This document shows positions 1 to 64,000 of a stretch of DNA of 64,000 nt, one piece after another (the first letter of the stretch is position 1; the number at the start of each line of letters is the position of its first letter). Source of the DNA: a bacterium (GTDB lineage: Bacteria; Patescibacteriota; CPR2; UBA1875; CAIMLA01). The stretch spans positions 26,085 to 90,084 of the forward strand of contig JBAXUE010000001.1 of assembly GCA_037129835.1 (NCBI GenBank). The letters run 5' to 3'. The notes beneath the pieces were generated by a model. It did no database searches and was not told the DNA's origin. It saw only the letters and a program-made list of their open reading frames with translations. The position numbers were made by a program, and so were the translations under genes.

Positions 1-635
1 CGACTTGGTGAATCAGCTTGTCGGTATTCTTGGCACCAAGTGCTAAAACGATAGGGAAGGAATCAGCAGCTACAAATTCGTTGTTATATCTTATTTTACC
101 AATCAGTTCCTGTGTCCTTAGATTTTGCAATCGATCTAGGCCTTTAGTGAGTTTGCCTTCTAAGATTTCGGGCTTAGCAGAAGTGGTGAAATCTATACCC
201 AAGTGGTCGGGTTGCTCGGGTCTTGCACTTATTTCTAAAAAACTATCAATTCCTCTAAATTGGTCCTCAGCATCGGACACCTGTAAGACTATTGAGTTAT
301 CACCAAACCAAGCCTCATTCGAACCAAAATAAGTGAAAACTAACTTGTAAGCGTCTTCGCTCCTTTTTTCAAGAATTCTTTTGTGGTTCAATTCCTCATA
401 CCTAACATCGAGGGGTCTATAAAGACGAGATAATCTGTCCTGAAGTTTTTGGTTTTGATGATCTGAGAGTTCAATGTCGCCTCGCTGTTCTAGACTCTGG
501 GCATAGTTATAATAGTGTCCGTGAACCCTCTCTGTATTAAGTCGAGAATCTACATATTTAGTGACTTCTCGATAGTCAGGCTCATTGGCTTCGAGTCTTT
601 CTCTATGATAAGTGTTGGGTGTTTCGCCGTTCATA
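1..635 (-). CDS. hypothetical protein, 3'-truncated by window edge (ATG is the complement of 633-635; the minus-strand frame stays open to position 1)
   Basis: My own translation of the minus strand gives MNGETPNTYHRERLEANEPDYREVTKYVDSRL...GAKNTDKLIHQV with no stop before the window start. It is absent from the ORF track because there is no stop in the window. The overlapping + ORF 18..332 is antisense and low complexity. Confidence 0.45.
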
Positions 636-839
636 CTGCTATTATAACAAACTATGTTAATCCTTTCAGGATTATATAACCATATCTAACCTTTACTGTT
701 CATAATCAGAACCAAGAACAGATCTCCAGCGTCTTGTTTCTTCTAAGATTAAGCGTAAATGAATCCGGATCAGGTTCACCAATATTATTGGAAAAATAAT
801 AGACCGTAACAGGCTATTTTTCTATGCTATAATTCACAT

Positions 840-2237
840 ATGAGCGAAAAACATGGTGAAAATAGTCCCCGGACTTCTGATTCAGAACTTCTTAGCGAAA
901 CAATGCCGCAGTCAGTGGAAAAAGAAAAGCAAAATCTTCTGGCCGAATCTGACTTCTTAGAATCTCACACTACTCATCTTGAACGAGGGTATCAGATTTC
1001 AGAGATAAAAGAATCTTTGATTTCAGTCGAGAAAACCGCAGAGGAAACACAGCGAAAAATAGATGAGACAAATGAATCAATCTCCATTAAGGAACAAAAA
1101 ATACTGACCCGGATATTTGACTTTGTAAAAATCATAAAGCTAAAACAACATTTGTCTTCATCTGAGAGTGCCCGAAAATCTCAGCAAGAAGAAGTCACCA
1201 AAATCAAAGATGAACTTTCTGCTCTAGAAAACCTACACCAAACCGAGAAAGCCCAACTCAATCTGACGGTTATAGACTTTCTAAAATCAGAAGAGGTCAA
1301 CACTGAAGCAACGGGGATAGCTATAGAAACAAAGAAAGCGGAACTTGAAAGCATTCGTGCTGCTAGGGATGTGTCGGCAATGAGCGAAAAAGAAGATTGT
1401 TTGGTTTTTCATACACTTATGCCAAAGGGCTATATTCCAGGAACAACCTTTAAGACCGCGCCGACTGATAATTCCCCACTTGATTACGAGGTGGCAGCAG
1501 CTAGTGGAGTAAGGCTAATTGCGGATATTACCTTGGGCTATGACATCGAACTGAGCTGTTGCACGTTGCGAGAAGGTAGCAAAGATACGATATGGCCAGG
1601 CGCAGGCGGTTTTATTATAGGTGGTGGTTCGGTGAGGATGGCGGCTGATCAGGACATGGCCACATCTGTTGACTCTGAAACTGGTCGTCGTTCTCGACCT
1701 AATGGCTCGGGAGCGAGTGGTGAAGCGGGGCTACATGGGAGAAAAGATAATTTTGTTCGCAACGAAGAAGATCTACATTTTGCTATCGCCGGTAAGGGGA
1801 GAGATGTGCCGGGAAACCACAATGAGTTGGTTGTAGAATCACCAGATATTTCTGGGGTATTTATAAACATAGCCCCAGATGCTCAGGTTATCTTTTGGGA
1901 TGAAGCTATGAGAAATGAGTTTATGCAAGAAGATACTGGTTATAATAGCGGATCATATCTTGCAGAATCATCTTTTCAAGATATCATTGATATCTCTAAA
2001 CAGAACGAACTACCAATTTATGCGATGTACAAGGGAGAGGCGTTTAAGGTTGGCCCGTCAGTTCAGAGGGTAAAAACTAGAGGTGTCTATAGCACCCCAA
2101 ATCGTCTTCCTTTTAAGGAGATTACTCTGATTCCAGGCGTTGTTTCCTTTGAAGAAATCAGAGGTCAAGAAACTGGTGTTACCGACGATAACAAACAGGC
2201 AGCTAAGGACCGGGTCCCCTTAGAGGTTTTTAAGTAA
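840..2237 (+). CDS. hypothetical protein: N-terminal coiled-coil-like E/K-rich half, C-terminal Gly-rich domain
   Basis: Long ORF of 465 aa. There is a codon-composition shift to GC/Gly-rich around 1560-1800. No motif recognised. Confidence 0.5.
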   Translation: MSEKHGENSPRTSDSELLSETMPQSVEKEKQNLLAESDFLESHTTHLERGYQISEIKESLISVEKTAEETQRKIDETNESISIKEQKILTRIFDFVKIIKLKQHLSSSESARKSQQEEVTKIKDELSALENLHQTEKAQLNLTVIDFLKSEEVNTEATGIAIETKKAELESIRAARDVSAMSEKEDCLVFHTLMPKGYIPGTTFKTAPTDNSPLDYEVAAASGVRLIADITLGYDIELSCCTLREGSKDTIWPGAGGFIIGGGSVRMAADQDMATSVDSETGRRSRPNGSGASGEAGLHGRKDNFVRNEEDLHFAIAGKGRDVPGNHNELVVESPDISGVFINIAPDAQVIFWDEAMRNEFMQEDTGYNSGSYLAESSFQDIIDISKQNELPIYAMYKGEAFKVGPSVQRVKTRGVYSTPNRLPFKEITLIPGVVSFEEIRGQETGVTDDNKQAAKDRVPLEVFK

Positions 2238-2302
2238 AAACTGTAAAGTAGTTTTTAGGGAAGTTTATACTTTGTAGAAGATTAATCGAAGTAAAATATT
2301 TT

Positions 2303-2611
2303 ATGGGGAAAATAACAAAAAAGAATATAATAATTATTTGCATAGTAATATTGATAGGGCTAATAGCCGTCTTGTCTGTCTATTTGGGTTTTGTAGGGAT
2401 AAGTACTTGCGGTGGGATTGATGGAAAAATGTGTCCGAATGGCTTTTCATGTGTGTACCCAAGATCTATTGGTACTACTTTCGCGGACGAAAGAGGAAGC
2501 TGCGTATTAAATTTTGAAATAAATAAAAAAGAAGTGACCGATCTAGACTGTAATCCACCCGTAGGTGCACCAGCGAATTGGGAAGCTCCCTATAGCTGCC
2601 TAGTTCGTTAG
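2303..2611 (+). CDS. small signal-anchored Cys-rich protein
   Basis: N-terminal hydrophobic segment IIIICIVILIGLIAVLSVYLGFVG followed by a domain with 8 Cys. AT-rich upstream region. Confidence 0.4.
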   Translation: MGKITKKNIIIICIVILIGLIAVLSVYLGFVGISTCGGIDGKMCPNGFSCVYPRSIGTTFADERGSCVLNFEINKKEVTDLDCNPPVGAPANWEAPYSCLVR

Positions 2612-2790
2612 ATTTTGTATCATCTTTTTTGGGGAGATAAAAAGCATAAAGTTTCAGCGAAGTTATTTTTTTATATTTTCCGTTTGTAATCCACTTTGAT
2701 ATATCCTGCGCAGTAATATTGGATTTTTAAATAGCATTATTTTTGATTATGATATAATTTAGCCATATTATAGATAACAAAGGAGTAATA

Positions 2791-4152
2791 ATGGGAGCTG
2801 AACAAAATGGGCCTGAACCACAAGACATGAACAGAGATCAAGGAGAGTTGGCTCCGCAGATTATTCCAGAAAAATCTGCCGGTCTAGACAGAAGAAGTTT
2901 CCTTAAATATATGGCAACCTTCGCAATCGGTGCAGCAACAGGGACTTTGGCAGACGAGGTTATAAGGAACAGACCTGATTCCGAAGCTCAGGAAACACAA
3001 GAAGCATTATTGTTTAGAAGCGGTGAAATCATCAATGATCCAAACTGCCCCATGGCTATAGACGGATGGCGTTTAGTATTTGACGGGCATAGCCAAGGAG
3101 ATTACTTTAAGGCTGAGGCTGAAAAATATCGAACTCTGCATCCAGATGTGAAAACTAGTGATTTATTGCAGATTGAATTGTCTTTAGTTATACCCGATGC
3201 TAGTCTGTATGGAAGACCTATTCGAATTTCAGAAGTAGGCAGTGCTTCTGCCATGATGTTTGATCAGCTAACTTTTACTAGCGGGGAATTGGGGGGTAAA
3301 AAGGCTTCGGCAGTTAGGTTGGGTCCTGGTAGGCATCATGTGATTGTTAAGCGGGTGGGAGCGGGAGGAACTATAGTAGGTGAAAGAATATACACCGTAG
3401 ATATGGGCATAGAAGAAAAAGTATCTACCGAAAGACCTATCAGTGAAGATGTTCTTAGAAGCGTTGCGGATTTGCAAGATAAGTTTGAGCACTTAATAGG
3501 CGCAGACATGTATACTTATTTTTTCGCGGATACAGAAGATCAACAAAACGGCTACTATCTCGGCGATGCAAGAACTGCTATAGCTGACTCATACGTACTA
3601 AATCCTAAGGTACCCGGAGAAGCTCTTGGTGTGGCTTTTCATGAATATTGTCACTGTATGGTGGATTCACTAAGTATGTCGGAGCAAAATGAAGATATTG
3701 ATGAGTCGGAGTCATTACTTCAAAAAAGTCGCTGTCTACTAAGTTTAGCAGACTCATACAAGGACGTTGTGATTAAGTCTGGCTACGAATATCCGATTCA
3801 GGAAGACCTGATAGCGGGAGCCCCAGACGGCATAGAAGACAATAATTTATTTCGATTTTTCGACGAAAGCGCATATGAGAAGGTAGATACAGGGGGACAC
3901 CCTTATTCAAACTATTCAGAGTTATTCGCCTCTACCGTAAATGTTCTTCGTAGTTATCCGGATGAGTTTTTGGCTAAATTTCAATCCGCAGGCAACGATA
4001 GGGAAATTATTATTGGAGTGGTCCAGAGCGTTGTTAATATTCTTGAGTTAAGAGAAGAGGGCGAGTCAGTAAAAGCGCTTGTACCGGAAATAGATAAAGT
4101 GAAGGCAGTGCTGGGAATAAAGCAGGGGCCAAAGATAGTATATCTTGGCTAA
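2791..4152 (+). CDS. Tat-signal protein with HExxH (zincin-like) motif
   Basis: Twin-arginine motif DRRSFLKYMATFAIGAATG near the N-terminus. HEYCH motif (AFHEYCHCM) in the middle. RBS aaggag upstream. Confidence 0.55.
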   Translation: MGAEQNGPEPQDMNRDQGELAPQIIPEKSAGLDRRSFLKYMATFAIGAATGTLADEVIRNRPDSEAQETQEALLFRSGEIINDPNCPMAIDGWRLVFDGHSQGDYFKAEAEKYRTLHPDVKTSDLLQIELSLVIPDASLYGRPIRISEVGSASAMMFDQLTFTSGELGGKKASAVRLGPGRHHVIVKRVGAGGTIVGERIYTVDMGIEEKVSTERPISEDVLRSVADLQDKFEHLIGADMYTYFFADTEDQQNGYYLGDARTAIADSYVLNPKVPGEALGVAFHEYCHCMVDSLSMSEQNEDIDESESLLQKSRCLLSLADSYKDVVIKSGYEYPIQEDLIAGAPDGIEDNNLFRFFDESAYEKVDTGGHPYSNYSELFASTVNVLRSYPDEFLAKFQSAGNDREIIIGVVQSVVNILELREEGESVKALVPEIDKVKAVLGIKQGPKIVYLG

Positions 4153-4163
4153 ATAGTGCTTCT

Positions 4164-4919
4164 TTGTGGGTATTTTTCTGTTCATGGTATACTTTTATCA
4201 TGATAGAAAACAATAACGAAGAAAATTACTCAATGTCGACTTTCAACGCAAAAGAGCATGCAAAGGAACTAACAGAAAAACTTATCATTAAAAAAGATGC
4301 TGGTGTTCTCAGGGCACGGGCGGAGGTTGACGAATTAGCTGATCGTCTTGGTCTAGAAATCGACCCTGGGATAAAGGAAACTGTAGTAGCTTTAAGGGCC
4401 TCTGGGTTAAACACAACTCAGTCTTGCGAGGGTCATAGTGGTCCAGGTCTACCCTGGCCTTGGGTAGATGTAGTGGCTCCAGGCGAACCCGAAGAAAGAT
4501 GGGAAGGTGAGCTCGCAGAGTTTTTAAGGGTCGCTGTCGAAAAGGGTTTGAATTTTGACAACTTAAGAAGGGGTGATCCACTTGATATCTATCAGCAAAT
4601 TATTAATCAAGTCTCTAACAATCCTCAAACCGCACAATTTGAAGAATGGCGTGCTAGTAATGGTGAATTGGGCAAGCGGCTAGAGCAGTTATTAAGTGAA
4701 TTTTACGTTGGCAGAATGGTAGATGAGGCTGTTCGCATAAGGATTGATCAAGGCGAACTCACCGGATCAAGACTGCAAAGCTTCGAACAAAAAGCCGGAG
4801 ATTTTGTTTTTGAATATACTTCTGTGGACTCGGAAAAGCATCAAGGAGAGATCCCTCTTCTAGAAAAAAGAAGGGCAGAAATGAATGCGTTTGCTGAATT
4901 TTTACTAACAAGGAGTTAA
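4164..4919 (+). CDS. hypothetical protein (the track start is TTG; an ATG at 4200 is more likely)
   Basis: ORF of 251 aa (MIENNNEENYSMSTF... from 4200). No recognised domain. Confidence 0.4.
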   Translation: MWVFFCSWYTFIMIENNNEENYSMSTFNAKEHAKELTEKLIIKKDAGVLRARAEVDELADRLGLEIDPGIKETVVALRASGLNTTQSCEGHSGPGLPWPWVDVVAPGEPEERWEGELAEFLRVAVEKGLNFDNLRRGDPLDIYQQIINQVSNNPQTAQFEEWRASNGELGKRLEQLLSEFYVGRMVDEAVRIRIDQGELTGSRLQSFEQKAGDFVFEYTSVDSEKHQGEIPLLEKRRAEMNAFAEFLLTRS

Positions 4920-5028
4920 AATAGAGACAAGAAAGATTACTGCAAATTCAAAAAATTTCGATTATGAGTTTTATGGAGATTATAGAAAAAGCGCCATAGA
5001 CGAGTTTATAAGAACCCAAGAAATTGAC

Positions 5029-5691
5029 TTGGGAAAAATTATTGAATTTTTAGGCGAAAAACTACCCGATACAAGGTTTGTTTATAAAATATATCCGACA
5101 ATCGAAGAAAAAAGAGCGGGTGACCCCTTCCATAGTAGTTCCTATGCTTGTGCAAGACTAAAGACTATCTATCGTGTGCTCGGAGAGGCTATGCCAAACC
5201 CTAGCTTTCCACACGAAATAGTTCATTTGGTTATGCACGCAATTAGTCCAATATACGACTGGAAGATAGAGCTGGATACTTTTGATGGCAAAAAACAAAA
5301 GGAAACAGTCTCGATGGATTCGATTTCATATTTACAAGAGGGCCTGGCATTACTAATCGATGAAATAGTTTTTGGGAATAAGTTACGGGAAGCAGGAGAA
5401 TATCGGTACATAAACGAATGGGTCCATTACAATCAAGGAAAACACAATATCAAAGTAAGACAGCAAATAGAATTTTATGAATTCTGCGCTCAGAATCCAA
5501 TCTATGGAACACCTTTATGTGGATCTTTTTGCATGTATTTAGTGAAACAATATGGTTTGCCTAAATTTTTAGAATTATATAGGGGGGCCTCTGAGCTTTT
5601 TTCCAAGGAAAAGAACATTTTAATAATAGAGGCAACATATAGTAAACCGCTAAGTGATCTAGAAAGAGACTGGGGCGCTTCGCTTTTATAG
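5029..5691 (+). CDS. hypothetical protein with HExxH motif (HEIVH)
   Basis: ORF of 220 aa with TTG start. Motif FPHEIVHLVMH suggests a zincin-like metal site. Confidence 0.4.
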   Translation: MGKIIEFLGEKLPDTRFVYKIYPTIEEKRAGDPFHSSSYACARLKTIYRVLGEAMPNPSFPHEIVHLVMHAISPIYDWKIELDTFDGKKQKETVSMDSISYLQEGLALLIDEIVFGNKLREAGEYRYINEWVHYNQGKHNIKVRQQIEFYEFCAQNPIYGTPLCGSFCMYLVKQYGLPKFLELYRGASELFSKEKNILIIEATYSKPLSDLERDWGASLL

Positions 5692-5828
5692 TAGCTCGGT
5701 GTTATCGCCTTAGCAGCTGTAGGATTCGGGATATGGTTTTTTGGGAAAAATAAAAAAATATCTTCCAAGTAAATTAATATTCCTGTCAAACCAGATTCGT
5801 ATTTTAAAAGAGGTTTTTATGACCTCTT

Positions 5829-6086
5829 TTAAAATATTGATTTTTCGATACCTTCGTCTAGATATTTTATGCGCTTAAAACAGGCGATACCAGTCATAAT
5901 AAACAACAAAGTAGTGATTATCATAATAAACAAGCAACTGCCACCCACGAACATATAGTTTATTGAATCTATGGTACCGATCATTCTCATCGTTATGTCG
6001 ATTATTAACAATGTCACGATGGCCGTCAATAGTGTGACAACAGTCATTATTCCCCAAGCTATTACTCCCTCAAATTCTTTTGTCAA
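5829..6086 (-). CDS. small 2-TM membrane protein
   Basis: 85 aa, with two long hydrophobic stretches. Confidence 0.35.
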   Translation of the reverse strand: MTKEFEGVIAWGIMTVVTLLTAIVTLLIIDITMRMIGTIDSINYMFVGGSCLFIMIITTLLFIMTGIACFKRIKYLDEGIEKSIF

Positions 6087-6095
6087 AACACACCT

Positions 6096-6722
6096 TTATT
6101 TCTTCCATTTTTCTTGTGTTCTTTGCACGATACCGCTAATAACAATTTCTTTTAACCAGAAGCTAGGGTAATCACCACCATTGGCTGCTATTACACGATC
6201 GCAATTAGCATTCCATTCTTTTTCGTCCTTACTGCTTTCCATTAGGGCGATGACTGCTTCTGGAGAAGTAAGATCTACTGTAGATTCTTTTTCTGGTATA
6301 TCCATAAGTTCATTTGATTCGTCAAAATATTTATTTTGTTTATCTATCTTCTTGCTCAACTCGTCTTTATTGTAATCTGGGTTTATATAATTTTTATAAT
6401 CACCCTTGCCATCATCTCTAGGTGTAGCGACGGTTTCAGTATGAGTAGAGTGTCCAACTACCACTTTACGGACAATTTGGCTTCCTACAACGAGCCCTGT
6501 GTCAGGATCTATTTCGAGCCCGGCTTCAAGCGCATATATGGGATCGCCTTTTACAATTTCACTTACCAACATGTCTGGAGGATTCTCTTTATTGTTATCA
6601 AATTTATCCAAATGTTGATTTTTTTTATTTTCTGAATTAGTGTAGCCATTCTCATTTGATTCATTTTTCGGAAATTTTTCATTTTTTGAGATATCTGAAG
6701 ATTTATCTCCTCTATTTTCCAT
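6096..6722 (-). CDS. hypothetical protein; paralog of the 38127-38616 gene
   Basis: C-terminus SPEAVIALMESSKDEKEWNANCDRVIAANGGDYPSFWLKEIVI matches the translated 38444-38616 frame (TPASVIALMEGSKNDVEWNANCDKVKAANNGDYPDFWFKEII). Confidence 0.5.
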   Translation of the reverse strand: MENRGDKSSDISKNEKFPKNESNENGYTNSENKKNQHLDKFDNNKENPPDMLVSEIVKGDPIYALEAGLEIDPDTGLVVGSQIVRKVVVGHSTHTETVATPRDDGKGDYKNYINPDYNKDELSKKIDKQNKYFDESNELMDIPEKESTVDLTSPEAVIALMESSKDEKEWNANCDRVIAANGGDYPSFWLKEIVISGIVQRTQEKWKK

Positions 6723-6809
6723 ATGTGCTCCTTTATATTATTAAAATAATTATAACTCTTGGGCTTTGTTATTTCTATGTAGATTTTCTATAAATGATAT
6801 AATATAGGT

Positions 6810-7115
6810 ATGAATAAATCATTGTTACTAAAAACACTTAGAAACACTTTTTTCGCAGCTGCATATATATTCTTGGTTTCGTTGGTGATGCAAAATGGAG
6901 ATCAATGGTTTGGGAATAGCAACATGCTGGCACCATTTGTCATTTTGCTATTATTTTGTTTTTCAGCGGCCACTGTAGGATGTTTGGTATTTGGCCAATC
7001 GATATTTTTATTTTTTGATAATAAAAAGACTGAGAGCGCCAAGGCTGCAATATATAGCATAGGATGGTTTGGAGTTTATACCGTAATTGGTTTATTATTA
7101 TTAATAATTACTTAA
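6810..7115 (+). CDS. small membrane protein
   Basis: 101 aa with three hydrophobic segments. -10-like TATAAT upstream. Confidence 0.4.
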   Translation: MNKSLLLKTLRNTFFAAAYIFLVSLVMQNGDQWFGNSNMLAPFVILLLFCFSAATVGCLVFGQSIFLFFDNKKTESAKAAIYSIGWFGVYTVIGLLLLIIT

Positions 7116-7128
7116 ATAAAGGAGAAAA

Positions 7129-7332
7129 ATGTACGACTATTTAATGAACCCATATGTTATTATTCCTTTAGTGGTTTGGTCCTTAACCTGGAAGGGAATG
7201 GCTCTCTGGAAAGCAGCAAAAAACGACAGCGTTCCGTGGTTCGTTGCTTTATTACTTATTAATACACTTGGTATATTAGAGATATTATATATATATTTCC
7301 CTACAAAAAACACAATACCTAAAGACAAATAA
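7129..7332 (+). CDS. small membrane protein
   Basis: 67 aa and hydrophobic. RBS aaggag 8 nt upstream. Confidence 0.4.
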   Translation: MYDYLMNPYVIIPLVVWSLTWKGMALWKAAKNDSVPWFVALLLINTLGILEILYIYFPTKNTIPKDK

Positions 7333-7416
7333 TATAACGAGAAAGTCATGGTACAGTTAATTATCGGCGGATAATTAATTGTTTGTGCTATAATAAAGCA
7401 AAAGAAAGGGCTAAAT

Positions 7417-9012
7417 ATGAAAAAGTGGCTACCGGTAATTGTACTCTCGCTCGCGTCGTTTGTGATGGTGCTCGATAGCACTGTAATGAATGTGTCTATA
7501 TCCAAGCTTGTTACGGATCTCAATACTTCAGTAGCAGGAATTCAGCTCGCTATTACACTTTTTACTCTAGTGATGGCCTCTTTTATGCTCACAGGCGGCA
7601 AAATGGGTGATATCTGGGGGCGCAGAAAGGCATTTAAAATCGGACTACTGATTTATGGGACTGGTTCGCTAATCACATCTCTTTCTCTTGGTCTACCAAT
7701 GTTGATAGCGGGATGGTCGATTGTGGAGGGTTTGGGCGCAGTACTAGTAATGCCTGCGATAGCGGCACTAACTGCGGCTAATTATCAAGGCAAAGATAGG
7801 GTGGCAGCTTTTAGTATACTCGGCGCAGTTGCCGGAGTTGCAGCAGCAGCAGGCCCTCTTATCGGTGGCGCAGTTACTACTTATCTGTCTTGGCGATATG
7901 TTTTTTCAGCAGAAACCGTAATAGTCTTGATAATATTTTTCGTTTTTGCGAATAAAATAAAGGACGTCCCCGTTACTTCGAAATCTACTTTAGATATACC
8001 AAGCGTAATCTTATCTGCGCTCGGTTTATTTTCTATAGTTTTTGGAATACTCCAGTCTAAGGTCTGGGGGTGGATTACTCCTCTCTCAGCCCCAGTAATA
8101 AATGGGCTGAAAGTTACCCCATTTGGTTTTTCTTTAGTGCCTTTTCTTATCGTTTTTGGGATAGGGATACTTTGGTGGTTTACAGCCAGACAGGAAAAAC
8201 TTAAAAACCAAGGTAAAGATCCGTTGTTAGACATATCAATGTTAAAAATACCCGCTGTTCAAGCAGGGCTTTCAAATATCACTATTCAGTATCTTTTAAC
8301 TGCAGGATTGTTTTTCGTAATGCCAATATACCTTCAAATGGTTCTCGGGTTAGACGCATTGTCTACTGGTATCAAGATATTGCCTATGTCTATCGCGCTT
8401 ATTATAGCATCTCTAGTTGGCGCTAAATTAGTAAGTAAATTTTCTCCTAAGAAAATTATAACTTGGGGTAAAATATTGCTATTGCTCGGTATGTTTACCA
8501 TATTGGCTTCCATCGATCCTGAGCTTAAAAATGGTTATTTAATAGTTGGCATGTTTTTTGTTGGTGGTGGGTTGGGCTTTATGGCATCTCAGATTGGGAA
8601 TGTTATTCTATCTGCTGTGGACGAAGACAAAACTTCGGAAGCAGGGGGACTACAGGGTACTTTTCAGAATTTTGGGTCATCCCTCGGTACCGCACTTATT
8701 GGCTCTGTTCTTATTGCGTCTCTTACCTCTGGTTTCGTTGCCACCGCTACTGGCACTTCAAGCGCGCTTCCAAGCAATGTGAAAACATATATTTCGGAGC
8801 ATACTACAGGTGGAGTAGCCGTTGTTAGTAAAAGTGAGGTTTATCAGTATTCTATAAGTAAGGGGCTAAGTATTTCAGAATCTCAAGAAATATCTGATTA
8901 TTATCTATCGGCACAGATGCAGGCACTGAAGACTTCTATGCTTGCACTTACTCTTTTGGCACTTCTGGGACTTCTATTTTCAAAAAACCTACCAGAAGAA
9001 TTAGTAAAATAG
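7417..9012 (+). CDS. MFS transporter, DHA2 (EmrB/QacA-like, 14-TM) family
   Basis: N-terminal LDSTVMNVSISKL...GGKMGDIWGRRKAF is a typical drug:H+ antiporter signature. 531 aa. Confidence 0.8.
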   Translation: MKKWLPVIVLSLASFVMVLDSTVMNVSISKLVTDLNTSVAGIQLAITLFTLVMASFMLTGGKMGDIWGRRKAFKIGLLIYGTGSLITSLSLGLPMLIAGWSIVEGLGAVLVMPAIAALTAANYQGKDRVAAFSILGAVAGVAAAAGPLIGGAVTTYLSWRYVFSAETVIVLIIFFVFANKIKDVPVTSKSTLDIPSVILSALGLFSIVFGILQSKVWGWITPLSAPVINGLKVTPFGFSLVPFLIVFGIGILWWFTARQEKLKNQGKDPLLDISMLKIPAVQAGLSNITIQYLLTAGLFFVMPIYLQMVLGLDALSTGIKILPMSIALIIASLVGAKLVSKFSPKKIITWGKILLLLGMFTILASIDPELKNGYLIVGMFFVGGGLGFMASQIGNVILSAVDEDKTSEAGGLQGTFQNFGSSLGTALIGSVLIASLTSGFVATATGTSSALPSNVKTYISEHTTGGVAVVSKSEVYQYSISKGLSISESQEISDYYLSAQMQALKTSMLALTLLALLGLLFSKNLPEELVK

Positions 9013-9025
9013 TAAATTTTTGACT

Positions 9026-9688
9026 TTATATAATATATTCAGCCACTATCGGAAGGTGGTCTGAGGCTTTTGATGCAATAGCGTCTGAACTTGTTTTGGA
9101 TAGAATTTTACTTGCAAATATATAGTCGAATTGCTTCCGGGGATTGTTTGCTGGGTACGTTTTGTACTCTCCGGCGAGGTTGTAATATTTCAGTAGGGTT
9201 GATAGTTCAGAAACAGGGCCGTTGAAGTCGCCACAGAAGATAATGGGTGAATATTGTCGTATGTACTCTGTGAGATGTGATATCTGTACGTCTCTATCGA
9301 TTTTTCTAAGCCCCAAGTGGGTAGTCCCAAAATATATATTTCTATTATTAATAAATATTTCTGCTATCGCAATGCCCCTATTTTCTATTCCAGCGATTTT
9401 AGGTAGTTGGATACATTCTGAGGTTTTTATTTCCCCTTTGGTCAAAATAACGTTGCCATACCCGCCAAAAGGTCCATAAGTTACATTGCTTTGGAAAACA
9501 TATTCCATCCCGAGCATTTCTGATAACTTTTTCGGTTGATCTAAAAACGGTGGAATCTGATATACCTCATTTAGACCTACGATATCGGGGTTTTCCTTTG
9601 CTATTGCTTCGGCAATGCTCCTTAGGGAATATATCTTTCCTATTCCCTGGCCATGCCGAATGTTGTAGGACATTACTTTTAACTTCAT
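9026..9688 (-). CDS. endonuclease/exonuclease/phosphatase (EEP) family protein
   Basis: Motifs MSYNIRHG...GLNEV...C-terminal SDHLPIV. Confidence 0.7.
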   Translation of the reverse strand: MKLKVMSYNIRHGQGIGKIYSLRSIAEAIAKENPDIVGLNEVYQIPPFLDQPKKLSEMLGMEYVFQSNVTYGPFGGYGNVILTKGEIKTSECIQLPKIAGIENRGIAIAEIFINNRNIYFGTTHLGLRKIDRDVQISHLTEYIRQYSPIIFCGDFNGPVSELSTLLKYYNLAGEYKTYPANNPRKQFDYIFASKILSKTSSDAIASKASDHLPIVAEYII

Positions 9689-9762
9689 ATTTGTATTGTA
9701 GGGTAAATGGCTGTTTTATTCTATCTTTATCCGTGAGGGTCAGTATGTGATATCATGTTTGT

Positions 9763-10323
9763 ATGATAAATTTCTATTTAACTATACTCTTGGTTTTCGG
9801 GGCATTATTAATAGTCGTGTCTAGCCTCGGCGTTATCGGCTACTTCGCCAGGGGACGTTCGGGATGGGCGATCTGGGGAATAATGATTTTCTATTGGGCG
9901 CTTTATCTGGGAGGTATTTATCTAATGATTATCACCAGAAAGGGATGTACCGGGCACTTGTATTGTGACCTCGGTTCCGTTAGTGGTCTTACCATGGTCG
10001 TTTTTGGTTATAGCGCTATTGGTTTTTACTTACTGACGATATATTCTTATACGTCATTGATTCGAAAAGTAAAAAAATTGAACTTTTCAGATCGATTTGC
10101 TGAAGAGATTCGTAGACAACATACAAACGCCGTTATCGTTTTTTTCTTTACTACCTGGGTTGCAGCAGGCTTTGTCTATTTGATTCATCTCAGGGCTGGC
10201 AGAATCATTAGACAGGCACTAAAAAATCCAAACCAAACAGATAGAAAAGCTTTAGAAGCCGAGCTAGATGAGGTATTCGGCCGCAAAGTCGACTGGCACA
10301 AGAAGAAAAAGACTAAAGTATAA
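9763..10323 (+). CDS. membrane protein
   Basis: 186 aa with four hydrophobic segments. Confidence 0.45.
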   Translation: MINFYLTILLVFGALLIVVSSLGVIGYFARGRSGWAIWGIMIFYWALYLGGIYLMIITRKGCTGHLYCDLGSVSGLTMVVFGYSAIGFYLLTIYSYTSLIRKVKKLNFSDRFAEEIRRQHTNAVIVFFFTTWVAAGFVYLIHLRAGRIIRQALKNPNQTDRKALEAELDEVFGRKVDWHKKKKTKV

Positions 10324-10364
10324 ACAATTGGGATAATAATCATATAACGAGTTAGGAATACAAG

Positions 10365-10583
10365 ATGTGTTTAGCAACACCAATGCAAATAAAAAGAATA
10401 GAAAAAGAATATGGCTTTCTTGTGCACGGCGGTAAAGAGTATCGTGTAGAGCTTTCACTTATTGATAATCCAAAAGTGGGGGACTGGATTCTTGCTCACG
10501 GTGAGCTTGCAGTTAGTAAAGTGCCTTGCAAAGATGCCAAAGAGATACTAGAATTAATCTCCCAAGCCGGCGTAAACCACTAG
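10365..10583 (+). CDS. hypC: [NiFe] hydrogenase maturation chaperone HypC/HupF
   Basis: N-terminal MCLATPMQI matches the MC(L/I)(A/G)(I/V)P HypC signature. About 72 aa. Confidence 0.8.
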   Translation: MCLATPMQIKRIEKEYGFLVHGGKEYRVELSLIDNPKVGDWILAHGELAVSKVPCKDAKEILELISQAGVNH

Positions 10584-10595
10584 GAGGTGATACGT

Positions 10596-11213
10596 ATGAG
10601 TACGGAAATGACTACAGGAGGCAAGGACGCACTTGTGCGTATCTTGCCAAGTTGTGGTGGTACCATGAGCACAATGTGGCATCTAGCGCGAATGATTCGT
10701 GATAGCAAAAGTATGAATCTCCGAGAAATACTCGGCGGCCTACTCGATCATCCTGATTCGGCGGCGCTAGGGGAACTGGTAGAAACTTGCGAAAAAGTGA
10801 ATGACCTCATCGACATGGAGGGGGTAATAACCCACTTCGCAAGCTACGAACACCTGTCCAAGTTTGACACAGTTACGACAGTCGTCGCAGCTGAGCTTCC
10901 AGAAGAAGAGCAGACAATAGCGCACACACTTTTGCCGTTAACCCTTATACATGGGGGTTACTCATACGAGAATGACGACGTGTATTTGCCTATTTCTGGT
11001 CTTGTACAGATTGGCCCAAGCAACGGGACTCCGTATGCACATCTTGCTAGCGTGATCTGGCTAGAAGACGGTGGCCTGTCAGCTCGAATCATGTCAGAAC
11101 AAGCGGGAAACGGAGTCGTTGAAAGAGCGAGGAAGCTTAGCGGTCTAGACTACGGCAAAGCGCCTAGACTTACAAAGGCAACTATCGCTGCCAAAGAGGC
11201 TCTAAAGATGTAG
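10596..11213 (+). CDS. hypothetical protein (locally high GC, possible acquired gene)
   Basis: Strong SD aggaggtg 6 nt upstream of the ATG at 10596. GC is about 50% against about 36% in the flanks. Followed by an 11-bp GC hairpin. Confidence 0.45.
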   Translation: MSTEMTTGGKDALVRILPSCGGTMSTMWHLARMIRDSKSMNLREILGGLLDHPDSAALGELVETCEKVNDLIDMEGVITHFASYEHLSKFDTVTTVVAAELPEEEQTIAHTLLPLTLIHGGYSYENDDVYLPISGLVQIGPSNGTPYAHLASVIWLEDGGLSARIMSEQAGNGVVERARKLSGLDYGKAPRLTKATIAAKEALKM

Positions 11214-11239
11214 GCCGGCTTCCTTTCAGGAAGCCGGCC
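11213..11239. terminator. GC-rich hairpin between convergent genes (ggccggcttcc-tttca-ggaagccggcc)
   Basis: Perfect 11-bp stem, 5-nt loop. No strong U-tract on either strand. Confidence 0.45.
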
Positions 11240-11282
11240 TCAACCATATATTACAAACATTGTGGTTTGTAATTAAGATAGT

Positions 11283-12254
11283 TTAATTGGGGATTAGTTC
11301 TAAAATACTGTCAATAACAACTTGTGGTTGGTCAATATGAATATAGTGGTTGCTGTTTGGAACAATGATTTGTTTTCCGTTTTGAGAAATCTTTGAAAGA
11401 TTTTGCTGCCACTCTTTCCAAAAAGGCTCCACGTCAGCACTTCCTTTGGCTGTTAATACTGTTATCGGAATCACGCCAAAATTATTTGTTTTCCTTACTT
11501 CCTCAAAATTAATATTTGAATCGCTTACTTCTTTAGACCCTGCAATAAATTGTTTGGGGGTAACTATACCGGCAAGCAATAGCCTTGTGTCCGTAGGATA
11601 GGCATACATATTGGGGTTTATGGTCATTACTAGACGCACTAGTCCAGTATAAGAAGAAAAAACAAGAAGTTTTATATTTGCTTCGTAGATAATTTTATCA
11701 AGAAATGTAGGTTTGAAGGTGGCCATTTCCGGGACTGAAGAATCAACAAAAACCATTCCCGCAACTTTGGTTTTATTTTTATCCGTATAAAGTCTAATGT
11801 TAAAACCACCAAGCGAGTGACCAACAAGAATATATGGACTGGGGACATTTGCTGCGTTTAACAGGTTTTGTAACTCCTTAGCTACATCTAAATTATTATG
11901 TTTATTGTTTGTAGTGTCACTAAAGCCAATGCCAGCTCTGTCATAAGAGCAGACCTTAGTATACTTTGCTATATTTGGCTGAATTTTATACCAATCATAA
12001 TAATTGCCACCAGCACCTGATTCTAGTATCACGGTCGGCTTGCCATTGTTTTCGCCTGTACAATAAATGTGCATTTTATGACCATTTACATCGACTATTT
12101 GACCAGGAGGAGTAAGAGTTTTTGAATCGATATATTCTGAGACATTCTCGTAAATAAAACCAAACAACATTAAGCCCAAAACAATACATAGTACAATTAG
12201 AGCCACTTTCTTTGCTTTTTGAATAAAGGTCTTCTTGGTCTTCTTTTTGACCAT
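11283..12254 (-). CDS. alpha/beta-hydrolase fold protein, membrane-anchored
   Basis: GHSLGG nucleophile elbow and an N-terminal TM segment. Confidence 0.7.
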   Translation of the reverse strand: MVKKKTKKTFIQKAKKVALIVLCIVLGLMLFGFIYENVSEYIDSKTLTPPGQIVDVNGHKMHIYCTGENNGKPTVILESGAGGNYYDWYKIQPNIAKYTKVCSYDRAGIGFSDTTNNKHNNLDVAKELQNLLNAANVPSPYILVGHSLGGFNIRLYTDKNKTKVAGMVFVDSSVPEMATFKPTFLDKIIYEANIKLLVFSSYTGLVRLVMTINPNMYAYPTDTRLLLAGIVTPKQFIAGSKEVSDSNINFEEVRKTNNFGVIPITVLTAKGSADVEPFWKEWQQNLSKISQNGKQIIVPNSNHYIHIDQPQVVIDSILELIPN

Positions 12255-12257
12255 ATT

Positions 12258-13517
12258 TTAGTGCACCGAACAGGTTATGCAGGGGTCATACGCCCTGATC
12301 AGCATTTCTACCTGTCGATATAGTTCTTTATCATCAAGATTACCGAATTTTTCCATCATTTCATTGGCGTCTTCTTCTAGATTTACCAAACTTTGAACTG
12401 TAGGGGTGACGATGTCGTAATAGGTGATTATCCCGTTTTTATCAATTTTAACAGAGTGATACAAGGTTCCTCTTGGTGCTTCGATAGCCCCTACGCCAGC
12501 GCCAGCCTTTACTTTGAAGGGTACTCTTTTTGATAGTTTTTCATAAGTTATCGCATTTTCTAGATTGTTTATAGCTTCTTCTATGAGATGTACTATTTCT
12601 ATCGCTTGAGCGACATTATTGTGAAAAGAATTATATGTAGGAAGACTCTTGCCCCAGATTTCTCTAAGCGCATAAAGTGCTTTCGGATTTAGATTTTCAT
12701 GGTCGAGAGAAAGTCTGGCAAGAGCACCGACCATAAATCCACGGCCATCTCGTGTGCCATATTTTGTTGGTGAATCTTTCCTTATTTCTTCTTTAAAGGC
12801 GTAACCATAGTTCTCTATAGTAGAGACAAAATCTTGGTTTGATCTAATCTCATTTCCATCGAGATAAGTTAGTTTTCCATCTTTTTGAGTGGCTAGATAC
12901 TCAGTTTTTCTTTTAAGATTTGGATATTTGAAATTCGCAAAAAGCTCAACTGCTTCCATGGCTATTGGTAGAGAATTCTTTAGTTCTGTAATAAGATTCT
13001 TCAGGTCGTCTCTATCTGGCACAGATAAGAAACCTCCAACTACTGGGGCAACGGGATGAACTTCTCTGCCGCCGATACTAGCGACAACTTTATCCCCGAG
13101 TTTCTTCAGTCCTAGTGCAATCTTGTATATTTCAGGTCGTAATTGATGTAGTTCGATCGCGTTCACTACGCCCAAATAGTCGGGAAGTGCTAAGAAAAAA
13201 AGATGCAAAGCGTGAGACTGTATTATTTGCCCCGCCAGGAGAGCTTGTCTCAGACTGTTAATACGATTGTTAGTTTTGATATCAAAAGCCTGCTCGATTG
13301 CTTTAATAGAAACAAGAACATGAGCCGTCGGACAGACTCCGCATATTCTTGCGGTTATAAATGGCGCATCTTCATACGGCCTATCGAGAACAAGTTGCTC
13401 AAATAGTCTTTCGCCTTCATCGATAGTTAGCTTGGCTGAGCCGTTCTTATAATTCAAATTAAGATTACCGTGACCCTCGATCTTACAAATATAGTGTGAT
13501 AAAACAGATTCTTTCAT
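12258..13517 (-). CDS. hydA: [NiFe] hydrogenase large (alpha) subunit, group 3b-like
   Basis: N-terminal RICGVCPTAH and C-terminal DPCITCSVH Ni-Fe ligand motifs. About 419 aa. Confidence 0.9.
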   Translation of the reverse strand: MKESVLSHYICKIEGHGNLNLNYKNGSAKLTIDEGERLFEQLVLDRPYEDAPFITARICGVCPTAHVLVSIKAIEQAFDIKTNNRINSLRQALLAGQIIQSHALHLFFLALPDYLGVVNAIELHQLRPEIYKIALGLKKLGDKVVASIGGREVHPVAPVVGGFLSVPDRDDLKNLITELKNSLPIAMEAVELFANFKYPNLKRKTEYLATQKDGKLTYLDGNEIRSNQDFVSTIENYGYAFKEEIRKDSPTKYGTRDGRGFMVGALARLSLDHENLNPKALYALREIWGKSLPTYNSFHNNVAQAIEIVHLIEEAINNLENAITYEKLSKRVPFKVKAGAGVGAIEAPRGTLYHSVKIDKNGIITYYDIVTPTVQSLVNLEEDANEMMEKFGNLDDKELYRQVEMLIRAYDPCITCSVH

Positions 13518-13593
13518 TATTTTCCTATTGTTTCGTTCCCACTAAAGTGAAAACCATTTTTGATATTTTATTGTTTAATTATATATTGTTTTT

Positions 13594-13623
13594 GATACTT
13601 TTGTCAGTCGATACAAAAGTATC
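13594..13623. repeat. 11-bp perfect inverted repeat (gatacttttgt / acaaaagtatc) in the hydD-hydA intergenic gap
   Basis: Seen directly. Loop is 8 nt (cagtcgat). It lies within the 246-bp gap inside the hydrogenase operon. Confidence 0.4.
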
Positions 13624-13763
13624 CCAAAAATCTTTATTTATGCAGTGACCTGCGGGTCTCTGCAGTGTCTAGTTATCATTATAACTCTTTAAATATTTTT
13701 GCTAGTTAAGGTTCATCCAGTTGGATTTGTGATTTTGGAATATGGTGTGTATGTTAGCGTGGA

Positions 13764-14546
13764 TTATTTTTCCTTTAGATACAATTCTTTGTATTCATTT
13801 TGTTGACTCATAAACGATGCAAAAAGTTGTTCGGTTCGCTTTTTTCCAAATTTTGCTTCTAACATTTTTTTCATAGCTTGCTGGTTGCCACCTTCGAGAG
13901 CACCGAAACAACCCCAGCACCTGAGCCCCTTTGATGGGCAAGCGGCATCACATCCTCCTCTAGTGATGGGGCCGAGACAAGATTCGCCTTCAAGAAGTAG
14001 GCAGGTATTTTCGGCAGCCTTACACTCAAGACAGACCGGGTAGCGCTTATCGTCTGGTCTTTTGTTGATAAGAAACGCTCCTAGGAATCTCTCTAACTCG
14101 ACTGGACTGATAGGACATCCTGGCAATCTGTAGTCGACTTCAATGTAGTAGGAAAGCGGTCTTGGCGGTTTGCTGTTAGTCTTATATTTTGCGCCATACA
14201 CTTTTTCTATACCTTTTTTCCAGCCAGAAATGCCAATACTGCCTTGGATTCCTCCCAGGTCGGCACAGCTGCCCAGGGCAACAATGATTTTAGATGCTAC
14301 TCGGGCCTGTTTGACGGCTTCGATATCGCTTTCAGAAATAGGTGTGCCTTCAATAAAGGTAATATCAAAAGGTCCTGGATTGCTATTGTCGCTAGCAAGA
14401 CGCCAGTTTGCAAACTCTACTTGCCCAGCCAGGCTGGCAAGCTTTTCTCTGAAGCCGATAAACGCAAGTTCGCAGCCTTCGCAATCGGTCATATCGAAGA
14501 TTGCAATTTTGAGTTTTCTATTTAGATAATTCGCCTTTGTTTTCAT
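13764..14546 (-). CDS. hydD: [NiFe] hydrogenase small (delta) subunit
   Basis: DCEGCE proximal-cluster motif, plus C-terminal Cys clusters. Confidence 0.85.
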   Translation of the reverse strand: MKTKANYLNRKLKIAIFDMTDCEGCELAFIGFREKLASLAGQVEFANWRLASDNSNPGPFDITFIEGTPISESDIEAVKQARVASKIIVALGSCADLGGIQGSIGISGWKKGIEKVYGAKYKTNSKPPRPLSYYIEVDYRLPGCPISPVELERFLGAFLINKRPDDKRYPVCLECKAAENTCLLLEGESCLGPITRGGCDAACPSKGLRCWGCFGALEGGNQQAMKKMLEAKFGKKRTEQLFASFMSQQNEYKELYLKEK

Positions 14547-15376
14547 TATAAAAATGCTTCCCAGTTATCTTCTATCTGCGCGAGAGTAAATGTCGGCCCA
14601 TCTGTGCAAACATATAGCTTGCCACAAGTACAGTGTTGGCATTTACCAATCCCACATTTCATTCTTCGCTCAAACATAAGGTTGATATTTTCTTTTTTTA
14701 AGCCTTTTTTGATTAATACATCAGAGGTTGACTGATACATTATAGATGGTCCACAAATAATTACCGTAGCGTCTTTGGTTATTTCTACCTTTTTGACTAT
14801 ATCGGGGATAAATCCAGACAGACCTTGCCACTCTTTATCGGCCTTATCAACGGTAATATAGGTTTCGGCGATTTTATTCATTATGGCAAGTTCTCCCTTG
14901 AATAGGAGGTCGTCAGGGGTTTTTGCGCCATAAATAAATGTGAGTTTGCTTACCATGCTTTGGTTTTCTTTTATCTGGCGTACTATCGACATTAGGGGGG
15001 CTATGCCGATTCCTCCAGCGATTATTACAAGTTCTCTGCCGTAGATTTCCTGAAAACTAATATTATTCCCAAGGGGTCCTTTGATATATGCAGTATCTCC
15101 GATAGAGAGTCGGTTGATCGCAAAAGTATTATTTCCGACGCTTCTGACGGCGATTTCAAATTCTGGAAGTGATGATGGAGAAGTGGTGATAGTCAGCGGG
15201 GATTCCCCAAATCCAGGAATCGACACCATAATAAATTGGCCAGGCACAAAGGTAAAATCTCTACCATCAGCCGTCTCAGTAAACTTAAAGCGAATAGAGC
15301 GAACGCTCGGACTCTGGCCGTTCGTAGAGATAACTTCAACCTTTTTGTACTCTTTACTTTCGTTTGTCATTTTCAA
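14546..15376 (-). CDS. hydG: hydrogenase gamma subunit (FAD/NAD(P)-binding, PyrK-like, 2Fe-2S)
   Basis: Ferredoxin-NADP-reductase-like fold. C-terminal CGIGKCQHCTC 2Fe-2S motif. Confidence 0.8.
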   Translation of the reverse strand: MKMTNESKEYKKVEVISTNGQSPSVRSIRFKFTETADGRDFTFVPGQFIMVSIPGFGESPLTITTSPSSLPEFEIAVRSVGNNTFAINRLSIGDTAYIKGPLGNNISFQEIYGRELVIIAGGIGIAPLMSIVRQIKENQSMVSKLTFIYGAKTPDDLLFKGELAIMNKIAETYITVDKADKEWQGLSGFIPDIVKKVEITKDATVIICGPSIMYQSTSDVLIKKGLKKENINLMFERRMKCGIGKCQHCTCGKLYVCTDGPTFTLAQIEDNWEAFL

Positions 15377-16337
15377 TCAAGCTCTTTAATACTTTTCGAT
15401 AATTTATTCTCGCCGGGCAATATACGATGCATCTACCACAATCTACACAGCCAGGGAAGCCGTATTCACTGGGCATTCTGACGAATTTATGAAAATACCA
15501 ATTGTAGATTCTATCTTTGTGAGTATCCCGAAAATCTTTGAACGGCAAAGCTGCAAAATCCGGTAACATACAAGAATCCCAGCGTCTCTCTCTGCCACCC
15601 TTGATATCGTTTCCAACGTTACCAGTGATGTCGATGCGGTCTTCTTGCTCGTAGCAATAACAAAGCGGGCAAACATAACTACAAATACCGCAATTGAAGC
15701 AAACTTTTGCAAGTTCATCCCATACTTTTGAATTCCTAGATTTTTCGACTATTTCGGCTAATCTAGGATGAAAAAGTACATCATCGGGCATGTGTCTGGT
15801 TGAAATAGTTCCCACATCGCCTTCTTTCCCAAAAAGTGGGTTTCCTTCAATCAACGCTCCACCGTATTCGGTAAATGGATATGCAGACAAGTGCTCGGCA
15901 TCGACTAACTGTAGATATAAATCACAAGTAACGTTATTTGAAGGAGGTAGAGAATCTACTATAATCAGTTTCATATGTTTGCGTCTTTCAATATAGTGCT
16001 CTTCAGGGATTGGATGGTTATAGATTTCGTCCAAATAAAAAATTCCCTCCCCGTCTTTTTTGTTAACACCAAAAACGACAAAGTCTTTGTTTGAAGGGGG
16101 TAAAATTTCACCTTTTTCAAATTTCATCACATCTTCTTTGGCAGGGAAAAGATATTTTTTCGGCGGGATTACCGTTGGTCCGTATATCATAGAGTAATCT
16201 TTGGCACGACGAATTCTACCAAAGCGAAATCTTGTTTTTGTTCCTGTTTTATCCTCTATTGGGCCGTATACGGGCAAATTTTCAGCAATCTCTAGTATAA
16301 ATTTTCCGATATCTTTATTGTGTATTACAAGACTCAT
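15354..16337 (-). CDS. hydB: hydrogenase beta subunit (4Fe-4S)
   Basis: CFNCGICSYVCP and CVDCGRCIVYCP ferredoxin-type motifs. Confidence 0.8.
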   Translation of the reverse strand: MSLVIHNKDIGKFILEIAENLPVYGPIEDKTGTKTRFRFGRIRRAKDYSMIYGPTVIPPKKYLFPAKEDVMKFEKGEILPPSNKDFVVFGVNKKDGEGIFYLDEIYNHPIPEEHYIERRKHMKLIIVDSLPPSNNVTCDLYLQLVDAEHLSAYPFTEYGGALIEGNPLFGKEGDVGTISTRHMPDDVLFHPRLAEIVEKSRNSKVWDELAKVCFNCGICSYVCPLCYCYEQEDRIDITGNVGNDIKGGRERRWDSCMLPDFAALPFKDFRDTHKDRIYNWYFHKFVRMPSEYGFPGCVDCGRCIVYCPARINYRKVLKSLIENDKRK

Positions 16338-16708
16338 AGCGACATGACCTCATCGATGCGTTTTAACAGTTCTTTCATTTCGGTTTCCGACTTGATGATG
16401 AAGTCCTTTGCTCCGTGTTGCAAGGCTTTTTCCTTAATATTGCTATCCGATACCTCAGTTAATATCACGACATTTACAGAGCGGGTATGGTGATCGTTTC
16501 GAATTCTGTCCAGTATATGCAGACCATTGATCTTTGGCATCAGGATATCTAGAAGAACCAAATCAGGTTTTTCTTTATAGATTACATCAAGTGCTTCTTC
16601 CTCGTTACAGATTGCCGTCGCCGAATAACCCGCTGCATTTAATGTATCTTCGTATATTCTACAGACGTCTTTGTTGTTATCTACAATGATGATTCTAGCT
16701 TTTTTCAT
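16334..16708 (-). CDS. stand-alone response-regulator receiver domain (CheY-like)
   Basis: IIIVDN...LLDILMP...KDFIIK motifs. Stop overlaps the hydB start (ATGA). Confidence 0.75.
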   Translation of the reverse strand: MKKARIIIVDNNKDVCRIYEDTLNAAGYSATAICNEEEALDVIYKEKPDLVLLDILMPKINGLHILDRIRNDHHTRSVNVVILTEVSDSNIKEKALQHGAKDFIIKSETEMKELLKRIDEVMSL

Positions 16709-16779
16709 AGTTATTTCTCTATTAAATAGTTTAGCACGAACTAAGAAAACAATGAATAAATAATGTCATAAAAAAACTC

Positions 16780-16840
16780 TTGACACTCGGTATACCGGAG
16801 TGCTAATATATTTCTAGCACTCATACTTAAAGAGTGCCAA
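16780..16840 (+). promoter_or_regulatory. hrcA promoter (TTGACA-18-TAATAT) overlapping a CIRCE operator with an extra half-site
   Basis: GAGTGCTAA(16798-16806)-tatatttc-cTAGCACTC-atacttaaa-GAGTGCcAA(16832-16840). This matches the CIRCE consensus TTAGCACTC-N9-GAGTGCTAA. Confidence 0.8.
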
Positions 16841-16850
16841 AAGAGGGAAA

Positions 16851-17639
16851 ATGAATCTCAGACAAGAAGCTATTTTAGATGCAATCATTCGTGATTATGT
16901 TGAAACTGCGGAACCCGTAGGTTCTCTGAATCTTGGTGAAAAGTTTGATTTTCCTTTTTCTCCAGCAACAATTCGAGGTGAAATGGCTGAGCTCGAAAAG
17001 CTTGGGTATATTTCACAGCCACATACATCTGCGGGACGTGTTCCAACAGACAAGGGGTATCGGTACTTTGTAAATCTAATGGTCACCCAGACGAAGGCAC
17101 TTGCCAGACAAGATGAGCACGAAATCAAGCACAAGATGCTTGAGCAACACATGCGTTACGAGAAACTTATTGATCTAGCAGCCAAAACTCTAGCCGAAAG
17201 TACTGGCAATGTAGGAATCGTCGGAGTTTCTGGTTTGATATACTCTCATGGACTAGCCAATCTTTTTTCTCAACCAGAGTTTCAGGACTCAGACAATGCG
17301 GTTCGGGCAGCTGAAATACTCGATAGGATGCATGAGCTAGTTGCAGAGATTCCAAATGTCGTGAATCCGATAGTCTTTATCGGTAGCGAATCACCATTTA
17401 GCGCAGCCGCGGGTTGCTCACTAGTGGTTACAGGTTTTGAGACCCCATATAACACCATCGGTAGACTCGCAGTACTCGGACCTACAAGAATGGATTATGA
17501 AAAAGTAATCGCAGTTGTTGAGGAAATAAAGCAAATGCTAGAAGATTGGCAAAATAATAGTAAAGAATTGCCGAAAGTAACGAAGAAAACCACAGTTAAG
17601 AAGTATCGTTTGCAAGCCAAAAACAGAAAGGAGAAATAA
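16851..17639 (+). CDS. hrcA: heat-inducible transcription repressor HrcA
   Basis: N-terminal [26 protein letters not shown] upstream. Confidence 0.9.
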
Positions 17640-18112
17640 TGGCAAAAAAAGAAAAAATAGTGAAAGAAGATCAACCAAAAGCAGAATTTGAGGAATTAAA
17701 AAGCCTACTTCAGCATACACAGGCAGATTTCGCGAATTACCGACGTCGTAACGAAGAAAACAAAGTTGATTTTGTAAAACATGCTACAAGCGACATCATA
17801 GAACAGATATTACCAGTTATGGACACTTTCGCACTTGCTGCTAAACACGTACCAAAAGAAATAGAAGGAATCTCGTGGGTTATGGGAGTTAGGGCGATCG
17901 AGAAACAACTAGAACAAACACTATTTGCAAATGGCCTATCCAGAGTAGAAACAGAGGGACAACAGTTCGATCCCAAGCTTTATGAAGCAATAGGCGAAGT
18001 GGAAGACAAAAATCAACCAGATGGGGTAATAACGAGTGAGGAATCACCGGGGTATTTGCTTCACGGCAAACTCATTCGACCAGCAAAAGTAATAGTAAAC
18101 AAGTTAAAATAA
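17639..18112 (+). CDS. grpE: nucleotide exchange factor GrpE
   Basis: GrpE-like sequence in the hrcA-dnaK context. TAATG overlap with hrcA. Confidence 0.85.
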   Translation: MAKKEKIVKEDQPKAEFEELKSLLQHTQADFANYRRRNEENKVDFVKHATSDIIEQILPVMDTFALAAKHVPKEIEGISWVMGVRAIEKQLEQTLFANGLSRVETEGQQFDPKLYEAIGEVEDKNQPDGVITSEESPGYLLHGKLIRPAKVIVNKLK

Positions 18113-18130
18113 CAAAACAAAGGAGAAAAA

Positions 18131-20044
18131 ATGGGTAAAATAATCGGAATCGATCTCGGTACAACTAATTCAGCTATGTCGGTAATGGAAGGTGCGGAGC
18201 CAAAAGTAATACCAAATGCAGAAGGCAATCGCACCACACCATCGATAGTGGCTGAATCAAAGAATGGTGAACGTTTGGCAGGACAGGTAGCGAAGCGTCA
18301 GGCTGTTATCAACTATGAAAATACTATATTTTCAGCAAAGCGCCTCATTGGACGTTCTTTTAATGACGAAGAAGTCAAAAAAGACATCGAACTTATGCCT
18401 TACAAGATTGTCAAAAGTGGCGCTGGGGTCAAAGTAAAGATGGGCGAAAAAGAGTATAGCCCTGCAGAGATTTCTGCAATGATCCTTGGTAAGCTAAAGA
18501 CTGATGCAGAAGCCTATCTCGGCGAGCCTGTGACGGAAGCAGTTATCACTGTTCCTGCTTACTTCAATGACGCTCAAAGACAGGCAACAAAAGATGCCGG
18601 TAAAATCGCCGGTCTAGATGTAAAGCGAATCATCAATGAGCCTACAGCCGCCGCTTTCGCTTATGGGCTAAACTCAAAGAAAGAAGAAAAGGTAGCAGTG
18701 TATGATCTTGGTGGCGGAACATTTGATGTTTCAATACTGGACATCGGAGACGGTATTATTGAGGTTTTGTCTACCAATGGTGACACTCACCTCGGCGGTG
18801 ATGACTTTGACCAAGAAATCATGAATTTCTTAGTTGATGAGTTCAAAAAAGAACAAGGAATCGACCTCAAGAGCGATACCGCTGCCCTTCAAAGACTCAA
18901 AGAAGCTGCTGAAAATGCCAAAATTGAATTATCTTCAAAGACTGAAACAGATATAAATATTCCATTTGTAACAGCCGATGCTAGTGGTCCAAAACACTTA
19001 AATATCAAGATGACTAGAGCGAAACTCGAAGGTATAGTAGAGACACTAATAAAGAAAACCCTAAAACCCTGTGAAGTTGCCCTTAAAGACGCTGGAATCA
19101 AAAAGACTGACATCAATGAGATTATTCTTGTTGGTGGTATGACTCGTATGCCAGCCGTCCAAGCTGCAGTTAAAGAATTCTTTGGTAAGGAGCCTTTGAA
19201 GGGAGTAAATCCTGACGAAGTAGTTGCTATCGGAGCAGGTCTCCAAGGCGGACAGCTTTCTGGTGATCTTAAGAACACAGATATCTTACTTTTAGATGTC
19301 ACACCATTGTCACTTGGTATTGAGACTCTTGGTGGAGTATCTACGAAGCTGATCGAGAAGAATACTACTATTCCGACAAGTGCTTCTCAAGTATTCTCAA
19401 CCGCTGCTGACAATCAAACAAGCGTAGAAGTTGTGGTTCTCCAAGGTGAACGCGAATTTGCTGCTGACAACAAATCACTAGGCAGATTTACTCTAGACGG
19501 TATTCCACCAGCACCTCGTGGTATCCCACAGGTTGAAGTTAAGTTTGATATCGATGCGAACGGTATTGTCCATGTAACAGCTACTGACAAAGCTACTAAC
19601 AAAGAGCAAAAGATTACCATCACAGCTTCTTCAGCTCTTACCGATGACGAAATTGATAAGATGCAAAAAGACGCAGAGGCTCATGCAGAGGAAGATAAGA
19701 CGCGCAAAGAGTTTGTTGACCTCAAAAATATGGCAGACGCGCTTGTTTACACAGCAGAAAAGACTCTTAAAGAGGCTGGAGATAAGGCTAAAGACGAGGA
19801 CAAAAAGGACGTTGAGGCCAAAGTCGAAGAGCTCAAGAAGGTCAAAGACGGTGATGACAAAGACGTAATTCAGAAGGCTTATGATGAATTGTCTGAGGCA
19901 ATTCAAAAAGTCGGAGCTTCTATGTATGCTCAGCCAGAAGAAGGGGCCGGAACTGACGAAAATACGTCAGAAGATGCCAAAACAGACGAACCTGTTGAGG
20001 GTGAAGTTGTTGAAGAAGAAAAGAAAGAAGATGACAAGAAATAA
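18131..20044 (+). CDS. dnaK: chaperone DnaK (Hsp70)
   Basis: [18 protein letters not shown] and IVLVGG signatures. 637 aa. Confidence 0.95.
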
Positions 20045-20177
20045 GGTAATTTCGTACAAAATATTTGTCTAAAAGTTTTACTACTTTCAAGTATTTTGAA
20101 GCAAAATGAGTAATATAGTTATTCATCTTGAGGCTCGGGGAAGACTCCTCGAGCCAAATAGGTGAAGTAATGCAATC

Positions 20178-20190
20178 ATGACACGGACAG
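20178..20190. repeat. direct repeat ATGACACGGAcAG (left copy) flanking the GIY-YIG cassette
   Basis: 12/13 identical to 20577-20589. Confidence 0.5.
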
Positions 20191-20266
20191 GAAAATAAAA
20201 GCGTAAATTACTAAGTCCAAATAATATTAAACTGTCATTCCTGCGTATGCAGGAATCCACACAATT

Positions 20267-20557
20267 ATGAAAACATATTATGTCTACATTGTTACAAATA
20301 AAAAGAATGGTACACTGTATATTGGTGTGACCTCAAATCTCCCAAAAAGGATATTTGAACATAAACAAAAACTTGTGGACGGTTTTACTAAAAAGTATGG
20401 TTTAGATAAGTTGGTTTATTATTTAGAGACAAGTGACGTTAGTACAGCAATACAAAAAGAAAAACAAATGAAGAAATGGAAGCGCGAATATAAATTAAAT
20501 GTTATTAACGAATTGAATCCAACCTGGAAGGACTTATATATTGAAATTATCAAATAG
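20267..20557 (+). CDS. GIY-YIG nuclease family protein (small, UPF0213-like)
   Basis: YVYIVTN...GTLYIGVTSNLPKRIFEHK. Flanked by hairpins ATTCCTGc-gtat-gCAGGAAT (20237-20256) and ATTCCTGA-acagg-TCAGGAAT (20558-20578). Confidence 0.8.
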   Translation: MKTYYVYIVTNKKNGTLYIGVTSNLPKRIFEHKQKLVDGFTKKYGLDKLVYYLETSDVSTAIQKEKQMKKWKREYKLNVINELNPTWKDLYIEIIK

Positions 20558-20576
20558 ATTCCTGAACAGGTCAGGA

Positions 20577-20589
20577 ATGACACGGAGAG
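20577..20589. repeat. direct repeat ATGACACGGAgAG (right copy)
   Basis: Contains the dnaJ SD (GGAG). Matches 20178-20190. Confidence 0.5.
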
Positions 20590-20594
20590 TATAG

Positions 20595-21719
20595 ATGGCC
20601 GAAAAACGAGATTATTATGAAATTCTAGGTGTACAAAAGAGTGCCACTGATGATGAGATAAAAAAGGCTTATCGTAAGCAAGCGATGAAGCATCACCCCG
20701 ATCGTGGTGGTGGTAAAGAGTCAGAAGAAAACTTCAAACAAGCAAACGAGGCTTATCAGATACTTTCTGATCCACAAAAAAGACAACAGTATGATCAGTT
20801 TGGGCATAACGGTCCTTTTGGTGCCGGGAATGGTCCTGGGGCAAATCCATATGGTGCTGGGGGCCAGCAACCTGGTGGGTTTAACGGGCAGGGCTTTAAT
20901 ATTAATATGGATGACTTAGGAGGGTTTGGTGATATTTTTGAATCATTCTTTGGTGGCGGTGGCGGAGGAGGACGTTCTCGTACGCGAAGAGGTTCTGATA
21001 TTCAGGCTGAAATACGAATCAACTTCGAGGAAGCTGTCTTCGGCGTGGAAAAAGATTTTTCACTACTCAAGATGAATGGTTGTGATAGATGCAAGGGTAA
21101 TGGAGCTGAACCGGGTAGTGGCCAAGTAACTTGTGCTACTTGTCATGGTAAAGGACAAGTACAAACTGAACAACGAACTATCTTCGGGACTTTCGCCCAA
21201 GCCGCTGTTTGCCCAGAATGTCATGGTAAGGGTAAGTTTCCAGAGAAGAAGTGCACCAAATGCCGAGGCGAAGGTAGGTTAAAAGAACAAGTAGTGCTGA
21301 AAGTAAAGATACCTGCCGGAATAGACAATGGTCAGACAATCAAAGTCACGGGTAAGGGAGAGGTGGGAGAGGCTGGAGTTCCAGCGGGCGATTTATATCT
21401 ACTGATCCGTGTTTCAACGGACAAGAGATTCGTTAGAAATGGCTTTAATATAGAAGCGGAAACAGAAATAACCTTCCCGGCGGCAGCTCTCGGGACAACG
21501 GTAGATGTAGAAACCATCGATGGCAAAGTTACTCTCAAAATTCCTGCAGGAACACAAAGTGGCAAAGTATTTAGACTTTCTGAGCGTGGCATCCCTCATC
21601 TCTCTGGTAGGCACAGAGGTGACCACCTAGTGACCATATTAGTACGTACTCCGACTAAGTTATCAGGAAAGCAAAAGAAACTCCTTGAAGAGTTCTCAAA
21701 CGATAAGGGCTGGTTCTAG
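20595..21719 (+). CDS. dnaJ: chaperone DnaJ
   Basis: J-domain HPD, G/F-rich linker, four CxxCxGxG repeats. Confidence 0.95.
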
Positions 21720-21754
21720 GTATATAAACATACATATATATTGAATAATCGGTA

Positions 21755-21994
21755 TTGCTATACTATAATTTGTTTATGATAAGCAAAGAACTTGAAAATA
21801 AATTAATATTACTTGGGAAAAACTATCCCGGTATTTCAGAAGAGTTAATGAAACGGATAGAGTTTTTTGCTATTCAAATAAATGAGAATCCTAAAGAATT
21901 TGATAACAAGCTCATAGCCCTTATGGGAGCTTTTTCTAATGAAATCGATGAGGCAGACATGGTTCAGTTAAAAAAACAAATTGGAGAAATTTGA
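21755..21994 (+). CDS. hypothetical small protein
   Basis: 79 aa ORF. Weak evidence. Confidence 0.3.
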   Translation: MLYYNLFMISKELENKLILLGKNYPGISEELMKRIEFFAIQINENPKEFDNKLIALMGAFSNEIDEADMVQLKKQIGEI

Positions 21995-24003
21995 TGGCAC
22001 AAGAAGATAATGAGATTCGCGGGGGAAAAACAGAAAAAAGAGAAGCCTCTGCCGAAAAGCCACACATCCAGAGCAAAGAAGAACTAGATAAAGAGATCAA
22101 GGGTGAGATACAAGACAAGTCAGATAGGGCGGAAAGAATAATCCTAGCTGCGCCAATACCGCATTTGGGTGGCGAGGCGGGTCTTGGTTTGGTGGCGGCA
22201 GTTGTCACGGCCAAAGAATGGGTCTCAGAAAAAGCCCCAAACTCTAAAGATGTTGTGAGAAAAGTAGGACTATTTCTTGCTAGTTTGGGTATTGGCGCAG
22301 CCTCTATCGGTGGCATCCAGGCAGGGACGCAAACCGAGAGTAGTAGTGGTGGAGATTATAAACTTTCACCGGAGCCCATAACCGCTATCGCTCCAGAAGG
22401 GACGACGTTCACTGAAACCGATGAACCGATCGCTGTCAGAGTATCCGATATTATGTCTCAAGAAGCTGTTACGCACGAAGGAGTGGTAATGTTTGAGGAT
22501 ATACCTGTCACAGAATCAAACAAAAAAGCTATCGCCGAATCAAAAAAATGGTTAGAAAAAAACGAACATTTACGTGGAGAACAAAGACACGAAGTATTGG
22601 TAGAATATTTGGACCAACAAATGGCTAAAATACAGACAATGATGGAAGGCGGTAGCTCCCAATCAGATATTGTCGAAGTGGCCGCGGAGACTCAGGCCAC
22701 AGCAAATGAATTTAACAGTTTGGTGAAGGCTGGAGATATTACCGACATTTTAGAGGCAGCGGTAAAAGTGGGCCTTGTTTCTCCTGACAAAGCAAAAGCT
22801 GTTGCAAGGGAGTTAACTCAAAAAGGTACAGTCACAGAGATAACTAGGGCTGATGGCTATCAGATAAAAACTGATGATCAGGTTTTTCGACTAACAAAGG
22901 GCGATATGTTCACACAGATAATAGGTAATGCCCCAATGTTTGAGCCGTCGGCGACACCTATTGGGATGCATGAGGGAACAGAGGTCGAAGGTGTTTATGA
23001 TGTCGAAGTAGTTGATCCAGCAAGCGCGGATAAGATCAAGTCAAACGAAGTATTAATGCGTCAGCTGGCAGAGAATAATTGGCCAGAATACCGTGCTTCT
23101 CTGGTGCAAAAAGCGCGACAAGCTGGCGGAGAAATTGATGAAGAGACTGCCAAAGAAGCTTTCATTAAGTTTGTAATAACTCAAGAAAAGCAAACGATAC
23201 CACTAGTAACGAATGACGAAAGAGATGTGCAATTAGACACAAGCGATCTTGAGCTTTTTGGATATCAAATTTCCACAGAATTTCAATTAAAGGAATTATT
23301 GGGGCTGGATATACTCCCAACGATAACCTTTCACGCTGAGAAATTAATTGGCGTTGACGGAAGAATAATCGATATTGGAGGCGACGTAGACGTATTTGGT
23401 GCAAAAATAACTAAAGAAATGTTGTGTAAGGGTAATTTCGGAATATTTCTGCATCTTGCAGATGTAAATATTTATATTCCTCCAGAGGTTGTTAGCAAGT
23501 CTGTAATCACGGGTGATATGAATATCCTTTTACTATTTTTGGCAGCAGCGTTACCTATTGTAGCACTAAGGTTGAGGGCAGAGCCTACGCCGCCAGAAAT
23601 CGTACCGCCAGGTTTTCCACCGGTTAAAGTTCCACCGATAAAGGTTCCCACCCCGAGAATCACTTGGCCAAAGATTCCGCCCACTACGATTGATATTGAA
23701 GGAGAGTTAGGTCTTAGGAGGGTTACTAAGCCAGGAACACCTGGCATAGAAGACGTACCACCAATACCACCTCGAAATCCAAAAGATTTTGATGAGGGCA
23801 GACAAGACATCAGCGGGAAACCAAATAATATTACTCATGGACAAGTTACTACTACTGGCGGTCCTTATACGCCGGGAGGTGTTGAAAAAAACCCTAGTTA
23901 TGGAAGACTAAAAGAGAGTCGGCCAAAAGGGCAAAGAGGTAAATCAGGCGCTAGAAATTATCGAGGCAATCAGAGCGCACAAAAGCAAAATACGGGTAAA
24001 TAA
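21991..24003 (+). CDS. hypothetical membrane-associated protein with proline-rich C-terminal tail
   Basis: 670 aa with several hydrophobic segments. C-terminal PTPPEIVPPGFPPVKVPPIKVPTP. Confidence 0.5.
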   Translation: MMAQEDNEIRGGKTEKREASAEKPHIQSKEELDKEIKGEIQDKSDRAERIILAAPIPHLGGEAGLGLVAAVVTAKEWVSEKAPNSKDVVRKVGLFLASLGIGAASIGGIQAGTQTESSSGGDYKLSPEPITAIAPEGTTFTETDEPIAVRVSDIMSQEAVTHEGVVMFEDIPVTESNKKAIAESKKWLEKNEHLRGEQRHEVLVEYLDQQMAKIQTMMEGGSSQSDIVEVAAETQATANEFNSLVKAGDITDILEAAVKVGLVSPDKAKAVARELTQKGTVTEITRADGYQIKTDDQVFRLTKGDMFTQIIGNAPMFEPSATPIGMHEGTEVEGVYDVEVVDPASADKIKSNEVLMRQLAENNWPEYRASLVQKARQAGGEIDEETAKEAFIKFVITQEKQTIPLVTNDERDVQLDTSDLELFGYQISTEFQLKELLGLDILPTITFHAEKLIGVDGRIIDIGGDVDVFGAKITKEMLCKGNFGIFLHLADVNIYIPPEVVSKSVITGDMNILLLFLAAALPIVALRLRAEPTPPEIVPPGFPPVKVPPIKVPTPRITWPKIPPTTIDIEGELGLRRVTKPGTPGIEDVPPIPPRNPKDFDEGRQDISGKPNNITHGQVTTTGGPYTPGGVEKNPSYGRLKESRPKGQRGKSGARNYRGNQSAQKQNTGK

Positions 24004-24019
24004 TAAAAAGGAGAACATA

Positions 24020-24517
24020 ATGGCAGAACAAAATAGTCCCAGTCCTGAAGGTTCAGAAAACTGGCACCCAACAGAGGCATTTGAGGCAGATGGGCAGAAT
24101 GCAGGTAAAATAAAAGATGTAGAGCTCGCACAATCGCTGGCAGAAAGCGAAGAGAAAATTCGCTATCCAAAAGGACTGAATAGAATATTTTCAGAGATGG
24201 ACCATGAAACCATGATTATAATCGACAGATTAGCTGGTAAATTTTTTCCTGACATAGAGCCAAGAACATTTGAAGAAACCAGAGAAGAAAGGGCAAAAGA
24301 CTTTATCAACGGTATTTTATATCGTGAACTTCTCGACAGAGCTATGGAGAAAAAAGTCAAAGATAATGCCAAGACAAAGGCCTATACTTCTTGGAACGCA
24401 CTTCGAGACGCAACACTAGAAGTAGATCAGGCAATCGAAGAGGCAACCCACGCACGTAGAGAGCAATCTAACATAAGAAATAAAGAAAAAGCGGAAGCTT
24501 TCCGAGAGGCAGCTTAA
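24020..24517 (+). CDS. hypothetical protein
   Basis: 165 aa. RBS aaggag upstream. Confidence 0.45.
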   Translation: MAEQNSPSPEGSENWHPTEAFEADGQNAGKIKDVELAQSLAESEEKIRYPKGLNRIFSEMDHETMIIIDRLAGKFFPDIEPRTFEETREERAKDFINGILYRELLDRAMEKKVKDNAKTKAYTSWNALRDATLEVDQAIEEATHARREQSNIRNKEKAEAFREAA

Positions 24518-24596
24518 GTCTATATACTTTTCAAGGAATTCTAGAATATTGTTCACGGGATAATAAAACAATTTAATGCAGTATTTGAGGCGGTAA

Positions 24597-25784
24597 ATGG
24601 TAGTAATCGATGAACCACAAAACATAGAGAATAGTGATAATGAGCCGAATTTAGAAGGGAATCCACCGCCAGCTATTCCATATCCTACACCTCAAGTTGA
24701 AGCTCTGCCACCCACAACACTACCCGTCGCCGAGTTTAGCAATTTTGGAATATCTAGTAATGAAAGTTTTAGTTCAGAAATAGATGGGTCGTCAAATCAA
24801 CATAAATTTATAAAAAACATGCTGACCTTTTTATTTATTACATTATTTTTATTTTTTTCCGCGAATCTAGTAATATCTATTGCCATTCAACTTATGCTGG
24901 GTCAAATAAGGGGCGATATATCTTTTATGTACAAAGAGTTACCTTTATACTTTTTTCTTCTATTACCAATTTCTGTACTTCCCGTATCCTTGTTTTACAT
25001 TCTGATGAAAGTCAGAAATATGTCCAAAAAATCATGGATGTCGGCTGTAATCTTCCTGCCGATTCTGCTTCTCGCATATTTTTTATGCCTATTTAATCTA
25101 CAACAATTGATGAATAAAATGGCCACGATGGCGGGCGGCACGTCGAATTCTACCATTGGTATCAATAAGATAATATTAGGAGGCGGATCATATATTATAT
25201 TTGCTGCGTTGGCATTATCTGCTTGTATATTAGTTATAAATTACAAAAAATTTATAAATGAGGACAACAAAATACACAAGAAAGGTATAATATTTACCTT
25301 CATATTAGGGTTTTTAACAATTGGAATTACAGTTATTTTTGTTGGCAACGCATGGCTTGGCTCTTACGAAAAACCATTTATTGGTTATTCAAAGGCGGAG
25401 AAAGTACTAGGAAAAAATCCCGTATATTTCAGTTATTTACCAGCGGGTATTATTTTGGATACAGCAATTAGCTTCGTAAGTACAAATACCCTTAATATTT
25501 TATTTAGTAACCCAGACAATCTGGTTGACACGGAAAAGAAGATAATTGTGATCGAAAAAGATAAAGATAAGTATATCGAAAGTAAACCAAACAGCACCTG
25601 GACGACAAAAGACGTCCTTAGAAAAGGAATAAAATATAACATCAGCAGTAAGAATACTGATTCTGATAGCACAATGACTGTTATGAATTTTGAGAAAAAT
25701 AGTTTATCGTTATCGTTGATGACTTTGGATAATACATATATAACTCAAGAAGAATTATTCAAGGTGGCTGAGTCGGCATATTAG
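24597..25784 (+). CDS. polytopic membrane protein
   Basis: 395 aa with at least six hydrophobic segments after a Pro-rich N-terminus. Confidence 0.5.
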   Translation: MVVIDEPQNIENSDNEPNLEGNPPPAIPYPTPQVEALPPTTLPVAEFSNFGISSNESFSSEIDGSSNQHKFIKNMLTFLFITLFLFFSANLVISIAIQLMLGQIRGDISFMYKELPLYFFLLLPISVLPVSLFYILMKVRNMSKKSWMSAVIFLPILLLAYFLCLFNLQQLMNKMATMAGGTSNSTIGINKIILGGGSYIIFAALALSACILVINYKKFINEDNKIHKKGIIFTFILGFLTIGITVIFVGNAWLGSYEKPFIGYSKAEKVLGKNPVYFSYLPAGIILDTAISFVSTNTLNILFSNPDNLVDTEKKIIVIEKDKDKYIESKPNSTWTTKDVLRKGIKYNISSKNTDSDSTMTVMNFEKNSLSLSLMTLDNTYITQEELFKVAESAY

Positions 25785-25785
25785 A

Positions 25786-26427
25786 TTATACAAGCCCTTG
25801 ATTATCGGTAATAATACCCGATACATTCCTCATATTTTGTATTAATGCGAGATCTTCTTTGGTTTTAACATCCCAAATAATTATTTCTTTATCAAATATA
25901 GAAAATAGTAGAGATAATTTATTTAATAAACTATATTTAGGTACAAACAACTCGAAAAAAGGCAGATATAGTAGATTTTTGATAAATCTCTCAGATAACA
26001 ATAAACCTACTTTGATAGAGGGGAATTCCTTATTAATCTTCTTTAATGATTTTGGATAGAAAGAAGAAATAATATATCCTTCGTTTTTAATATATTTTTG
26101 AGTTAAATTAATGACTTCAGCTTCGTATCCAACCTCTTTTAGCTCAATATCTAACTTTATTTTATGAGCTACGAGCTTAAGAGTATCTTCAAGTGTTGGT
26201 ATGTCTGGGTATAGTTTCTGTAATTCGTTTAGCGTTAAATCGCATAGCTTAGCATTCTCTAATTTTTCATCGTGGAAAACTACTAGAGTGCTATCTTTGA
26301 GCCTTCTTACGTCAAGTTCTATTCCATAAAAGCCAGACTTTATCGCCGTTTCAAAGGCAGCGAGGGAATTTTCGGCTTCTGTTTCATGAGCACCCCGATG
26401 TGCATATTTGTTCATTTGTTTTTCCAA
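25786..26427 (-). CDS. glycerophosphodiester phosphodiesterase (GDPD) family
   Basis: YAHRGAHETEAENSL...ELDVRRLKD...VFHD motifs. Confidence 0.75.
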   Translation of the reverse strand: MEKQMNKYAHRGAHETEAENSLAAFETAIKSGFYGIELDVRRLKDSTLVVFHDEKLENAKLCDLTLNELQKLYPDIPTLEDTLKLVAHKIKLDIELKEVGYEAEVINLTQKYIKNEGYIISSFYPKSLKKINKEFPSIKVGLLLSERFIKNLLYLPFFELFVPKYSLLNKLSLLFSIFDKEIIIWDVKTKEDLALIQNMRNVSGIITDNQGLV

Positions 26428-27176
26428 GAAGTCTCAAAGAAAGCCTTGATTGCAAAGAATACCAAAGTGTCGTCGATGGTAAAGCCATAAGGCTCTTTTT
26501 TGTTGTATTTGATAAAGGTAACATTGTCGTCGTAAATGAATATATCCATATTCCGTGGCATCCCCGGCATATCAACATATTTCTTTTTCCATAGTAGCTT
26601 TGCAAGCACTTTTGGGTCGTGTTTCGTGTCTGTATTGATAATCTCTCTTATCTCGATGTTTTTCGCGATTCTCTCAGGCCGAAATTTTCTCTCTAACCAT
26701 GCCTCGAGGTAAGTGTTTTTGCCTTGCTCTGAAAGGATTAACAGTAGTTCACTGGGATGTTTTTTAAGCATGTCTGTATATAGCTTTTGGACTCCTTCTA
26801 TACCGTAAAGAACGTGTATCCCAGGCCGATCCTTGGCTAGGCTGTAGAGGCTTTTTAGTTCTGGCATGGCATCGTTTAGGTCCTCTCGGTAGGTTTCTAA
26901 AAGTCTTATGTTGTCGGTACATAGCTGAGTGAGTATCTCCGGGTCTTCAGGATTATAGCGAATCTTGTTGTGCCTTGCATCTTTCTTTACGACACCTTTC
27001 TTCTCTAGGTTAGCAAGTATGATGTAAGCATTTTGTCGAGAAACTTTCATTCTCTCGGCTATTTCTGGTGGAGTTAGTTCGCCATTTTCTAGAAGGAGCC
27101 GATAGCACTCAGCCTCGCTTTCGGCTAATCCAGCCATTTCAAAGATATCTTTTTTCATAAAAGTAGCATAGCACAT
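26412..27176 (-). CDS. winged-helix transcriptional regulator (TrmB/MarR-like HTH)
   Basis: N-terminal LAESEAECYRLLLENGELTPPEIAERMKVSRQNAYIILANLEKKGVV. Confidence 0.55.
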   Translation of the reverse strand: MCYATFMKKDIFEMAGLAESEAECYRLLLENGELTPPEIAERMKVSRQNAYIILANLEKKGVVKKDARHNKIRYNPEDPEILTQLCTDNIRLLETYREDLNDAMPELKSLYSLAKDRPGIHVLYGIEGVQKLYTDMLKKHPSELLLILSEQGKNTYLEAWLERKFRPERIAKNIEIREIINTDTKHDPKVLAKLLWKKKYVDMPGMPRNMDIFIYDDNVTFIKYNKKEPYGFTIDDTLVFFAIKAFFETSWKNK

Positions 27177-27258
27177 AGTGGGTTAAAATGTCAACAGTCA
27201 AAGTGACAAACCAGTACATTATACCCTTTTCCCATAAGCTCACCAATCAAATATAATA

Positions 27259-27286
27259 TTGACATAGAGCCAAAAGGGAGTATAAT
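27259..27286 (+). promoter_or_regulatory. near-consensus sigma70 promoter (TTGACA-16-TATAAT) reading into the GC-rich island
   Basis: Seen directly. Followed by imperfect palindromes and a GGGCGG/CCGCCC hairpin before the first island gene. Confidence 0.5.
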
Positions 27287-27462
27287 ACATCACTGTAATA
27301 TCTGTCATAGGCAAATGTTACATACCTTGACAATAGAATAATCAAATAGGTGGTACCTACTGCCGACGGGTCGAACGAATTCATCGATCCATCGGTGGTA
27401 GGTAAGGGGCCTACACTAAAACAGAAGGGCGGGGGACCGCCCAGACAACGAAGGGAGTGGCA

Positions 27463-27837
27463 ATGAAAACCACTCTGTACGTAATCGCCGCGTTCGTCGC
27501 GGTGACAGTTCTGATAGTCGTCCTCATGATGTGGACGACCGGCTTGGAGCTCTTTGGGCTCCAGCTGGGAAAGCACGTGACCAACGCGGAAACGCAGGTC
27601 ATGAGGCAGACCCAGCAGTACAGAACCACCCAGGAGACCAAGTTGGCCGACTGGATGGCGTCGTACGATGACGCCGAGAAGCAGATCGCACTCGTAAAGG
27701 ACGATCCCGAGGCTGTCGCCACTCTCCGTGCCAATCAGGCCGGAATTGTGCGTCAGATGAAGGTATTCGTTTCTAGCGGGCAGATCGCGAAGGAGAACGT
27801 GCCGACAGACGTCCAGGAGTTCCTAGCGTCCCACTAG
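27463..27837 (+). CDS. N-terminally membrane-anchored protein (island gene 1)
   Basis: SD gaagggag 5 nt before the ATG. One TM segment then a polar domain. GC about 55%. Confidence 0.45.
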   Translation: MKTTLYVIAAFVAVTVLIVVLMMWTTGLELFGLQLGKHVTNAETQVMRQTQQYRTTQETKLADWMASYDDAEKQIALVKDDPEAVATLRANQAGIVRQMKVFVSSGQIAKENVPTDVQEFLASH

Positions 27838-27856
27838 TTCCGAAGGAGGAACAAAC

Positions 27857-28459
27857 ATGAAGCGTTTCATTACGCTTGCAATCGTTGTTATGCTGGCGCT
27901 TTCGGCTCTTGCTCTCACCGGTTGTGACGAGCAGGTTGACAATTCGTCCGCCACCACCAAGGAGGCGGCGATAGTCAACTCTCAGGATTCGGTCTATGCC
28001 AAGGGGCAGCCGATTCCGAGGTTCGACTACTCGATTCCGAGAGATCTCTTCACACAGTTCTACAAGTTCCAGACTCAGGAGGGCATCAACACTTACAGTG
28101 TGGTGTCTGACATCAACGGCAACGTGTACTATGAGGGCCCCACGATGGGGTACCCTATTCCGTACAACAGCCAGTTGACCAACCCGGAGAAGACCGAGGT
28201 CCATGAGGGCAACTACAATGGCGGAAACGTCACGTTGCCCCAGAGTGAACCGAACGGTCTCTACACTTCGCCGACAACGAACGCCACAATAGTGATGTTC
28301 ATCGATCCGGCGACCGGTAAGCTGATGCCTGTCTACACTGAGCTCAATGTGACGTGCTTCCCCTTTACGGTGAAGAAAACGGCTACAACGAGCACAGTGT
28401 ACCAGAAGAGCGGGTCTCCGACCGCGCTCCTTGCCCCCAAGGGCAAGACGACCAAGTAG
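27857..28459 (+). CDS. lipoprotein (lipobox LALTGC)
   Basis: MKRFITLAIVVMLALSALALTGCDEQ. SD gaaggagg. Confidence 0.55.
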   Translation: MKRFITLAIVVMLALSALALTGCDEQVDNSSATTKEAAIVNSQDSVYAKGQPIPRFDYSIPRDLFTQFYKFQTQEGINTYSVVSDINGNVYYEGPTMGYPIPYNSQLTNPEKTEVHEGNYNGGNVTLPQSEPNGLYTSPTTNATIVMFIDPATGKLMPVYTELNVTCFPFTVKKTATTSTVYQKSGSPTALLAPKGKTTK

Positions 28460-28636
28460 TTCCCCTATAGGGTAAGACCGTAAGGTCGAACCCTACCACC
28501 ACCATGGGGCTCGGTGCATCATTTGCGCCGGGCCTCAGTTCCTTATTATGTATCTTTGTAGATAGGAGGACACCTACCTCTCCTCCTATCCGCACGGATG
28601 CGGAAAACAAAAAACGATCCCCAGAAAGGGGGCACC

Positions 28637-28780
28637 ATGTTCTGGTTTATCCTGAGCTTGGCCGCTGCAGTATTGTGCGGTTGGACTGGCTATAAGGGTA
28701 AGCTCGCGTATAATTTGTTACTCTCTGGAGCTAACTTTTTTTTCGCGGGCTACCAGCTGGCAGTATTGTTGGCTCGTTAA
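28637..28780 (+). CDS. small hydrophobic peptide (about 47 aa), cassette A
   Basis: MFWFILSLAAAVLCGW...GYQLAVLLAR. SD aaggggg. Preceded by the CCGCACGGATGCGG hairpin. Confidence 0.35.
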   Translation: MFWFILSLAAAVLCGWTGYKGKLAYNLLLSGANFFFAGYQLAVLLAR

Positions 28781-29163
28781 CTGACACCGATTGAGGCCAA
28801 AATAGCCTCAGAAACGGAGGGCCAAATTGCCCTAGTACGGGTCCTATCCGCTCGGACCAAAAAATATAGCGGGTAATGTATCCGATGCATTGAGGTGGTT
28901 TATATCGGAATCGATTTATTAAACCACTAAGGCCACCCTTGAGGTGCGTCTGCTTCGGCAGAGAGTGATACTCCCTCATCGACACAGAGATATGACTACT
29001 AACCCACAAGGTTAGTCTCTGAGAAGAAAAGTCGGGGGTGCGTTTGAGTGATGAGCTCAACCACCCCATTCCTATTATCTATTCGGATTATAGAACAACT
29101 TGTTTTATAACCCGCACGGATGCGGGAACAGACAAAAACACCAAAACCTCGGAGGGAGGTAGT

Positions 29164-29325
29164 ATGTTTAGTCTGCACATGGCTATGATCATGGTTGCTC
29201 TGACTGTTTATCAGTTCAGGAGTGCCATGAAAAGTGGTCGTACCTGGGATTGGTTCTGGGCAGTCTGGAATGCCTTTCTTGTGGGGGTTAACCTCATGTT
29301 GGGTATTTACCAGCTGACCAGGTAG
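29164..29325 (+). CDS. small hydrophobic peptide (about 53 aa), cassette B (paralog of A)
   Basis: MFSLHMAMIMVALTV...GIYQLTR. SD ggagggagg. Preceded by CCCGCACGGATGCGGG and followed by the 62-nt repeat. Confidence 0.35.
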   Translation: MFSLHMAMIMVALTVYQFRSAMKSGRTWDWFWAVWNAFLVGVNLMLGIYQLTR

Positions 29326-29338
29326 CCAAACCTGGTAC

Positions 29339-29400
29339 CCGCCTGTCACTGGGCGGTAGTGAAAGTAGTCGCTGGCTGATGTGGCTACAAAGAATACAGT
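29339..29400 (+). repeat. about 62-nt direct repeat copy 1 (CCGCC-tgtcactg-GGCGG hairpin plus conserved tail)
   Basis: About 90% identical to 29642-29703, including a perfect 27-mer atgtggctacaaagaatacagtgaaaa. Confidence 0.6.
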
Positions 29401-29441
29401 GAAAATGCAAATGTACCTTCATTCACCATTAGGAGGTGGAA

Positions 29442-29636
29442 ATGTACCAAGATAAGAACAACGAGGACATTGATATCACGGCTGAGATAATCAGATTCGT
29501 GGTCTCACTGGGACTCTCGTGGGGTCTTATCTGGGGCGTAGGGCGTATTTTCGGGATTGATTTCTCGTCAATTGCCTACGCGGTCTCGGTAGGTACCCTG
29601 GTAGGGATTACCTACAGCCGTTTACGCCGGAGATAA
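29442..29636 (+). CDS. small membrane peptide (about 64 aa)
   Basis: SD aggaggtgg. Followed immediately by repeat copy 2. Confidence 0.35.
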   Translation: MYQDKNNEDIDITAEIIRFVVSLGLSWGLIWGVGRIFGIDFSSIAYAVSVGTLVGITYSRLRRR

Positions 29637-29641
29637 TTCTC

Positions 29642-29703
29642 CCCGCCTGTCACTGGGCGGTATCGAAAGTAGTTGCTAGCTAATGTGGCTACAAAGAATA
29701 CAG
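29642..29703 (+). repeat. about 62-nt direct repeat copy 2
   Basis: See copy 1. Confidence 0.6.
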
Positions 29704-29877
29704 TGAAAAAGCACATAGCCTGACTTCCTGCTTGATTAATCTTGCAGGGAGTTGGGTTGTTCCATTCTCAATTGCGATTAGTAAGCTGAATATATCTTAT
29801 CTGATATAGACAGCTTACTGGCTGTAAAGTCAGTACCATACCGCCCCAGCGGAAAGCTATCCTCAGTAATGAGAAGA

Positions 29878-29932
29878 GTGAATAGTGAAATATGAAGGCG
29901 ACTAAAAATCGTATTCATATTTCACTATTCAC
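29878..29932. repeat. 19-bp perfect inverted repeat gtgaatagtgaaatatgaa / ttcatatttcactattcac with 17-nt spacer
   Basis: Seen directly. Exact reverse-complement arms. Confidence 0.7.
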
Positions 29933-30351
29933 AATGGGGCCCCACACTACAAGGGGAGAGGGGGGATCCTAACAGAAGGAGTCGCTAGCCAAATAGTCTA
30001 GTATCCGACTCTAGAAGTTAGGGCGCAACCAAGTGTAGTCGTCGTTAGCAGTATTGCGACGTAAAATATTCTTCTGCAAATGCCCCCGACGGGGCACAAG
30101 CGGTTTTTACACCACCGCTTAATCAAAAAGTGTAGCGTGGTACGCTACCACGATAAATACATGCTAAGCCCAGCGTTCCTGATTTGGGGGCGCTTGGCCT
30201 TTCCTTGTCACCAGCAAAGCGTTTCCATATATTGTTCGAGATTTGTCGAGAACTACAGTTCATGAATAAATAAGAAACTTTATAAGGGGATACCTTGCTG
30301 CTAACAAGCAGAAGGAAAGCAGGCCAAAATAGCCTGTGATTACGATTCACC

Positions 30352-30591
30352 ATGGAGAGGTGGTGTAGGGAGATGGAACGACTTAGGGATCAGATCTTGA
30401 TCGTGATGATAGGAGTGTATTTCCTCATTGTGATCACTCTGATCGCTAGCGCGGCCGTATTTGTAGCCCAGCTGATGCTGGGGGCAGGTATCTCGATCTT
30501 CTTGATCGTACCGGCCTGTATTTTGACCGGCCTCATGGCGACGGTAATTTTCGTCGCCCTGGTGGTCCTGGTTGATCATATCCACAGTTAG
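30352..30591 (+). CDS. small 2-TM membrane protein
   Basis: Hydrophobic, 79 aa. The long antisense ORF 30340..30951 was rejected. Confidence 0.35.
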   Translation: MERWCREMERLRDQILIVMIGVYFLIVITLIASAAVFVAQLMLGAGISIFLIVPACILTGLMATVIFVALVVLVDHIHS

Positions 30592-30636
30592 GACAGTGGT
30601 CAACCACACGATCAACCTCTGGAAGGAGGTGAACAA

Positions 30637-30819
30637 ATGCCGCTTTGGTTCCATATTGGGGGGGTCATTCTCCTCGAGTTGGCGATCATCGGTATCCCGA
30701 GCATGTTGTTTGGGATGTCGATGGCGCAGGGAAATCGCAATGAACAGATCCTCATTGGATCTCTCGTCGTGATTGGGGCGCTTCTGTCCCCGTTTGTTTT
30801 TGCCATTATGATGGCTTAG
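30637..30819 (+). CDS. small 2-TM membrane protein
   Basis: SD aaggaggtg 5 nt upstream. 60 aa. Confidence 0.4.
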   Translation: MPLWFHIGGVILLELAIIGIPSMLFGMSMAQGNRNEQILIGSLVVIGALLSPFVFAIMMA

Positions 30820-31245
30820 GCGAACGCGCCCTGAGGGCTGGTAACTCCCAGCCATTGGCAACAAAGGAGAGGCATGGACAATAGTCCTAGTTCTCTCAGA
30901 GTGCCAGCGAAACAACGCTGGAATCGTGAGGTGTGCACTCATGAGAAACAAATAATTATTGAGGGCCCAAGTACCGTTGTGAAACGGGATGCGGGCCTTT
31001 TCGCTTATTAGAAGTATAGAGTATTTTGGATAGTATTGTTTTGAAGATCAAATTTAATGAAACCCGATACCTACAACGTAGTTATGGTTCAACTTGTTGA
31101 AGAAATTCAAAATAGAACAGGCTAAAGTTGATACCTCGCCAGCGTTATCACAAGTTTTTTTGTGCTTGAATACATTGACAAATAAGTATAAATACGTTAA
31201 AATAAATAATTGTTTTGGGTATAAAAATCTGGATATTCTCTAGAT

Positions 31246-31965
31246 TTGTGTTCCCAATACAGGGAACAAGTATGCCTCGGAAGGAGGCTGATAGTTGTGT
31301 TTGGTGACACAAACTTGGTAGTCGACGGAACTCTTGTACTGGTAGTCATCTTTAGCTTGGTCGCCATAGCTTTTTCACACCGACGTAGTTATCTTTTGAA
31401 GGCAGAAGTTACCAGGTTGGCAACGGAGGTCTTGCGGATAGGGGCAGACAGAGACAATCATCAAGAGCTGTCTTTGATCGATCCACTAACCGAGGTGGCA
31501 AACAGAAGAGCGATTGGCCTGTATTTGCAGTATGACATGGAGCGCATGTCACGCTATCCTGGGGAATATTCGCTCATGTTTGTAGATATTGATCGCTTCA
31601 AAGCAGTCAATGATACTCGTGGGCATGCTCTCGGGGATGAGATCCTTCTGGCAGTCGCCAAGTCTCTCGAGCTCACCTTTCGCGAAAGTGATACGGTGGG
31701 GCGTTACGGCGGCGATGAATTTGTTGTATTGCTGCCAAATGCAGATCTGTTCGCTTCTAAGGCAAGAGCTGAAGACGCACTAAAAGCAGTTCGCGACATC
31801 GGCGAGGTTTATGACCTCGATATATCCCTGTCTATAGGCATAGTGACTGTGATAGGTGGTCAAGAGATTACTCTCAAAGCACTGTTAGACGCTGCAGACA
31901 AGGGCCTATATTGTGCCAAGAACAAAGGAGGCAACTGCTGGTCGAGAGGATTTGTAGAACTCTAA
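31246..31965 (+). CDS. GGDEF-domain diguanylate cyclase with N-terminal TM segment
   Basis: RYGGDEFVVLL, DPLTEVANRRA, DIDRFKAVND. The likely true start is a GTG/TTG near 31294 after SD ggaagg. Confidence 0.8.
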   Translation: MCSQYREQVCLGRRLIVVFGDTNLVVDGTLVLVVIFSLVAIAFSHRRSYLLKAEVTRLATEVLRIGADRDNHQELSLIDPLTEVANRRAIGLYLQYDMERMSRYPGEYSLMFVDIDRFKAVNDTRGHALGDEILLAVAKSLELTFRESDTVGRYGGDEFVVLLPNADLFASKARAEDALKAVRDIGEVYDLDISLSIGIVTVIGGQEITLKALLDAADKGLYCAKNKGGNCWSRGFVEL

Positions 31966-32020
31966 GGGCGAGGAACGTTTGTAACAGCGAAAGCTAATGC
32001 AAACGGGCTTCGCCCTTTTG
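31964..32020 (+). terminator. long imperfect stem-loop (aagggcga...tcgccctt) plus TTTTG at the right end of the island
   Basis: Nested stems aagggcga/tcgccctt and acgtttg/caaacg. Confidence 0.4.
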
Positions 32021-32038
32021 CATTACAAAATATAAAAA

Positions 32039-33079
32039 TTAAGTCTCGCTTAGTTCGACAATTTTGATGTATTTAATAAGATATACTACCCAGATCACGA
32101 TTAGAACAGCAGAATTCAATTCATAAAAAGTAATAGTAAAGTAATTAACAACGTCATAAAGCACATATAGAGCGACACCAATTGAGAAAAATAAGTAAGA
32201 AATAATATAAAAGCTTCTCTTAAACTTGTTCATGATAAGCTTGGAAAATAGCATAGTTAGTCCGATAACAAGAAAAACCATATTCCCAGCATATATATGT
32301 ATTTGGCTTAGAATCGGTTGATGACCATACGGAATTAGACCTACGATTATGATTAATAAAATAGAAAACTGATAGATTGCTGTTAAAACTTTTAGTCTTA
32401 TTTTGGTAAGCTTATGTCTAATAACAAGCTCTTTAAATAGTGGGACAAGATAAAATCCCATAAGTGATAGTAGTAAACCGGCGAGAACTATAGATGTGTT
32501 ATAAATCCAAAAAGCTCCTTGGTATCCCTTGCCCATTCCAAGAGCGCAGAGTGAACCGGCCCACCAGTGACTATCGCGACTATAGATAGCCGAAATAATA
32601 AAACCCGAAAGAGTAACGGTTAGCAGAAGTATTGATAATTTTTTTGCTTCAAAGTGGAATATTTCAATAGAGAGTACATAAGCCAATATGGCCGAAACTG
32701 CAGATAATAGAATGGTTGCACTGGCTATGTCTGGCGCCAAATCTCTGAAAACTCTTGTAGAAATATCCACCCCAAAGTACCCCATCGTGGCAAACAAAAA
32801 AGCGAATGATAGGCCCAGAATAGGGATGAATATAAACCATTTATCAGTATCAATTGTTTTTGTTTTCTGACATTTTAACCAATAAGATGTAGTTATTGTT
32901 ATGACACAAACCGCAGGAAGACAGAGTGACACCAGATTTCTGATTTCTTGGAATCTTGTTGACGGGAAAAATGAAAAATATATACTAAAGAAAATTACCA
33001 AAGCGCCAAAAATTAATATAGCTATGGATAGCGCTCTTTTTTCGTAATACATGAGTAGACTGCTTGATTTTGTTTCCAT
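32039..33079 (-). CDS. polytopic integral membrane protein
   Basis: 346 aa, about 10 hydrophobic segments. AT-rich. Confidence 0.5.
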   Translation of the reverse strand: METKSSSLLMYYEKRALSIAILIFGALVIFFSIYFSFFPSTRFQEIRNLVSLCLPAVCVITITTSYWLKCQKTKTIDTDKWFIFIPILGLSFAFLFATMGYFGVDISTRVFRDLAPDIASATILLSAVSAILAYVLSIEIFHFEAKKLSILLLTVTLSGFIISAIYSRDSHWWAGSLCALGMGKGYQGAFWIYNTSIVLAGLLLSLMGFYLVPLFKELVIRHKLTKIRLKVLTAIYQFSILLIIIVGLIPYGHQPILSQIHIYAGNMVFLVIGLTMLFSKLIMNKFKRSFYIISYLFFSIGVALYVLYDVVNYFTITFYELNSAVLIVIWVVYLIKYIKIVELSET

Positions 33080-33186
33080 AAAAGTATTATATAGCCAAGT
33101 TAAAACAACGGCTATACGATTTTTTACATTGACTAGAGCTAGTTACGATTCTATAATTTGATTAGTACTAAAATAAAGGTAGGCAA

Positions 33187-33690
33187 ATGACTCCATCCTG
33201 GGATCTATTCATTATTCTTTTCTTTGTTATCATGGGTATCTATGGTTTCCTTTTGGGTCGAGGCCGTGTACTCAATATCTTGATAGATTGCTATGTCGGA
33301 TTGGCAGTTTCTACTGCTGTCGGAGGCTTTGCTTTTGAATACTTAAGCAAAATCACTGAAATATCTCATAGTTTCAACGTGACCATGTTTGGCGCAAAAG
33401 TTTTTGTTTTTGTGGCAGTAGTTTTTATACTTATTATGAACAAAGAGCTTTCTGGCTCTAGTGATGATGCACTCTCTAGCTCGATATATACAGGGATTTA
33501 TGGAGTTCTTACGGCTGGTCTCATTCTTTATAGCGTTTTTTCTTTTATGGGAGATATTCAAAGAGTCGATCTCTTCGCCTCCAGTAGTCTCGCAGTACAA
33601 GTTTATAGATACCAAATAGTTTGGTTAGTAGCGCCGATAGCGGTGGTACTAGTAAGTACAATACTAAATCGAAAGTCTTCTAAGAAATAA
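33187..33690 (+). CDS. CvpA-like membrane protein (putative)
   Basis: 167 aa, 4 TM. N-terminus resembles the CvpA family (LFIILFFVIMGIYGFLLG). Confidence 0.4.
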   Translation: MTPSWDLFIILFFVIMGIYGFLLGRGRVLNILIDCYVGLAVSTAVGGFAFEYLSKITEISHSFNVTMFGAKVFVFVAVVFILIMNKELSGSSDDALSSSIYTGIYGVLTAGLILYSVFSFMGDIQRVDLFASSSLAVQVYRYQIVWLVAPIAVVLVSTILNRKSSKK

Positions 33691-33714
33691 AAAATAACTA
33701 TTCTAGGTGGTGTT

Positions 33715-34581
33715 ATGAATGATCAACAAGATAACTTTGGGAAAGAGCCTTCGCCAGAATTACTAAGGGCTGAAGTTGTGCCTCCAGGTGAAAACCAAGA
33801 AACACCCGAAGATTTGAAATCTGGTGGAGAAAATATCGCCGAAAATAGTAGTGATAATAAGGAATCAGAAATATCTTCTCTTCAAGAAGAGATTCGAGAG
33901 CTAGCCGAGAAATCAAATTCATTGAACGAGCGAATTCTTCGAATTGAAACAGATAAAAAAAATACTTCTGAGCAGATTAACGAGTTGCGTTCTGGTTTGG
34001 GCCTATCGGCAGACAAAGAATTATCAGAGAGCGATAGTGATGAAGAAAGGCTAAAAAGCCTAATCGATTTAAAAGAGATTCTTAGAGACAAAAAAGATAA
34101 ATTATTAGAAGAGCACGGTAATGAAGCAGTGCCAGAGGGAGTTGTAATAGAGAGCGGCGACAATAGTCTTGAAGTCAAGACGTCTATTGCCGAAAGCGAA
34201 GTACCTCCAGATCAATCAGCAGAACAAGAAACAGAGAACAGAAAAAAACTTTTTGAGCGTGGCAAAGAAAACGTTGTTAGAGAGTATGAAAAATATTTAA
34301 GGTCTGATTGGTCAACAAAAGGCGCCATAAATCTTGAAGCCGCTATTTCATTAATGAAAGAAAGAGCCCCCGAGGCTATGGACAAAATGGCGGAAGAATA
34401 TTTGAGCGGTAAAGAGGACGGCAAACTCTGCAAGGAAATATTTATCAAATGGGACACTACACCATGGAGTGAAAGATTTTCTGGTAAGCCAAATGAAATT
34501 AAAAATATGAAAATCAAATTCGATGAAGAAGAAGTTCCAATTACGGCGAGAGACGAAGCCATTGGGACAGATGATAATTAA
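33715..34581 (+). CDS. acidic coiled-coil protein (tandem paralog 1)
   Basis: E/K-rich. The C-terminal half aligns with the next gene (VPEGVVIESGDNSLEVK / IPEGLVIETKNGHFETR; KPNEIKNMKIKFDEEEV / KPNQIRGMELTFDKEKI). Confidence 0.5.
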   Translation: MNDQQDNFGKEPSPELLRAEVVPPGENQETPEDLKSGGENIAENSSDNKESEISSLQEEIRELAEKSNSLNERILRIETDKKNTSEQINELRSGLGLSADKELSESDSDEERLKSLIDLKEILRDKKDKLLEEHGNEAVPEGVVIESGDNSLEVKTSIAESEVPPDQSAEQETENRKKLFERGKENVVREYEKYLRSDWSTKGAINLEAAISLMKERAPEAMDKMAEEYLSGKEDGKLCKEIFIKWDTTPWSERFSGKPNEIKNMKIKFDEEEVPITARDEAIGTDDN

Positions 34582-34601
34582 TTTAAACATAATTTAAAAC
34601 A

Positions 34602-34628
34602 AAAAAAACCGCCTATAGGCGGTTTTTC
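34602..34628 (+). terminator. rho-independent terminator aaaaaaaCCGCCTATAGGCGGttttt
   Basis: Perfect 8-bp stem plus a U-tract. Confidence 0.8.
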
Positions 34629-34681
34629 AATTGCATGTTATGAATTTATAAGCTATCTTTTATTAAAATGAAAGGAAAAAT

Positions 34682-35623
34682 ATGTTAAACGGTAGAGAAG
34701 GAAATGCAAGTATTGAGAAAACAGATAAGACAGTTGAGCCTGCAGAAAAAAATGAATCTGATGTAGTGCCAGAATCTAATTCAGACAAAGATACTGAGGT
34801 AGGGGGAAATGCTAATGGCGAGAAAGAGGCTACACCTCAGCAAGAAATAATAACAGTGCAGAACGATATTGACAGAATAGAACAGCGGATATTACTTCTA
34901 AGGAAAAGCGACGCAGAAACTCAGCGTCAAAAGGACGAGCAATATAGAAACCTAGGCATAGAATCAGAAACAACCACTGCAAAAGGGAATGATGCCGCCG
35001 TTGAGTTATTGGAAGAACAAAAGCTACTCCTGACTGAACATAGAGCCAAGTGGCTAGAAGACTTTGGGATAGAAAAAATACCTGAAGGATTGGTTATAGA
35101 AACAAAAAACGGACATTTCGAAACACGGATTAACCCGTTAGATATAGCAGAAGAAATCTCGGAAGTAGAATCGTCTAAAAATAAAGAAAAAAAAGAAAAG
35201 GAAGCCCTTGTGGAAAGGAAGCAAATTTTAGAAAATTGGAAAGCTAGAGCGATAAAAAAATTCCAAGCCTTTCTTGAAAGTTCTTGGCAGTCTGTTGATG
35301 CGATTAATCTAGAGCTAGCTGTTCACATTTTGGGTATAAAAATACCCAAAGCAATCGATAAAATAGGAGAGGGCTTTGCAAAAGGAGAGGTAGACGATCT
35401 GCCCTCAAATATCTGGTTTAGTTTTAGCGCAAACTCATTTATAGATAGATTGTTAGATAAGCCAAACCAGATACGTGGCATGGAGCTAACTTTTGATAAA
35501 GAAAAAATAAATATGGCAGGAGAAACAGAACTAGTTACAAAGGAAGAAAAGGAAATACAAAAAGATGATAATGAGCAAGATGAGGGTGACTTAACACCTC
35601 AAGAAGCAACTTCGGAGAATTAA
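34682..35623 (+). CDS. acidic coiled-coil protein (tandem paralog 2)
   Basis: See paralog 1. Confidence 0.5.
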   Translation: MLNGREGNASIEKTDKTVEPAEKNESDVVPESNSDKDTEVGGNANGEKEATPQQEIITVQNDIDRIEQRILLLRKSDAETQRQKDEQYRNLGIESETTTAKGNDAAVELLEEQKLLLTEHRAKWLEDFGIEKIPEGLVIETKNGHFETRINPLDIAEEISEVESSKNKEKKEKEALVERKQILENWKARAIKKFQAFLESSWQSVDAINLELAVHILGIKIPKAIDKIGEGFAKGEVDDLPSNIWFSFSANSFIDRLLDKPNQIRGMELTFDKEKINMAGETELVTKEEKEIQKDDNEQDEGDLTPQEATSEN

Positions 35624-35647
35624 ATATACTATTCAATAAACAAATAT

Positions 35648-35672
35648 CGCTTTCCAAAAAAATTGGAAAGCG
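35648..35672. terminator. bidirectional hairpin cgctttcca-aaaaaat-tggaaagcg
   Basis: 9-bp stem. On the minus strand it is followed by a U-rich tract and lies downstream of the tRNA pair. Confidence 0.55.
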
Positions 35673-35677
35673 ATATT

Positions 35678-35752
35678 TGGTGGCTGCGGGTGGATTTGAA
35701 CCACCGACCAACAGCTTATGAGTCTGCTGCTCTACCCCTGAGCTACGCAGCC
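35678..35752 (-). tRNA. tRNA-Met (anticodon CAT; elongator or Ile2-lysidine type)
   Basis: My own fold: GGCUGCG acceptor, GCUC D-stem, anticodon loop CUCAUAA, T-arm GGUGG-UUCAAAU-CCACC, encoded CCA. Confidence 0.8.
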
Positions 35753-35778
35753 GCGAATTATCCGAGAGAGATTTTATT

Positions 35779-35854
35779 TGGTGGGCCCGGTGCGACTCGA
35801 ACGCACGACCATTTGCTTAAAAGGCAATTGCTCTACCAACTGAGCTACAGGCCC
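35779..35854 (-). tRNA. tRNA-Lys (anticodon TTT)
   Basis: My own fold: GGGCCUG acceptor, anticodon stem AUUGC/GCAAU with loop CUUUUAA, T-arm GUGCG-UUCGAGU-CGCAC, CCA. Confidence 0.85.
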
Positions 35855-36027
35855 GCGGATATCTAGGGGTATAAATCTCAAAATTTTCTCAGAATCAAAG
35901 CCGAGCGGCTTTTTACCACAACCAGACGATATTTTGCTAAGTGAGAAAACTTTGAAACATGAGTATTATAACGAAATTTGTGCTCTTGGTCAATGTAAAT
36001 CTAGCATTAGTTTGTTATAATATAAAC

Positions 36028-36381
36028 ATGAAAAAAAATAGATTACTACTCAGTCTACTTATTATCGGGGGTGTTTTGTGTATACTTTATGCCGTCGGTA
36101 ATACCGTTTATGAAAATTATCAAATTCAGCAAGGAATATTAGGTTTAAAAAACGATATTACTAATATGGCTCAAGCGAATAAGGACTTGTCGGCGGAGAT
36201 TCTTTACTATCAGAGCCCTTCGTATCAGGAAAGGATAGCCAGAGAAAAGTTGAATTTACAGAAGCCCGGAGAGAAAGTTATCGTTATCTTACCTGAAGCT
36301 AAAGCGAAGGTGGTTAAAGAAGATCCATACGTAAAGCTTACAAATCCGCAAAAATGGTGGTTATTCTTCTTTAAAGTGTAG
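36028..36381 (+). CDS. septum formation initiator FtsB/DivIC-like
   Basis: N-terminal TM, coiled coil, and the conserved YQERIAREKLNLQKPGEKVIV motif. The track ORF starts at 35959, but the ATG at 36028 follows a TATAAT box. Confidence 0.65.
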   Translation: MKKNRLLLSLLIIGGVLCILYAVGNTVYENYQIQQGILGLKNDITNMAQANKDLSAEILYYQSPSYQERIAREKLNLQKPGEKVIVILPEAKAKVVKEDPYVKLTNPQKWWLFFFKV

Positions 36382-36831
36382 TTACTATGATATAACTTAT
36401 ATTCTTTTCCATTTTCTCTTGAAAGAAAATGGAGTTAAGTTCACCCTGTGAAATCTCACTACATGAGATTGCTATAAGCAATATTTCACGGGGTGAAAGA
36501 AAAATCGAACTCCCTCTGCTCGGCTCGTAATTTTGTAGCCAATAATTACTCGACCTCGTAGATAGTCGGGTACGCGGTACCGAAGCGATTTTTCGTAAGG
36601 TTTCCCGTTTTCCTCTGCGGCTTGGATAAGATATAGCGAATAATTTATGAACGCGATTTAAAGGATAATTTTGTCTGAACTAGTAGAATACCAGTGAGTT
36701 AATTTTCTTTAAACAGAGTGAATAAAGAAATGACACTATATCTTATCCACGAGCAGGAGCTTTTGGCCACTTTGGCGATATAAAAGTGGATAATCCCATA
36801 ATATTTAAATATAAATATATAAGTATTATAG

Positions 36832-36860
36832 TTGACTTTAAGCACAAAATATGCTAATAT
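36832..36860 (+). promoter_or_regulatory. tRNA promoter TTGACT-17-TAATAT
   Basis: Seen directly. TSS would be about 8 nt before the tRNA. Confidence 0.65.
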
Positions 36861-36875
36861 TTACCCTGTTAATAA

Positions 36876-36950
36876 CGCGGGGTAGAGCAGTGGCAGCTCG
36901 TCGGGCTCATAACCCGGAGGTCGTAGGTTCGAATCCTACCCCCGCTACCA
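36876..36950 (+). tRNA. tRNA-Met CAT with initiator-like features (fMet)
   Basis: Three consecutive G-C pairs closing the anticodon stem (GGG CUCAUAA CCC). Unpaired 1:72 (C:U). T-arm GUAGG-UUCGAAU-CCUAC. CCA encoded. Confidence 0.85.
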
Positions 36951-36953
36951 AAA

Positions 36954-36992
36954 ATGAGTTTCTCACTCGCTGAGAAACTCATTTTTGTTTTG
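36954..36992 (+). terminator. rho-independent terminator (12-bp stem atgagtttctca / tgagaaactcat plus TTTTGTTTTG)
   Basis: Seen directly. Confidence 0.85.
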
Positions 36993-37033
36993 TACAAAGC
37001 ACTATGTACTGTATATTAATTAGGGGAGTATAA

Positions 37034-37621
37034 ATGATAAACGCAAATTTTGTATTATTCGGGGCTTTATTAAATCTAATTGGCAGTAGCAGCTACGCGA
37101 TCGATACATTTAGAGGCAAAACAAAGCCGAATAGGGTTACTTGGTTCTTGTGGGCGCTCGCTCCGATGATTGCATTCTCGGCACAGATTAGCGGGGGAAT
37201 AGGGATAAGGTCATTAATGACATTTATGGTAGGCTTTGGACCGGCTATAGTGTTTATTGCTTCATTTATGAATAAAAAAGCATATTGGAAGATTAGTAAA
37301 CTCGACATTGCTTGTGGTGTATTATCTGTACTGGCACTTATCTTATGGTATCTGACAAAGAATGCAGCCGTTGCAATTCTTTTGAGCATACTTGCCGATG
37401 CACTCGCCGGTGTCCCAACAATTATTAAGGCCTACAAAGAGCCAGAAACAGAGAGTTATAATGTATTCTTTTTTGGTGCAATAAGCGCTGCAATAACTCT
37501 CCTTACTATCGAAATCTGGACTTTCGAAGTAGCGGCATTTCCAGTTTACATATTCGCAATCTGCTCACTATTATTCGTATTAATATTTCGAAAACAGGGG
37601 ATACAGCTAGTCAAAAAATAA
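37034..37621 (+). CDS. membrane protein (about 6 TM), unknown function
   Basis: 195 aa and hydrophobic. Confidence 0.45.
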   Translation: MINANFVLFGALLNLIGSSSYAIDTFRGKTKPNRVTWFLWALAPMIAFSAQISGGIGIRSLMTFMVGFGPAIVFIASFMNKKAYWKISKLDIACGVLSVLALILWYLTKNAAVAILLSILADALAGVPTIIKAYKEPETESYNVFFFGAISAAITLLTIEIWTFEVAAFPVYIFAICSLLFVLIFRKQGIQLVKK

Positions 37622-37770
37622 CATTATCTTTATATATAGCTTTTTTTGTTTACTTATGGTATAGTATATGTGGCTAAAATTTTAGGAACAGCACAAGGTC
37701 AAATCCCCAACTGCACTAAGTCGAAGCCCCACTCTGGATAGAGAATCTTTTAGAAAGGAGACCTCGACTA

Positions 37771-38046
37771 ATGAGTTTTGAAGACAAAACCCTTAAATGT
37801 GTAGATTGTGGCGATGATTTCGCTTTCACAGCACGTGAGCAAGAGTTCTACGCAGAAAAAGGCTTTGAAAATGAGCCAAAGCGTTGCGCTGATTGCAGAC
37901 GTAAGTTCAAAGAAGCTAAAAGCGAAAGAAAGAGCTTTGAAGTAGTTTGTGCCGATTGTGGCGCGAACACTACAGTTCCTTTTGAGCCTAAAAGTGATCG
38001 TCCTGTATATTGCAGAGATTGCTATGCAAAACATCCAAAAGCTTAA
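37771..38046 (+). CDS. zinc-ribbon protein (2x CxxC...CxxC)
   Basis: CVDCGDDF...CADCRRKF and CADCGANT...CRDCYAK. Confidence 0.55.
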   Translation: MSFEDKTLKCVDCGDDFAFTAREQEFYAEKGFENEPKRCADCRRKFKEAKSERKSFEVVCADCGANTTVPFEPKSDRPVYCRDCYAKHPKA

Positions 38047-38057
38047 TTGCTAATGTA

Positions 38058-38092
38058 AAAAGACCCCACCTTTTATAGTGGGGTCTTTTGTG
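38058..38092 (+). terminator. rho-independent terminator aaaagaccccac-cttttata-gtggggtctttt
   Basis: 12-bp stem plus a U-tract. Confidence 0.8.
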
Positions 38093-38126
38093 TTATAATT
38101 AATTTAATTTTAAAAAAGGAGATAGT

Positions 38127-38616
38127 ATGCCTGAAGCAAAAAAATATGATCCACTAGTAGAAGCATCTAGAATAACAGATCCTAAGAATCCTGATTATGG
38201 TAGAACACGTATAGATAGTGCCGAAGGAGCTGATATCTCTCAAACAGCAGCTACTTATGAAGATAATGGAACGGCATCAAGTAGTGCTTATACTCAAGCG
38301 GTTTTTGAAAAAAAAATGACGCAAATAGATGAAACGTTAGGTGATCCTCGTTATTTTGATAATGAGGGACAGCGGGTAGCAAGGAATTCTGCACGCACTT
38401 TTGAGGCTGATGTAGAAGCAATAAAACCCCAGGCGAAGCCTTAACTACGCCAGCTTCAGTAATTGCCTTGATGGAAGGCAGTAAGAACGATGTTGAATGG
38501 AATGCTAACTGTGATAAAGTCAAGGCGGCAAACAACGGTGATTACCCTGATTTCTGGTTTAAAGAGATAATAATTAATAAGGTTTATGACAGAGCAGCCG
38601 AGGGCTGGAATAAGTA
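38127..38616 (+). pseudogene. frameshifted paralog of the 6096-6722 gene (frame 0 ends at 38444, continues in +2 frame to 38616)
   Basis: The downstream frame encodes ...LTTPASVIALMEGSKNDVEWNANCDKVKAANNGDYPDFWFKEII, homologous to the C-terminus of the 6096-6722 product. The shift lies near the AAAACCCC run at 38423-38430. Confidence 0.5.
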
Positions 38617-38686
38617 AATAATAGTAATCATTTTTTTGCCCGAGCCACAAATAAGATTCAAAAAGAACCCCCTAAATGGGGTTCAT

Positions 38687-39205
38687 TTAATATTCCCCGC
38701 GAAATATATAACGGAGTAGCGCGTTTCTGGCTGATTCTCTTATAAATGGCTCCCTATATTGAATGATTTCAGCAAAATATTTCCAGCTTTTATCATCTGA
38801 AAGGTTTTTGTAATCATTTACGTGAAAGCCAACTCCATCATCCTCATGATCGTGCAAATATTTATGGAAGTATTTTGGTAACTCTAGAATAGACGATTGC
38901 TCTGAGTAGATATTGCCCGCCTGATCAATAATGGAGGTCACTCCGTGCATATAAAGTATTCCGTCTATCGGTTCATATCCAACCTCGATACCAAGGCCAA
39001 TATCCGAATCTTCACAAAGTTTCAGGGCATTTGTAGCTCTATTAATCGATCCCTGCTTCGTTTCCTTTTCGGTTCTGGGCTGGTGGGTAACACCAGAAGC
39101 TACGTCAAAAGAGGTAATGTCTGCCTTGATATCTGCTTCAAGTAAGATGCAATCAAGTATTCTGAGCTTCGCTTTCGATGTTGTTCCTACTGCTATTTTT
39201 ACCAT
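38687..39205 (-). CDS. non-canonical purine NTP phosphatase (YjjX/DUF84-like inosine/xanthosine triphosphatase), putative
   Basis: N-terminal KIAVGTTSKAKL...VASGVTHQPRTEKETKQGSINRATNA resembles the YjjX N-terminal pattern. Confidence 0.5.
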   Translation of the reverse strand: MVKIAVGTTSKAKLRILDCILLEADIKADITSFDVASGVTHQPRTEKETKQGSINRATNALKLCEDSDIGLGIEVGYEPIDGILYMHGVTSIIDQAGNIYSEQSSILELPKYFHKYLHDHEDDGVGFHVNDYKNLSDDKSWKYFAEIIQYREPFIRESARNALLRYIFRGEY

Positions 39206-40680
39206 ATCTCGATTATATCATGTATTATGTCTATATGAAGGCAAAAATACTTGTAATATGGATGTTGGCATATGTCTTTGGGGTAATGATTGCCCCAACT
39301 ATAAATATTGAAAGTAATTTATTACTAGTAGCTGGTGGGTTGGTGTGTTTGTTCTCATTTTTATTAATACGAAGACCATATATATTTGGGGTTTTTTTTG
39401 GGCTAGGAATAATATTTCTAGCGATAGGGAACTTCGGATACCAAGCCGAAAAAATGATTTTAGCCAACGAGCAACTTTCTGGCAAAAAACTAAAAATGCA
39501 ACTTATGATAAACGATATCCCTCAGAGCACGCCTTATGGTTTCAAAGTCGGTGCTCGGATAAATAAAATTTCTGGCAATAATGTTTCGATGCCAGATTTA
39601 TTATTATATTTACCCGTCAGTTCTGAACTTAAATATGGTGAATTGGTTGCTGCCGAGGTGACTCCAAAGAAATTTGACGAAAAGACGCAGTGGGCCCTAA
39701 TTAAAAATAGATATTTCGCACAAGCAAGTGCGAAAAACATTAAAGTAGCAGGAGTGAGTACGGGCTGGAGCGATATATTTCGTGGATGGCTTCTTGGTTT
39801 AAGAATTAGTCTAAACACATCAATCGCCAGAGCCTTACCTGCGCCCGAAGCCGCCCTAGCCAGTGGTCTTATTCTTGGTGAAAAAGCGCTTATTTCTCCT
39901 GAGATGACTAGGCTCCTTCAGGCTAGCGGTACGACCCACATAATCGCTCTTTCAGGGTATAACATTACTATAATAATGGGCCTTTTTATATTTATGCGTC
40001 AAAGATTTTCTAGGCTCGTTAATCTACTTATCCCTGTTGGTGTTATTCTGCTTTTTACTATAATGACAGGTGCAGCTCCGAGTCTGGTCAGAGCGGCGCT
40101 CATGGGCTCACTTCCATTGCTTGGAAGATATCTAGGTCGTGAAAGTGATAATTTTATCGCGATACTTCTTTCTGCGGTAATTATGTCAGTGTTTAATCCC
40201 TTTTTACCAATATATGACGTTGGTTTTCAGCTATCTTTTGTTGCATTCATCGGGATTGCCTATATCGCACCAATACTCCAGGGCATCTTAGAAAGATCAA
40301 AAATATCTTTTTCCGGGATTTTGACAGAAACTATTGGCGCGCAGATAGCTACGATCCCACTACTTATGTACTATTTTGGAACTTTTTCTGTCGTCTCTCC
40401 TTTTGCGAATGTTGTAATTCTTACTCTAGTGCCTATAGGAATGTTGCTTTCATTTTTAGTTGGTTTAGCTGGAATGGTTTCATCGGCAACTGGGAATTTT
40501 CTTGCCGTCCCTACGTATATATTGCTACATTTTATTATTGAGTCAATCCGTTATTTTGGAAGTTTGCCTTGGGCATCTTGGAAAATCAAAATTGAAAATC
40601 CGATGTGGATCTTTATATTTTATTTAATCTTGTTTGACTTTTGGTTTATGCTAAATAAGTTTGTAAAGAAAGATCAGTAA
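39178..40680 (+). CDS. comEC: ComEC/Rec2 competence channel (DUF4131 plus competence domain; no MBL domain)
   Basis: LASGLILGEKALISPEMTRLLQASGTTHIIALSGYNI competence-domain signature. Polytopic. Confidence 0.75.
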   Translation: MLFLLLFLPYLDYIMYYVYMKAKILVIWMLAYVFGVMIAPTINIESNLLLVAGGLVCLFSFLLIRRPYIFGVFFGLGIIFLAIGNFGYQAEKMILANEQLSGKKLKMQLMINDIPQSTPYGFKVGARINKISGNNVSMPDLLLYLPVSSELKYGELVAAEVTPKKFDEKTQWALIKNRYFAQASAKNIKVAGVSTGWSDIFRGWLLGLRISLNTSIARALPAPEAALASGLILGEKALISPEMTRLLQASGTTHIIALSGYNITIIMGLFIFMRQRFSRLVNLLIPVGVILLFTIMTGAAPSLVRAALMGSLPLLGRYLGRESDNFIAILLSAVIMSVFNPFLPIYDVGFQLSFVAFIGIAYIAPILQGILERSKISFSGILTETIGAQIATIPLLMYYFGTFSVVSPFANVVILTLVPIGMLLSFLVGLAGMVSSATGNFLAVPTYILLHFIIESIRYFGSLPWASWKIKIENPMWIFIFYLILFDFWFMLNKFVKKDQ

Positions 40681-40682
40681 AA

Positions 40683-42776
40683 TTATTTTACTTTATATAT
40701 TGAGACTTGTTCATTACGATAAACCTTTTTAAGCATATGGGGGATTGCCCATCCCTGAATTTCACCATATTTTATCTTTTCCAGTTCGCCGTAATAAATA
40801 AAATTGATTTTATATTTATTTATAATAATATTTGCTGTATCTATTTCGTTCGTTTTGTAAAGTGTGTCTATATCTTTCTTGATTATGTTGAGATCGTCTA
40901 CATTCTTTCTCCAGCCCCATTCATGTCCGAACCAACCAAGTGGCGTTGCATTGCCAGTAAAAACACTTATCCTTGAGCCGTCTGTATAGCTTTCACCGAC
41001 AGTTTCTACGATTATTTTTTCACCCAAAATGTTTTTATTAATCCAAAGAATGGCTTGATAATCAAATGAATATTTACTCGCAATATATCCAGACCCATCC
41101 AGACCCATTTGTTTAGAAAAGCTATTAGCGGAGTCATAAACAGACTTGGGAAGATAGGCAGAACTAATTAGCAAGAAAGTTATTCCGAATAAATAGAATA
41201 CATATTTAATATTATCCTTAACGGTCGTGAAGTAGTAGAAAATATACCCAGAAATAATGGCGAATAAAACCCATACTTGATAATGAAATTTGAAAACCGT
41301 ATTCGCTCTCTGAAAGTCTATGCCGTAAATATCTTTTAGGAAAAAGTACTCGCAAAAAATAATTATGACAAATACCGCGAGAATTAGTATATTTATAAAT
41401 TGTTTGTTCGTTAAATGTGTATCTTTTCTTATATCGTTTATCGTAACCATAAGCCAAAGAGGAATTAAAAACAAAATAAGCGCTGATACTTGGCTGAACC
41501 CGTATATTAGAAATGCCAAGAAAAAAGAAATGGTTATGATGGTTATTTTATACTTACTTTTTGTTTTAATAAATCTATATAATATATAAAACGATATAAC
41601 AAAAACTTGTAGTAAGTATAGGGTTAGAAAGTCAGTTAAAAGACTTTTGGGGGCAGTTACAAACTGGAATCCTTCAGATGCAGGCTTAAAGGTGAGATAG
41701 AAAGGTAAAAGAACTACCAGACTGGTAACACCAATAATAAGGCCATCTTTTATAAGCTGCCCATAGTTTTTCTTTACAATTATATTTTTATAAACGGTTA
41801 GGGCGGCGAAAATAAGGGCGTAGATAAGATAGTCCCAACTATTTGTAATAAAGAGTATTCCCAAGATAAAGCCAATAAATATATTAAAAAGGTTGTCGCT
41901 ATCTTTATTAATAAAAAATGTATAAAAAGATATTATTACAAGCAGGACAAACGGTAAATCTAAGTAGTGGGCATGCAAATCACCGAGTAGAAAACTATAT
42001 AAGGGAAATTCATTTATTGTACCCGGAATTATCCTAGTTCCTGCCCACCAGTACGTATCAATTTTTTTGTACAGGAAAATTAGATAACTAATGTTGCTCA
42101 TACCCGCGGCGATAAAGGCAGTCACAAAAGCCCATAAATATTTTTTTGTGAGGTTATAACCTATGGAAAATATTGATACTATAAATAGAGTGTAGTTTGT
42201 TGCCTGCATGAGGTTGTAGGAAATAATCGATTTAATACCAGTTACTTTTGTCAGAACAGCAGTTACTAAATGTCCAAAATAATAGTAATTCATGCTGTGG
42301 CCAGAAAGCCAAGGATCTACAGAAGGAAAATAACTCGTTTTCAGGAGAGTATTTAGAAAAGCGAAATCCATAAATTTTTCAATGTCGCTAATTTCAGATC
42401 GATATAATTTGTAAATAATTAGTGCTGAGAAAATAACTAAAAATATTATTTCGTATGTTATGGCTTTTTGGATAAATGGTTTATTAAAAGAAGGTTTTGT
42501 TTTTAATAAGAAGAATGAAGATATCCCAATAAGAATACAAAATGATAAAATGATAGAGAAAATATTGAAGGGGAGTATTCTCAAAATACCTAAGATCCAA
42601 ACTAAATAGGAAATAATGGCTAGTCCTATTGCGCGATAAAATGGGTAGGCAAAGTCATCTAAGTTTTTAAATAAATATTGCCCAATCGGAATGCTTATAA
42701 TCCCGATAATAAATAATGCTAAATACCAAATTGTTATATCCCACATGAGGAAATTATAGCACAACAATATTTGCAC
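40683..42776 (-). CDS. DUF2298 / 'YYY' family large integral membrane protein (GT-C-like)
   Basis: NYYYFGHL and EFPLYSFLLGDLHAHYLDLPF motifs. 697 aa with a C-terminal soluble domain. Confidence 0.6.
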   Translation of the reverse strand: MQILLCYNFLMWDITIWYLALFIIGIISIPIGQYLFKNLDDFAYPFYRAIGLAIISYLVWILGILRILPFNIFSIILSFCILIGISSFFLLKTKPSFNKPFIQKAITYEIIFLVIFSALIIYKLYRSEISDIEKFMDFAFLNTLLKTSYFPSVDPWLSGHSMNYYYFGHLVTAVLTKVTGIKSIISYNLMQATNYTLFIVSIFSIGYNLTKKYLWAFVTAFIAAGMSNISYLIFLYKKIDTYWWAGTRIIPGTINEFPLYSFLLGDLHAHYLDLPFVLLVIISFYTFFINKDSDNLFNIFIGFILGILFITNSWDYLIYALIFAALTVYKNIIVKKNYGQLIKDGLIIGVTSLVVLLPFYLTFKPASEGFQFVTAPKSLLTDFLTLYLLQVFVISFYILYRFIKTKSKYKITIITISFFLAFLIYGFSQVSALILFLIPLWLMVTINDIRKDTHLTNKQFINILILAVFVIIIFCEYFFLKDIYGIDFQRANTVFKFHYQVWVLFAIISGYIFYYFTTVKDNIKYVFYLFGITFLLISSAYLPKSVYDSANSFSKQMGLDGSGYIASKYSFDYQAILWINKNILGEKIIVETVGESYTDGSRISVFTGNATPLGWFGHEWGWRKNVDDLNIIKKDIDTLYKTNEIDTANIIINKYKINFIYYGELEKIKYGEIQGWAIPHMLKKVYRNEQVSIYKVK

Positions 42777-42799
42777 ACAGAAGAAATAATTTAATAGTA

Positions 42800-43705
42800 G
42801 TGTTGCGCAGATTATTTTATAATTTGTTTATGGATAAAAGTGGCAAGAAATTTTTCGCTTCAACTCTGAACTTATTTATTTTGCTTAGTATCGTTTTCGC
42901 GCTAATTTATTATATATCATCTGACCGGACTGATAGCGGCGGAATAAATATTCATTTTCTTAGTGTGGGACAGGGGGATGCCGAGCTAATACAAGACACA
43001 GCGGGCAAAAACATTCTAATCGATGGCGGCCCGGATAGTACTGTAGTGGGAGAGCTAGAGAAATACACGAAATTTTATCAACGGAAAATAGATGTCATAA
43101 TATTGACACATCCACACGCAGATCATGTAAATGGACTTGTTGATGTGGTCGAGAAATATCAGGTTGGACACGTGTACTTAACTGGTGTTTTGCACACAGC
43201 GCCGGAGTATATAAAGTTTCTATCGCTCTTAAAAGAAAAAAATATCCCAACCACGGATATTATGGCTGGAGATTCATTGTCACTTTCTGATGGTGCTACT
43301 TTAAAATTTCTATATCCAAATACAAAATTAGTTGGATCAAAGGTGGATAATCTAAATAGCACATCAGTTGTAGCTAAGATTATATATGGTGATAAATCGG
43401 CTATATTTATGGGGGATCTTGAAGATGAGGGGCAAATAGAGCTTATGAAATTATCGCAAGATTTGACAGCAGATATATTGAAAGTTTCTCATCATGGCAG
43501 TAAATATGCGTCGAATATAAATTTCTTAAAAATAGTAAATCCGAAAGTAGCGATAATCGAGGTGGGCAAAAATAATCAATTTGGGCACCCGCATTCAACT
43601 ACGATTTCTAATCTAAATTCTTTGGGGGTTCAGCTATATCGTACAGATATAGATAGTGATGTAAATATACAAATGACAAAAACTGATATAAAAGTTATGA
43701 AGTAG
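42800..43705 (+). CDS. MBL-fold metallo-hydrolase, ComEC C-terminal-domain-like (stand-alone)
   Basis: ILTHPHADHVNG and VSHHGS motifs. N-terminal TM anchor. Confidence 0.75.
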   Translation: MLRRLFYNLFMDKSGKKFFASTLNLFILLSIVFALIYYISSDRTDSGGINIHFLSVGQGDAELIQDTAGKNILIDGGPDSTVVGELEKYTKFYQRKIDVIILTHPHADHVNGLVDVVEKYQVGHVYLTGVLHTAPEYIKFLSLLKEKNIPTTDIMAGDSLSLSDGATLKFLYPNTKLVGSKVDNLNSTSVVAKIIYGDKSAIFMGDLEDEGQIELMKLSQDLTADILKVSHHGSKYASNINFLKIVNPKVAIIEVGKNNQFGHPHSTTISNLNSLGVQLYRTDIDSDVNIQMTKTDIKVMK

Positions 43706-43984
43706 TCTTGACCTGGCGGTAACAATTTATTATAATAATCGCATGTTAGCTATTTTTACAACATTTATCCTCGTCCTCGTACTAGTTCTAGCTATTATCG
43801 GTAGCTATAATGAGGTTGTGTGTGAAGAAGTTAAAATAGATGAATAGATAAAATATAAAATTTCACAAATATAAAGCCTCACTATTATAAAGTGAGGCTT
43901 TTTGCAACGTCCTGGAGAGGCCAAACCCTCTCCAGGACGACCAAAATTCGGCAGAATGCCGAGCACCTATAGAGGGGAGAGAGC

Positions 43985-44383
43985 ATGCTAGGGGATATCC
44001 ATATTGCAGTTCGTTCCACCGCGACACAAAAACAGGTCGAGAAAGTTGTCCAGTCTGTAATCGGAAGTTCTATTCCGTTCTCGTTGCTTATACGAGATCA
44101 GATACTGAGTATTAACCTTCCGACTATAGACCAAACATCGCAAAATGATCTCAGGGCCAAGCTTCAATCGTTTCGCCGTCCAATGTACGAGACAATCGTT
44201 CCTGTGAGAGGGATACCGAGCGCTCGGATTATTATGGAAGGCGTTATCGACGAGGCTCCTATCGAGATGGAGAAGCAAGGTGATACCCTTTGGCTCGGGT
44301 GTGACGATCGTCACATTTTGGGCAGGGTTGTCGATGAGTTTTGCTCTCAGACTGGTCTTTACGGTCATAATCCACCGAACTAG
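43985..44383 (+). CDS. hypothetical protein (locally GC-richer)
   Basis: 132 aa. The antisense 354-aa ORF 43988..45052 overlaps yebC and was rejected. Confidence 0.35.
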   Translation: MLGDIHIAVRSTATQKQVEKVVQSVIGSSIPFSLLIRDQILSINLPTIDQTSQNDLRAKLQSFRRPMYETIVPVRGIPSARIIMEGVIDEAPIEMEKQGDTLWLGCDDRHILGRVVDEFCSQTGLYGHNPPN

Positions 44384-44618
44384 GTGGTATTCTTCCCCGC
44401 AAAAGGCGCACCACCCCAACATCCTGTGATGGTCAAGTATTCTTATAAGGAATACAAAGACATCGCACAGCTTCAATTCACAATACGGAAGAGTGGTATC
44501 CCGACTAAGTCGGACCTCACTCGAAATACACCGGTGAATTGAAACTAATGGAAACGGGGCGGTGCGCCGCTCGCATATTTGTGGTAAAATTAACTCGAAA
44601 TATAATCCAGGAGATATC

Positions 44619-45371
44619 ATGTCGGGACACTCAAAATGGGCCAGTATCAAACACAAAAAAGCTATCACTGATTCTAAAAAAGGTAAGGAGTTTACCAAGG
44701 CAGCAGCAAATATCACAATTGCCGCCAAGCAAGGCGGCGGTGATGCTAAAATGAACTTTTCTTTACGTCTAGCAATAGATAAGGCCAAATCCGTTAACAT
44801 GCCGTCATCTAACATTGAAAGAGCAATTAAAAAAGGAACAGGAGAACTCGGAGGAGCAGCTCCTGAGGAGCTTTTATACGAAGGATATGCGATAGCTGGG
44901 GTAGCGATTTTGGTAGAAACATTGACTGACAATCGCAATAGAACAGGGCCAGAAATAAAGGCAATATTTTCGAAAAATGGTGGCAGCTTGGCCGAAACTG
45001 GCTCGGTGGCATACCTATTTGATAAAAAAGGCGAGATTATTATTGTAAACAAAAATCAAAAAATCGGAAAAGAAGATCTGGAGATGATAATTATCGATTC
45101 CGGAGCCGATGATTTTGAAGAAAACGAAGAAGTCGCTGTTGTATATACAAAAAGTAATGAATTGCAAAAAGTGAAAGCAGCGCTTGAAGCCTCTGAAATC
45201 AAAATTGAAGACGCAGAGCTAGTGTACAAGCCAAAAACAGGGGTTAAAATAGATGATCTGGAAGTTGCTAGGAAAATATTACATCTTACAGACGCCCTCG
45301 AAGAGAATGAAGATGTAACGAGCGTATACTCAAACTACGATATCGAAGATAGTATATTGGAAAAACTTTAG
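44619..45371 (+). CDS. yebC: YebC/PmpR family DNA-binding regulatory protein
   Basis: MSGHSKWASIKHKKA... SD aggag 6 nt upstream. The track start at 44562 is too early. Confidence 0.85.
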   Translation: MSGHSKWASIKHKKAITDSKKGKEFTKAAANITIAAKQGGGDAKMNFSLRLAIDKAKSVNMPSSNIERAIKKGTGELGGAAPEELLYEGYAIAGVAILVETLTDNRNRTGPEIKAIFSKNGGSLAETGSVAYLFDKKGEIIIVNKNQKIGKEDLEMIIIDSGADDFEENEEVAVVYTKSNELQKVKAALEASEIKIEDAELVYKPKTGVKIDDLEVARKILHLTDALEENEDVTSVYSNYDIEDSILEKL

Positions 45372-45791
45372 ATGACCGGGGCAACACATACAGCAGTTGG
45401 GGGAGCGGTAGGAATGTTTATTCCCAACCCCTTTTTGGCTTTTTTCGCTGGCGTTCTCTCTCATTTTTTAATAGACAAGATACCACATTTTTGGCCAAGT
45501 ACTATAAAACGACAAAATCTAATGATTATTGCTGACGGGGTCTTGTCTGCTAGCCTACTAGTTTTATTTTTTTTTACACCGTTAGTAAATAAAGAATCCA
45601 TCTTGGCCGGCGCTTTTGGGGGTATGTTAGTAGATCTTATTTTGGTTATTGCACCGAAATTTATTAAAGTATTTAATAAAAGCCTGATTCGCGTCTGGCA
45701 TGAAGAAAGACAAACTCACTTTCATAATTTTTCTTTGGCGCTAGTTGATGGATTTATGGTTATTATCGCCTTGGGAGTAATATATTTATGA
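45372..45791 (+). CDS. small membrane protein inserted between yebC and ruvC
   Basis: 139 aa, 4 hydrophobic segments. Start abuts the yebC stop, and the stop overlaps ruvC. Confidence 0.45.
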   Translation: MTGATHTAVGGAVGMFIPNPFLAFFAGVLSHFLIDKIPHFWPSTIKRQNLMIIADGVLSASLLVLFFFTPLVNKESILAGAFGGMLVDLILVIAPKFIKVFNKSLIRVWHEERQTHFHNFSLALVDGFMVIIALGVIYL

Positions 45792-46270
45792 TCATTTTAG
45801 GAGTAGACCCCGGTACAGCAACCACTGGCTATGGGATTATTGAAGAAAAGGCTGGCAAAATAAAGCTTGTTGATTATGGTGTGATTATTACAGAGCCAAA
45901 GCAACCTTTAGAGGCGCGACTTGAAATCATTTATGATCAGCTTGGTGACATTATCGATGAATATGATCCGGAAGAAATAGCCGTAGAAGAGCTTTTTTTT
46001 AGCACTAATGTCAAAACGGCTATGGCTGTCGGGCAGGCTAGAGGAGTTATTTTGCTAGCAGCGAAGAAATCAGGAGCGTTAATTTCCGAATATACACCCA
46101 ATCAGGTAAAAAATGGTATTTGCGGTTATGGCGGTGCTGATAAAAAACAGGTTCAAAAAATGGTTCAAATGATTCTTAAGTTGGACGAAATACCACAACC
46201 AGACGATGCGGCCGATGCTTTAGCTATCGCAATATGCCACAGCAGTAGTCGGAAATATATTAATTTATAA
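45788..46270 (+). CDS. ruvC: Holliday junction resolvase RuvC
   Basis: ILGVDPGTATTGYGI... C-terminal DAADALAIAICH. Confidence 0.9.
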   Translation: MIILGVDPGTATTGYGIIEEKAGKIKLVDYGVIITEPKQPLEARLEIIYDQLGDIIDEYDPEEIAVEELFFSTNVKTAMAVGQARGVILLAAKKSGALISEYTPNQVKNGICGYGGADKKQVQKMVQMILKLDEIPQPDDAADALAIAICHSSSRKYINL

Positions 46271-46350
46271 ACAAGGTTCTCTTCCCAATACAGTCTATAT
46301 GTGCTAAAATTCCACCGAAATGAAACTTCGACCCCGAGGGGTGTATTTCT

Positions 46351-46935
46351 ATGAACACAAAAGAATCGTCTAGTAATGAACAGCCGAACTTCGCTTGGAA
46401 AGTGGCACGTGTATGGATTTGGTTTATGACTCACGTATTCTGGACGGTCCAGGTAGACGGGAGCTTGCACTTGCCAAAAACTGGCGGCTATATCCTCTGC
46501 CCCAATCACGTCAGTGATATGGACCCGCCGCTTATCGCGTATTATCTCTATCCCAGACCCGTTCACTATTGGGCTAAGATAGAGCTAAGTTCTGTGCCAA
46601 TACTCGGCTGGGTGATAAAGCATCTGTACGCGATACCAATCCGAAGAGGCAAAGCCGACCGCGTAGCTATAAAGGCTGCAATCAATGTACTTTCCTCCGG
46701 GGGTATACTGGGAGCCTTCCCCGAAGGTACTCGCAAAAAGAACACTACGGCCGACAGTGAGCTAAAGAAGGGCGCAGCTTTCATTGCCAAAAAGGCGCAG
46801 GTACCGCTAGTACCGTGTTGGATTAGTTGGAAAAAGAAACGTGTAATCATTCGTTTTGGCCAGCCCATAACATCAGAAGGCACGGTGGACGAACTAACCG
46901 CAAAGCTTGAGTCAGCTATAAAAAGGCTCCATTAG
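46351..46935 (+). CDS. plsC: 1-acyl-sn-glycerol-3-phosphate acyltransferase (PlsC/LPLAT)
   Basis: NHVSDMD (HxxxxD) and FPEGTR motifs. Confidence 0.75.
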   Translation: MNTKESSSNEQPNFAWKVARVWIWFMTHVFWTVQVDGSLHLPKTGGYILCPNHVSDMDPPLIAYYLYPRPVHYWAKIELSSVPILGWVIKHLYAIPIRRGKADRVAIKAAINVLSSGGILGAFPEGTRKKNTTADSELKKGAAFIAKKAQVPLVPCWISWKKKRVIIRFGQPITSEGTVDELTAKLESAIKRLH

Positions 46936-46972
46936 CCCCCATAGGATGACGGCCCCCGCCTCCTAGGGGGCT
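46935..46972 (+). terminator. GC-rich hairpin agcccccatagga...tcctagggggct after plsC
   Basis: About 12-bp stem with one bulge. Weak T-tract. Confidence 0.5.
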
Positions 46973-47020
46973 TCATCTTGTCTACTTGTTTAATGTGTCT
47001 AAAAATCTTAAAATAAATTT

Positions 47021-47596
47021 ATGATTGCTTTTCTTGAGGGTAAAATAGAATTATTAAGGCCGGGCTGGATTATCTTGAACGTTAACCACGTTGGCTATAA
47101 GGTGTCTGTCGGGCCAGATTTTATTAGCCATTTACATGAGGGACAAGAAGCTCAGATGTATATTTACACTCAAGTCAGAGAAGATATTAGTGCTCTTTTT
47201 GGCTTTGAAACTATAGAAGGGTTAGATTTTTTCGAGTTATTGATTTCTGTTTCTGGGATTGGCCCCAAAGCAGCTATGGGAATATTGTCTGCAGCTTCTG
47301 TAGAGAAGATAAGAGCAAGTATTGTCAGCCAGGATCCAACACTTCTTTCCAGCGTTTCTGGCGTGGGTAAGAAAACAGCCGAGAAGGTAGTTCTGGAATT
47401 AAAAAACAAAGTTGGCTCCAAGGCAAGTATCTTTGATATCGCAACGACAGAAAAAGTAGAAGAAGTATATATGGCGCTTGTGAACCTCGGCTTTAAACCG
47501 ATGGAGGCTAGGGAGGCAATATCAGATATGCCCGATGACTGTATTACTGCGGAGAGCCAACTAAAATATTGCTTAGGTGTGTTGAAAAAGCGATGA
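47021..47596 (+). CDS. ruvA: Holliday junction helicase subunit RuvA
   Basis: MIAFLEGKI...GYKV... HhH region GIGPKAA. Confidence 0.9.
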
Positions 47597-48621
47597 ATAA
47601 TGATATTGATCACATTTTAGATAGTGAAGAAACTCCAGAAGAAGAGATCTTTGAGGAAACTTTGCGTCCTCGAAAATTCGCAGATTATGTTGGACAAAAA
47701 AAGGCTAAAGAAGGGTTAAAGATAACTATCGAGGCCGCTCGCAATAGAAAAGAGCCGATCGATCACGTGCTTTTATATGGCCCTCCGGGACTTGGAAAAA
47801 CTACTCTAGCGAACGTAATCGCCGCTGAAATTGGCGCACAAATTAGAGTGACAAGTGGGCCCGCGATAGAAAGAGCCGGTGATTTGGCCTCTATTTTAAC
47901 TAATCTGCAAGAAGGCGATATTCTGTTTATAGACGAAATACATCGACTTAATCGTACGGTAGAAGAGGTCTTATACCCAGCGATGGAGGATTTTGTCCTA
48001 GACATAATTATTGGCAAAGGGCCAGCAGCCCGTTCTATTCGTCTTGATCTGCCGAAGTTTACAATCATCGGTGCAACAACTAGAATGGGCTCCATATCAT
48101 CGCCCCTTAGAGATAGGTTTGGGCTAGTGAACAGACTAGAATTCTATGAAGACGATGAAATAGAAAAAATTATCAAACGCTCTGCGAAGATACTCGGGAT
48201 AGAAATAGAAGAGCTGGGCGCAAAAGAGATAGCCAAAAGGTCTCGAAAGACTCCTCGCATCGCGAATAGACTGCTGAAAAGGGTTAGAGACTTCGCTGAG
48301 GTAAAGGCGCAAGGTAAAATTGATAATGAGGTCGCCAACAAAGCTTTGGATATGCTGGAAGTAGACGAATATGGTTTAGATAATACTGATCGTAAGCTAC
48401 TTGCAACTATTATCGAGAACTTCAAGGGCGGACCCGTTGGACTCTCGACCTTGTCCGCGGCAACCAGTGAGGAGATTGAAACGATAGAAGATGTTTACGA
48501 ACCATATCTTATTCAAATCGGTTTCTTAGAACGGACTCCAAGAGGACGTAAGGTTACGACAAGTGGCTTTCAGCATCTCGGCTATAATCCCACGAACCCA
48601 GAACAAGATAGTTTACTTTAA
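47593..48621 (+). CDS. ruvB: Holliday junction helicase RuvB
   Basis: [12 protein letters not shown], Walker [18 protein letters not shown]. The ATG overlaps the ruvA TGA. Confidence 0.95.
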
Positions 48622-48638
48622 ATATTATTTTAAAACGA

Positions 48639-48667
48639 TTGACACTTAGCCTTGTCGGCACGATAAT
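48639..48667 (+). promoter_or_regulatory. putative promoter TTGACA-17-GATAAT for the S8 protease gene
   Basis: Seen directly, upstream of SD ggaggg. Confidence 0.45.
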
Positions 48668-48696
48668 TAACCTAATGATTATTTATCGGAGGGTTT

Positions 48697-51600
48697 GTGT
48701 CTTTAGCAAAGAAAATAATTGCATTTTTCCAGATACAAAATAGGCCTAATTACAGACCACATGTGCGGAGAGAAAGATTTGTTACTGCATATAATGACGC
48801 TATAAATATAGGGATTAACCATAATAGTTCCCGTAGAAGACAGGTAATTAGAAGATATAATACTGGTTTTACTTATTCAATTATAAAAAATAAAAAAAAT
48901 GAGACTAGATTTCTCGTTCGTACGGTTTCCTATACTGTGGCTGTAATGTTGGTTTTTTCTATTTTTAATTTTGCCTCTGCCAGTTTATCTCCTACACAAG
49001 ACCAAGTGCCAGATGGAGTAGTAAAAAATGAAATCTTAGTTAAATATCGTAATAAATCAGCGTCCGTACTTACGAGCATCGAGCGAGATAGACATGTGTT
49101 GGCAAAAGAGCAAGCCTTTGATGATAAAGTACTTCTTGATGTTCGCTCAAAATTTGCAACAAGAACAGCTCGGGCGGAATCAATTAATGATGTTCCTGCG
49201 GATTTAGCAAATGTAATAAAAGTTAAAGTAGAGCCAGGCGCAAATATCCCAGAACTCATAATGCAATATCGTCTAGATCCGAATGTTGAATCGGTAAGTT
49301 ACAATTATTTAAAAAAATTAGAATATTCTCCCAATGATCCTTTATACGGGACCCAATATAATTTGACCAGTATTAATGCTGGAGCGGCAATTGATATAAA
49401 TGAAGGTGCGCCCGCTGTTGTGATAGCTGTTTTGGATTCTGGTGTTCAGGGCACACACGATGATTTCACTTACGCTGATTTGAGCACTAAAGTTTTGGCT
49501 GGTTATGATTTTGGAACAAATACCGCGATACCAGCAAATTCAAACTCAGATACTTCGGCTTCACCTGGACACGGTACGGCCGTTGCGGGTACAGCAGCAG
49601 CTTTATGTAATAACGCAAAAGGGATTTCTGGTATAGCTTGTAATAATAAAATAATGCCAGTTAAGATCGCTGATGCAGCTGGGCTAATTAATACCATAAC
49701 TGTGACGCGAGCTATTTTGTACGCTGTTGCCAACGGAGCCGATATTATTAATCTAAGTATTGGGTCAGAAGTTGCAGAAACAACAGTATATGATTCCTTT
49801 ATGGACGATGCTCTGAAGTACGCTCATGATAATGGTGTAGTGACAGTTGTAGCAGCAGGAAATGGGGAATTTGGGGATAAAAATATTGGTGATGACATTG
49901 CTTTTTCTTCTCCTGCAAGTTCGCCATATGCGATAGTCGTCGGAGCAACAGGGACCGATAATGCACGAGTTGCATGGTCAAACTATGGATCAAAACTAGA
50001 TTTCATGGCACCGGGCGTTGCAATCCCTGTTCCTAGCGCCACAGCACATGATCAATACAAGACTGTTGCTGGTACTTCATTTTCTGCTCCAACAGTTTCG
50101 GGGGTGATCGGTCTTATGCTATCGGAGAACCCCAGCCTTACAGTTGAGCAGATCCGACAAATACTTAGGAAAACAGCAACAGATATGGGTACTGCTGGCT
50201 TTGATATAAACACGGGTTACGGATTGATAAATGCCGGTAAGGCAATGACCGCAGTATCGAGCACCATGCCATCAACAGCGTTTATTAATCCCGTCCAAAA
50301 TGTTAATAACGGCTCCAGATTGATCACCGGCACTGCTAGTGGACCACTTTTCCATTCCTATAGTTTAGAGTATGGTTCTACTACCCAGCCATCTTCTGGC
50401 TGGACAGTAATTTCTACTAGTCATAGCCCTGTCACTGATAGCACTCTGGGTACTTGGGACACATCTTCTATGGGCGCCGGAAATTATACAATTAGATTGA
50501 CAGTCACAAATAACGATACGCCGATTACTACGAGCACATTTACAACTTATGCAGAAATAGTGAATATACCTAAGATAATAGTCAACAACCCAGGAGTTAC
50601 CAATGATACAACACCTACCATTACGGGTAAAATTATCAGCACAAATGGAAAGATAATTGATTTAGCTGCATATGCCGTCGATTCGTCTCTGGTTGCAAAT
50701 CTTTCTGAAATTACACTTACTCCTACTGGAGTGTCAACAGAAGTTAATTATTCTTTTACGACCCCTCAACTTACGGCAGGAAACCACAGAATTTGGATAG
50801 CAGCCTTAGATTCATCTACCGTTCAGGGCAACTATGATTTGAGCTTGAGTATAGATATTACCGCCCCCATAGCGCCCGTTATCGCTTCTCCGGTGAATAA
50901 TGACATTGTGAATACAGATACTGTAGATGTTTCTGGCACAGCAGAGCCAAATTCTACAGTGACGGTTTATGTCGATTCTGCGTCTGTTGGAACTACAAAA
51001 ACTGATTCTATTGGAGTATGGGCGAAAAACTCTGTCCCGCTTGCCGCAGGAGAAAACAATTTAGAAGCTACAGCAACTGATGTGGCAAATAATGTAAGCG
51101 TAAAATCCACCTCTGTGAATGTATCTAGAACAGCAGGTCCCAGTATTGGGTTGGCAGTGGTATCTACTTCTGTTATTGCTGGTACAGAATTTAATATTAC
51201 GGCCTCTGCTTTAGATGCCGACACCAATGTAAATACTGGTTTTCGAGGTACAGTAACTTTAACCTCAAGTGATAGTGCGGCGACACTGCCGACACAGTCT
51301 AACCATGAGTACGTAAGTGCAGATAATGGAGTATTTGAGTTCACTGGTATTACTTTAAGAACAGCTGGGGCACAAACAATCACTGCAACTGTTAGTAATG
51401 ATAGTGAATATACTGTGAAAACTTTCATAAAAAGATTTACAGTTTCAGCTGCTCCTGCGACAGAGATCATCATGGAGTCTGGTAATTCTCAGTCTGCCGT
51501 AGTCAATCGTTACCTCAAAGACCCACTCGTGGTTTTAGTAAAAGATACATATGGCAATCCGGTACCAAATAAAGACTTAAGCATCAATGTTACTGTTGGC

Positions 51601-52404
51601 GGTGGTTTAGCTGTCCCTTCAGCCATCACAACGGGTTCGAATGGCATGGGCAGTACGACATTTAAGATGGGTTCAACGGTAGGTAGTAATGCACTTACAA
51701 TAGGAGCAGACGGTCTTACCGCAGTAACATTTACAGCAACAGCAACTATCTTTATTTATAACGTAACACCTGGTGAGGGTAGTTCGATAAGTCAAAATAC
51801 TTATATACAAAGTAGTGATACAAATGCTAAGGCAGCATTTGATGTAGGCGCTGTTACTGAGAACACAAATGTTACTATAAGTAAAATCGCGCAAACTCAT
51901 TCACCAACATCCGGGAAAATCTATATTAGCGGTAGTGATTTTTATGATTTTACTGCCGAGAAAGAATCTGGAGAACTAGTAACATCTTTTCCTGAAAACA
52001 AGGTTATGATCGCAATATTATTTAATGCGGCTATCGCAGAATCAGTCATTTATACCAACCCATCTTTATATTTTTGGAATAAAGATACCAGTGTCTGGGA
52101 CCAAGCTGGTGTAAACGAATTTATGGGAAATAGTTATGGTGTCGTGGCTATGCCTACGCATTTTACCGGTTTTGCTGCCATGGCAGATGGTGTGGAATCA
52201 GTACCATCTACTTATACTGATAGCCCAACAACTAGCCCCACTGCCTATATCACTAAACTAGCATCAACGGTCGGAGTAGCCACACTACCTTCAACCGGCA
52301 CAAGCTTAGTAATACTCTATGAACTCATCATTGCTCTGTTGTTTGGGCTAGTCTTATCTTTGTACCACCCGCAAATGATAAAAAGGTTTAAGAGAAGAAA
52401 ATAA
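48697..52404 (+). CDS. subtilisin-like (S8) serine protease with Ig-like repeats and C-terminal LPSTG sortase sorting signal
   Basis: Catalytic triad VLDSGV / HGTAVAG / GTSFSAPTVSG. C-terminus LPSTG plus hydrophobic TM plus KRFKRRK. Start codon uncertain (GTG 48697 or 48752). Confidence 0.8.
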   Translation: MSLAKKIIAFFQIQNRPNYRPHVRRERFVTAYNDAINIGINHNSSRRRQVIRRYNTGFTYSIIKNKKNETRFLVRTVSYTVAVMLVFSIFNFASASLSPTQDQVPDGVVKNEILVKYRNKSASVLTSIERDRHVLAKEQAFDDKVLLDVRSKFATRTARAESINDVPADLANVIKVKVEPGANIPELIMQYRLDPNVESVSYNYLKKLEYSPNDPLYGTQYNLTSINAGAAIDINEGAPAVVIAVLDSGVQGTHDDFTYADLSTKVLAGYDFGTNTAIPANSNSDTSASPGHGTAVAGTAAALCNNAKGISGIACNNKIMPVKIADAAGLINTITVTRAILYAVANGADIINLSIGSEVAETTVYDSFMDDALKYAHDNGVVTVVAAGNGEFGDKNIGDDIAFSSPASSPYAIVVGATGTDNARVAWSNYGSKLDFMAPGVAIPVPSATAHDQYKTVAGTSFSAPTVSGVIGLMLSENPSLTVEQIRQILRKTATDMGTAGFDINTGYGLINAGKAMTAVSSTMPSTAFINPVQNVNNGSRLITGTASGPLFHSYSLEYGSTTQPSSGWTVISTSHSPVTDSTLGTWDTSSMGAGNYTIRLTVTNNDTPITTSTFTTYAEIVNIPKIIVNNPGVTNDTTPTITGKIISTNGKIIDLAAYAVDSSLVANLSEITLTPTGVSTEVNYSFTTPQLTAGNHRIWIAALDSSTVQGNYDLSLSIDITAPIAPVIASPVNNDIVNTDTVDVSGTAEPNSTVTVYVDSASVGTTKTDSIGVWAKNSVPLAAGENNLEATATDVANNVSVKSTSVNVSRTAGPSIGLAVVSTSVIAGTEFNITASALDADTNVNTGFRGTVTLTSSDSAATLPTQSNHEYVSADNGVFEFTGITLRTAGAQTITATVSNDSEYTVKTFIKRFTVSAAPATEIIMESGNSQSAVVNRYLKDPLVVLVKDTYGNPVPNKDLSINVTVGGGLAVPSAITTGSNGMGSTTFKMGSTVGSNALTIGADGLTAVTFTATATIFIYNVTPGEGSSISQNTYIQSSDTNAKAAFDVGAVTENTNVTISKIAQTHSPTSGKIYISGSDFYDFTAEKESGELVTSFPENKVMIAILFNAAIAESVIYTNPSLYFWNKDTSVWDQAGVNEFMGNSYGVVAMPTHFTGFAAMADGVESVPSTYTDSPTTSPTAYITKLASTVGVATLPSTGTSLVILYELIIALLFGLVLSLYHPQMIKRFKRRK

Positions 52405-52946
52405 TGAAATTATTGCTACACGCTTGTTGCGGCCCTTGTTTTTTGGGTGTTTGGAGAGAATTATCCTCCCATAAAGACATTGATACTTCTCTTATCTATT
52501 ATAATCCAAATATATTCCCCGATAGTGAATATGACAAACGCTATCATAATCTAATTAAAGCTTCGATTGGAAAAGTAAACAATCTAATAAAGCCTGATTA
52601 TCAAAGTCAATTGTATGGAATAGCTATAAACAAAAATAATTCTGCTTATCCTGGGCGTTGCCTTTATTGTTATCGCCTTCGTTTGGAAAAGGTTGCGCAA
52701 TATGCTGTTAAAAATGCGTACGACGCATTTTCTACAACGCTACTTGTAAGTCCATATCAACAGCATGATATATTAAAGAAAATTGCAGAAGAAGTTGCGG
52801 CAAAGCATAATATTAAATTCTATTACTACGACTGGCGGCCGTATTTTAGAGAAAGTCAAAATGATGCACGCCAAACTGGACTATATCTACAAAAATACTG
52901 TGGTTGTGAATACTCACTAAAAGAAGCTTCAAAGACGAATAAGTAA
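52404..52946 (+). CDS. queH: epoxyqueuosine reductase QueH (DUF208)
   Basis: N-terminal MKLLLHACCGPC signature. Confidence 0.7.
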   Translation: MKLLLHACCGPCFLGVWRELSSHKDIDTSLIYYNPNIFPDSEYDKRYHNLIKASIGKVNNLIKPDYQSQLYGIAINKNNSAYPGRCLYCYRLRLEKVAQYAVKNAYDAFSTTLLVSPYQQHDILKKIAEEVAAKHNIKFYYYDWRPYFRESQNDARQTGLYLQKYCGCEYSLKEASKTNK

Positions 52947-53003
52947 GCGCAACTTTCTTTTAACTTTAACTGTTTTGACATATAATTATTCTAAGAGGGG
53001 TTT

Positions 53004-53231
53004 ATGGCATTTTTCTTATTAATATATGTGTTTATTTGTATATACTGGTTCGTAAGGAGTGTGCTTTTAACGGTTATAATCTTTAAGCATCGCTTCCCCG
53101 GAAGAGAAGTCATATATGGGCTTATCGCGTTTTGGTCTTGGTCTTTTATTATTTTATTTGCGTCGTTTATGCTTATTTCTGCTGCAGACTGGAAAACCGT
53201 TCCCGATTTTATGAAAGTACTAGGGGGTTAG
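53004..53231 (+). CDS. small membrane protein
   Basis: 75 aa, 2 TM. Confidence 0.35.
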   Translation: MAFFLLIYVFICIYWFVRSVLLTVIIFKHRFPGREVIYGLIAFWSWSFIILFASFMLISAADWKTVPDFMKVLGG

Positions 53232-53840
53232 ATGCAAGGAAACAAATACTTTGAATCCCAAGGAGATAACGAAGAAGTAATACTAGTTATTCGTCGTTAT
53301 TTTTTGGGTATATTTCAAGAGATGATCTTTGCGGTTATCTCATTTATACTGATATTTGTCTTTTTTGGTGCCGTGGCAGTCTTTTTCCCTATATTAATAC
53401 AGGGTTACGGATATAACATCTGTGTTTTGTTGTGGAGCCTATTAATGTTATTTGTTACGTTATTTATTTTCACTGTCTGGTCTTTGCATTATCTCAATGT
53501 TGCCATTATTACAAACGAGCATCTTGCAGAGATAGACCAAAAAGGAGTATTCACTAGGGACGTTTCGGTAATGACACTCGATAAGCTACAAGATATTTCT
53601 GCTTCTCAAGATGGGTTCTTCCCAAATATGTTTAATTATGGGAAAATACATATACAAACTGCTGGGGAACTACCCAATTTTGTATTAGAATTCGTTAAGG
53701 ACCCGCATGGAGTGGCAAAAAAGATTATTGAAGTTACAAAAACATATCATGGCAACAATAGAGCTGTTGAAAATGAGGATAACAACAATTATGACGCAGA
53801 AAAAGCTATGAACACAACAACGTCAAAACAAGGAGATTAG
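53232..53840 (+). CDS. membrane protein with bacterial PH-like (DUF304-type) architecture, putative
   Basis: Two TM segments followed by a soluble domain. Weak call. Confidence 0.4.
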   Translation: MQGNKYFESQGDNEEVILVIRRYFLGIFQEMIFAVISFILIFVFFGAVAVFFPILIQGYGYNICVLLWSLLMLFVTLFIFTVWSLHYLNVAIITNEHLAEIDQKGVFTRDVSVMTLDKLQDISASQDGFFPNMFNYGKIHIQTAGELPNFVLEFVKDPHGVAKKIIEVTKTYHGNNRAVENEDNNNYDAEKAMNTTTSKQGD

Positions 53841-53845
53841 GGTTA

Positions 53846-54916
53846 ATGGAGGGATTCATCTTTAAAATTGATCCTATATGGAAGAAAAAAGACGTAGTAG
53901 GTATTGATATCGGTACCAAAACTATTAAATTTGTTCAACTCAAAAAACACGGTAGATTAACAAGATTAGTTAGCTATGGCCAGATACCCGTGCCCGAAAA
54001 TTTTATTATTGAGGGTATAGTCGCGGAGCCAGAGAAACTATCAGAAATTATTCGTAAATTCTTTAATGAAAATAAGTGGGGGAAAATCACAGCCAAAAGA
54101 GTCTGTGCCTCTCTCCCAGAGTCAAAAATATTTACTCATATTGTTTCCTTGCCACAGAAGACGACAAAAGAGTTGGTGGATGCAGTAAACTGGGAGGCAA
54201 GCCAGACAATTCCGATGGCTATGACAGATCTTTACATGGATTGGCAGGTTATTGGCGCCACCGAAAAAAATAATGAAATGGTAGAAGTTATATACTCTGC
54301 AGCACCGCGTGCGATAGTGGATTCATATATGCAACTTTTTAGTATTTTGGGGTTAGAAATCGAAAGCTTAGAAACTAGTCTGATCCCAATTGTTAGAGCC
54401 ATTATTTCCTCTAAGAAAAATAATGTAGCAACACTTATTATCGATATTGGCGGTAGGAGTACTAATCTTGCAGTTATTGATGGCTTTGTACGGATTACCG
54501 GTAGTACACTTCTTGGCGGCGAGCAGCTTACTTATCGTGTTTCTGAGGCTTTAAATATTAATGAAACTAAGGCTACAAAGGATATAGTAATTAAAAATAC
54601 AAAAGACAGGGCCAAGATAAGGCAAGCTCTTGATACGGAAGTTACTGAAATAACAAAAGAGGCTACTAGGGTTATTAATTATTATGAAACTAATAGCGAA
54701 AAACATAGAAAGATAGAGCGGGTACTAATTTGTGGCGGAAGTGCCGGACTACCTACTTTGATTGATATTTTTACAGAAAAACTAGGGATAAAAACAGAGA
54801 TAGGCAACCCATGGCTGAACATTTCTGTATACCCAATAAAGTCTATACCGCACCAAGACGTTCCTGGGTACACCACAGCAGTTGGATTGGCGCTGTTGGG
54901 GGTAGAAAATGATTAG
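53846..54916 (+). CDS. pilM: type IV pilus assembly protein PilM (actin-like ATPase)
   Basis: VGIDIGTKTIKFVQL..., and the position before pilN/pilO. Confidence 0.85.
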   Translation: MEGFIFKIDPIWKKKDVVGIDIGTKTIKFVQLKKHGRLTRLVSYGQIPVPENFIIEGIVAEPEKLSEIIRKFFNENKWGKITAKRVCASLPESKIFTHIVSLPQKTTKELVDAVNWEASQTIPMAMTDLYMDWQVIGATEKNNEMVEVIYSAAPRAIVDSYMQLFSILGLEIESLETSLIPIVRAIISSKKNNVATLIIDIGGRSTNLAVIDGFVRITGSTLLGGEQLTYRVSEALNINETKATKDIVIKNTKDRAKIRQALDTEVTEITKEATRVINYYETNSEKHRKIERVLICGGSAGLPTLIDIFTEKLGIKTEIGNPWLNISVYPIKSIPHQDVPGYTTAVGLALLGVEND

Positions 54917-55478
54917 ACTAAATCTTATGCCACCAGAAATCAAAAAAGAGCTAGAGTACGCCAGGAAAAACGCTAAAATATACCAGAATCTACTTCGACT
55001 TTTTGCTATTTTCTTTGCGACGATTACCTTGATGGGCTTTGTTTATTTGGTTGTTTTGGACAATTTTACTTTAGCGAAAAATGTTCAGGCGAGTGCGAAA
55101 TTTCAAAACTCAAGACTGGAAGAGACGAAGATCTCGGCAACAGATATTTATAATCGTATCAATTTGATTGGAAAATTACGAAAAGATCGGCTTAATTGGG
55201 AGCATATCTTTTCAGAGATAGCGAATAGTACCCCTATTGGCGTACGGCTTATAGGCTTTGATTTTACTAATGTCGCAAAAAACAGAGTTGAGCTAGTCGG
55301 TTTCGCACTATCAAATGCTGATGTTGGTAACTTCAGGGAATTACTGTCAAAGTCGAGAATATTCCAATATGTTGATATAGAGAATTTATCAGCAGGAACC
55401 GACCCTTTGGATTCTACAAAATCAGGAGTTACCTTTAAAATATCTTTGAACCTAAAGATAGGTGAGGCGAAAAAATGA
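54909..55478 (+). CDS. pilN: PilN
   Basis: MIRLNLMPPEIKK, single TM. ATGA overlap with pilM. Confidence 0.7.
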   Translation: MIRLNLMPPEIKKELEYARKNAKIYQNLLRLFAIFFATITLMGFVYLVVLDNFTLAKNVQASAKFQNSRLEETKISATDIYNRINLIGKLRKDRLNWEHIFSEIANSTPIGVRLIGFDFTNVAKNRVELVGFALSNADVGNFRELLSKSRIFQYVDIENLSAGTDPLDSTKSGVTFKISLNLKIGEAKK

Positions 55479-56053
55479 AAGGTGTAGCTCAAAAAACATA
55501 TTTTAACCTCGTAATGGCTACTATGGTTTTAATAGTCATTTTTATTTCTTTATTATCACTGGGTTGGTACTATATAATAAGTCTGAGTAACACAGTAAAT
55601 AGTCTAAATACTGAAAAAAATAATTATCAAAACGAATCTACAATACTTGAAAATTTAAATGCAAAGATGAATAAAATATCTTCCCAAAAAAACCTTGTTT
55701 ATGAATCTATTCCGAAGTCAAAAGACATTTCAAATTTTATCGCGACTATCGAAGTTGAAACAAGAAAATATAATTTATCGATGTCAAAAACTTCAATAGG
55801 CACTACGAAATCTGTGACAAAAACAGGAAGTGACTACAGTCAAACAATTAATAAGCAGCAGTATTATGAGATTCCAATACAATATGAGGTTTACGGGAAA
55901 TACGAAGATTTAACAAATTTTATTAATAGTTTATCGGGTCTTGCACGACTGAATTCTGTATCCAACCTCGTGATTACAGCAGATAATTCAGATCCAGCAC
56001 AACCCACAAAGGTAAAAGCGGGATTTATAATAACGATTTATGCGAAAAAATGA
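55475..56053 (+). CDS. pilO: PilO-like
   Basis: Single TM, coiled coil, periplasmic domain. Called on operon position. Confidence 0.55.
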   Translation: MKGVAQKTYFNLVMATMVLIVIFISLLSLGWYYIISLSNTVNSLNTEKNNYQNESTILENLNAKMNKISSQKNLVYESIPKSKDISNFIATIEVETRKYNLSMSKTSIGTTKSVTKTGSDYSQTINKQQYYEIPIQYEVYGKYEDLTNFINSLSGLARLNSVSNLVITADNSDPAQPTKVKAGFIITIYAKK

Positions 56054-56334
56054 GTAAAATAAAAGTTAACAAAGAAAATATTATCAGAATGAGCACTGGT
56101 TCATTAAAATACTTGCAATACTTTAGTGCTATATTATTTGTCATCGTGATGGTGTATTTGTCATATTATGTACTTGTGCCTCGAGCAGATGTAGCTTCGC
56201 AATCGCAAGGTATAGTTGAAAATAATAAACTTAATATGAATTTTAATACCAAAATATTAAATGAAACTAGTCAGTCACAAAACATTCAAGCAGCAGAACC
56301 TGGCAGTACCAGGAACCCTTTTTCGCCTATGTAA
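56050..56334 (+). CDS. small membrane-anchored protein (possible PilP-like; ends RNPFSP)
   Basis: Position after pilO, and single TM. Weak call. Confidence 0.3.
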   Translation: MSKIKVNKENIIRMSTGSLKYLQYFSAILFVIVMVYLSYYVLVPRADVASQSQGIVENNKLNMNFNTKILNETSQSQNIQAAEPGSTRNPFSPM

Positions 56335-56356
56335 TTATTATGGGTCTAATGACGTT

Positions 56357-57658
56357 TTATTCTAAAATAAGCCACTCTGTAATCGTCCATTTTCCAGCAG
56401 GTCCAGAAGATATGCCGCTGTTTCCCCAGTTGCCATCATAGTCAAGAGTCGCATTGTTCTCAAGTACTAAGCCGTTTGCAACTACCGCTCTAATTTGAGA
56501 GACGTTATTTTGTTTATATGAGCCATATGGGGCATAGTAAACGCCTCCGTGAATGTTGTTTGAGACGTTAATCGCAGGGTAGCTTTTCCAATTGTCAGGC
56601 TGGGCTGGAGCTTTTGGCGACTGCGTAGAGAACATTAGTATATAGCTTGGTGTTTTGGGGTTATTTTTGTTTATTCCGGAAATAGTAACATTATTGCTAA
56701 GAGAAATAATACCTTTAGTCCAGTCAGATCGGTTACTTTTATAATCCGCAATAATAACAGCACTGTTGTTGCCAAAGCTTGAATCTAGATATACTTTGGC
56801 ATTATTATTTATCGTTATATTGCCGTTAACCCATAAATTACCAGTAATCTTTAGCTCAGAGTTGTTTGTTACGGTGAGATTGCCATTTATTTGTCTTGGT
56901 CCGAGTGTGTTGTTTGTGCCATTTATGGTTACATTGCCGTTTGTAATGCCACCAGCCGTAGCCACTGCTTCGAAGGAATCAATTGTGCTTTCGAGGTTCG
57001 CTGGGGCGATTGGTGGCTCTTGGGTAGCCGGGTAGGCCCCAGTCGTCTTTGTGCCCGCAACATTTGTTCCGCTTATCGTGAAGGCCGTAGCATTGCCGCT
57101 GATTTTGCCATTACTGATATAGCTTGTTGTTGGTGAGTTGCCTGCACTCGTAGCGTTACCTGTTATAGATGAATTATTACTCATATATATAGGACCATTT
57201 GAATAAGCACTGCCCTTGATTACGGCGTTATTGGACATAGAAATTTGGTTGGCATTAGACTGAGCGCTGTAGTTAAAGTTAAGCGTAGTAACGTTTTCTA
57301 CGCCATTAATTTTTACCCTTACGGTCTTTGTTGCTTGAGGCTTCGCTTTTGTCGGAAGATAGCCAGTGGACTCAATATATTTGCAATCTGTGCCACAATC
57401 TTCGGTAGAGACATCAAATTCTCCCCCTGTCAAAGTTGTATCTAATGTTTTTGTTGCTCCATATGTAAGATTTCCTTTATTAATTTCCCATAATCCTTTA
57501 TTTATGCCAGCCTCGGCATAAGTAAGTGCGGAGAGAATTTGATATTGTTTTTGAATATTTTTTGAATGTGTCCTTACGGCCAAAGAAAGAGCGATCCCCA
57601 GTGTCATTAAAGTAACTAAGACCATAAGTATTCCTATGAGTATGCTTCCCTTTTTCAT
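56357..57658 (-). CDS. PilX-like pilus protein with Asn/Gly/Thr-rich beta-helix repeats
   Basis: N-terminal MKKGSILIGILMVLVTLMTLGIALSL (PilX_N-like). Repeats such as NGNVTINGTNNTL / NGNLTVTNNSELKITGNLWVNGNITINNN. Confidence 0.5.
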   Translation of the reverse strand: MKKGSILIGILMVLVTLMTLGIALSLAVRTHSKNIQKQYQILSALTYAEAGINKGLWEINKGNLTYGATKTLDTTLTGGEFDVSTEDCGTDCKYIESTGYLPTKAKPQATKTVRVKINGVENVTTLNFNYSAQSNANQISMSNNAVIKGSAYSNGPIYMSNNSSITGNATSAGNSPTTSYISNGKISGNATAFTISGTNVAGTKTTGAYPATQEPPIAPANLESTIDSFEAVATAGGITNGNVTINGTNNTLGPRQINGNLTVTNNSELKITGNLWVNGNITINNNAKVYLDSSFGNNSAVIIADYKSNRSDWTKGIISLSNNVTISGINKNNPKTPSYILMFSTQSPKAPAQPDNWKSYPAINVSNNIHGGVYYAPYGSYKQNNVSQIRAVVANGLVLENNATLDYDGNWGNSGISSGPAGKWTITEWLILE

Positions 57659-58212
57659 ATGTGGTTCCTCAGTCTAGCTTTACCCGTAAGTGTAATTTGC
57701 TTGGTCTTCCCATTTACCCGATCGCCCGTCCTAACCGTGGCTGTTACCAAAGTTGCCGTTTCGGCACTTGGATCGTATGAAAAACTTAATTCTAGTACAT
57801 TTGTACTCAGTATTTTATCTATTCCGTTAGTATTATACCGAGTACTAGAGGGATCCGCATAAACAATCCGATGAATTTTGCTATCAGCATAAAAATAAAT
57901 AATGCGATCGAAGAGCATACTTGTGCCAGAATATTGTATCTGTTTGTCGTGATTAATTGCTGGAACTTGGATAATAATAGTGTTTGTGCCCGTTGTAAAA
58001 CCATTGTGGCTAGCCTCTATCAGCATTCCATTTTTTGTTTCGGTAATAATTTTATCTAAAATTGTTTGTGAGTTTGCTTGTATTCTCGCGTTAGATATTT
58101 CATCATTAAAGGTCCGATACCCACTAATAAAAACATTGGAAATTATCAAAGATATTACCGCCACTAGAGACATGGTAATAAGTAGTTCAACTAGAGTAAA
58201 ACCTTTTTTCAT
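57655..58212 (-). CDS. prepilin-type minor pilin
   Basis: MKKGFTLVELLITMSLVAV (G|FTLVE cleavage/methylation motif). The upstream part of the track ORF was rejected. Confidence 0.65.
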   Translation of the reverse strand: MKKGFTLVELLITMSLVAVISLIISNVFISGYRTFNDEISNARIQANSQTILDKIITETKNGMLIEASHNGFTTGTNTIIIQVPAINHDKQIQYSGTSMLFDRIIYFYADSKIHRIVYADPSSTRYNTNGIDKILSTNVLELSFSYDPSAETATLVTATVRTGDRVNGKTKQITLTGKARLRNHI

Positions 58213-58601
58213 TCCATCCCTCCATACATATAGGTATTCAAGGTAACATTTTGAGCTCTTCCCCGGAAACTCCAATCGATAGTGACCTTTATTGCAGCCA
58301 GCCTGTTATCGGTTTGTGGTTTTGTGATTTTAATCTTACCTGATGAGTTAGCTATTCCATCGACTACAAATATAGTGTCGCAAGATACTTGTGGTAGGGG
58401 ACAGAGAGAAACTATTTTGCTTTCTTTAAATTTTTCAATCTCGTTACTAGCGGCTTCTGTAGCAAGAAGTCTTTGTTTTGTTTGCTGGTTTTGATAAATA
58501 GTATTTTGAATTAACGGCAGAACTGCCGAAAATATAACAGCACAAAGCATCAGTGCAATCAATACTTCAATAAACGAAACTCCTGGTTTTTGATATTTCA
58601 C
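58209..58601 (-). CDS. prepilin-type minor pilin
   Basis: KPGVSFIEVLIALML. Confidence 0.6.
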   Translation of the reverse strand: MKYQKPGVSFIEVLIALMLCAVIFSAVLPLIQNTIYQNQQTKQRLLATEAASNEIEKFKESKIVSLCPLPQVSCDTIFVVDGIANSSGKIKITKPQTDNRLAAIKVTIDWSFRGRAQNVTLNTYMYGGME

Positions 58602-58679
58602 ATACCCTCCAAGTTAATTATATATTACAACAAAACAGGTAGCCTTTGCTACCTGTTTTGAATACGTCATGACATATTA

Positions 58680-59108
58680 TTAATCTTGTGAAGTGATGGT
58701 ATAGGTTTTGTTTGGGGCGGTGCCAGTAACATTAGCATCATTTAGGTTCTGGTTCTTAAGCGTAAACTCAAGAGTGTAACCTTCTGATGGGTCTGTTAGA
58801 TGGGTGTAGGTAATACCGTCCACATCAAGCGTAGATTTTACGTATGCTGTTTTGCCATCTGTCGTATCGGTCAGGATGGTTTTCAAAGCCTCAGCTGTTG
58901 CAGCATCAGGGTATGTAGAATCATTATCGCTATAATATTGGGCCAACCCTGGTTCTAGGCCATCTTTTACCGCTGAAATATGGTTAGTGTCATAGGCCTT
59001 GTTGGTTGACGTGACATAAAGGGCAAATCCACCTCCAGCTAAAATGACGATAATAACCATTACGATCAGTAACTCAATAAGAGTAAAACCACTTTTTTGA
59101 TTTATCAT
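58680..59108 (-). CDS. type IV major pilin (PilA-like)
   Basis: MINQKSGFTLIELLIVMVIIVILAG, the canonical G|FTLIELL motif. Strong RBS upstream. Confidence 0.7.
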   Translation of the reverse strand: MINQKSGFTLIELLIVMVIIVILAGGGFALYVTSTNKAYDTNHISAVKDGLEPGLAQYYSDNDSTYPDAATAEALKTILTDTTDGKTAYVKSTLDVDGITYTHLTDPSEGYTLEFTLKNQNLNDANVTGTAPNKTYTITSQD

Positions 59109-59177
59109 TTTTTTCACCTCCCTCCTAATATATTTTAATTTGATTATACACAGTATAACCACATTAAGACAAGTAGA

Positions 59178-60386
59178 TTAAACCATCCCGGTGACTGCAT
59201 ATATCGGTCCAATAATAGCTATTATTAAGTATCCCACCATAATACCGATAAATATCATGATAAGTGGCTCGAGAAGCACTGTTAGATTTCTGCTCATATT
59301 CTCGACTTCGCTATCATAAAAATCAGCTACTTTGTTTAGTATCTTGTCCAGAGAGCCAGTTTCTTCACCTACAGATATCATCTGGGTTACAAGTAGCGGA
59401 ATCACTTCAAAGTTTTTGAAAGTTTCGCCTATGGAAGAACCGTTTTTGACCTTTTCGGCTGATTTTTCGAGTGCTTCTTTAAACAAAATGTTTTGCGACG
59501 AATTTGCGATTATTTGAAGAGATTCAACTATACCGACACCACTATTTAATAATGATCCCAGAGTTCTTGAAAACCTAGCTATGTTCATCTTGGTGGTAAG
59601 ACTCCCGACAACTGGAGTTTTTAAAACCATAGAATGAATAAAATATTTAAATTTATAATTGTGTTTTAGGGCATAGCGATATCCGATGACTACGCTGACA
59701 ATAACTAATAGGGTTATAACCCCATATTTTGTGAGCGCATCTGACAAAAATATCAGAGATTTTGTGGTAAAGGGCAGTTCGCCGCCCATTTCATTGAACA
59801 TGTCCTGAAGAGTTGGGACGATTGTGACTAACATAAATATCATTGCACAAACCATCCCGATGAAAATAACCGCAGGATATATCATCGCACCACGTATTTT
59901 AGATATCAGTGCCTTATCTTTTACCATTTGGTCAGCTAATCTGTTTAGGGATTCGTCTAAGGTACCACCGATCTCCCCTGATTTAACCATGCTGACAAAT
60001 ATCGGACTGAAAACTAAGGGATGTTTTTCTATAGCTACCGATAGGGGCAATCCGCCCTCGACATCTTTTGTAATTATTGCGATTGTTTCTTTAAACCTTT
60101 TATTTTTTGTCTGTTTTTCCAGCATTGCTAGGGATTGTGATATTGGAACACCCGCACTTACAAGAGTAGCTAATTCTTGAGAAAAAAGTACTTTTTCTGA
60201 GAGTGGAATTATGCTGTAGTGGTCTATTATTTTAGAGAGGCTAAATTTTTCATTTGTCGTAATGGTTACTGGGGTTAGGCCTTGATTTTCCAAGGAAATA
60301 ACAGCATCGTCACGTGTACCTATTTCTATCGTGCCATGAGTTACTTTTCCATTTTTATTTTTAGCTGTATAATCAAAAGTTGCCAT
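59178..60386 (-). CDS. pilC: type IV pilus platform protein PilC (GspF family)
   Basis: Duplicated GspF domains, 3 TM. 402 aa. Confidence 0.85.
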   Translation of the reverse strand: MATFDYTAKNKNGKVTHGTIEIGTRDDAVISLENQGLTPVTITTNEKFSLSKIIDHYSIIPLSEKVLFSQELATLVSAGVPISQSLAMLEKQTKNKRFKETIAIITKDVEGGLPLSVAIEKHPLVFSPIFVSMVKSGEIGGTLDESLNRLADQMVKDKALISKIRGAMIYPAVIFIGMVCAMIFMLVTIVPTLQDMFNEMGGELPFTTKSLIFLSDALTKYGVITLLVIVSVVIGYRYALKHNYKFKYFIHSMVLKTPVVGSLTTKMNIARFSRTLGSLLNSGVGIVESLQIIANSSQNILFKEALEKSAEKVKNGSSIGETFKNFEVIPLLVTQMISVGEETGSLDKILNKVADFYDSEVENMSRNLTVLLEPLIMIFIGIMVGYLIIAIIGPIYAVTGMV

Positions 60387-60389
60387 TTT

Positions 60390-62273
60390 TTACTCTCTAG
60401 TTACTCTTAGGACTTCTTCGACGCATGTTATACCTTCAAGAGCTTTTAAAAAACCATCTTGTTGCATAGTAATCATCCCCTTATCTATGGCCATGCGTTG
60501 AATTACTTCCGAGGTAGCGTGTCCGACAATTAATTTTCCGATTTCTTCATCAACTTCTAAGACCTCGTATATTCCCATTCTTCCTAGGTAGCCAGAGTTA
60601 TCACACTTATTGCAACCTTTTGAGCGGTATAGTGTTAGTGATGTTTTATCTTTTGAGGTGATAATTTGTTTAGATTTGTCTTTTTTTGATTCCTCAAGAA
60701 ATATGTTATCTCTTTGAATCTCTTTGTTTGTTTTTATTTTGTCTAATTTTCCTGCTTTCGCGCTCTTTAAAACAAATTCTTTTCGTAGGCCAAAATTATT
60801 AATTATATCTTGCAGTACTTTCTCGTCAGGCTGATAGGGCTCTAGACAATGAGGGCAAAGTTTCCTAACCAGGCGTTGACCAATAACAGCATTTACGGTA
60901 CTGGCAATCAGAAATGGTTCTACTTCCATGTCGAGTAATCTTGGTAAACATCCAGCCGCGTTGTTTGTGTGTAGGGTCGACAAAACGACATGGCCAGTTA
61001 GCGCAGCATGGACTGCCATTTCTGCGGTTTCTCCGTCTCTGATTTCACCAACCATAATAATATCAGGATCTTGCCTTAGTAGGGCCCTTAAACCTGAGGC
61101 AAAGGTCATTCCTACCTTAGTATTTACCTGGGTTTGGTTAACCCCTTGAACCCGGTATTCGACAGGGTCCTCTACTGTAGAAATGTTTACCCCCATAATA
61201 TTTTGTGCAGATAATACACTATAAAGAGTGGTAGATTTACCAGATCCTGTAGGTCCCGTAACTAGTAACATCCCATGTGGTTTTTTGAGCGCTTTTTCTA
61301 TGGCAGTAAGTGCTTGACCCTTGTAGCCGAGCTCTTCAAGGGTTTGTGCTCTTGAGGTCTCGTCCAGCAAGCGCATCACAATTTTTTCACCATCCATTAC
61401 CGGTAGAGTAGAGACACGGATAGAGGTATTTTGGTTATTTAGTTGTAATTTAATACGGCCGTCCTGGGGTATTCTGTGCTCATCTATTCTTAGGTTCGAT
61501 AGTATTTTAATCCTAGATGCTATTGATGCTGCTAGTTGTCTTGGTAGGGTCATAGTGTCTTTTAGAACTCCATCTATGCGGTATCTGACTTGAATGAAGT
61601 TTTCTCTTGGTTCGATGTGGATATCTGAGGCTCTAGATTTTATCGCGTACTCAATCAATATATTTACCGCTCTTGCGATTGGCGCTTCAGAAATGATCGC
61701 TTCGACATTATCGGCAGAAGCATTTTCGTCTAGTTCTTCTTTTGCAATCGATATCTCTTCTTCAGTCTCTTTTATTGCTTTTGATATTTCAGTGTTTAGA
61801 CCTTCCTTGAATAATTCAAGAGTGTTGTTTATGTCGGTATTTGTTGCGATGAAAACCTTGCAGTCATAACCACATTGTTTTTGGATTGATTGTAGCGCCT
61901 CTACATCATTTGGGTCGGTCATCGCAACCTTTAGGTGCCCGTCTTCTTCCCCAAATACTACTGCTTGATAGCGCTTGGATACCCTTTCAGGTATTTTATC
62001 GAGTATTTCTTTAGAAACCTGTATTTCGCTTAGATCAATAAAGGGGATCCCGATTTCTTCAGAATACAATTTTGTGAAATCTTTTACGTTAAGTATCTTT
62101 TTTTGGTATATAAGATCCAAAAGTGACTCGCTATTTTGATCGGCGAGTTTGGATATTTCGTCTATTTTTTCATTGGTGGCAACATTGTTCTTGACCAACA
62201 ATTTTTTTAGTTCATCATTTGAAAGATTCATTTCCCTCCATGCAGTGTTTTTGCCATAGTTGACATTGTTCAT
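60390..62273 (-). CDS. pilB: type IV pilus assembly ATPase PilB (GspE family)
   Basis: Walker A VTGPTGSGKSTTL, C-terminal CxxC...CxxC. 627 aa. Confidence 0.9.
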   Translation of the reverse strand: MNNVNYGKNTAWREMNLSNDELKKLLVKNNVATNEKIDEISKLADQNSESLLDLIYQKKILNVKDFTKLYSEEIGIPFIDLSEIQVSKEILDKIPERVSKRYQAVVFGEEDGHLKVAMTDPNDVEALQSIQKQCGYDCKVFIATNTDINNTLELFKEGLNTEISKAIKETEEEISIAKEELDENASADNVEAIISEAPIARAVNILIEYAIKSRASDIHIEPRENFIQVRYRIDGVLKDTMTLPRQLAASIASRIKILSNLRIDEHRIPQDGRIKLQLNNQNTSIRVSTLPVMDGEKIVMRLLDETSRAQTLEELGYKGQALTAIEKALKKPHGMLLVTGPTGSGKSTTLYSVLSAQNIMGVNISTVEDPVEYRVQGVNQTQVNTKVGMTFASGLRALLRQDPDIIMVGEIRDGETAEMAVHAALTGHVVLSTLHTNNAAGCLPRLLDMEVEPFLIASTVNAVIGQRLVRKLCPHCLEPYQPDEKVLQDIINNFGLRKEFVLKSAKAGKLDKIKTNKEIQRDNIFLEESKKDKSKQIITSKDKTSLTLYRSKGCNKCDNSGYLGRMGIYEVLEVDEEIGKLIVGHATSEVIQRMAIDKGMITMQQDGFLKALEGITCVEEVLRVTRE

Positions 62274-62314
62274 GCAATGAAATGCATTTCTGCTATACTT
62301 ATTCTAACAAAAAT

Positions 62315-63388
62315 ATGAAAACAAGTGAATTCGATTATCAACTCCCTAGCGATTTAATCGCAATGCATCCGAGCGAACCAAGGGATTCTGCTCGGTTACT
62401 TGTGGTTAATAAGGAAAGCAAGAATATTAAAGACTCAGTTTTCAGAGAATTAGATCAAATGCTCGGTATAAACGATGTTTTAGTATTAAATAATTCCAAA
62501 GTAATCCCAGCTAGATTATTCGGTAATCTCAAAGACAAAATATTTGAGTTGCTCTTGGTAAAGCAAGTTACAGAAAATCGATGGGAATGTTTCGTGCGGA
62601 ATGGTAAAAAACTCATAATAGGGGATATCCTAGTTTTCGGTGAAGATTTAACGGGCAAATATATTAAACGAAATGAAGAAATATTTTATTTTGAGTTTAA
62701 TTATATGGGAAAGGAACTTTTAGAAAAAATCTCAAAAGTGGGGGAGATGCCTATACCGCCATACATTTTAAAGGCGAGACATGAAAAGCATGATGAAAGT
62801 GTCGATGACTTCGATTATCAGACAGTGTATGCAAAAGCCTACGGCTCTGTAGCAGCCCCTACAGCGGGTTTACATTTTACAGAAGACTTATTGACTAGAC
62901 TTATGAAAAGGGGCGTCCAGATAGAGTATGTGACCCTACACGTAGGTTTGGGGACGTTCCAACCACTGAATACCGACAAAGTAGAAGATTTTGCAATTCA
63001 CAGTGAATATTATGAGATTAGTCCAGATACGGCAAAGAGGTTAAATGACGCCAAGATTGCCGGTAAAAGGATAATAGCAGTTGGCACCACGTCAGTTCGG
63101 GTTCTAGAAAGTGCTGCTACCGATATTAAGACTTGTGGTTTTATTAACTCAAGGGGGCTCAAATATGCATTATTACCCAAGTCAGGCGAAACCAGTATCT
63201 ATATCTATCCAGGTTATGAGTACAAATTTGTCGATGCGATGATTACGAACTTCCATCTGCCAAAGTCCTCACTATTACTACTTGTTTCGGCTTTTGCAAG
63301 CACAGAATTAATCAAAAAATCATATGAGCATGCCATAAGCGAGAAGTATCATTTTTATTCTTATGGTGACGCGATGTTCATTTGTTGA
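62315..63388 (+). CDS. queA: S-adenosylmethionine:tRNA ribosyltransferase-isomerase QueA
   Basis: MKTSEFDYQLPSDLIAMHPSEPRDSARLLVV. The track start at 62282 is too early. Confidence 0.9.
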   Translation: MKTSEFDYQLPSDLIAMHPSEPRDSARLLVVNKESKNIKDSVFRELDQMLGINDVLVLNNSKVIPARLFGNLKDKIFELLLVKQVTENRWECFVRNGKKLIIGDILVFGEDLTGKYIKRNEEIFYFEFNYMGKELLEKISKVGEMPIPPYILKARHEKHDESVDDFDYQTVYAKAYGSVAAPTAGLHFTEDLLTRLMKRGVQIEYVTLHVGLGTFQPLNTDKVEDFAIHSEYYEISPDTAKRLNDAKIAGKRIIAVGTTSVRVLESAATDIKTCGFINSRGLKYALLPKSGETSIYIYPGYEYKFVDAMITNFHLPKSSLLLLVSAFASTELIKKSYEHAISEKYHFYSYGDAMFIC

Positions 63389-63477
63389 GTGACCTATGGT
63401 CGAAGTTTTGTTTACAAGAAGTAGTACTGTGTTATTTTAAATCAGAAAGTAGCGGTCGGTTGTCAGAGAAATAGTTT

Positions 63478-64000
63478 TTAGATATTTTCAAATACTTTGA
63501 TATCGAGGCTAGGTCTATAAGTAATAATGCCTTCCTTAAGAACGTGATGTGCATGGCCAGTATAGACATCATCTGTAATTTCTCGACCTAGTATATCTTG
63601 TTCATAATCAAGGTAGCCTTTAGTCGGCTTGATCACAGAAGACAATTGTCCTGTAAGTGCGTCCATATCGCCTTCGTGTTTAGATGCAAAGTCCTCTAAC
63701 CGGACGGTCGTGTCGTTATATACGATAATACCTTTTGGTATATTCCCAGAGGCCACTATCATTTTTTGCCAGATTTTCTTGTCTTTCCTAGGTACAAGTA
63801 TGAAAATATCGGCCAGTGAATCTTCTATGGGCCCCACCGAACTGTCTTGTCCTTCGAAATCCTCTTTAGCTTTAGATAAGTCAGTATAATTACAGTTTGT
63901 TATATATTGTCGCACTTCTTGGTTGTCTAGCATTCTGAATATATCCGCGACTGATTCTGCCTTTGATAGTAATTCATGGCTTTTAAGTCGGCCTGTGTCT
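63478..64000 (-). CDS. hypothetical protein, 5'-truncated by window edge (the frame stays open upstream of the 63933 Met)
   Basis: My own translation upstream gives ...DTGRLKSHELLSKAESVADIFR-MLDNQ... with no stop. It contains YTGHAHHV, which is faintly phosphoesterase-like. Confidence 0.4.
   Translation of the reverse strand, partial: DTGRLKSHELLSKAESVADIFRMLDNQEVRQYITNCNYTDLSKAKEDFEGQDSSVGPIEDSLADIFILVPRKDKKIWQKMIVASGNIPKGIIVYNDTTVRLEDFASKHEGDMDALTGQLSSVIKPTKGYLDYEQDILGREITDDVYTGHAHHVLKEGIITYRPSLDIKVFENI

Follow-up and report, generated by a model that had tools for sequence, protein, structure and literature searches.

The window (i.e., the whole stretch of 64,000 nt analysed) contains an operon for a group 3b [NiFe]-hydrogenase (HydBGDA) which, judged from its sequence, is cytosolic, NAD(P)-linked, and of the 'hyd1' type known from CPR/Patescibacteria, and the first cistron of this operon is, by its domain content and conservation, a genuine single-domain response regulator, the reading frame of which overlaps that of hydB. 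The group 3b/'hyd1' assignment as such is already known; the new element is the receiver at hydB, for which no description was found in the papers searched. Its recurrence at this place, its fusion to the enzyme in other phyla, and the kinases in its company suggest that phosphorylation controls electron flow directly and reversibly. In anoxic environments, hydrogenases of group 3b belong to the most widespread H2 enzymes, and they have been proposed as the main redox valve of fermentative CPR bacteria; to our knowledge, their control has so far been described at the level of transcription only.

Organization of the hydrogenase locus

The operon proposed in a preliminary description, with the order receiver-hydB-hydG-hydD-hydA at 16708..12258 on the minus strand, corresponds to open reading frames exactly at these positions, and the order and overlaps of the beta, gamma, delta, and alpha genes were read from the sequence:

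16334..16708, minus strand: receiver (REC-B type), 124 aa (PF00072, 88.9 bits, E 3e-25)
15354..16337, minus strand: hydB, beta subunit (AsrA-like), 327 aa (Fer4_22, 87.8 bits; NCBIfam ShyB/HydB)
14546..15370, minus strand: hydG, gamma subunit (AsrB-like) (Pfam NAD_binding_1, FAD_binding_6, DHODB_Fe-S_bind)
13764..14546, minus strand: hydD, delta (small) subunit, 260 aa (Oxidored_q6)
12258..13517, minus strand: hydA, [NiFe] large subunit (alpha), 419 aa (NiFeSe_Hases; NCBIfam ShyA/HydA)

The ATGA overlap that had been claimed for the receiver stop and the hydB start is present, and hydG and hydD overlap in a TAATG. The start of hydG is an ATG at 15370, with an alternative TTG at 15376; the identical contig L001 is called with the ATG. 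Chance can be ruled out as the origin of the locus because of the domain E-values and the conservation across dozens of metagenomic relatives. The window also has genes for type IV pili and for a GGDEF protein. Rfam yields three tRNAs only for the window, without a match in the hyd region or in an island at 27-31 kb.

Assignment to group 3b

Each of the four subunits has its closest counterpart in Pyrococcus sulfhydrogenase I, and the enzyme is therefore assigned to group 3b, as had been suggested before. For every subunit, the Pyrococcus/Thermococcus sulfhydrogenase models are among the best in NCBIfam, and for alpha, beta, and delta no other model scores higher; the best solved structure for each subunit is the matching sulfhydrogenase I chain (HydB, 108 bits to the beta chain PDB 9nez_B; HydG, 184 bits to 9nez_C; HydD, 164 bits to the delta chain 9e15_A, with 12/12 Cys aligned to Cys). 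For the alpha subunit, the NCBIfam model ShyA/HydA reaches about 272 bits, whereas VhuA reaches 168, FrhA 134, and NuoD 15. Among PDB entries the alpha chain of sulfhydrogenase I scores 251 bits, as against 163 for Mvh (group 3c), 92-146 for Frh, 118 for the NAD-reducing SH (group 3d), and at most 102 for group 1. Judged by these profile and PDB scores, the large subunit thus does not fall outside group 3. The order beta-gamma-delta-alpha, too, is the same as in Pyrococcus hydBGDA.

The signature Cys motifs noted in the preliminary description are likewise present, the Cys ligands being kept at the active site, in the delta subunit, at the 2Fe-2S cluster of the gamma subunit, and at two ferredoxin-like clusters of the beta subunit. 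In HydA, the motifs are RICGVCPTAH (residues 57-66) and DPCITCSVH (411-419), neither of which varies across 13 clade members. HydD possesses 12 conserved Cys, enough for three clusters, HydB two CxxCxxCxxxCP motifs (i.e., two 4Fe-4S motifs), and HydG an FAD and an NAD(P) binding domain in addition to its 2Fe-2S domain. The last residue of HydA is His419, with which the second Cys motif (DPCxxCxxH) closes; the same end is seen across the clade, and there is therefore no C-terminal extension to cleave, a point not made in the preliminary description.

Despite the general similarity to the best solved relatives, i.e., the group 3b sulfhydrogenase I of Pyrococcus furiosus (PDB 9nez, 9e15) and the group 3b cytosolic [NiFe]-hydrogenase of Thermococcus kodakarensis (5yxy), there are several differences: identity to them is modest, with NCBIfam scores far below the equivalog cut-offs, the large subunit lacks the C-terminal tetrapeptide, and a receiver gene is situated ahead of hydB. 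Compared with Pyrococcus HydB, three of the four N-terminal Cys are missing, which the preliminary description had likewise not noted. With the CPR 'hyd1' group 3b clade (Jaffe et al. 2020, PMC7304191; see also Valentin-Alvarado et al. 2024, PMC10811913) the locus shares the full-length small subunit, the presence of beta and gamma, and a nearby hypC, and the published CPR tree places a clade of the same architecture in group 3b (PMC7304191).

The receiver protein

The receiver contains PF00072 only (residues 6-118 of 124; score 88.9, cut-off 30.2), in agreement with the earlier statement that it has no output domain. It matches NCBI MEI6266315.1, annotated as 'response regulator', exactly. 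With CheY, DivK, CpdR, and Spo0F it has in common the PF00072 fold signature, an Asp as phospho-acceptor together with the conserved Thr and Lys (D10, D54, T84, and K106 are present in alignments), and the lack of an output domain. It differs from them in that its gene heads the operon of a metabolic enzyme, in a clade-specific 'KSE' after beta-strand 5 where the usual form is 'KP', and in a D-N acidic pair. The second acidic residue is N11 in its own subclade and Asp in L003, L095, L107, L110, and L113; with Asn in this Mg-binding place, phosphorylation may perhaps be impaired.

The preliminary description had named as a possible objection that the receiver might be the N-terminus of a larger, frameshifted regulator. 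Nothing was found in favour of this reading, to which we attach next to no probability: in each of about 26 ortholog clusters the receiver measures 121-126 aa, the stop codon overlaps the ATG of hydB, hydB aligns with its orthologs from Met1 (MSL...), and the receiver protein is unchanged in the NCBI, JGI, ENA, and Logan assemblies.

Linkage of the receiver to hydB in relatives

A check of the receiver-hydrogenase linkage in related genomes, as called for earlier, found the receiver kept at hydB in 19/19 receiver-bearing loci measured. In each of them, the receiver stop overlaps the hydB ATG (ATGA/TAATG) or lies 1-3 nt off, a junction that is kept across more than 50% HydB sequence divergence. 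A linkage to hrcA instead of hydB was considered and rejected, since the receiver keeps with hydB where hrcA sits elsewhere (in L086-L092 and L139, hypC-U208 is situated upstream in place of hrcA). Most relatives possess the order REC-A, REC-B, hydBGDA, whereas the lineage studied here retains REC-B alone, and its receiver is therefore an orphan. Nine close relatives from several sister lineages have no receiver; the enzyme thus works without it, and its loss in these lineages would make the receiver a modulator and not an essential subunit.

In the window, the receiver has no kinase and no REC-A beside it, its acidic pair is degenerated to D-N, and receivers were repeatedly lost in sister lineages, all of which would be expected if the receiver were a non-functional vestige left after loss of its kinase. 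Such a vestige is very improbable, however, as the dN/dS of 0.064 indicates strong purifying selection, with a dN comparable to that of HydB at greater distances, and as the reading frame, D54/T84/K106, and the coupling to hydB are intact in many lineages.

Kinases and fusions beside group 3b hydrogenases

A complete two-component module is found in L107, where REC-A, a membrane PAS histidine kinase (PAS-HisKA-HATPase_c), and REC-B precede hydBGDA; in L113, a C-terminal kinase fragment lies directly upstream of REC-B. The receiver scores 108 bits against REC-B of L107 and 91 bits against a hydrogenase-unlinked receiver, and from its position together with this small margin we infer that it is orthologous to the former. 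Pfam scans revealed no histidine kinase in the 64-kb window, which is part of a 255-kb contig, and one 7.5-kb contig reached beyond the window ends holds neither a kinase nor hyp genes.

In other phyla, the receiver is even fused to the enzyme. A Dehalococcoidia MAG (L041) encodes REC-HydB-HydG in frame as a single 783-aa polypeptide, colinear with the receiver plus HydB described here, and an Anaerolineae MAG (L024) encodes REC-HisKA-HATPase-HydB in one open reading frame. The fused receiver of L041 is atypical (acidic triad E-S-D, Thr replaced by Ala), and both fusions, each known from a single MAG, could be assembly artefacts.

A wider sample comprised 80 group 3b loci, taken from among the matches listed in a species-representative genome scan with the HydA alignment, which are distant, belong to many phyla, and lie nearly all outside the clade of the present locus. 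In these 80 listed loci, receiver domains are 3.7x denser within 800 bp of the operon than in the distal flanks, the operon-adjacent receivers are all on the operon strand (13/13; rough binomial p ~8e-5), and in 12 of the loci a same-strand kinase adjoins as well. Pairs of a kinase with a stand-alone receiver are thus found flanking group 3b operons of other phyla, too. A receiver beside the beta subunit recurs in CPR, Chloroflexota, Planctomycetota, and Actinomycetota, sometimes fused and often with its own kinase.

Single-domain receivers such as CheY, DivK, and Spo0F commonly act on distant partners. It is accordingly possible, albeit at clearly less than even probability, that the present receiver is a common kind of signalling relay, or a sink for phosphate, with its target elsewhere (another protein, the pilus system, second-messenger enzymes), placed in the operon for co-expression only. 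CPR genomes without hydrogenase (L140) contain a kinase with tandem stand-alone receivers (HK-REC-REC) that are 39% identical to the present one, so that this architecture is not hydrogenase-specific; the dispensability of the receiver in the nine sister loci and the GGDEF and pilus genes of the window also fit such a role. Co-expression, however, leaves unexplained the constant stop/start junction over the range of HydB divergence, the in-frame REC-HydB fusions of other phyla, and the same-strand enrichment of receivers beside group 3b operons.

Promoter region and comparison with hydrogen-sensing systems

The upstream region of the operon contains the following features:

16780..16840, no strand assigned: two tandem CIRCE-like inverted repeats, TTGGCACTC-N9-GAGTGCTAG and TTAGCACTC-N9-GAGTGTCAA
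16851..17639: hrcA, divergent from receiver-hyd

The repeats, which resemble the CIRCE consensus, lie within a 142-bp region common to the divergent promoters of hrcA and receiver-hyd, and this divergent hrcA/hyd synteny is conserved in relatives.

In Cupriavidus and Rhodobacter, hydrogen is sensed by a hydrogenase of its own, from group 2b, and an NtrC-type regulator binds DNA; the two-component systems HoxJ/HoxA and HupT/HupR act on transcription. These H2-sensing systems (HoxBC/HupUV, HoxJ/HupT, HoxA/HupR) resemble the present locus in that a two-component pathway is genetically tied to a [NiFe]-hydrogenase. The present locus differs from them as follows: Pfam scans of the window found no second hydrogenase, no sigma-54, and no HTH domain, and here the receiver is coupled to the beta subunit of the catalytic enzyme itself, to which it is fused in other phyla. 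By analogy with the Hox/Hup precedent, the receiver might control transcription of hyd or of the divergent hrcA-dnaK indirectly, via a DNA-binding partner or RNA polymerase, in an autoregulated circuit; the position of the hyd promoter in the 142-bp region with hrcA and the two CIRCE-like sites and the NtrC-type regulator adjoining the group 3b operon of L041 are in line with this. We consider it unlikely, given that neither the receiver nor any of the about 26 ortholog clusters possesses a DNA-binding domain, that the receiver stays with hydB where hrcA is not adjacent, and that no partner was identified.

Proposed mode of action

The reading tentatively adopted here, with a confidence somewhat short of even, is that of an orphaned receiver that would dock on the beta/gamma module and regulate the enzyme directly. 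Comparison suggests that it derives from a hydrogenase-dedicated two-component module, as is complete in L107. REC-B would be translated together with HydB and, since it carries no DNA-binding output, would probably act after translation, probably by docking on the diaphorase-like beta/gamma module. The phosphorylation state of D54 could then tune either the passage of electrons between NAD(P)H and H2 or the assembly of the enzyme, the phosphate being provided by an unlinked kinase or by a small donor such as acetyl phosphate. Phosphorylation-dependent control or docking had been proposed before, and the proposal has now gained comparative support from the L107 kinase and the two MAG fusions. 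Direct control can be tested with the solved structure of sulfhydrogenase I as a template.

HypC, U208, and maturation

Two further genes are situated on the opposite strand:

10365..10583, plus strand: hypC, hydrogenase chaperone, 72 aa, beginning with MCLATP (PF01455, 59 bits)
10587..11213, plus strand: 'U208', conserved protein 3' of hypC, overlooked in the preliminary description

HypC scores 51.6 bits against TIGR00074 (cut-off 48). The statement that only hypC is nearby is correct for the window: Pfam scans of 40 open reading frames and a motif scan in six frames found none of hypA/B/D/E/F and no maturation protease in the 64 kb. As HydA has no C-terminal extension, there would be nothing for such a protease to remove.

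U208 probably starts at the ATG at 10596, giving 205 aa, and has no sequence match in Pfam, NCBIfam, or PDB. Its family comprises only 21 representatives among 1.84 billion proteins, and even members with no more than 25-28% identity are encoded beside hypC, a group 3b hydrogenase, or both. Residues C23, H89, E103, H113, and H152 are conserved; the protein looks metal-binding. The AF2 model reaches pLDDT 96 and pTM 0.92 with distant members included (pLDDT 60 from 9 sequences) and has no Foldseek match in PDB. In relatives, the partner of hypC is either U208 or, in sister lineages, a HydE-like radical-SAM protein fused to HypC (HypC::HydE-like); that U208 is a fragment of the radical-SAM fusion was rejected, as there is no cross-hit between them. 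This pairing bears on the building of the NiFe(CN)2CO cofactor in genome-reduced bacteria and may matter in this respect.

In text searches, neither PMC7304191 nor PMC10811913 was found to refer to a receiver or a kinase, to a partner gene of hypC, or to the absence of the C-terminal extension, and literature searches yielded no account of group 3b hydrogenases accompanied by receivers, kinases, U208, or HypC-radical-SAM fusions. The most far-reaching interpretation would make the receiver a phosphorylation-switched fifth [NiFe]-hydrogenase subunit and the first instance in which a two-component signal addresses a hydrogenase itself and not its transcription, combined with a reduced maturation in the clade by HypC and the novel-fold U208 (the HypC::HydE-like radical-SAM fusion in sister lineages), protease-free and possibly without HypD/E/F; taken as a whole, we regard it as a long shot.

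The hydD-hydA spacer

Between hydD and hydA there is a gap that the preliminary description had passed over:

13518..13763, minus strand: non-coding hydD-hydA spacer, 246 nt
13594-13623, in the spacer: perfect hairpin GATACTTTTGT-N8-ACAAAAGTATC

The hairpin occurs once in the window and elsewhere in L001 and L002 only. In a promoter scan, no other site of the region looks as much like a promoter as CTGACA-18-TATAAT at 13607-13578, in the spacer. The RNA fold z-score of the spacer is -4.9, and over about 45 nt its sequence agrees with the L002 spacer at 100%, despite diverged flanks.

Organization and assignment of the hydrogenase operon

Five open reading frames follow one another on the minus strand from position 16708 to 12258, and their positions, their domain matches, and the overlaps read from the sequence bear out the preliminary description of a [NiFe]-hydrogenase operon of group 3b type (hydBGDA, encoding the beta, gamma, delta, and alpha subunits) headed by a stand-alone receiver:

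16708..16334, minus strand: receiver, 124 aa (PF00072, E 3e-25)
16337..15354, minus strand: hydB (Fer4_22)
15370..14546, minus strand: hydG (FAD/NAD-binding and 2Fe-2S domain)
14546..13764, minus strand: hydD (Oxidored_q6)
13517..12258, minus strand: hydA (NiFeSe_Hases), separated from hydD by a gap of 246 nt

As had been described, the receiver gene ends and hydB begins within a shared ATGA; between hydG and hydD the overlap is TAATG. The proteins have exact matches in an NCBI metagenome-assembled genome (MEI6266308 to MEI6266318, on a contig of 255 kb) under generic labels ('response regulator', '4Fe-4S dicluster domain-containing protein', 'Ni/Fe hydrogenase subunit alpha'), and the nearest named homologs come from Patescibacteria.

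Concerning the enzyme class, every subunit has Pyrococcus/Thermococcus sulfhydrogenase models among its best NCBIfam matches, with top rank for alpha, beta, and delta; among solved structures in the PDB, each subunit comes closest to the corresponding chain of Pyrococcus sulfhydrogenase I. For the alpha subunit, the NCBIfam sulfhydrogenase models reach about 272 bits versus 168 for VhuA and 134 for FrhA; in the PDB, sulfhydrogenase I reaches 251 bits, whereas Mvh (group 3c) scores 163, the F420-reducing hydrogenases (3a) 92-146, and the NAD-reducing SH (3d) 118. The large subunit thus does not fall outside group 3, and from these model and structure scores, together with the beta-gamma-delta-alpha order, which is indeed that of the Pyrococcus enzyme, the assignment to group 3b is secure at the sequence level. 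The locus matches the 'hyd1' clade that Jaffe et al. 2020 (PMC7304191) described in CPR bacteria, so that the hydrogenase itself is already known; group 3b enzymes of CPR are also treated by Valentin-Alvarado et al. 2024 (PMC10811913).

The signature cysteine motifs are present as well: HydA possesses RICGVCPTAH and DPCITCSVH, and cysteines of sulfhydrogenase I align with all 12 of HydD, with those of the 2Fe-2S site of HydG, and with both CxxCxxCxxxCP motifs of HydB. Three of the four N-terminal cysteines of Pyrococcus HydB (HAC...SC...YCFC) are replaced in the window (residues about 88-140), such that in this clade the beta subunit may lack one of its iron-sulfur clusters, and Pyrococcus HydA continues for four residues beyond the end of HydA in the window.

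Conservation of the receiver and its linkage to hydB

A search of 5.8 billion proteins yielded about 26 receiver clusters at 45% identity or more, each of 121-126 aa, and nothing between these and sequences at 39%. Conserved residues are D10, D54, T84, and K106; at the second acidic position, the window's subclade has Asn where others have Asp. Between the window and a relative with 97% identity in HydB, the receiver has a dN/dS of 0.064 and HydB one of 0.029, and at larger distances dN is similar in both. Uniform length, conserved residues, and low dN/dS mark it as a genuine stand-alone protein. The possibility that it is the N-terminus of a frameshifted larger regulator is excluded, since the stand-alone orthologs are all 121-126 aa long. 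For a receiver conserved to this degree, the status of a mere vestige is highly improbable.

Among 29 close-clade loci with enough upstream sequence, the receiver lies directly upstream of hydB in 20 and not in the remaining nine. At all 19 junctions measured in receiver-bearing loci, its stop overlaps the hydB ATG (ATGA in five, TAATG in nine) or is 1-3 nt away. The receiver remains next to hydB both where the divergent hrcA-grpE-dnaK-dnaJ operon lies upstream and where hypC, followed by the gene for an uncharacterized protein (U208), does. On the HydB tree, the loci with a receiver group into a single large clade in which several branches lack it; this makes the receiver an accessory that lineages can lose. 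Tandem receivers occur in most relatives, namely REC-A and REC-B, of which the window retains only REC-B, the one directly before hydB; REC-A is divergent, with E-S-D in place of D-D and the Lys often lost.

Kinase partner, fusions, and possible function

No kinase was found in the window by Pfam scans of 40 ORFs or when every ORF of at least 50 aa was searched for a kinase core. In the CPR relative L107, whose receiver-hydB junction is the same, hrcA (on the opposite strand) is followed by REC-A, a kinase of 557 aa (a polytopic membrane domain, then PAS, HisKA, and HATPase_c), REC-B, and hydB; in the related locus L113, a C-terminal kinase fragment is situated immediately upstream of REC-B. 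Judged by its gene content, the L107 cluster shows what partners these receivers, be the kinase ancestral and subsequently lost or an acquisition of the L107 branch. At 39% identity, the next-closest receivers sit in HK-REC-REC clusters without a hydrogenase, so that the module appears to derive from a general CPR signalling cassette. The main rival explanation of the receiver is that it serves as a signalling intermediate with its target elsewhere, which we regard as rather unlikely.

The association recurs in other phyla. In 80 group 3b loci among the matches listed from a scan of species-representative genomes, nearly all outside the window's clade, receiver-domain density is 3.7 times higher within 800 bp of the operon than in distal flanks, and all 13 operon-adjacent receiver domains share the strand of the operon (p about 8e-5 by a rough binomial estimate). 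The adjacent receivers of other phyla form a subfamily of their own (motif YLPVDAFIxKP), placed either before hydB or after hydA, and 12 of the loci listed possess an adjacent same-strand kinase of GAF or 6TM type. In a Dehalococcoidia MAG (L041, 6889-9237, plus strand), an in-frame REC-HydB-HydG protein of 783 aa is colinear with the receiver plus HydB of the window, and in an Anaerolineae MAG (L024, 6144-8381, plus strand) the fusion reads REC-HisKA-HATPase-HydB. By the gene-fusion argument, these fusions, each from a single assembly, support a physical partnership between receiver and beta subunit. In the literature searched, no description was found of the receiver linkage, the kinase-bearing relatives, the recurrence across phyla, or the fusions.

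We tentatively propose that the receiver, made together with HydB, would dock on the beta/gamma module, where electron flow or assembly would be modulated according to the phosphorylation of D54; such docking is a reading to which we give somewhat less than even confidence. In the window's genome, the phosphate donor might be acetyl phosphate or a kinase encoded away from the operon.

Maturation genes

10365..10583, plus strand: hypC, the sole hyp gene in the 64-kb window, as previously remarked
10587..11213, plus strand: U208, about 205 aa, directly after hypC
L003 10052-11326 and L004 9257-10531 (both minus strand), also L095, L096, and L099: HypC::radical-SAM fusion in homologous loci

HydA (window 12258-12284; alignment A1) and all 12 sampled clade members stop at ...DPCITC[SA]VH without a C-terminal extension; their last residue is the His in the second Cys motif (DPCxxCxxH), so that maturation requires no endopeptidase. 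U208 has no sequence match in Pfam, NCBIfam, or PDB, and its AF2 model, although confident (pLDDT 96), has no Foldseek match in PDB. Its family, for which 1.84 billion proteins contain only 21 representatives, conserves C23, H89, E103, H113, and H152, and relatives down to 25-28% identity still adjoin hypC or a group 3b hydrogenase. U208 follows hypC also in L002, L086-L092, L097, L134, L135, L137, and L139; in L086-L092 and L139 the pair lies immediately upstream of REC-REC-hydBGDA. U208 is a candidate hydrogenase maturation factor.

Sister CPR lineages carry, in place of this pair, hypC and a HypC::HydE-like radical-SAM fusion of 424 aa (CRNNCLYCGIRKD), which adjoins a [NiFe]-hydrogenase despite passing, with 276.6 bits, the cut-off (254.6) of the NCBIfam equivalog model for HydE of [FeFe]-hydrogenases. 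Of the 80 genome-scan loci listed, 17 (one from Saccharibacteria) have canonical hypD/hypE motifs beside the operon, as against only one among the 58 CPR-set loci.

Intergenic elements and neighbouring genes

13518-13763, minus strand: hydD-hydA spacer, 246 nt, unusually long, core at 13578-13623
16780-16840: pair of CIRCE-like inverted repeats, in tandem, within the 142-bp region between hrcA and the receiver gene

The spacer contains a perfect hairpin with a stem of 11 bp and a near-consensus sigma-70-like site, the best one in the region; both fall within a block of ~45 nt that is 100% identical in the homologous locus L002, with diverged flanks, and the element is absent where hydD and hydA of relatives abut. 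The 142-bp region is common to the divergent hrcA-grpE-dnaK-dnaJ and receiver-hyd operons, a synteny kept in many CPR relatives, and with its CIRCE-like repeats it makes a shared heat-shock control of both operons possible. Indirect control of transcription by the receiver itself seems improbable.

The hydA stop is followed after 3 nt by an alpha/beta-hydrolase gene in the same orientation (11283-12254, minus strand). The identical contig L001 also carries this gene and L002-L004 lack it, so that it is probably a lineage-specific passenger. Further along, positions 27200-31000 exhibit a G+C content of 0.44-0.49 versus about 0.39 elsewhere, with no Rfam match and with ORFs that are all short and odd in composition; this stretch is followed by the gene for a small GGDEF protein at 31246-31965.

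Follow-up and report, generated by a model that had tools for sequence, protein, structure and literature searches.

The spacer between dnaK and dnaJ in the window (the whole stretch of 64,000 nucleotides that was analysed) contains a gene of the ssnA type, which by its sequence belongs to the Ssn family of single-strand DNA nucleases and whose product has a putative activity of this kind. Together with a cognate hairpin on each side, this gene very probably forms an Ssn-family module, a horizontally moving 350-bp cassette that has been inserted in the dnaK-dnaJ spacer. The components of the locus are arranged as follows.

18131..20044, + strand: dnaK, the left flanking gene, member of an hrcA-grpE-dnaK-dnaJ operon
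20132..20155, + strand: native dnaK-dnaJ intergenic hairpin, GGCTCGGGGA-agac-TCCTCGAGCC, outside the cassette
20178..20585, + strand: additional DNA as compared with the empty alleles, ~408 nt, from alignment with L164, L165, L166 and L168; the extent is approximate, with inferred boundaries uncertain by a few nt
20178..20190, + strand: left copy of the 13-nt direct repeat, ATGACACGGACAG
20233..20582, + strand: SRM-ssn-SRM cassette, 350 bp, the unit common to unrelated genomic contexts
20233..20257, + strand: left SRM (NTS-like Ssn recognition hairpin), T-GTC-ATTCCTGCGTATGCAGGAAT-C
20267..20557, + strand: ssnA-like gene, encoding a 96-aa single-domain GIY-YIG nuclease of the Ssn family (activity putative)
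20557..20582, - strand: right SRM, T-GTC-ATTCCTGACCTGTTCAGGAAT-C, inverted relative to the left SRM
20577..20589, + strand: right copy of the 13-nt direct repeat, ATGACACGGAGAG
20595..21719, + strand: dnaJ, the right flanking gene

In the left SRM the GTC cleavage determinant is followed by a 20-nt palindrome and a 3' C; the hairpin ends 9 nt 5' of the ssnA-like start codon. At the other end the stop codon TAG shares 1 nt with the right SRM. The two hairpins are in inverted orientation, such that both GTC ends point outward. The insert lies between the native intergenic hairpin, which has a folding energy of -10 kcal/mol, and the Shine-Dalgarno sequence of dnaJ.

The ssnA-like protein and its hairpins

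The 96-aa GIY-YIG reading frame recognised by a sequence-only reading of the locus is present at 20267-20557, and its product matches the Pfam GIY-YIG family PF01541 over residues 4-76 with an E-value of 4e-16. The Pfam search returned this domain alone, without a second domain, and neither Pfam nor NCBIfam revealed a transposase domain of the DDE, HUH, serine or tyrosine type; the only NCBIfam match, to TIGR01453, a model for endonucleases of group I introns, falls below threshold (29 bits versus a cut-off of 56). Homologues of the protein are 94-110 aa long. Against the ssnA locus on the chromosome of Neisseria gonorrhoeae, which is surrounded by NTS copies, the protein shows 47.8% identity over residues 6-95 (tblastn, E 2e-23), and blastp against the product of this locus gives 48% identity with an E-value of 5e-34; the partner in these comparisons is the N. 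gonorrhoeae orthologue, and not the N. meningitidis protein itself. Both E-values lie below 1e-10, the limit to Neisseria SsnA by which homology in the Ssn family has been defined (PMC11893778). The protein resembles the ~95-aa single-domain SsnA of Neisseria meningitidis (Nm), with which it also shares the catalytic Tyr/Tyr/Glu residues: across 34 homologues Y7, Y18 and E65 do not vary, and their spacing of 11 and 47 residues equals that of Y6, Y17 and E64 in Nm SsnA, whose mutation abolishes cleavage (PMC11893778).

The gene is bracketed by two near-identical palindromes, as the sequence-only reading had proposed, with ATTCCTGC-GTAT-GCAGGAAT at 20237-20256 and ATTCCTGA-ACAGG-TCAGGAAT at 20558-20578. 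A scan of the 64 kb for ATTCCTG-N3-9-CAGGAAT finds these two flanking palindromes only, and the same pattern has no match in 100 shuffles. Folded as single-stranded DNA, the left palindrome reaches -8.2 kcal/mol (z -5.0) and the right one -6.1 kcal/mol (z -3.4). The similarity between the cassette ends starts with an inverted repeat outside the palindromes, TGTCATTCCTG (20233-20243) and CAGGAATGACA (20572-20582), which is complementary at 11 of 11 positions, and continues through the palindromes themselves. This extension had been missed in the sequence-only reading. Because the inverted repeat reaches past the palindromes, the right direct-repeat copy overlaps the hairpin element with its first 6 nt.

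Both hairpins, with palindromes of 20-21 nt, show the layout GTC-palindrome-C, the left one on the + strand and the right one on the - strand, which mutagenesis has found to be critical (PMC11893778). The left SRM agrees in layout with NTS, CGTCATTCCCGCGMAVGCGGGAATCYRG, and hairpins of its sequence class also flank the homologues in loci L001 and L002. Like the hairpins on both sides of Neisseria ssnA, those in the window combine GTC, a palindrome of the type ATTCC...GGAAT and a C; unlike NTS, which has a C:G pair (ATTCCCG), the stem in the window has T:A (ATTCCTG). The published degenerate SRM pattern, HGTCWYN(0-2)YYVSBRHN(0-5)WNVSBRGN(0-2)RNCYNB, gave no matches over the window and missed both hairpins because of this single compensated stem pair. 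Beside ssn homologues the published pattern matches 0 of 24 hairpins of the ATTCCTG class and 23 of 30 of the ATTCCCG class. Failure on the ATTCCTG class reflects the limits of the pattern rather than the architecture of the motif.

One further hairpin-like match, at 15201-15224, was dismissed as it lies inside a coding region, and a first, loose hairpin detector was discarded after yielding ~110 matches in real and shuffled sequence alike. Covariation of the stems among the collected hairpins is striking, but is not independent evidence, since the detector itself required pairing. Rfam at gathering thresholds reported three tRNAs in the window and none in the spacer, and a scan for promoters and terminators gave nothing above chance except the right SRM itself.

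Occurrence of the cassette in other loci and strains

Homologues of the protein are commonly found in the same setting, and the closest ones sit between such hairpins in unrelated gene contexts. Flanks of 100 nt or more on each side are available for 74 homologue loci; 48 of them carry SRM-like hairpins to the left and to the right, inverted in the same way, and another 19 have one on a single side, as against a rate of 4% in control windows; the arrangement in the window, with an SRM on both sides of the ssnA homologue, is that of the 48. Other copies with the same hairpin ends, which the sequence-only reading had suggested searching for, were found in unrelated gene contexts as hairpin-bounded units, between ychF and a hypothetical gene (L001) and between uppP and a gene for a VTT-domain protein (L002). 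The blastn homology of the window to these loci (77% and 69%, respectively) is confined to 20232/3-20582 and ends at TGTCAT...ATGACA, the outer SRM ends. In line with these boundaries, the alignment ends in 232 pairwise cassette comparisons cluster 1-2 nt outside GTC/GAC. Neither tblastn nor blastn detected a further cassette copy in the 64-kb window. A phage origin was rejected, with a homologue present in 0 of 50,697 phage genomes and in only 36 of 2.9 million IMG/VR contigs.

Close relatives with filled and empty alleles came from a protein database search; among GTDB species representatives the DnaJ relatives, at 55% identity or less, are too distant for an empty site to be recognised at the nucleotide level. 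An exact look-up of the window's GIY-YIG protein returned no recorded contig. L164 has an empty spacer of 143 nt between dnaK and dnaJ, which does not differ from the window as far as the native hairpin. The dnaJ of L164 shows 99.3% nucleotide identity to that of the cassette-bearing L171, and five of the ~8 differences between the two genes fall in dnaJ nucleotides 27-48, next to the junction. The spacer is also empty in three further relatives (L165, L166 and L168), and the native intergenic hairpin is present in L164-L168 with other sequences but the same pairing. These alleles bear out the earlier proposal of a discrete unit of gene and hairpins inserted in the heat-shock operon: on the evidence of the compared sequences, the 350-bp cassette is a real insertion. 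Only the window shows the left junction, with the sequences of L170 and L171 starting inside ssn, that of L172 starting inside dnaJ and that of L173 ending 58 nt after dnaK.

The cassette is polymorphic in the population, with some strains filled, one empty and one, L170, with a copy of ssn that has a 2-nt frameshift. Between the window, L170 and L171 the cassette is 91-96% identical and the junction 97-100%, with 80-87% for most of dnaJ; the right SRM is 97-100% conserved in L170 and L171. As judged from these identities, the cassette is younger than its flanks and has spread recently. Between strains it appears to enter the same locus together with short flanks, by homologous recombination or by a homing-like transfer of alleles.

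Possible modes of movement

The biochemistry of Ssn has been shown for the Neisseria and Wolbachia homologues (PMC11893778) and is inferred for the protein in the window. On this model each SRM would fold into a hairpin when DNA becomes single-stranded during replication, transformation or repair. Ssn would bind the hairpin, for which the palindrome sequence and the 3' C would be needed, and nick the same strand a few nucleotides 5' of GTC, while double-stranded DNA and RNA would not be cut. With GTC facing outward at both ends, the nicks would fall just outside the two cassette ends and on opposite strands. The right end of the insert coincides within ~1 nt with the predicted Ssn nick. In this Patescibacteria-like lineage the cassette was inserted between the conserved native hairpin and the dnaJ ribosome-binding site.

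A further step would be to regard SRM-ssn-SRM as an autonomous mobile element of ~350 bp, whose spread is driven by its sole protein, a hydrolytic GIY-YIG single-strand nuclease; the probability of this is low but appreciable. The nicks outside the outward-facing hairpins on single-stranded DNA would then release or prime a copy, which host repair would install elsewhere. The extra DNA in the window both begins and ends with ATGACACG, and a terminal redundancy of 8-13 nt would, in such a scheme, be the footprint of a circular or rolling-circle-like intermediate slightly longer than unit length. Two observations speak against insertion driven by the nuclease, namely that Ssn spares double-stranded DNA and that the empty allele has no SRM. 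If true, this autonomous element would establish a new class among the transposable elements of prokaryotes, and no autonomous one would be smaller.

It is unlikely that the module is instead a resident, domesticated part of the host that is not mobile at present, with hairpins that affect the heat-shock operon through its RNA or DNA, such as by changing transcript stability or the ratio of dnaK to dnaJ expression, and a nuclease that modulates recombination or transformation, as has been proposed for Neisseria. SRM hairpins without ssn do recur in or beside the dnaK-dnaJ spacer of other Patescibacteria, and those of L009, L015 and L019 lie 13-16 nt before the dnaJ ATG, as in the window; in addition, Neisseria SsnA modulates transformation, and there is a single cassette in the 64 kb. 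However, the cassette is missing from near-isogenic strains and present as a frameshifted copy in one strain, and the stem sequences of the hairpin subtypes show no relationship from genome to genome, a sign that they arrived independently. Moreover, domestication concerns the consequence of the insertion rather than its origin, and is compatible with mobility.

The direct repeats had led the sequence-only reading to propose an IS-like transposon that created a 13-bp target-site duplication, ATGACACGGA(C/G)AG. The repeats exist: the two copies, ATGACACGGACAG and ATGACACGGAGAG, match at 12 of 13 positions, a level that shuffles of the left spacer reach against the right spacer in only 4 of 3000 cases, and the right copy indeed supplies the dnaJ Shine-Dalgarno sequence, with GGAGAG 5 nt before the ATG. 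The cassette also has terminal inverted repeats and is absent from a near-isogenic strain, and if one copy is taken out along with the 386 nt between the copies, what remains is a plausible dnaJ leader that still has its Shine-Dalgarno sequence. The position and composition of the repeats nevertheless make such a duplication very unlikely. They do not abut the inverted repeats, and the left copy sits 43 nt outside the left SRM, within a segment absent from the empty alleles. The right copy combines two parts, the outermost 6 nt of the right SRM (ATGACA) and 7 nt that belong to the dnaJ leader; because ATGACA is the conserved outer SRM end found in every other cassette, it cannot be target DNA, barring a 1-in-4096 coincidence. 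In relatives the spacer is empty, as the sequence-only reading had anticipated, but the single copy of ATGACACGGA that it expected there is missing, since L164 and three other relatives have only (A/G)GAGAG at the site. The distance from hairpin to ATG is 29-32 nt in the empty alleles versus 40 nt after removal of one repeat unit.

The rest of the family argues in the same direction, as does the lack of a transposase domain. None of 52 other cassettes has abutting repeats of at least 4 nt, and the one 3-mer match does not exceed what permutation predicts. Three other cassettes have displaced repeats that match at 11 or more of 13 positions, and in at least two of them (L133 and L151) these are due to extra or partial SRM copies. 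The left repeat copy does not fold as a degenerate hairpin (-0.4 kcal/mol, z 0.06), and the left 55 nt of the insert (20178-20232) had no informative match in any fetched locus. The best explanation is that the 13-nt repeat is a by-product of how the copy in the window arrived, and not a target-site duplication common to the family.

Even less probable is a free-standing GIY-YIG homing endonuclease that cuts the empty, double-stranded dnaK-dnaJ allele, after which repair copies the cassette in and co-converts the flanks. The presence/absence polymorphism at one locus, a cassette that is more alike between strains than its flanks, the clustering of differences between filled L171 and empty L164 within ~50 nt of the junction and the weak, sub-threshold match to TIGR01453 would all fit this mechanism. 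Known enzymes of this type, I-TevI and the T4 Seg proteins, have in common with the protein in the window the GIY-YIG catalytic domain, presence or absence at a locus and co-conversion-like flanks. But I-TevI and the Seg proteins are 200-250 aa long, contain a DNA-binding domain and cut a double-stranded cognate site that lacks the intron or gene, whereas the protein in the window has 96 aa without a DNA-binding domain, and characterised members of the Ssn family cut single-stranded DNA only and leave double-stranded DNA uncut. In addition, close homologues occupy many unrelated sites rather than one cognate site, and plain homologous recombination after DNA uptake would give the co-conversion pattern equally well.

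Virtually no credit can be given to chance repeats and palindromes around an ordinary housekeeping GIY-YIG gene of the UPF0213/YhbQ type, since despite weak matches of the family profile to the UPF0213 structures 1zg2 (E 9e-5) and 1ywl (E 0.008) the hairpin pattern, expected 0 times, is observed twice, SRM-like hairpins flank the homologues in 65-90% of loci, and Neisseria ssnA is matched far more strongly (E 5e-34). UPF0213 proteins such as Escherichia coli YhbQ and BH0048 of B. halodurans are similar in size and belong to the same fold superfamily, and differ from the protein in the window in that only the weak profile match connects them. CDD places the UPF0213 type (cd10456) apart from the Ssn type (cd10448), and we know of no hairpin association described for UPF0213 proteins.

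Relation to known systems and significance

The architecture has been published as SRM-ssnA-SRM (PMC11893778), which the sequence-only reading could not know. In that work, the recent description of the Ssn family (Chenal et al. 2025, Nat Commun), 42% of ssnA homologues were flanked on both sides, and the authors remarked on the IS-like look of this arrangement (PMC11893778). The host in the window is a Patescibacteria-like MAG, not a Pseudomonadati symbiont. Whereas Neisseria carries hundreds of hairpins per genome, the strict hairpin scan of the 64-kb window, part of a 255-kb contig, found only the two flanking copies. The NTS copies nearest to Neisseria ssnA face the other way, so that the outward orientation of GTC seen in the window is not universal.

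In its organization the cassette resembles the RAYT/REP systems (REPtrons), where a single nuclease gene also lies between inverted copies of a recognised hairpin, and the SRM pairs in L009, L019 and L024 compare with the gene-less hairpin pairs known as BIMEs. The enzymes are different: RAYTs, as HUH/Y1 proteins, pass through covalent 5'-phosphotyrosine intermediates and are able to rejoin DNA, whereas GIY-YIG enzymes only hydrolyse and have no relationship in sequence or fold to RAYTs. The 'peel and paste' elements of the IS200/IS605 family likewise combine single-stranded DNA, subterminal hairpins, cleavage a few nucleotides outside the hairpin and the absence of a target-site duplication. 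In IS200/IS605, however, the hairpins at both ends lie on the same strand and the transposase is of the HUH type, in contrast to the hairpins in the window, which are on opposite strands and come without a known strand-transfer activity.

The cassette is of a known kind, SRM-ssn-SRM; what is new here is the ATTCCTG-stem hairpin missed by the published pattern, together with comparative evidence of movement. In the description of the Ssn family the nuclease action was shown in vitro and mobility was left as a hypothesis (PMC11893778), and a literature search found no later paper showing mobility of the cassette. The locus in the window provides natural evidence for it, with near-isogenic filled and empty alleles, which were not reported in the earlier work (PMC11893778), a decaying, frameshifted allele, sharply bounded 350-bp copies in unrelated contexts and a cassette that appears younger than its flanks. 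Because ATTCCTG-stem hairpins, which form a large class, escape the pattern, surveys based on it undercount the system, notably in bacteria of the candidate phyla radiation. For the host, the heat-shock operon now contains an extra 350 bp between dnaK and dnaJ, with two stable hairpins, and this may alter the expression of dnaJ.

The ssn gene and its bracketing hairpins

The heat-shock operon in the window has the order hrcA-grpE-dnaK-dnaJ, with a small GIY-YIG gene (ssn) between dnaK and dnaJ.

Features in and downstream of the dnaK-dnaJ spacer (window coordinates)
20045-20594, dnaK-dnaJ spacer, 550 nt
20132-20155, native hairpin of the spacer, GGCTCGGGGA-agac-TCCTCGAGCC, folding at -10 kcal/mol
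20178-20190 and 20577-20589, direct repeat ATGACACGGA(C/G)AG
20267-20557, GIY-YIG ORF (ssn), 96 aa, Pfam GIY-YIG match with E 4e-16
21720-26413, 4.7-kb block after dnaJ, with four ORFs without Pfam match, including a 670-aa ORF at 21991-24003
25786-26427, GDPD-family gene, in the 4.7-kb block

A sequence-only reading had reported the ORF, two bracketing palindromes and the direct repeat; all are present, the palindromes exactly as described. Within the 64 kb the pattern ATTCCTG-N3-9-CAGGAAT is matched by these two palindromes only (0 matches in 100 shuffles); their folding energies as single-stranded DNA are -8.2 and -6.1 kcal/mol. The inverted repeat reaches beyond the palindromes (TGTCATTCCTG / CAGGAATGACA), so that it includes the six bases at the start of the right direct-repeat copy.

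The Ssn nuclease family has been described by Chenal et al. 2025 (PMC11893778). SsnA from Neisseria meningitidis, a single-domain GIY-YIG protein of 94 aa (CDD cd10448), binds the NTS hairpin repeat (CGTCATTCCCGCGMAVGCGGGAATCYRG) in single-stranded DNA only and makes its cut upstream, within a few nucleotides of the repeat; cleavage is controlled by the GTC that precedes the palindrome, binding by the C that follows it, and mutation of Y6, Y17 or E64 abolishes cleavage (PMC11893778). NTS-like hairpins (SRMs) were found near 71% of the homologues, and on both sides in 42%; the authors likened the NTS-ssnA-NTS arrangement to an insertion sequence and to RAYT/REP, movement not being demonstrated there (PMC11893778).

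Homologues of the window protein, 94-110 aa long and 60-80% identical, number more than 3000 and occur in many phyla. The closest, P0002 (81% identity), is flanked by ychF and a hypothetical gene, and the second closest, P0003 (77%), by uppP/bacA and a VTT-domain gene; these unrelated contexts contain the same bracketing hairpins, TGTCATTCCTGCGnATGCAGGAATC ... GATTCCTGCATnCGCAGGAATGACA. The window protein shares 47.8% identity (tblastn E 2e-23, blastp E 5e-34) with the protein encoded at the ssnA locus of N. gonorrhoeae (L163, NZ_CP119142.1 1881319-1882388, reached via PLSDB). Residues Y7, Y18 and E65, invariant in 34 homologues, have exactly the spacing of Y6, Y17 and E64 in SsnA, and the family profile matches UPF0213 structures only weakly (E 9e-5). 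NTS copies lie all around the gonococcal locus, but those nearest ssnA face the opposite way from the window hairpins. In this strain an in-frame ATG is missing where the ssnA reading frame is expected to begin, and PLSDB files two complete N. gonorrhoeae chromosomes (2.17 Mb) as plasmids.

Both window hairpins have the GTC-palindrome-C layout, the C after the right hairpin (minus strand) pairing with the final base of the ssn stop codon. Neither matches the published degenerate SRM pattern, because a C:G pair of the stem is replaced by T:A, which the pattern disallows on both sides. The same pattern matches 53 of the 129 hairpins adjoining ssn homologues in loci L001, L002 and L083-L162, including none of the 24 with an ATTCCTG stem, the second most common class, and none of the five with an ATCCTGA stem. 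The mismatch reads as a limit of the search pattern, not as a failure of membership, and surveys relying on this pattern undercount the system. As judged from sequence, the cassette is of a kind already published, to which it adds a new member, with a variant hairpin and a candidate-phyla-radiation host.

Among 74 metagenome homologue loci with at least 100 nt on each side, GTC-stem-loop-stem hairpins in the same outward-GTC inverted orientation occur on both sides in 48, on a single side in 19 and on neither side in seven, using a detector that is positive in 4% of control windows. The cassettes in the homologue loci are 345-430 bp long, with the start of the right hairpin usually 0-20 nt past the stop codon. 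On the left, the hairpin usually ends only 6-30 nt before the start codon, as in the window (20257-20267), L001, L002 and most other loci; no recognisable Shine-Dalgarno sequence precedes the start there (CACACAATT-ATG in the window), and neither the translation mode nor the promoter of ssn is evident at these positions. When the window was compared by blastn with L001 and L002, the loci of the two closest homologues, 20232/3-20582 alone aligned (77% and 69% identity, respectively). In 232 pairwise cassette alignments between different loci the left ends cluster 1-2 nt outside GTC (68 cases) and the right ends 1-2 nt outside GAC (52 cases), almost never extending farther out, and the shared unit is therefore TGTCAT...ATGACA, 350 bp in the window.

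Filled and empty alleles of the spacer

GTDB species representatives were too distant for comparison (DnaJ identity at most 55%, the nearest being Falkowbacteria and other Patescibacteria), and close relatives were obtained from the protein database instead. In one of these, L164, a 143-nt spacer with neither ssn nor its hairpins separates the dnaK end from dnaJ; starting at the dnaK stop, it is identical to the window up to and including the native hairpin, and diverges beyond. The more distant L165, L166 and L168 (DnaJ 78-81%) are also empty. All four retain the position of the native hairpin, with differing stem sequences, and a hairpin-to-ATG distance of 29-32 nt. The native hairpin probably serves as a terminator, attenuator or processing site within the operon, and the insertion point of the cassette lies just downstream of it. 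L170 and L171 are filled and have the right junction, CAGGAATGACACGGAGAGTATA(G/A)ATG, in common with the window. L171 and L164 share 99.3% nucleotide identity in dnaJ, where five of ~8 differences lie in nt 27-48, adjoining the junction, and the two loci constitute a near-isogenic pair of filled and empty alleles. The comparison that the sequence-only reading had proposed, for an empty site with one repeat copy, yielded four empty spacers, none with the 13-mer; its view that the cassette was inserted into the heat-shock operon is borne out by the L164/L171 pair. Since L164 and three more distant relatives are empty, the empty state is ancestral; a deletion between the direct repeats in L164 is ruled out, as no copy of the 13-mer is retained.

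The three filled haplotypes are 91-96% identical in the ssn part and 97-100% in the 37-nt junction, compared to 80-87% in most of dnaJ, which indicates that the cassette is younger than the lineages carrying it. It appears to have arrived at the same site in each lineage with short flanks, and it is dispensable. In L170 (1-200) ssn is frameshifted by a 2-nt deletion (GTTAGTA--GCAATAC) with right hairpin and junction intact; the cassette can decay in place. These features are consistent with transfer of the allele through homologous recombination or a homing-like process, and they also fit a selfish element.

Identity between the window and L164 is mosaic: the end of dnaK, together with the spacer as far as the native hairpin, is 97-100% identical, the first ~400 nt of dnaJ (window 20595-21000, L164 267-670) 80-88%, and the region beyond 95-100%, which suggests a recombination tract beginning at the insertion. 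The 4.7-kb block directly after dnaJ is lacking in L164 and L171, where a TrmB-like gene (window 26412-27176) follows dnaJ immediately; the block is a second strain-variable insertion adjoining the heat-shock operon.

The direct repeats

While the sequence-only reading was correct in taking the cassette for a real inserted element, its interpretation of the repeats as a target-site duplication does not hold. The two copies match better than is usual by chance, an equally good match to the right spacer arising in only 4 of 3000 shuffled left spacers. A classical target-site duplication would abut the element, but the left copy is separated from the left hairpin by 43 nt, on the outer side, and the ATGACA of the right copy is the conserved outer hairpin end, present in every other cassette. 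At the place of the repeat the four empty relatives have only (A/G)GAGAG, the dnaJ ribosome-binding site, and the window exceeds each of them by ~8 nt even after subtraction of one repeat unit. Moreover, a direct repeat of at least 4 nt abutting the element at offsets 0-2 is absent from all 52 cassettes that have hairpins on both sides; the sole match, a single 3-mer, does not exceed the permuted expectation. Only three other cassettes contain displaced repeats of at least 11/13, and at least two of these (L133, L151) have extra or partial hairpin copies. Finally, the left copy forms no hairpin when folded. Taken together, a classical target-site duplication is very improbable.

Relative to the relatives the extra DNA amounts to ~408 nt (20178-20585), with ATGACACG at both its beginning and its end. 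SsnA of N. meningitidis cuts ~4 nt 5' of GTC (PMC11893778); the corresponding minus-strand nick in the window is predicted between ATGACACG and GAGAG, give or take one base, and its coincidence with the inferred right boundary is suggestive only. The left junction is seen in the window alone, and the 52 nt at 20178-20229 match no fetched locus.

In L084, L088, L098, L143, L151, L152, L155 and L159 the 5' half of the hairpin is partially repeated in tandem directly outside full SRMs. These copies consist of ~8 nt of flank, GTCAT and ~6 nt of stem, with a period of 18-20 nt (e.g. TATGTCATTCCCGCTTCTCT, repeated in L098), and may have been left by slippage or repair where Ssn nicks. Hairpin ends are thus recurrently duplicated locally as a by-product in the family, but the left repeat copy of the window differs in lying on the far side of the cassette.

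Distribution around dnaJ and possible mode of movement

In several other Patescibacteria, gene-less SRM pairs (70-100 nt, plus then minus strand) are present either between dnaK and dnaJ or directly downstream of dnaJ.

SRM pairs and solo hairpins near dnaJ (coordinates of each locus)
L009, 2900-2978
L015, 2957-2982
L019, 2510-2585, 2885-2981 and 4100-4179
L024, 4102-4170
L166, first 70 nt of the spacer

As in the window, a solo minus-strand hairpin lies 13-16 nt before the dnaJ ATG in L009, L015 and L019. An uncultured Elusimicrobiaceae MAG, from a different phylum, has an ssn cassette between dnaK and dnaJ (L054 2325-2700), with 54% protein identity and different hairpin stems, followed by a small ORF and another hairpin pair. 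Because the stems differ between genomes, these hairpins and cassettes represent separate arrivals. The dnaK-dnaJ spacer may be a favoured landing place, among small numbers of loci that were chosen around dnaJ. The family is essentially absent from phage genomes.

GIY-YIG enzymes hydrolyse DNA and do not rejoin it. As the empty site also lacks a hairpin, any role of the nuclease in mobility would need host repair or recombination. By analogy with the activity shown elsewhere, each window hairpin would fold in single-stranded DNA and be bound by Ssn, which would nick one strand at one end of the cassette and the other strand at the other end, in each case just outside it. Comparison of the loci shows a bounded unit that is found in different loci, varies in presence among near-identical strains and is better conserved than its flanks; the nuclease as the cause of its movement is hypothetical. 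With natural filled, empty and decayed alleles, this locus makes the question of mobility testable.

Follow-up and report, generated by a model that had tools for sequence, protein, structure and literature searches.

An accessory locus in the 64,000-nt window (the whole stretch of DNA analysed) carries an operon of seven genes, A-G, whose ~3.7-kb transcript has a predicted fold as tight as that of an RNA virus genome, even within its coding parts, a highly unusual property on a bacterial chromosome. The best explanation overall, to which we assign a probability of roughly 0.5, is an over-folded accessory operon with a role at the cell envelope and alleles exchanged via its spacers. The features of the region, in window positions, are as follows.

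26412-27176, minus strand: TrmB-like winged-helix regulator gene (Pfam TrmB, E = 2.8e-15)
27259-27286, plus: sigma-70 promoter of the A-G operon, TTGACA-16-TATAAT, 12/12 positions matching
~27.34-31.0 kb: GC-rich island core, 45-58% GC vs a window mean of ~39%
27293-27462, plus: structured 5' leader, folding z = -5.9
27463-27837, plus: gene A, 124 aa, N-terminal transmembrane helix/anchor
27857-28459, plus: gene B, 200-aa lipoprotein, lipobox LTGC
28460-28636, plus: spacer 1, folding z = -6.3, three hairpins (28505-28537, terminator-like; 28561-28590, GGAGGA/TCCTCC; 28590-28603, CCGCACGGATGCGG)
28637-28780, plus: gene C, 47 aa, two hydrophobic segments, GC3 0.56
28781-29163, plus: spacer 2, 383-nt noncoding structured RNA, folding z = -5.7 sense, -3.4 antisense
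29164-29325, plus: gene D, 53 aa, two hydrophobic segments
29326-29441, plus: spacer 3, with copy 1 of a 75-nt repeat (29338-29412)
29442-29636, plus: gene E, 64 aa, with acidic N-terminus, Gly-rich hydrophobic core and basic C-terminus (SRLRRR)
29637-30372, plus: spacer 4, ~715 nt noncoding, densely folded (z = -8.9), with repeat copy 2 (29642-29716) and a hairpin with 24-bp arms (29878-29932)
30373-30591, plus: gene F, 72 aa (79 aa from an upstream ATG), two hydrophobic segments
30637-30819, plus: gene G, 60 aa, two hydrophobic segments
30820-31010, plus: operon 3' region, terminator hairpin at 30961-31000, then TTTTCGCTTATT
30874-31011, plus: 45-aa ORF, GC3 0.43
31175-31203, plus: promoter of the GGDEF gene, TTGACA-17-TAAAAT, 11/12 positions, in an AT-rich gap
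31297-31965, plus: GGDEF diguanylate cyclase gene (Pfam, E = 3e-39)
31964-32025, no strand assigned: hairpin terminator (inverted repeat I8), shared with a convergent gene for a 346-aa membrane protein
35.7-36.9 kb: tRNA-Met, tRNA-Lys and tRNA-Met genes

GC content climbs from 0.42 to 0.52-0.56 at ~27.3 kb, with the GC-rich onset at ~27,341 and an AT-rich promoter upstream of it, and remains at 0.45-0.56 as far as ~31.0 kb; a dip to 0.39-0.41 follows at 31.0-31.25 kb (0.33 across the gap 31011-31296), after which it recovers to 0.48-0.49 in the GGDEF gene and drops to 0.31 past 32.0 kb, the immediate flanks lying at 0.29-0.38. The abrupt jump after the TrmB gene noted in a preliminary description of this DNA is thus borne out, though the 36% genome background given there should be replaced by the window mean of ~0.39. 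GC3 of island genes is 0.56-0.79 (host genes, 0.26-0.35) and exceeds both GC1 and GC2 in all seven ORFs. Such a sharp shift at both ends might suggest an assembly chimera, foreign GC-rich reads fused to an AT-rich genome, as had been considered at the outset, and some contigs from other samples do break at the promoter (L201 and L202 include the promoter and stop at window positions 27339 and 27298). However, L010, a contig of 10.5 kb assembled from a different sample, matches 25898-36366 at 100% identity, spanning both junctions, and with four further assemblies the island and both junctions are reproduced in at least five independent assemblies from differing pipelines (ENA, JGI, Logan). Contigs L011-L016 from other samples match segments of the island at full or nearly full identity, diverged sister strains share the same junctions, and alternative alleles within the population account for the contig breaks. 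These results refute a chimera, to which we give next to no credence; the island is a true part of the chromosome, an accessory locus situated in a hotspot of strain variation.

The hotspot is flanked by the hrcA-grpE-dnaK-dnaJ operon and a tRNA cluster. An initial statement that no tRNA flanks the island is only partly right, as the variable region reaches the cluster of three tRNA genes in one sister strain; the reported absence of integrase or transposase genes holds from ~16.8 to 48.6 kb. The host gene set looks like that of the Candidate Phyla Radiation (CPR, Patescibacteria) and includes the type IV pilus genes PilB and PilC. The TrmB-like gene, divergent from the island promoter, is host backbone (GC3 0.44; dS vs strain 2 = 0.59, the host level), and its product is a candidate regulator of the A-G operon.

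There are two transcription units, the A-G operon and, separately, the GGDEF gene. With a promoter at 27259 and a terminator at ~31,000 around seven co-oriented ORFs, a polycistronic RNA of ~3.7 kb is predicted, and the operon promoter persists even where a strain's TrmB gene has diverged to 88-90% identity. Every ORF is preceded by a Shine-Dalgarno site of GGAGG or GGGAG type. In these respects, the preliminary description proved accurate (consensus promoter, strong GGAGG-type sites, one membrane-anchored protein, one lipobox lipoprotein, at least five hydrophobic peptides and a GGDEF cyclase), whereas its noncoding share of more than half was slightly overstated, the measured value being 47-50%. 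The 45-aa ORF is probably not coding, given the lack of a GC3 signal. The GGDEF cyclase is a separate, neighbouring, swappable unit with its own promoter and terminator: strain 2 has a 35%-identical allele instead. The protein has one N-terminal hydrophobic segment and an intact GGDEF motif with RESD immediately upstream, and its gene is not over-folded (synonymous-shuffle z only -1.6).

Gene B matches a widespread phage family (phrog_24725, E = 1e-18), with relatives, Clostridium phages among them, in 25 GenBank phages and 78 IMG/VR loci; its AlphaFold model (pLDDT 79.7) has no match in the PDB, and neither the PDB nor BFVD gave a match to levivirus coats. Gene A is weakly similar to a PHROG Rz-like spanin (E = 1e-3) and shares 43% identity with the gene that precedes B in phage contig L006, and the A-family profile matches an ORF in 70 of the 78 viral loci. 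The two genes are adjacent in 57/73 IMG/VR loci, next to genes for DNA polymerase, ribonucleotide reductase, Erf, RNA ligase and the like, and no lysis gene occurs among the 25 most common neighbour families there. A-B is thus a membrane anchor plus lipoprotein module of the early, replication-type regions of tailed phages. Neither protein matched characterised exclusion proteins, PADLOC defence models, NCBIfam models or solved structures. Strain-variable content, non-host codon usage (GC3) and the phage families of A and B together uphold the original proposal of an accessory module with small membrane proteins.

Genes C-G encode the small hydrophobic peptides. C is highly variable (62% amino acid identity in strain 2; missing from strain 3) and matches phrog_37267 at E = 3.4e-4; D is a distant paralogue of C, and purifying selection acts on its old alleles (dS 0.41-0.55, dN/dS 0.36-0.48). 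E is 99% conserved between strains and an orphan: 1.84 billion representative proteins contained no true homologue, nor did phage genomes or viral contigs; the peptide shows weak similarity to Cap15_TM (E = 0.023). Sister strains carry divergent F alleles (36% amino acid identity) with breakpoints at the ORF edges. G, with a dN/dS of 0.07, is also an orphan, only its own cluster being found among 5.8 billion proteins. C, D and F matched no curated family, and no family match to toxins, holins or signalling proteins was found for the peptides.

Over-folding extends across the whole operon: z is -2.7 to -8.2 in all 300-nt windows between 27.2 and 31.4 kb, whereas host flanks lie near 0. The excess folding energy over shuffles (MFED) of A-G is 27.0%, compared to 29.1% for MS2 and 0.4-5.5% for M13, phiX174 and host DNA, and Z for half-molecules is -13.2 and -11.7 for the island, -12.0 and -20.0 for MS2 and +0.3 for a host mRNA. 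When synonymous codons were shuffled, six of the seven genes gave z of -3.5 to -6.5 (A, -5.7; B, -6.5 and -4.3; D, -5.6; E, -4.1; F, -3.5; G, -4.3), against backgrounds of -0.47 +/- 1.23 for 73 phage B genes and -0.29 +/- 1.07 for 48 host genes and controls of -5.3 (MS2), -0.5 (M13) and -0.6 (phiX174). Judging from these predicted folds, synonymous sites in A-G appear to be arranged to pair, which would imply ongoing selection. Unrelated sister-strain alleles are over-folded as well (A' and B' of L021, with 21% and 36% protein identity, z -4.6 and -8.2), as is an extra 241-aa gene in L020 (z -3.2); over-folding thus goes with the locus rather than with a gene family. We know of no bacterial mRNA that needs such folding, so that transcript stability explains it only poorly.

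The spacers reach extreme values (folding z -5.7 to -8.9). Perfect hairpins, with which the island was first described as packed, are few: stems of >=7 bp number only 4 (0.85 expected). Conceivably, spacers 2 and 4 (383 and 715 nt) are large noncoding RNAs and the main products, with the peptides incidental or merely co-transcribed, an arrangement likened to OLE RNA, a noncoding RNA with a membrane-protein partner. Their z values would fit (-5.7 and -8.9), as would the location, GC-rich islands in AT-rich genomes being a classic mark of structured RNA genes. Spacer 2 has no credible ORF, even with any single stop codon read through; between strains, spacer conservation is 94-96%; and substitutions tend to spare stems, with 20/44 inter-strain substitutions in spacer 4 at paired positions (65% expected, p = 0.007). 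Pairing is preserved in 13/30 cases on the sense strand and 4/26 on the antisense strand, the structure signal being stronger on the former, in a comparison of only four closely related sequences that holds 0 fully compensatory pairs in spacer 4 and for which no relatives outside this population were found. Against this, no Rfam family matched even at E = 10, the structures consist mainly of local hairpins in series and not of multi-junction folds, and over-folding is equally strong in coding regions, and hence not limited to discrete RNA genes. We find this account improbable.

The likeness to MS2 raises another possibility, that a DNA-launched RNA is packaged, exported or replicated as RNA, as a satellite or decoy of ssRNA phages or as vesicle or particle RNA, with small membrane proteins that would serve release or assembly. 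The two RNAs are similar in length (3.57 kb for MS2 vs ~3.7 kb), GC (~50%) and fold stability (MFED 27% vs 29%; half-molecule Z of the island -12 to -13), unlike the ssDNA phages M13 and phiX174, in which over-folding is absent. ssRNA phages enter by pili, and the host has PilB and PilC; filamentous-phage coat proteins run from acidic through hydrophobic to basic, a layout that E resembles, as a lead only. Island segments are also near-identical between hosts with a dS of ~0.5, and in a screen where Z <= -15 strongly enriched ssRNA phage genomes, more than half of such contigs were unclassified (PMC13082091). Yet no RdRp, maturation protein or coat-fold protein is encoded, B included; the locus is DNA with a sigma-70 promoter, Shine-Dalgarno sites and an intrinsic terminator; A and B are dsDNA phage genes; and no island motif or peptide occurs in IMG/VR. 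There is no precedent that we know of, and we think such a life cycle unlikely.

A decayed prophage was considered as well, either a lysis cassette (A-B as spanin pair plus holin-like peptides) or a filamentous structural module, its hairpins leftovers without current function. The spanin-like similarity of A, the lipoprotein B and the co-oriented genes are compatible with this, and among the features listed for inoviruses are small proteins (30-90 aa) that have one or two transmembrane segments (PMC6813254). However, endolysin, pI-type ATPase, Rep and integrase genes were all missing from the locus, phage A and B adjoin replication rather than lysis genes, and B is a globular protein found in Clostridium phages too. 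Several strains retain the ORFs intact behind a perfect promoter, with dN/dS of 0.07-0.48 pointing to purifying selection, M13 and phiX174 show no over-folding, and the synonymous-site structure implies selection that continues. A remnant of this kind is very unlikely.

The five hydrophobic peptides (47-72 aa), all preceded by strong Shine-Dalgarno sites, might instead form a type I toxin-antitoxin-like or abortive-infection array, membrane-depolarising toxins held in a stable mRNA until released by a trigger such as phage infection. The very stable predicted mRNA is reminiscent of hok-type toxin mRNAs; on the strand opposite F and G there are promoter-like and terminator-like sites; variability between strains is a trait shared with defence islands; and the weak Cap15_TM similarity of E points the same way. 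Type I toxin mRNAs have ribosome-binding sites buried in structure, but the test for such burial was negative, predicted accessibility being 0.43-0.55 for A-G and 0.50 +/- 0.16 for host genes. Likewise, no toxin or antitoxin RNA family matched in Pfam, Rfam, PADLOC or NCBIfam, two hydrophobic segments, not one, are present in most peptides, purifying selection acts on G and E, the consensus constitutive promoter is shared with A and B, and the structure signal favours the sense strand. We consider a toxin array doubtful.

Comparison with relatives, which had been proposed as a check on the island's presence, revealed strain-variable content: sister strains keep the structured spacers while ORF-sized alleles are swapped, with mosaic breakpoints at 27448/28453, 30366/30609 and 31292/31965, and incoming alleles are over-folded too. 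The leader is 99% conserved in strain 3 despite replaced downstream genes (L021 1-200 vs 27249-27448), and the first two spacer 1 hairpins recur in a 69%-identical relative (L017). dS is 0-0.024 for A, B and E vs 0.44-0.59 for the host genes DnaJ and TrmB; constraint on synonymous sites could partly depress these very low values, in which case the recency of transfer would be overstated.

GC-richness had been read as a foreign mark. However, the nearest phage relatives of the island B alleles are on contigs of 35-38% GC (GC3 0.34-0.35, z near 0), and predicted stems hold the excess GC (0.60 GC at paired and 0.31 at unpaired bases in the island; 0.45 and 0.30 in the host). Given these AT-rich, unstructured relatives and the GC of the stems, much of the island GC is probably a footprint of selection on RNA structure. 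Unpaired third codon positions are nevertheless 0.52 GC (host, ~0.30), which shows that structure is not the whole cause and leaves room for a GC-richer donor.

Under the preferred reading, an over-folded accessory operon, the A-G proteins would remodel the cell envelope, most likely keeping phages from adsorbing or their DNA from entering, an activity of known phage lipoproteins and small membrane proteins. Pervasive RNA structure may yield a compact, long-lived transcript, or shield it from RNases or RNA-guided surveillance, while ribosome-binding sites would remain as accessible as those of normal genes. The conserved spacers would act as homology arms for recombination, through which alleles may be exchanged under frequency-dependent selection. 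By analogy, we infer that envelope modification or phage exclusion is the likeliest function of this locus.

Searches for exact protein matches retrieved the locus from assemblies independent of this one: a 10.5-kb contig from ENA (L010) is 100% identical to window positions 25898-36366 and spans both junctions, and contigs from other ENA, JGI and Logan samples (L011-L016) match the island completely or nearly so. The possibility, raised in the preliminary description, that the island is an assembly chimera is therefore excluded, and it is the sole rival explanation of which this can be said. The chromosomal surroundings are ordinary, with hrcA-grpE-dnaK-dnaJ to the left, a divergent TrmB-like regulator gene as the island's neighbour and ruvCAB further right. 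Judged by its genes, the host appears CPR/Patescibacteria-like and, as such, would probably lack an outer membrane; its best DnaK match among GTDB species genomes reaches only 67%, with matches scattered across phyla, and a search for related genomes with the TrmB protein returned no match. The window also encodes a NiFe hydrogenase large subunit, ComEC, a DUF2298 protein and type IV pilus PilC and PilB (at 12258-13517, 39178-40680, 40683-42776 and 59178-62273), together with many ORFs without a Pfam domain, as is typical of CPR/Patescibacteria gene sets.

As first described, GC content jumps abruptly at the left edge of the island, from 0.42 to 0.52-0.56 at ~27.3 kb, and remains within 0.45-0.56 as far as ~31.0 kb; it is 0.39-0.41 at 31.0-31.25 kb, 0.48-0.49 over the GGDEF gene and 0.31 past 32.0 kb. 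The background had been put at ~36% GC and is in fact higher (window average ~0.39), though the island remains richer than its background. The promoter matches consensus at 12 of 12 positions, strong Shine-Dalgarno (SD) sites of GGAGG or GGGAG type stand ahead of every ORF, and the gene content is as originally read: a membrane-anchored protein (A), a lipoprotein (B), five hydrophobic peptides (C-G) and a GGDEF protein.

Features of the island and its right-hand flank (window positions)
27259-27286, + strand: promoter, TTGACA-16-TATAAT
27293-27462, + strand: 5' leader
A, + strand: 124 aa, membrane anchor at the N-terminus
B, + strand: 200 aa, lipoprotein with lipobox LTGC
C, + strand: hydrophobic peptide, 47 aa
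D, + strand: hydrophobic peptide, 53 aa
E, + strand: hydrophobic peptide, 64 aa
F, + strand: hydrophobic peptide, 72 aa
G, + strand: hydrophobic peptide, 60 aa
30961-31005: hairpin followed by a T tract, end of the transcription unit
31297-31965, + strand: GGDEF protein gene
35.7-36.9 kb: three tRNA genes

The GGDEF gene is a separate unit, since it has its own promoter and is not over-folded; its product matches Pfam (E = 3e-39) and TIGR00254 (E = 1e-38), retains the active-site motif intact (RYGGDEF, with RESD upstream) and, on domain and motif, is predicted to be a GGDEF diguanylate cyclase. Between ~16.8 and 48.6 kb, Pfam and PHROG scans of ORFs of at least 150 aa found no integrase or transposase, in agreement with the preliminary description, and no direct repeats were found flanking the island. 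The reported lack of a flanking tRNA gene needs qualification, as the three tRNA genes, 3.7 kb to the right of the island, border on the variable region.

All seven island ORFs have GC3 above both GC1 and GC2, and their dN/dS is 0.07-0.48, indicating that A-G are real genes; positive selection on D was considered and rejected overall (dN/dS 0.36-0.48). No island ORF exceeds 222 aa, a 45-aa ORF at 30874 is unlikely to be a gene, and the spacers—the noncoding stretches between the A-G ORFs—contain no credible additional small ORFs. An alternative genetic code hiding long ORFs was likewise discarded, single-stop read-through opening none in the spacers. The noncoding share of the island is 47-50%, slightly under the "more than half" first estimated. 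The peptides are orphans in the searches we made: E had no true homologue among 1.84 billion representative proteins, neither E nor the island motifs matched in IMG/VR scans, a word-index search with G returned only its own cluster, tblastn of D, E and F against phage genomes was empty, and no Pfam, PADLOC or NCBIfam family fitted C-G. Across A-G as a whole, PADLOC and NCBIfam gave no defence or named family.

The key finding is that the entire transcript is over-folded, coding regions included. Every 300-nt window across 27.2-31.4 kb is more stable than its shuffles (z -2.7 to -8.2); in the host flanks z is close to 0, and the tRNA cluster, our positive control, gives -6.6. The island had been described as packed with perfect hairpins, which did not hold: only four perfect stems of at least 7 bp occur, so the signal is one of overall fold stability and not of perfect palindromes. 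Compared with versions in which synonymous codons were shuffled, protein and codon usage being held fixed, six of the seven genes A-G are strongly over-folded, C being the exception. Two further strains could be tiled from contigs (strain 2, L002, L003 and L020; strain 3, L021 and L022), and their island parts have excess folding energy over shuffles (MFED) similar to that of the window.

Folding relative to shuffled sequences (negative z, over-folded)
z against dinucleotide shuffles, 5' leader: -5.9
z against dinucleotide shuffles, spacer 1: -6.3
z against dinucleotide shuffles, spacer 2: -5.7
z against dinucleotide shuffles, spacer 4: -8.9
Synonymous-shuffle z, A: -5.7
Synonymous-shuffle z, B: -6.5 and -4.3
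Synonymous-shuffle z, C: -1.3
Synonymous-shuffle z, D: -5.6
Synonymous-shuffle z, E: -4.1
Synonymous-shuffle z, F: -3.5
Synonymous-shuffle z, G: -4.3
Synonymous-shuffle z, GGDEF gene: -1.6
Synonymous-shuffle z, 73 phage B genes: -0.47 +/- 1.23
Synonymous-shuffle z, 48 host genes: -0.29 +/- 1.07
Synonymous-shuffle z, MS2, M13 and phiX174: -5.3, -0.5 and -0.6
MFED, island RNA: 27.0%
MFED, strain 3 island part: 27.8%
MFED, strain 2 island part: 32.0%
MFED, MS2: 29.1%
MFED, M13, phiX174 and three host segments: 0.4-5.5%

With plain shuffling, Z is -13.2 and -11.7 for the halves of the transcript, compared with -12.0 and -20.0 for the halves of MS2 and +0.3 for a host mRNA. A preprint reports Z of -19 for MS2, -5 for 23S rRNA and -1 for an mRNA, uses Z <= -15 as the cut-off for mining ssRNA phages from metatranscriptomes and proposes such stability as a hallmark of ssRNA phage genomes, with more than half of the ultrastable contigs still unclassified (PMC13082091). 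By half-molecule Z, the modelled over-stability of the island RNA is about that of the MS2 genome. Substitutions between strains agree with the predicted fold: those in spacer 4 shun stems (20 of 44 at paired positions against an expected 65%, p = 0.007), and pairing is preserved in 13 of 30 cases on the sense strand as against 4 of 26 on the antisense strand. A single-stranded DNA phage origin of the folding was set aside, M13 and phiX174 not being over-folded. Sequestration of SD sites was also rejected, as ribosome-binding sites (-16 to +3) have unpaired probabilities of 0.43-0.55, the level of host genes (0.50 +/- 0.16; p = 0.59). Three viral B genes, from IMG/VR loci L151, L145 and L138, give moderately negative synonymous-shuffle z (-4.3, -3.0 and -2.9), unlike other viral B genes.

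This folding bears on a rival explanation in which large noncoding RNAs are the main product of the locus. The fold stability of the spacers would suit it; over-folding of equal strength inside the coding regions speaks against it. Rfam 15, applied to the whole window at gathering thresholds and to the island at E up to 10, yielded just junk microRNA-type matches, and a guess from size and GC that the island is an rRNA operon or another known structured RNA was abandoned on this result.

The folding also changes how the GC content is to be read. A and B have phage relatives, and those nearest to the strain 3 allele of B (B'), on phage contigs L164 and L163 (56% and 53% protein identity), are not over-folded: 300-nt stretches over the B gene in both contigs are no more stable than their shuffles (z ~0), and L164 has 38% GC overall, with a GC3 of 0.35 in its B gene. 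A 69%-identical relative, L017, carries only A-B and two hairpins within AT-rich DNA; its B is 75% identical to that of the window and, when it served as query in this comparison, the closest viral relative found was in a 35% GC contig. Mean z is -1.5 to +0.8 for phage A-B copies, -3.5 for the window's A-B and -4.6 for the unrelated A'-B' alleles of strain 3. In the predicted island fold, GC is 0.60 at paired and 0.31 at unpaired bases, as against 0.45 and 0.30 in the host. The AT-rich phage relatives, which are not over-folded, and the excess of GC in paired bases suggest that the GC island is largely a footprint of stem selection, like that of rRNA genes in AT-rich genomes—a reading tempered by unpaired third codon positions still being 0.52 GC and by the nearest phage relatives found not being the donors. 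The proposal of a foreign-origin accessory module thus stands in part: strain variability and the phage ancestry of A-B favour it, but GC-richness, being largely due to stem selection, loses much of its value as a foreign mark.

A and B descend from a phage gene pair. B falls in phrog_24725 (E = 1e-18), with relatives in Vibrio T5-like, Synechococcus and Clostridium phages and at 78 IMG/VR loci, and A is 43% identical to the gene immediately upstream of B in one phage contig. An A-family protein profile matched an ORF in 70 of the 78 viral loci; B could be called as an ORF at 73 loci, and of these 43 have the order A-B and 14 the order B-A. Neighbours of the pair in phages include DNA polymerase, ribonucleotide reductase, Erf, exonuclease, RNA ligase and thymidylate synthase, and one temperate element carries it between Erf and ParB; these replication-type neighbours indicate an envelope module of phage early regions that, to our knowledge, has never been studied. 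A B-family lipoprotein gene without an obvious A partner also occurs in a 3.4-Mb genome contig (L009, 8001-8555), amid rve, Mutator-type and IS240-type transposases and several tyrosine recombinases, a setting that is another sign of the B family travelling on mobile DNA.

The layout of A-B, a membrane-anchored protein gene adjoining a lipoprotein gene, recalls two-component spanins, and A has weak Rz-like PHROG matches (E = 1e-3 and 0.03). Typical o-spanins are short, unlike the 200-aa B, whose model is globular (pLDDT 79.7). More weight than the spanin match of A is carried by the phage context, by how large B is and by its globular model, and by the occurrence of B in phages whose hosts have no outer membrane. 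A spanin (Rz/Rz1) identity is therefore improbable: no lysis family, such as holins or endolysins, appears within the 25 commonest PHROG families of 142 genes neighbouring A-B, B occurs in Clostridium phages, and the present host would probably have no outer membrane either. Structure searches were uninformative for both proteins, B having no match in the PDB (coat folds included) and a single uncharacterised one among viral structures; for A, tblastn against phage genomes found no match and a word-index search returned only its own cluster. The ancestry of A-B would also fit a decayed phage fragment, against which stands the evidence that A-G are real genes. DNA of the whole island had no match in phage genomes.

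Between strains, the island is a mosaic in which alleles are swapped, so that its content is only partly shared among relatives. Kept are the promoter and leader (99%), spacer 1 (93%), E (99%), spacer 4 (95%) and G (95%), and likewise the 3' part of spacer 2 and spacer 3, whereas A-B (21% and 36% protein identity), F (36%) and GGDEF (35%) are replaced, with breakpoints at ORF edges; C, absent from strain 3, has 62% identity in strain 2. Synonymous divergence (dS) is 0.44-0.59 in host genes, 0-0.024 in A, B and E and 0.10 in G. These values suggest that diverged hosts have recently exchanged island genes, although the contrast may be overstated where synonymous sites are constrained. A 75-nt direct repeat (91% identical; 29338-29412 and 29642-29716) follows the stop codons of D and E, one hairpin, CCGCACGGATGCGG, stands upstream of both C and D, and another, AGGCCAAAATAGCCT, occurs after C and before F; these recurring motifs suggest past duplication or shuffling of cassette borders. 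A metagenome scan for the spacer-1 hairpin pattern gave 20 matches, 19 by chance and one in a contig already known.

The flanks vary as well. In strain 2 (L002), dnaJ (window 20612-21718, 91% identical) directly adjoins the TrmB gene, so that window 21720-26411 is a second strain-specific insertion; it encodes 670-aa, 165-aa and 395-aa proteins without a Pfam domain and a GDPD phosphodiesterase, and is normal in GC and folding. Strain 2 has its own extra 1.27-kb insert (L020:2244-3519) between window 31007 and 31158, with a GC of 0.55 and over-folded (z -3.2 and -5.6), which encodes a 241-aa HExxH protein (HELGHxxG ... C..C..M ... CPDC) that may be archaemetzincin-like. On the right, the 288-aa acidic and 313-aa proteins of window 33715-35623 are missing from L020, where a 167-aa gene runs almost straight into the tRNA-Met gene; their absence extends the flexible region to the tRNA cluster. 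Contigs L201 (1-181) and L202 (1-180) of more distant strains, corresponding to window ~27177-27339 and with 88-90% nucleotide identity in TrmB, stop within or just after the promoter, as expected if alternative downstream alleles coexist and break the assembly graph. Such breaks, insertions and swaps fit a variable hotspot.

The locus fails the defining tests of prophage, integron, inovirus, levivirus, type I toxin-antitoxin, spanin and every Rfam family. As regards an integron or an attC cluster without integrase (CALIN), the divergent neighbour is the TrmB-like regulator and not IntI, no attC cores (RYYYAAC...GTTRRRY) were seen by eye at breakpoints 27448, 28453, 30366 and 30609, and the spacers are long and mutually unlike. 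Several proteins of 30-90 aa with one or two transmembrane segments are an inovirus trait that C-G (47-72 aa) share, not diagnostic alone; the island has no match to Zot, FtsK-HerA or the pI-type morphogenesis ATPase, the only universal inovirus marker (PMC6813254).

Phage exclusion and moron modules (T5 Llp, phi80/N15 Cor, TP-J34 Ltp, T4 Imm, Sp) resemble the island in having lipoprotein and small membrane-anchored genes of phage families. Relatives of A-B sit in early, replication-type regions of phages, whereas here the pair stands on a bacterial chromosome behind a strong promoter, co-transcribed with the genes of five orphan micro-proteins and with structured spacers totalling ~1.8 kb; no Pfam, annotated PHROG, PADLOC or PDB match to a characterised exclusion protein (Llp, Cor, Ltp, Imm, Sp, Sie) was found. 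In the hyperplastic/PeSL regions of T4-type phages, too, recombination at conserved, stem-loop-bearing noncoding elements swaps small ORFs of unknown function among close relatives (PMC2839356, PMC4122927). The island shares the short hairpin motifs at ORF borders and the ORF-sized replacements bounded by conserved noncoding elements, but it is chromosomal, its spacers (116-715 nt) are mostly unique, and its coding regions are over-folded, a trait not described for PeSL regions. The multi-copy composite promoter-plus-terminator cassette of PeSL regions is absent, only short two-copy motifs being present and promoter-like sites not standing at each border. The locus is thus a phage-derived, strain-variable accessory islet, partly moron/exclusion-like and partly PeSL-like.

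Structured RNAs offer other parallels. rRNA, RNase P, OLE, GOLLD and ROOL share with the island a stem-concentrated GC excess in an AT-richer genome (~39% here), and its size is that of an rRNA operon; in contrast to these, half of the island RNA is protein-coding with open ribosome-binding sites, and Rfam models of rRNA, OLE, GOLLD, ROOL, HEARO, group I/II introns and ribozymes gave no match. S. aureus RNAIII (delta-haemolysin) and hok-type mRNAs are, like the island RNA, stable folded RNAs encoding small membrane-active peptides, a likeness that would favour a toxin array; yet the island RNA is seven to ten times longer, has seven ORFs and unsequestered SD sites and matches no family, type I toxin families are absent by Pfam, NCBIfam and PADLOC, and no antitoxin RNA was found with Rfam, the antisense promoter and terminator matches being at consensus level only. 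Genomes of ssRNA phages (Leviviricetes) are similar in length, GC, over-folding, synonymous-site selection and equally negative z on both strands (PMC13082091), as would suit an RNA element with a virus-like life. The island nevertheless differs in being encoded in the chromosome, under bacterial signals for transcription and translation, and in having identifiable genes from dsDNA phages, and no RdRp, maturation or coat ORF or domain occurs in it. Fold selection of RNA-virus grade across a multi-gene bacterial transcript, as our modelling suggests here, is a feature for which we found no earlier description.

The operon may modify the envelope, most plausibly for phage exclusion, while RNA structure could confer stability on the transcript or shield it and the spacers may serve as recombination arms. 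We consider it unlikely, though worth stating, that the locus is a new type of element, a launch pad, chromosomally encoded and spreading horizontally, for an ultrastable RNA of levivirus-genome size that lives as RNA. Packaging, or export in vesicles or particles, is one conceivable fate of such an RNA; others are a role as decoy or satellite to pilus-dependent ssRNA phages and protection from RNA-guided defences. The micro-proteins and A-B would serve its release or the protection of the host. A weaker version is that bacteria can put a whole multi-gene mRNA under virus-grade structure selection, making pseudo-foreign GC islands; even the two taken jointly have long odds.

A GC-rich island with non-host codon usage usually denotes recent import, and much of the signal here comes instead from base-pairing selection—a trap for island-finding methods, as RNA-pairing selection mimics imported DNA. 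Scanning genomes for high excess folding energy offers a new way to find such loci. DNA-encoded over-stable transcripts could explain some of the unclassified ultrastable contigs (PMC13082091), and the question is raised of which pressure besides RNA replication or packaging yields such folding. Phage biology gains a hitherto unstudied two-gene envelope module that is widespread among tailed phages and is here found domesticated in a little-known bacterial lineage. In population terms, the locus presents a cassette-like exchange of alleles between conserved RNA elements, and may be a model for the diversification of small membrane proteins.
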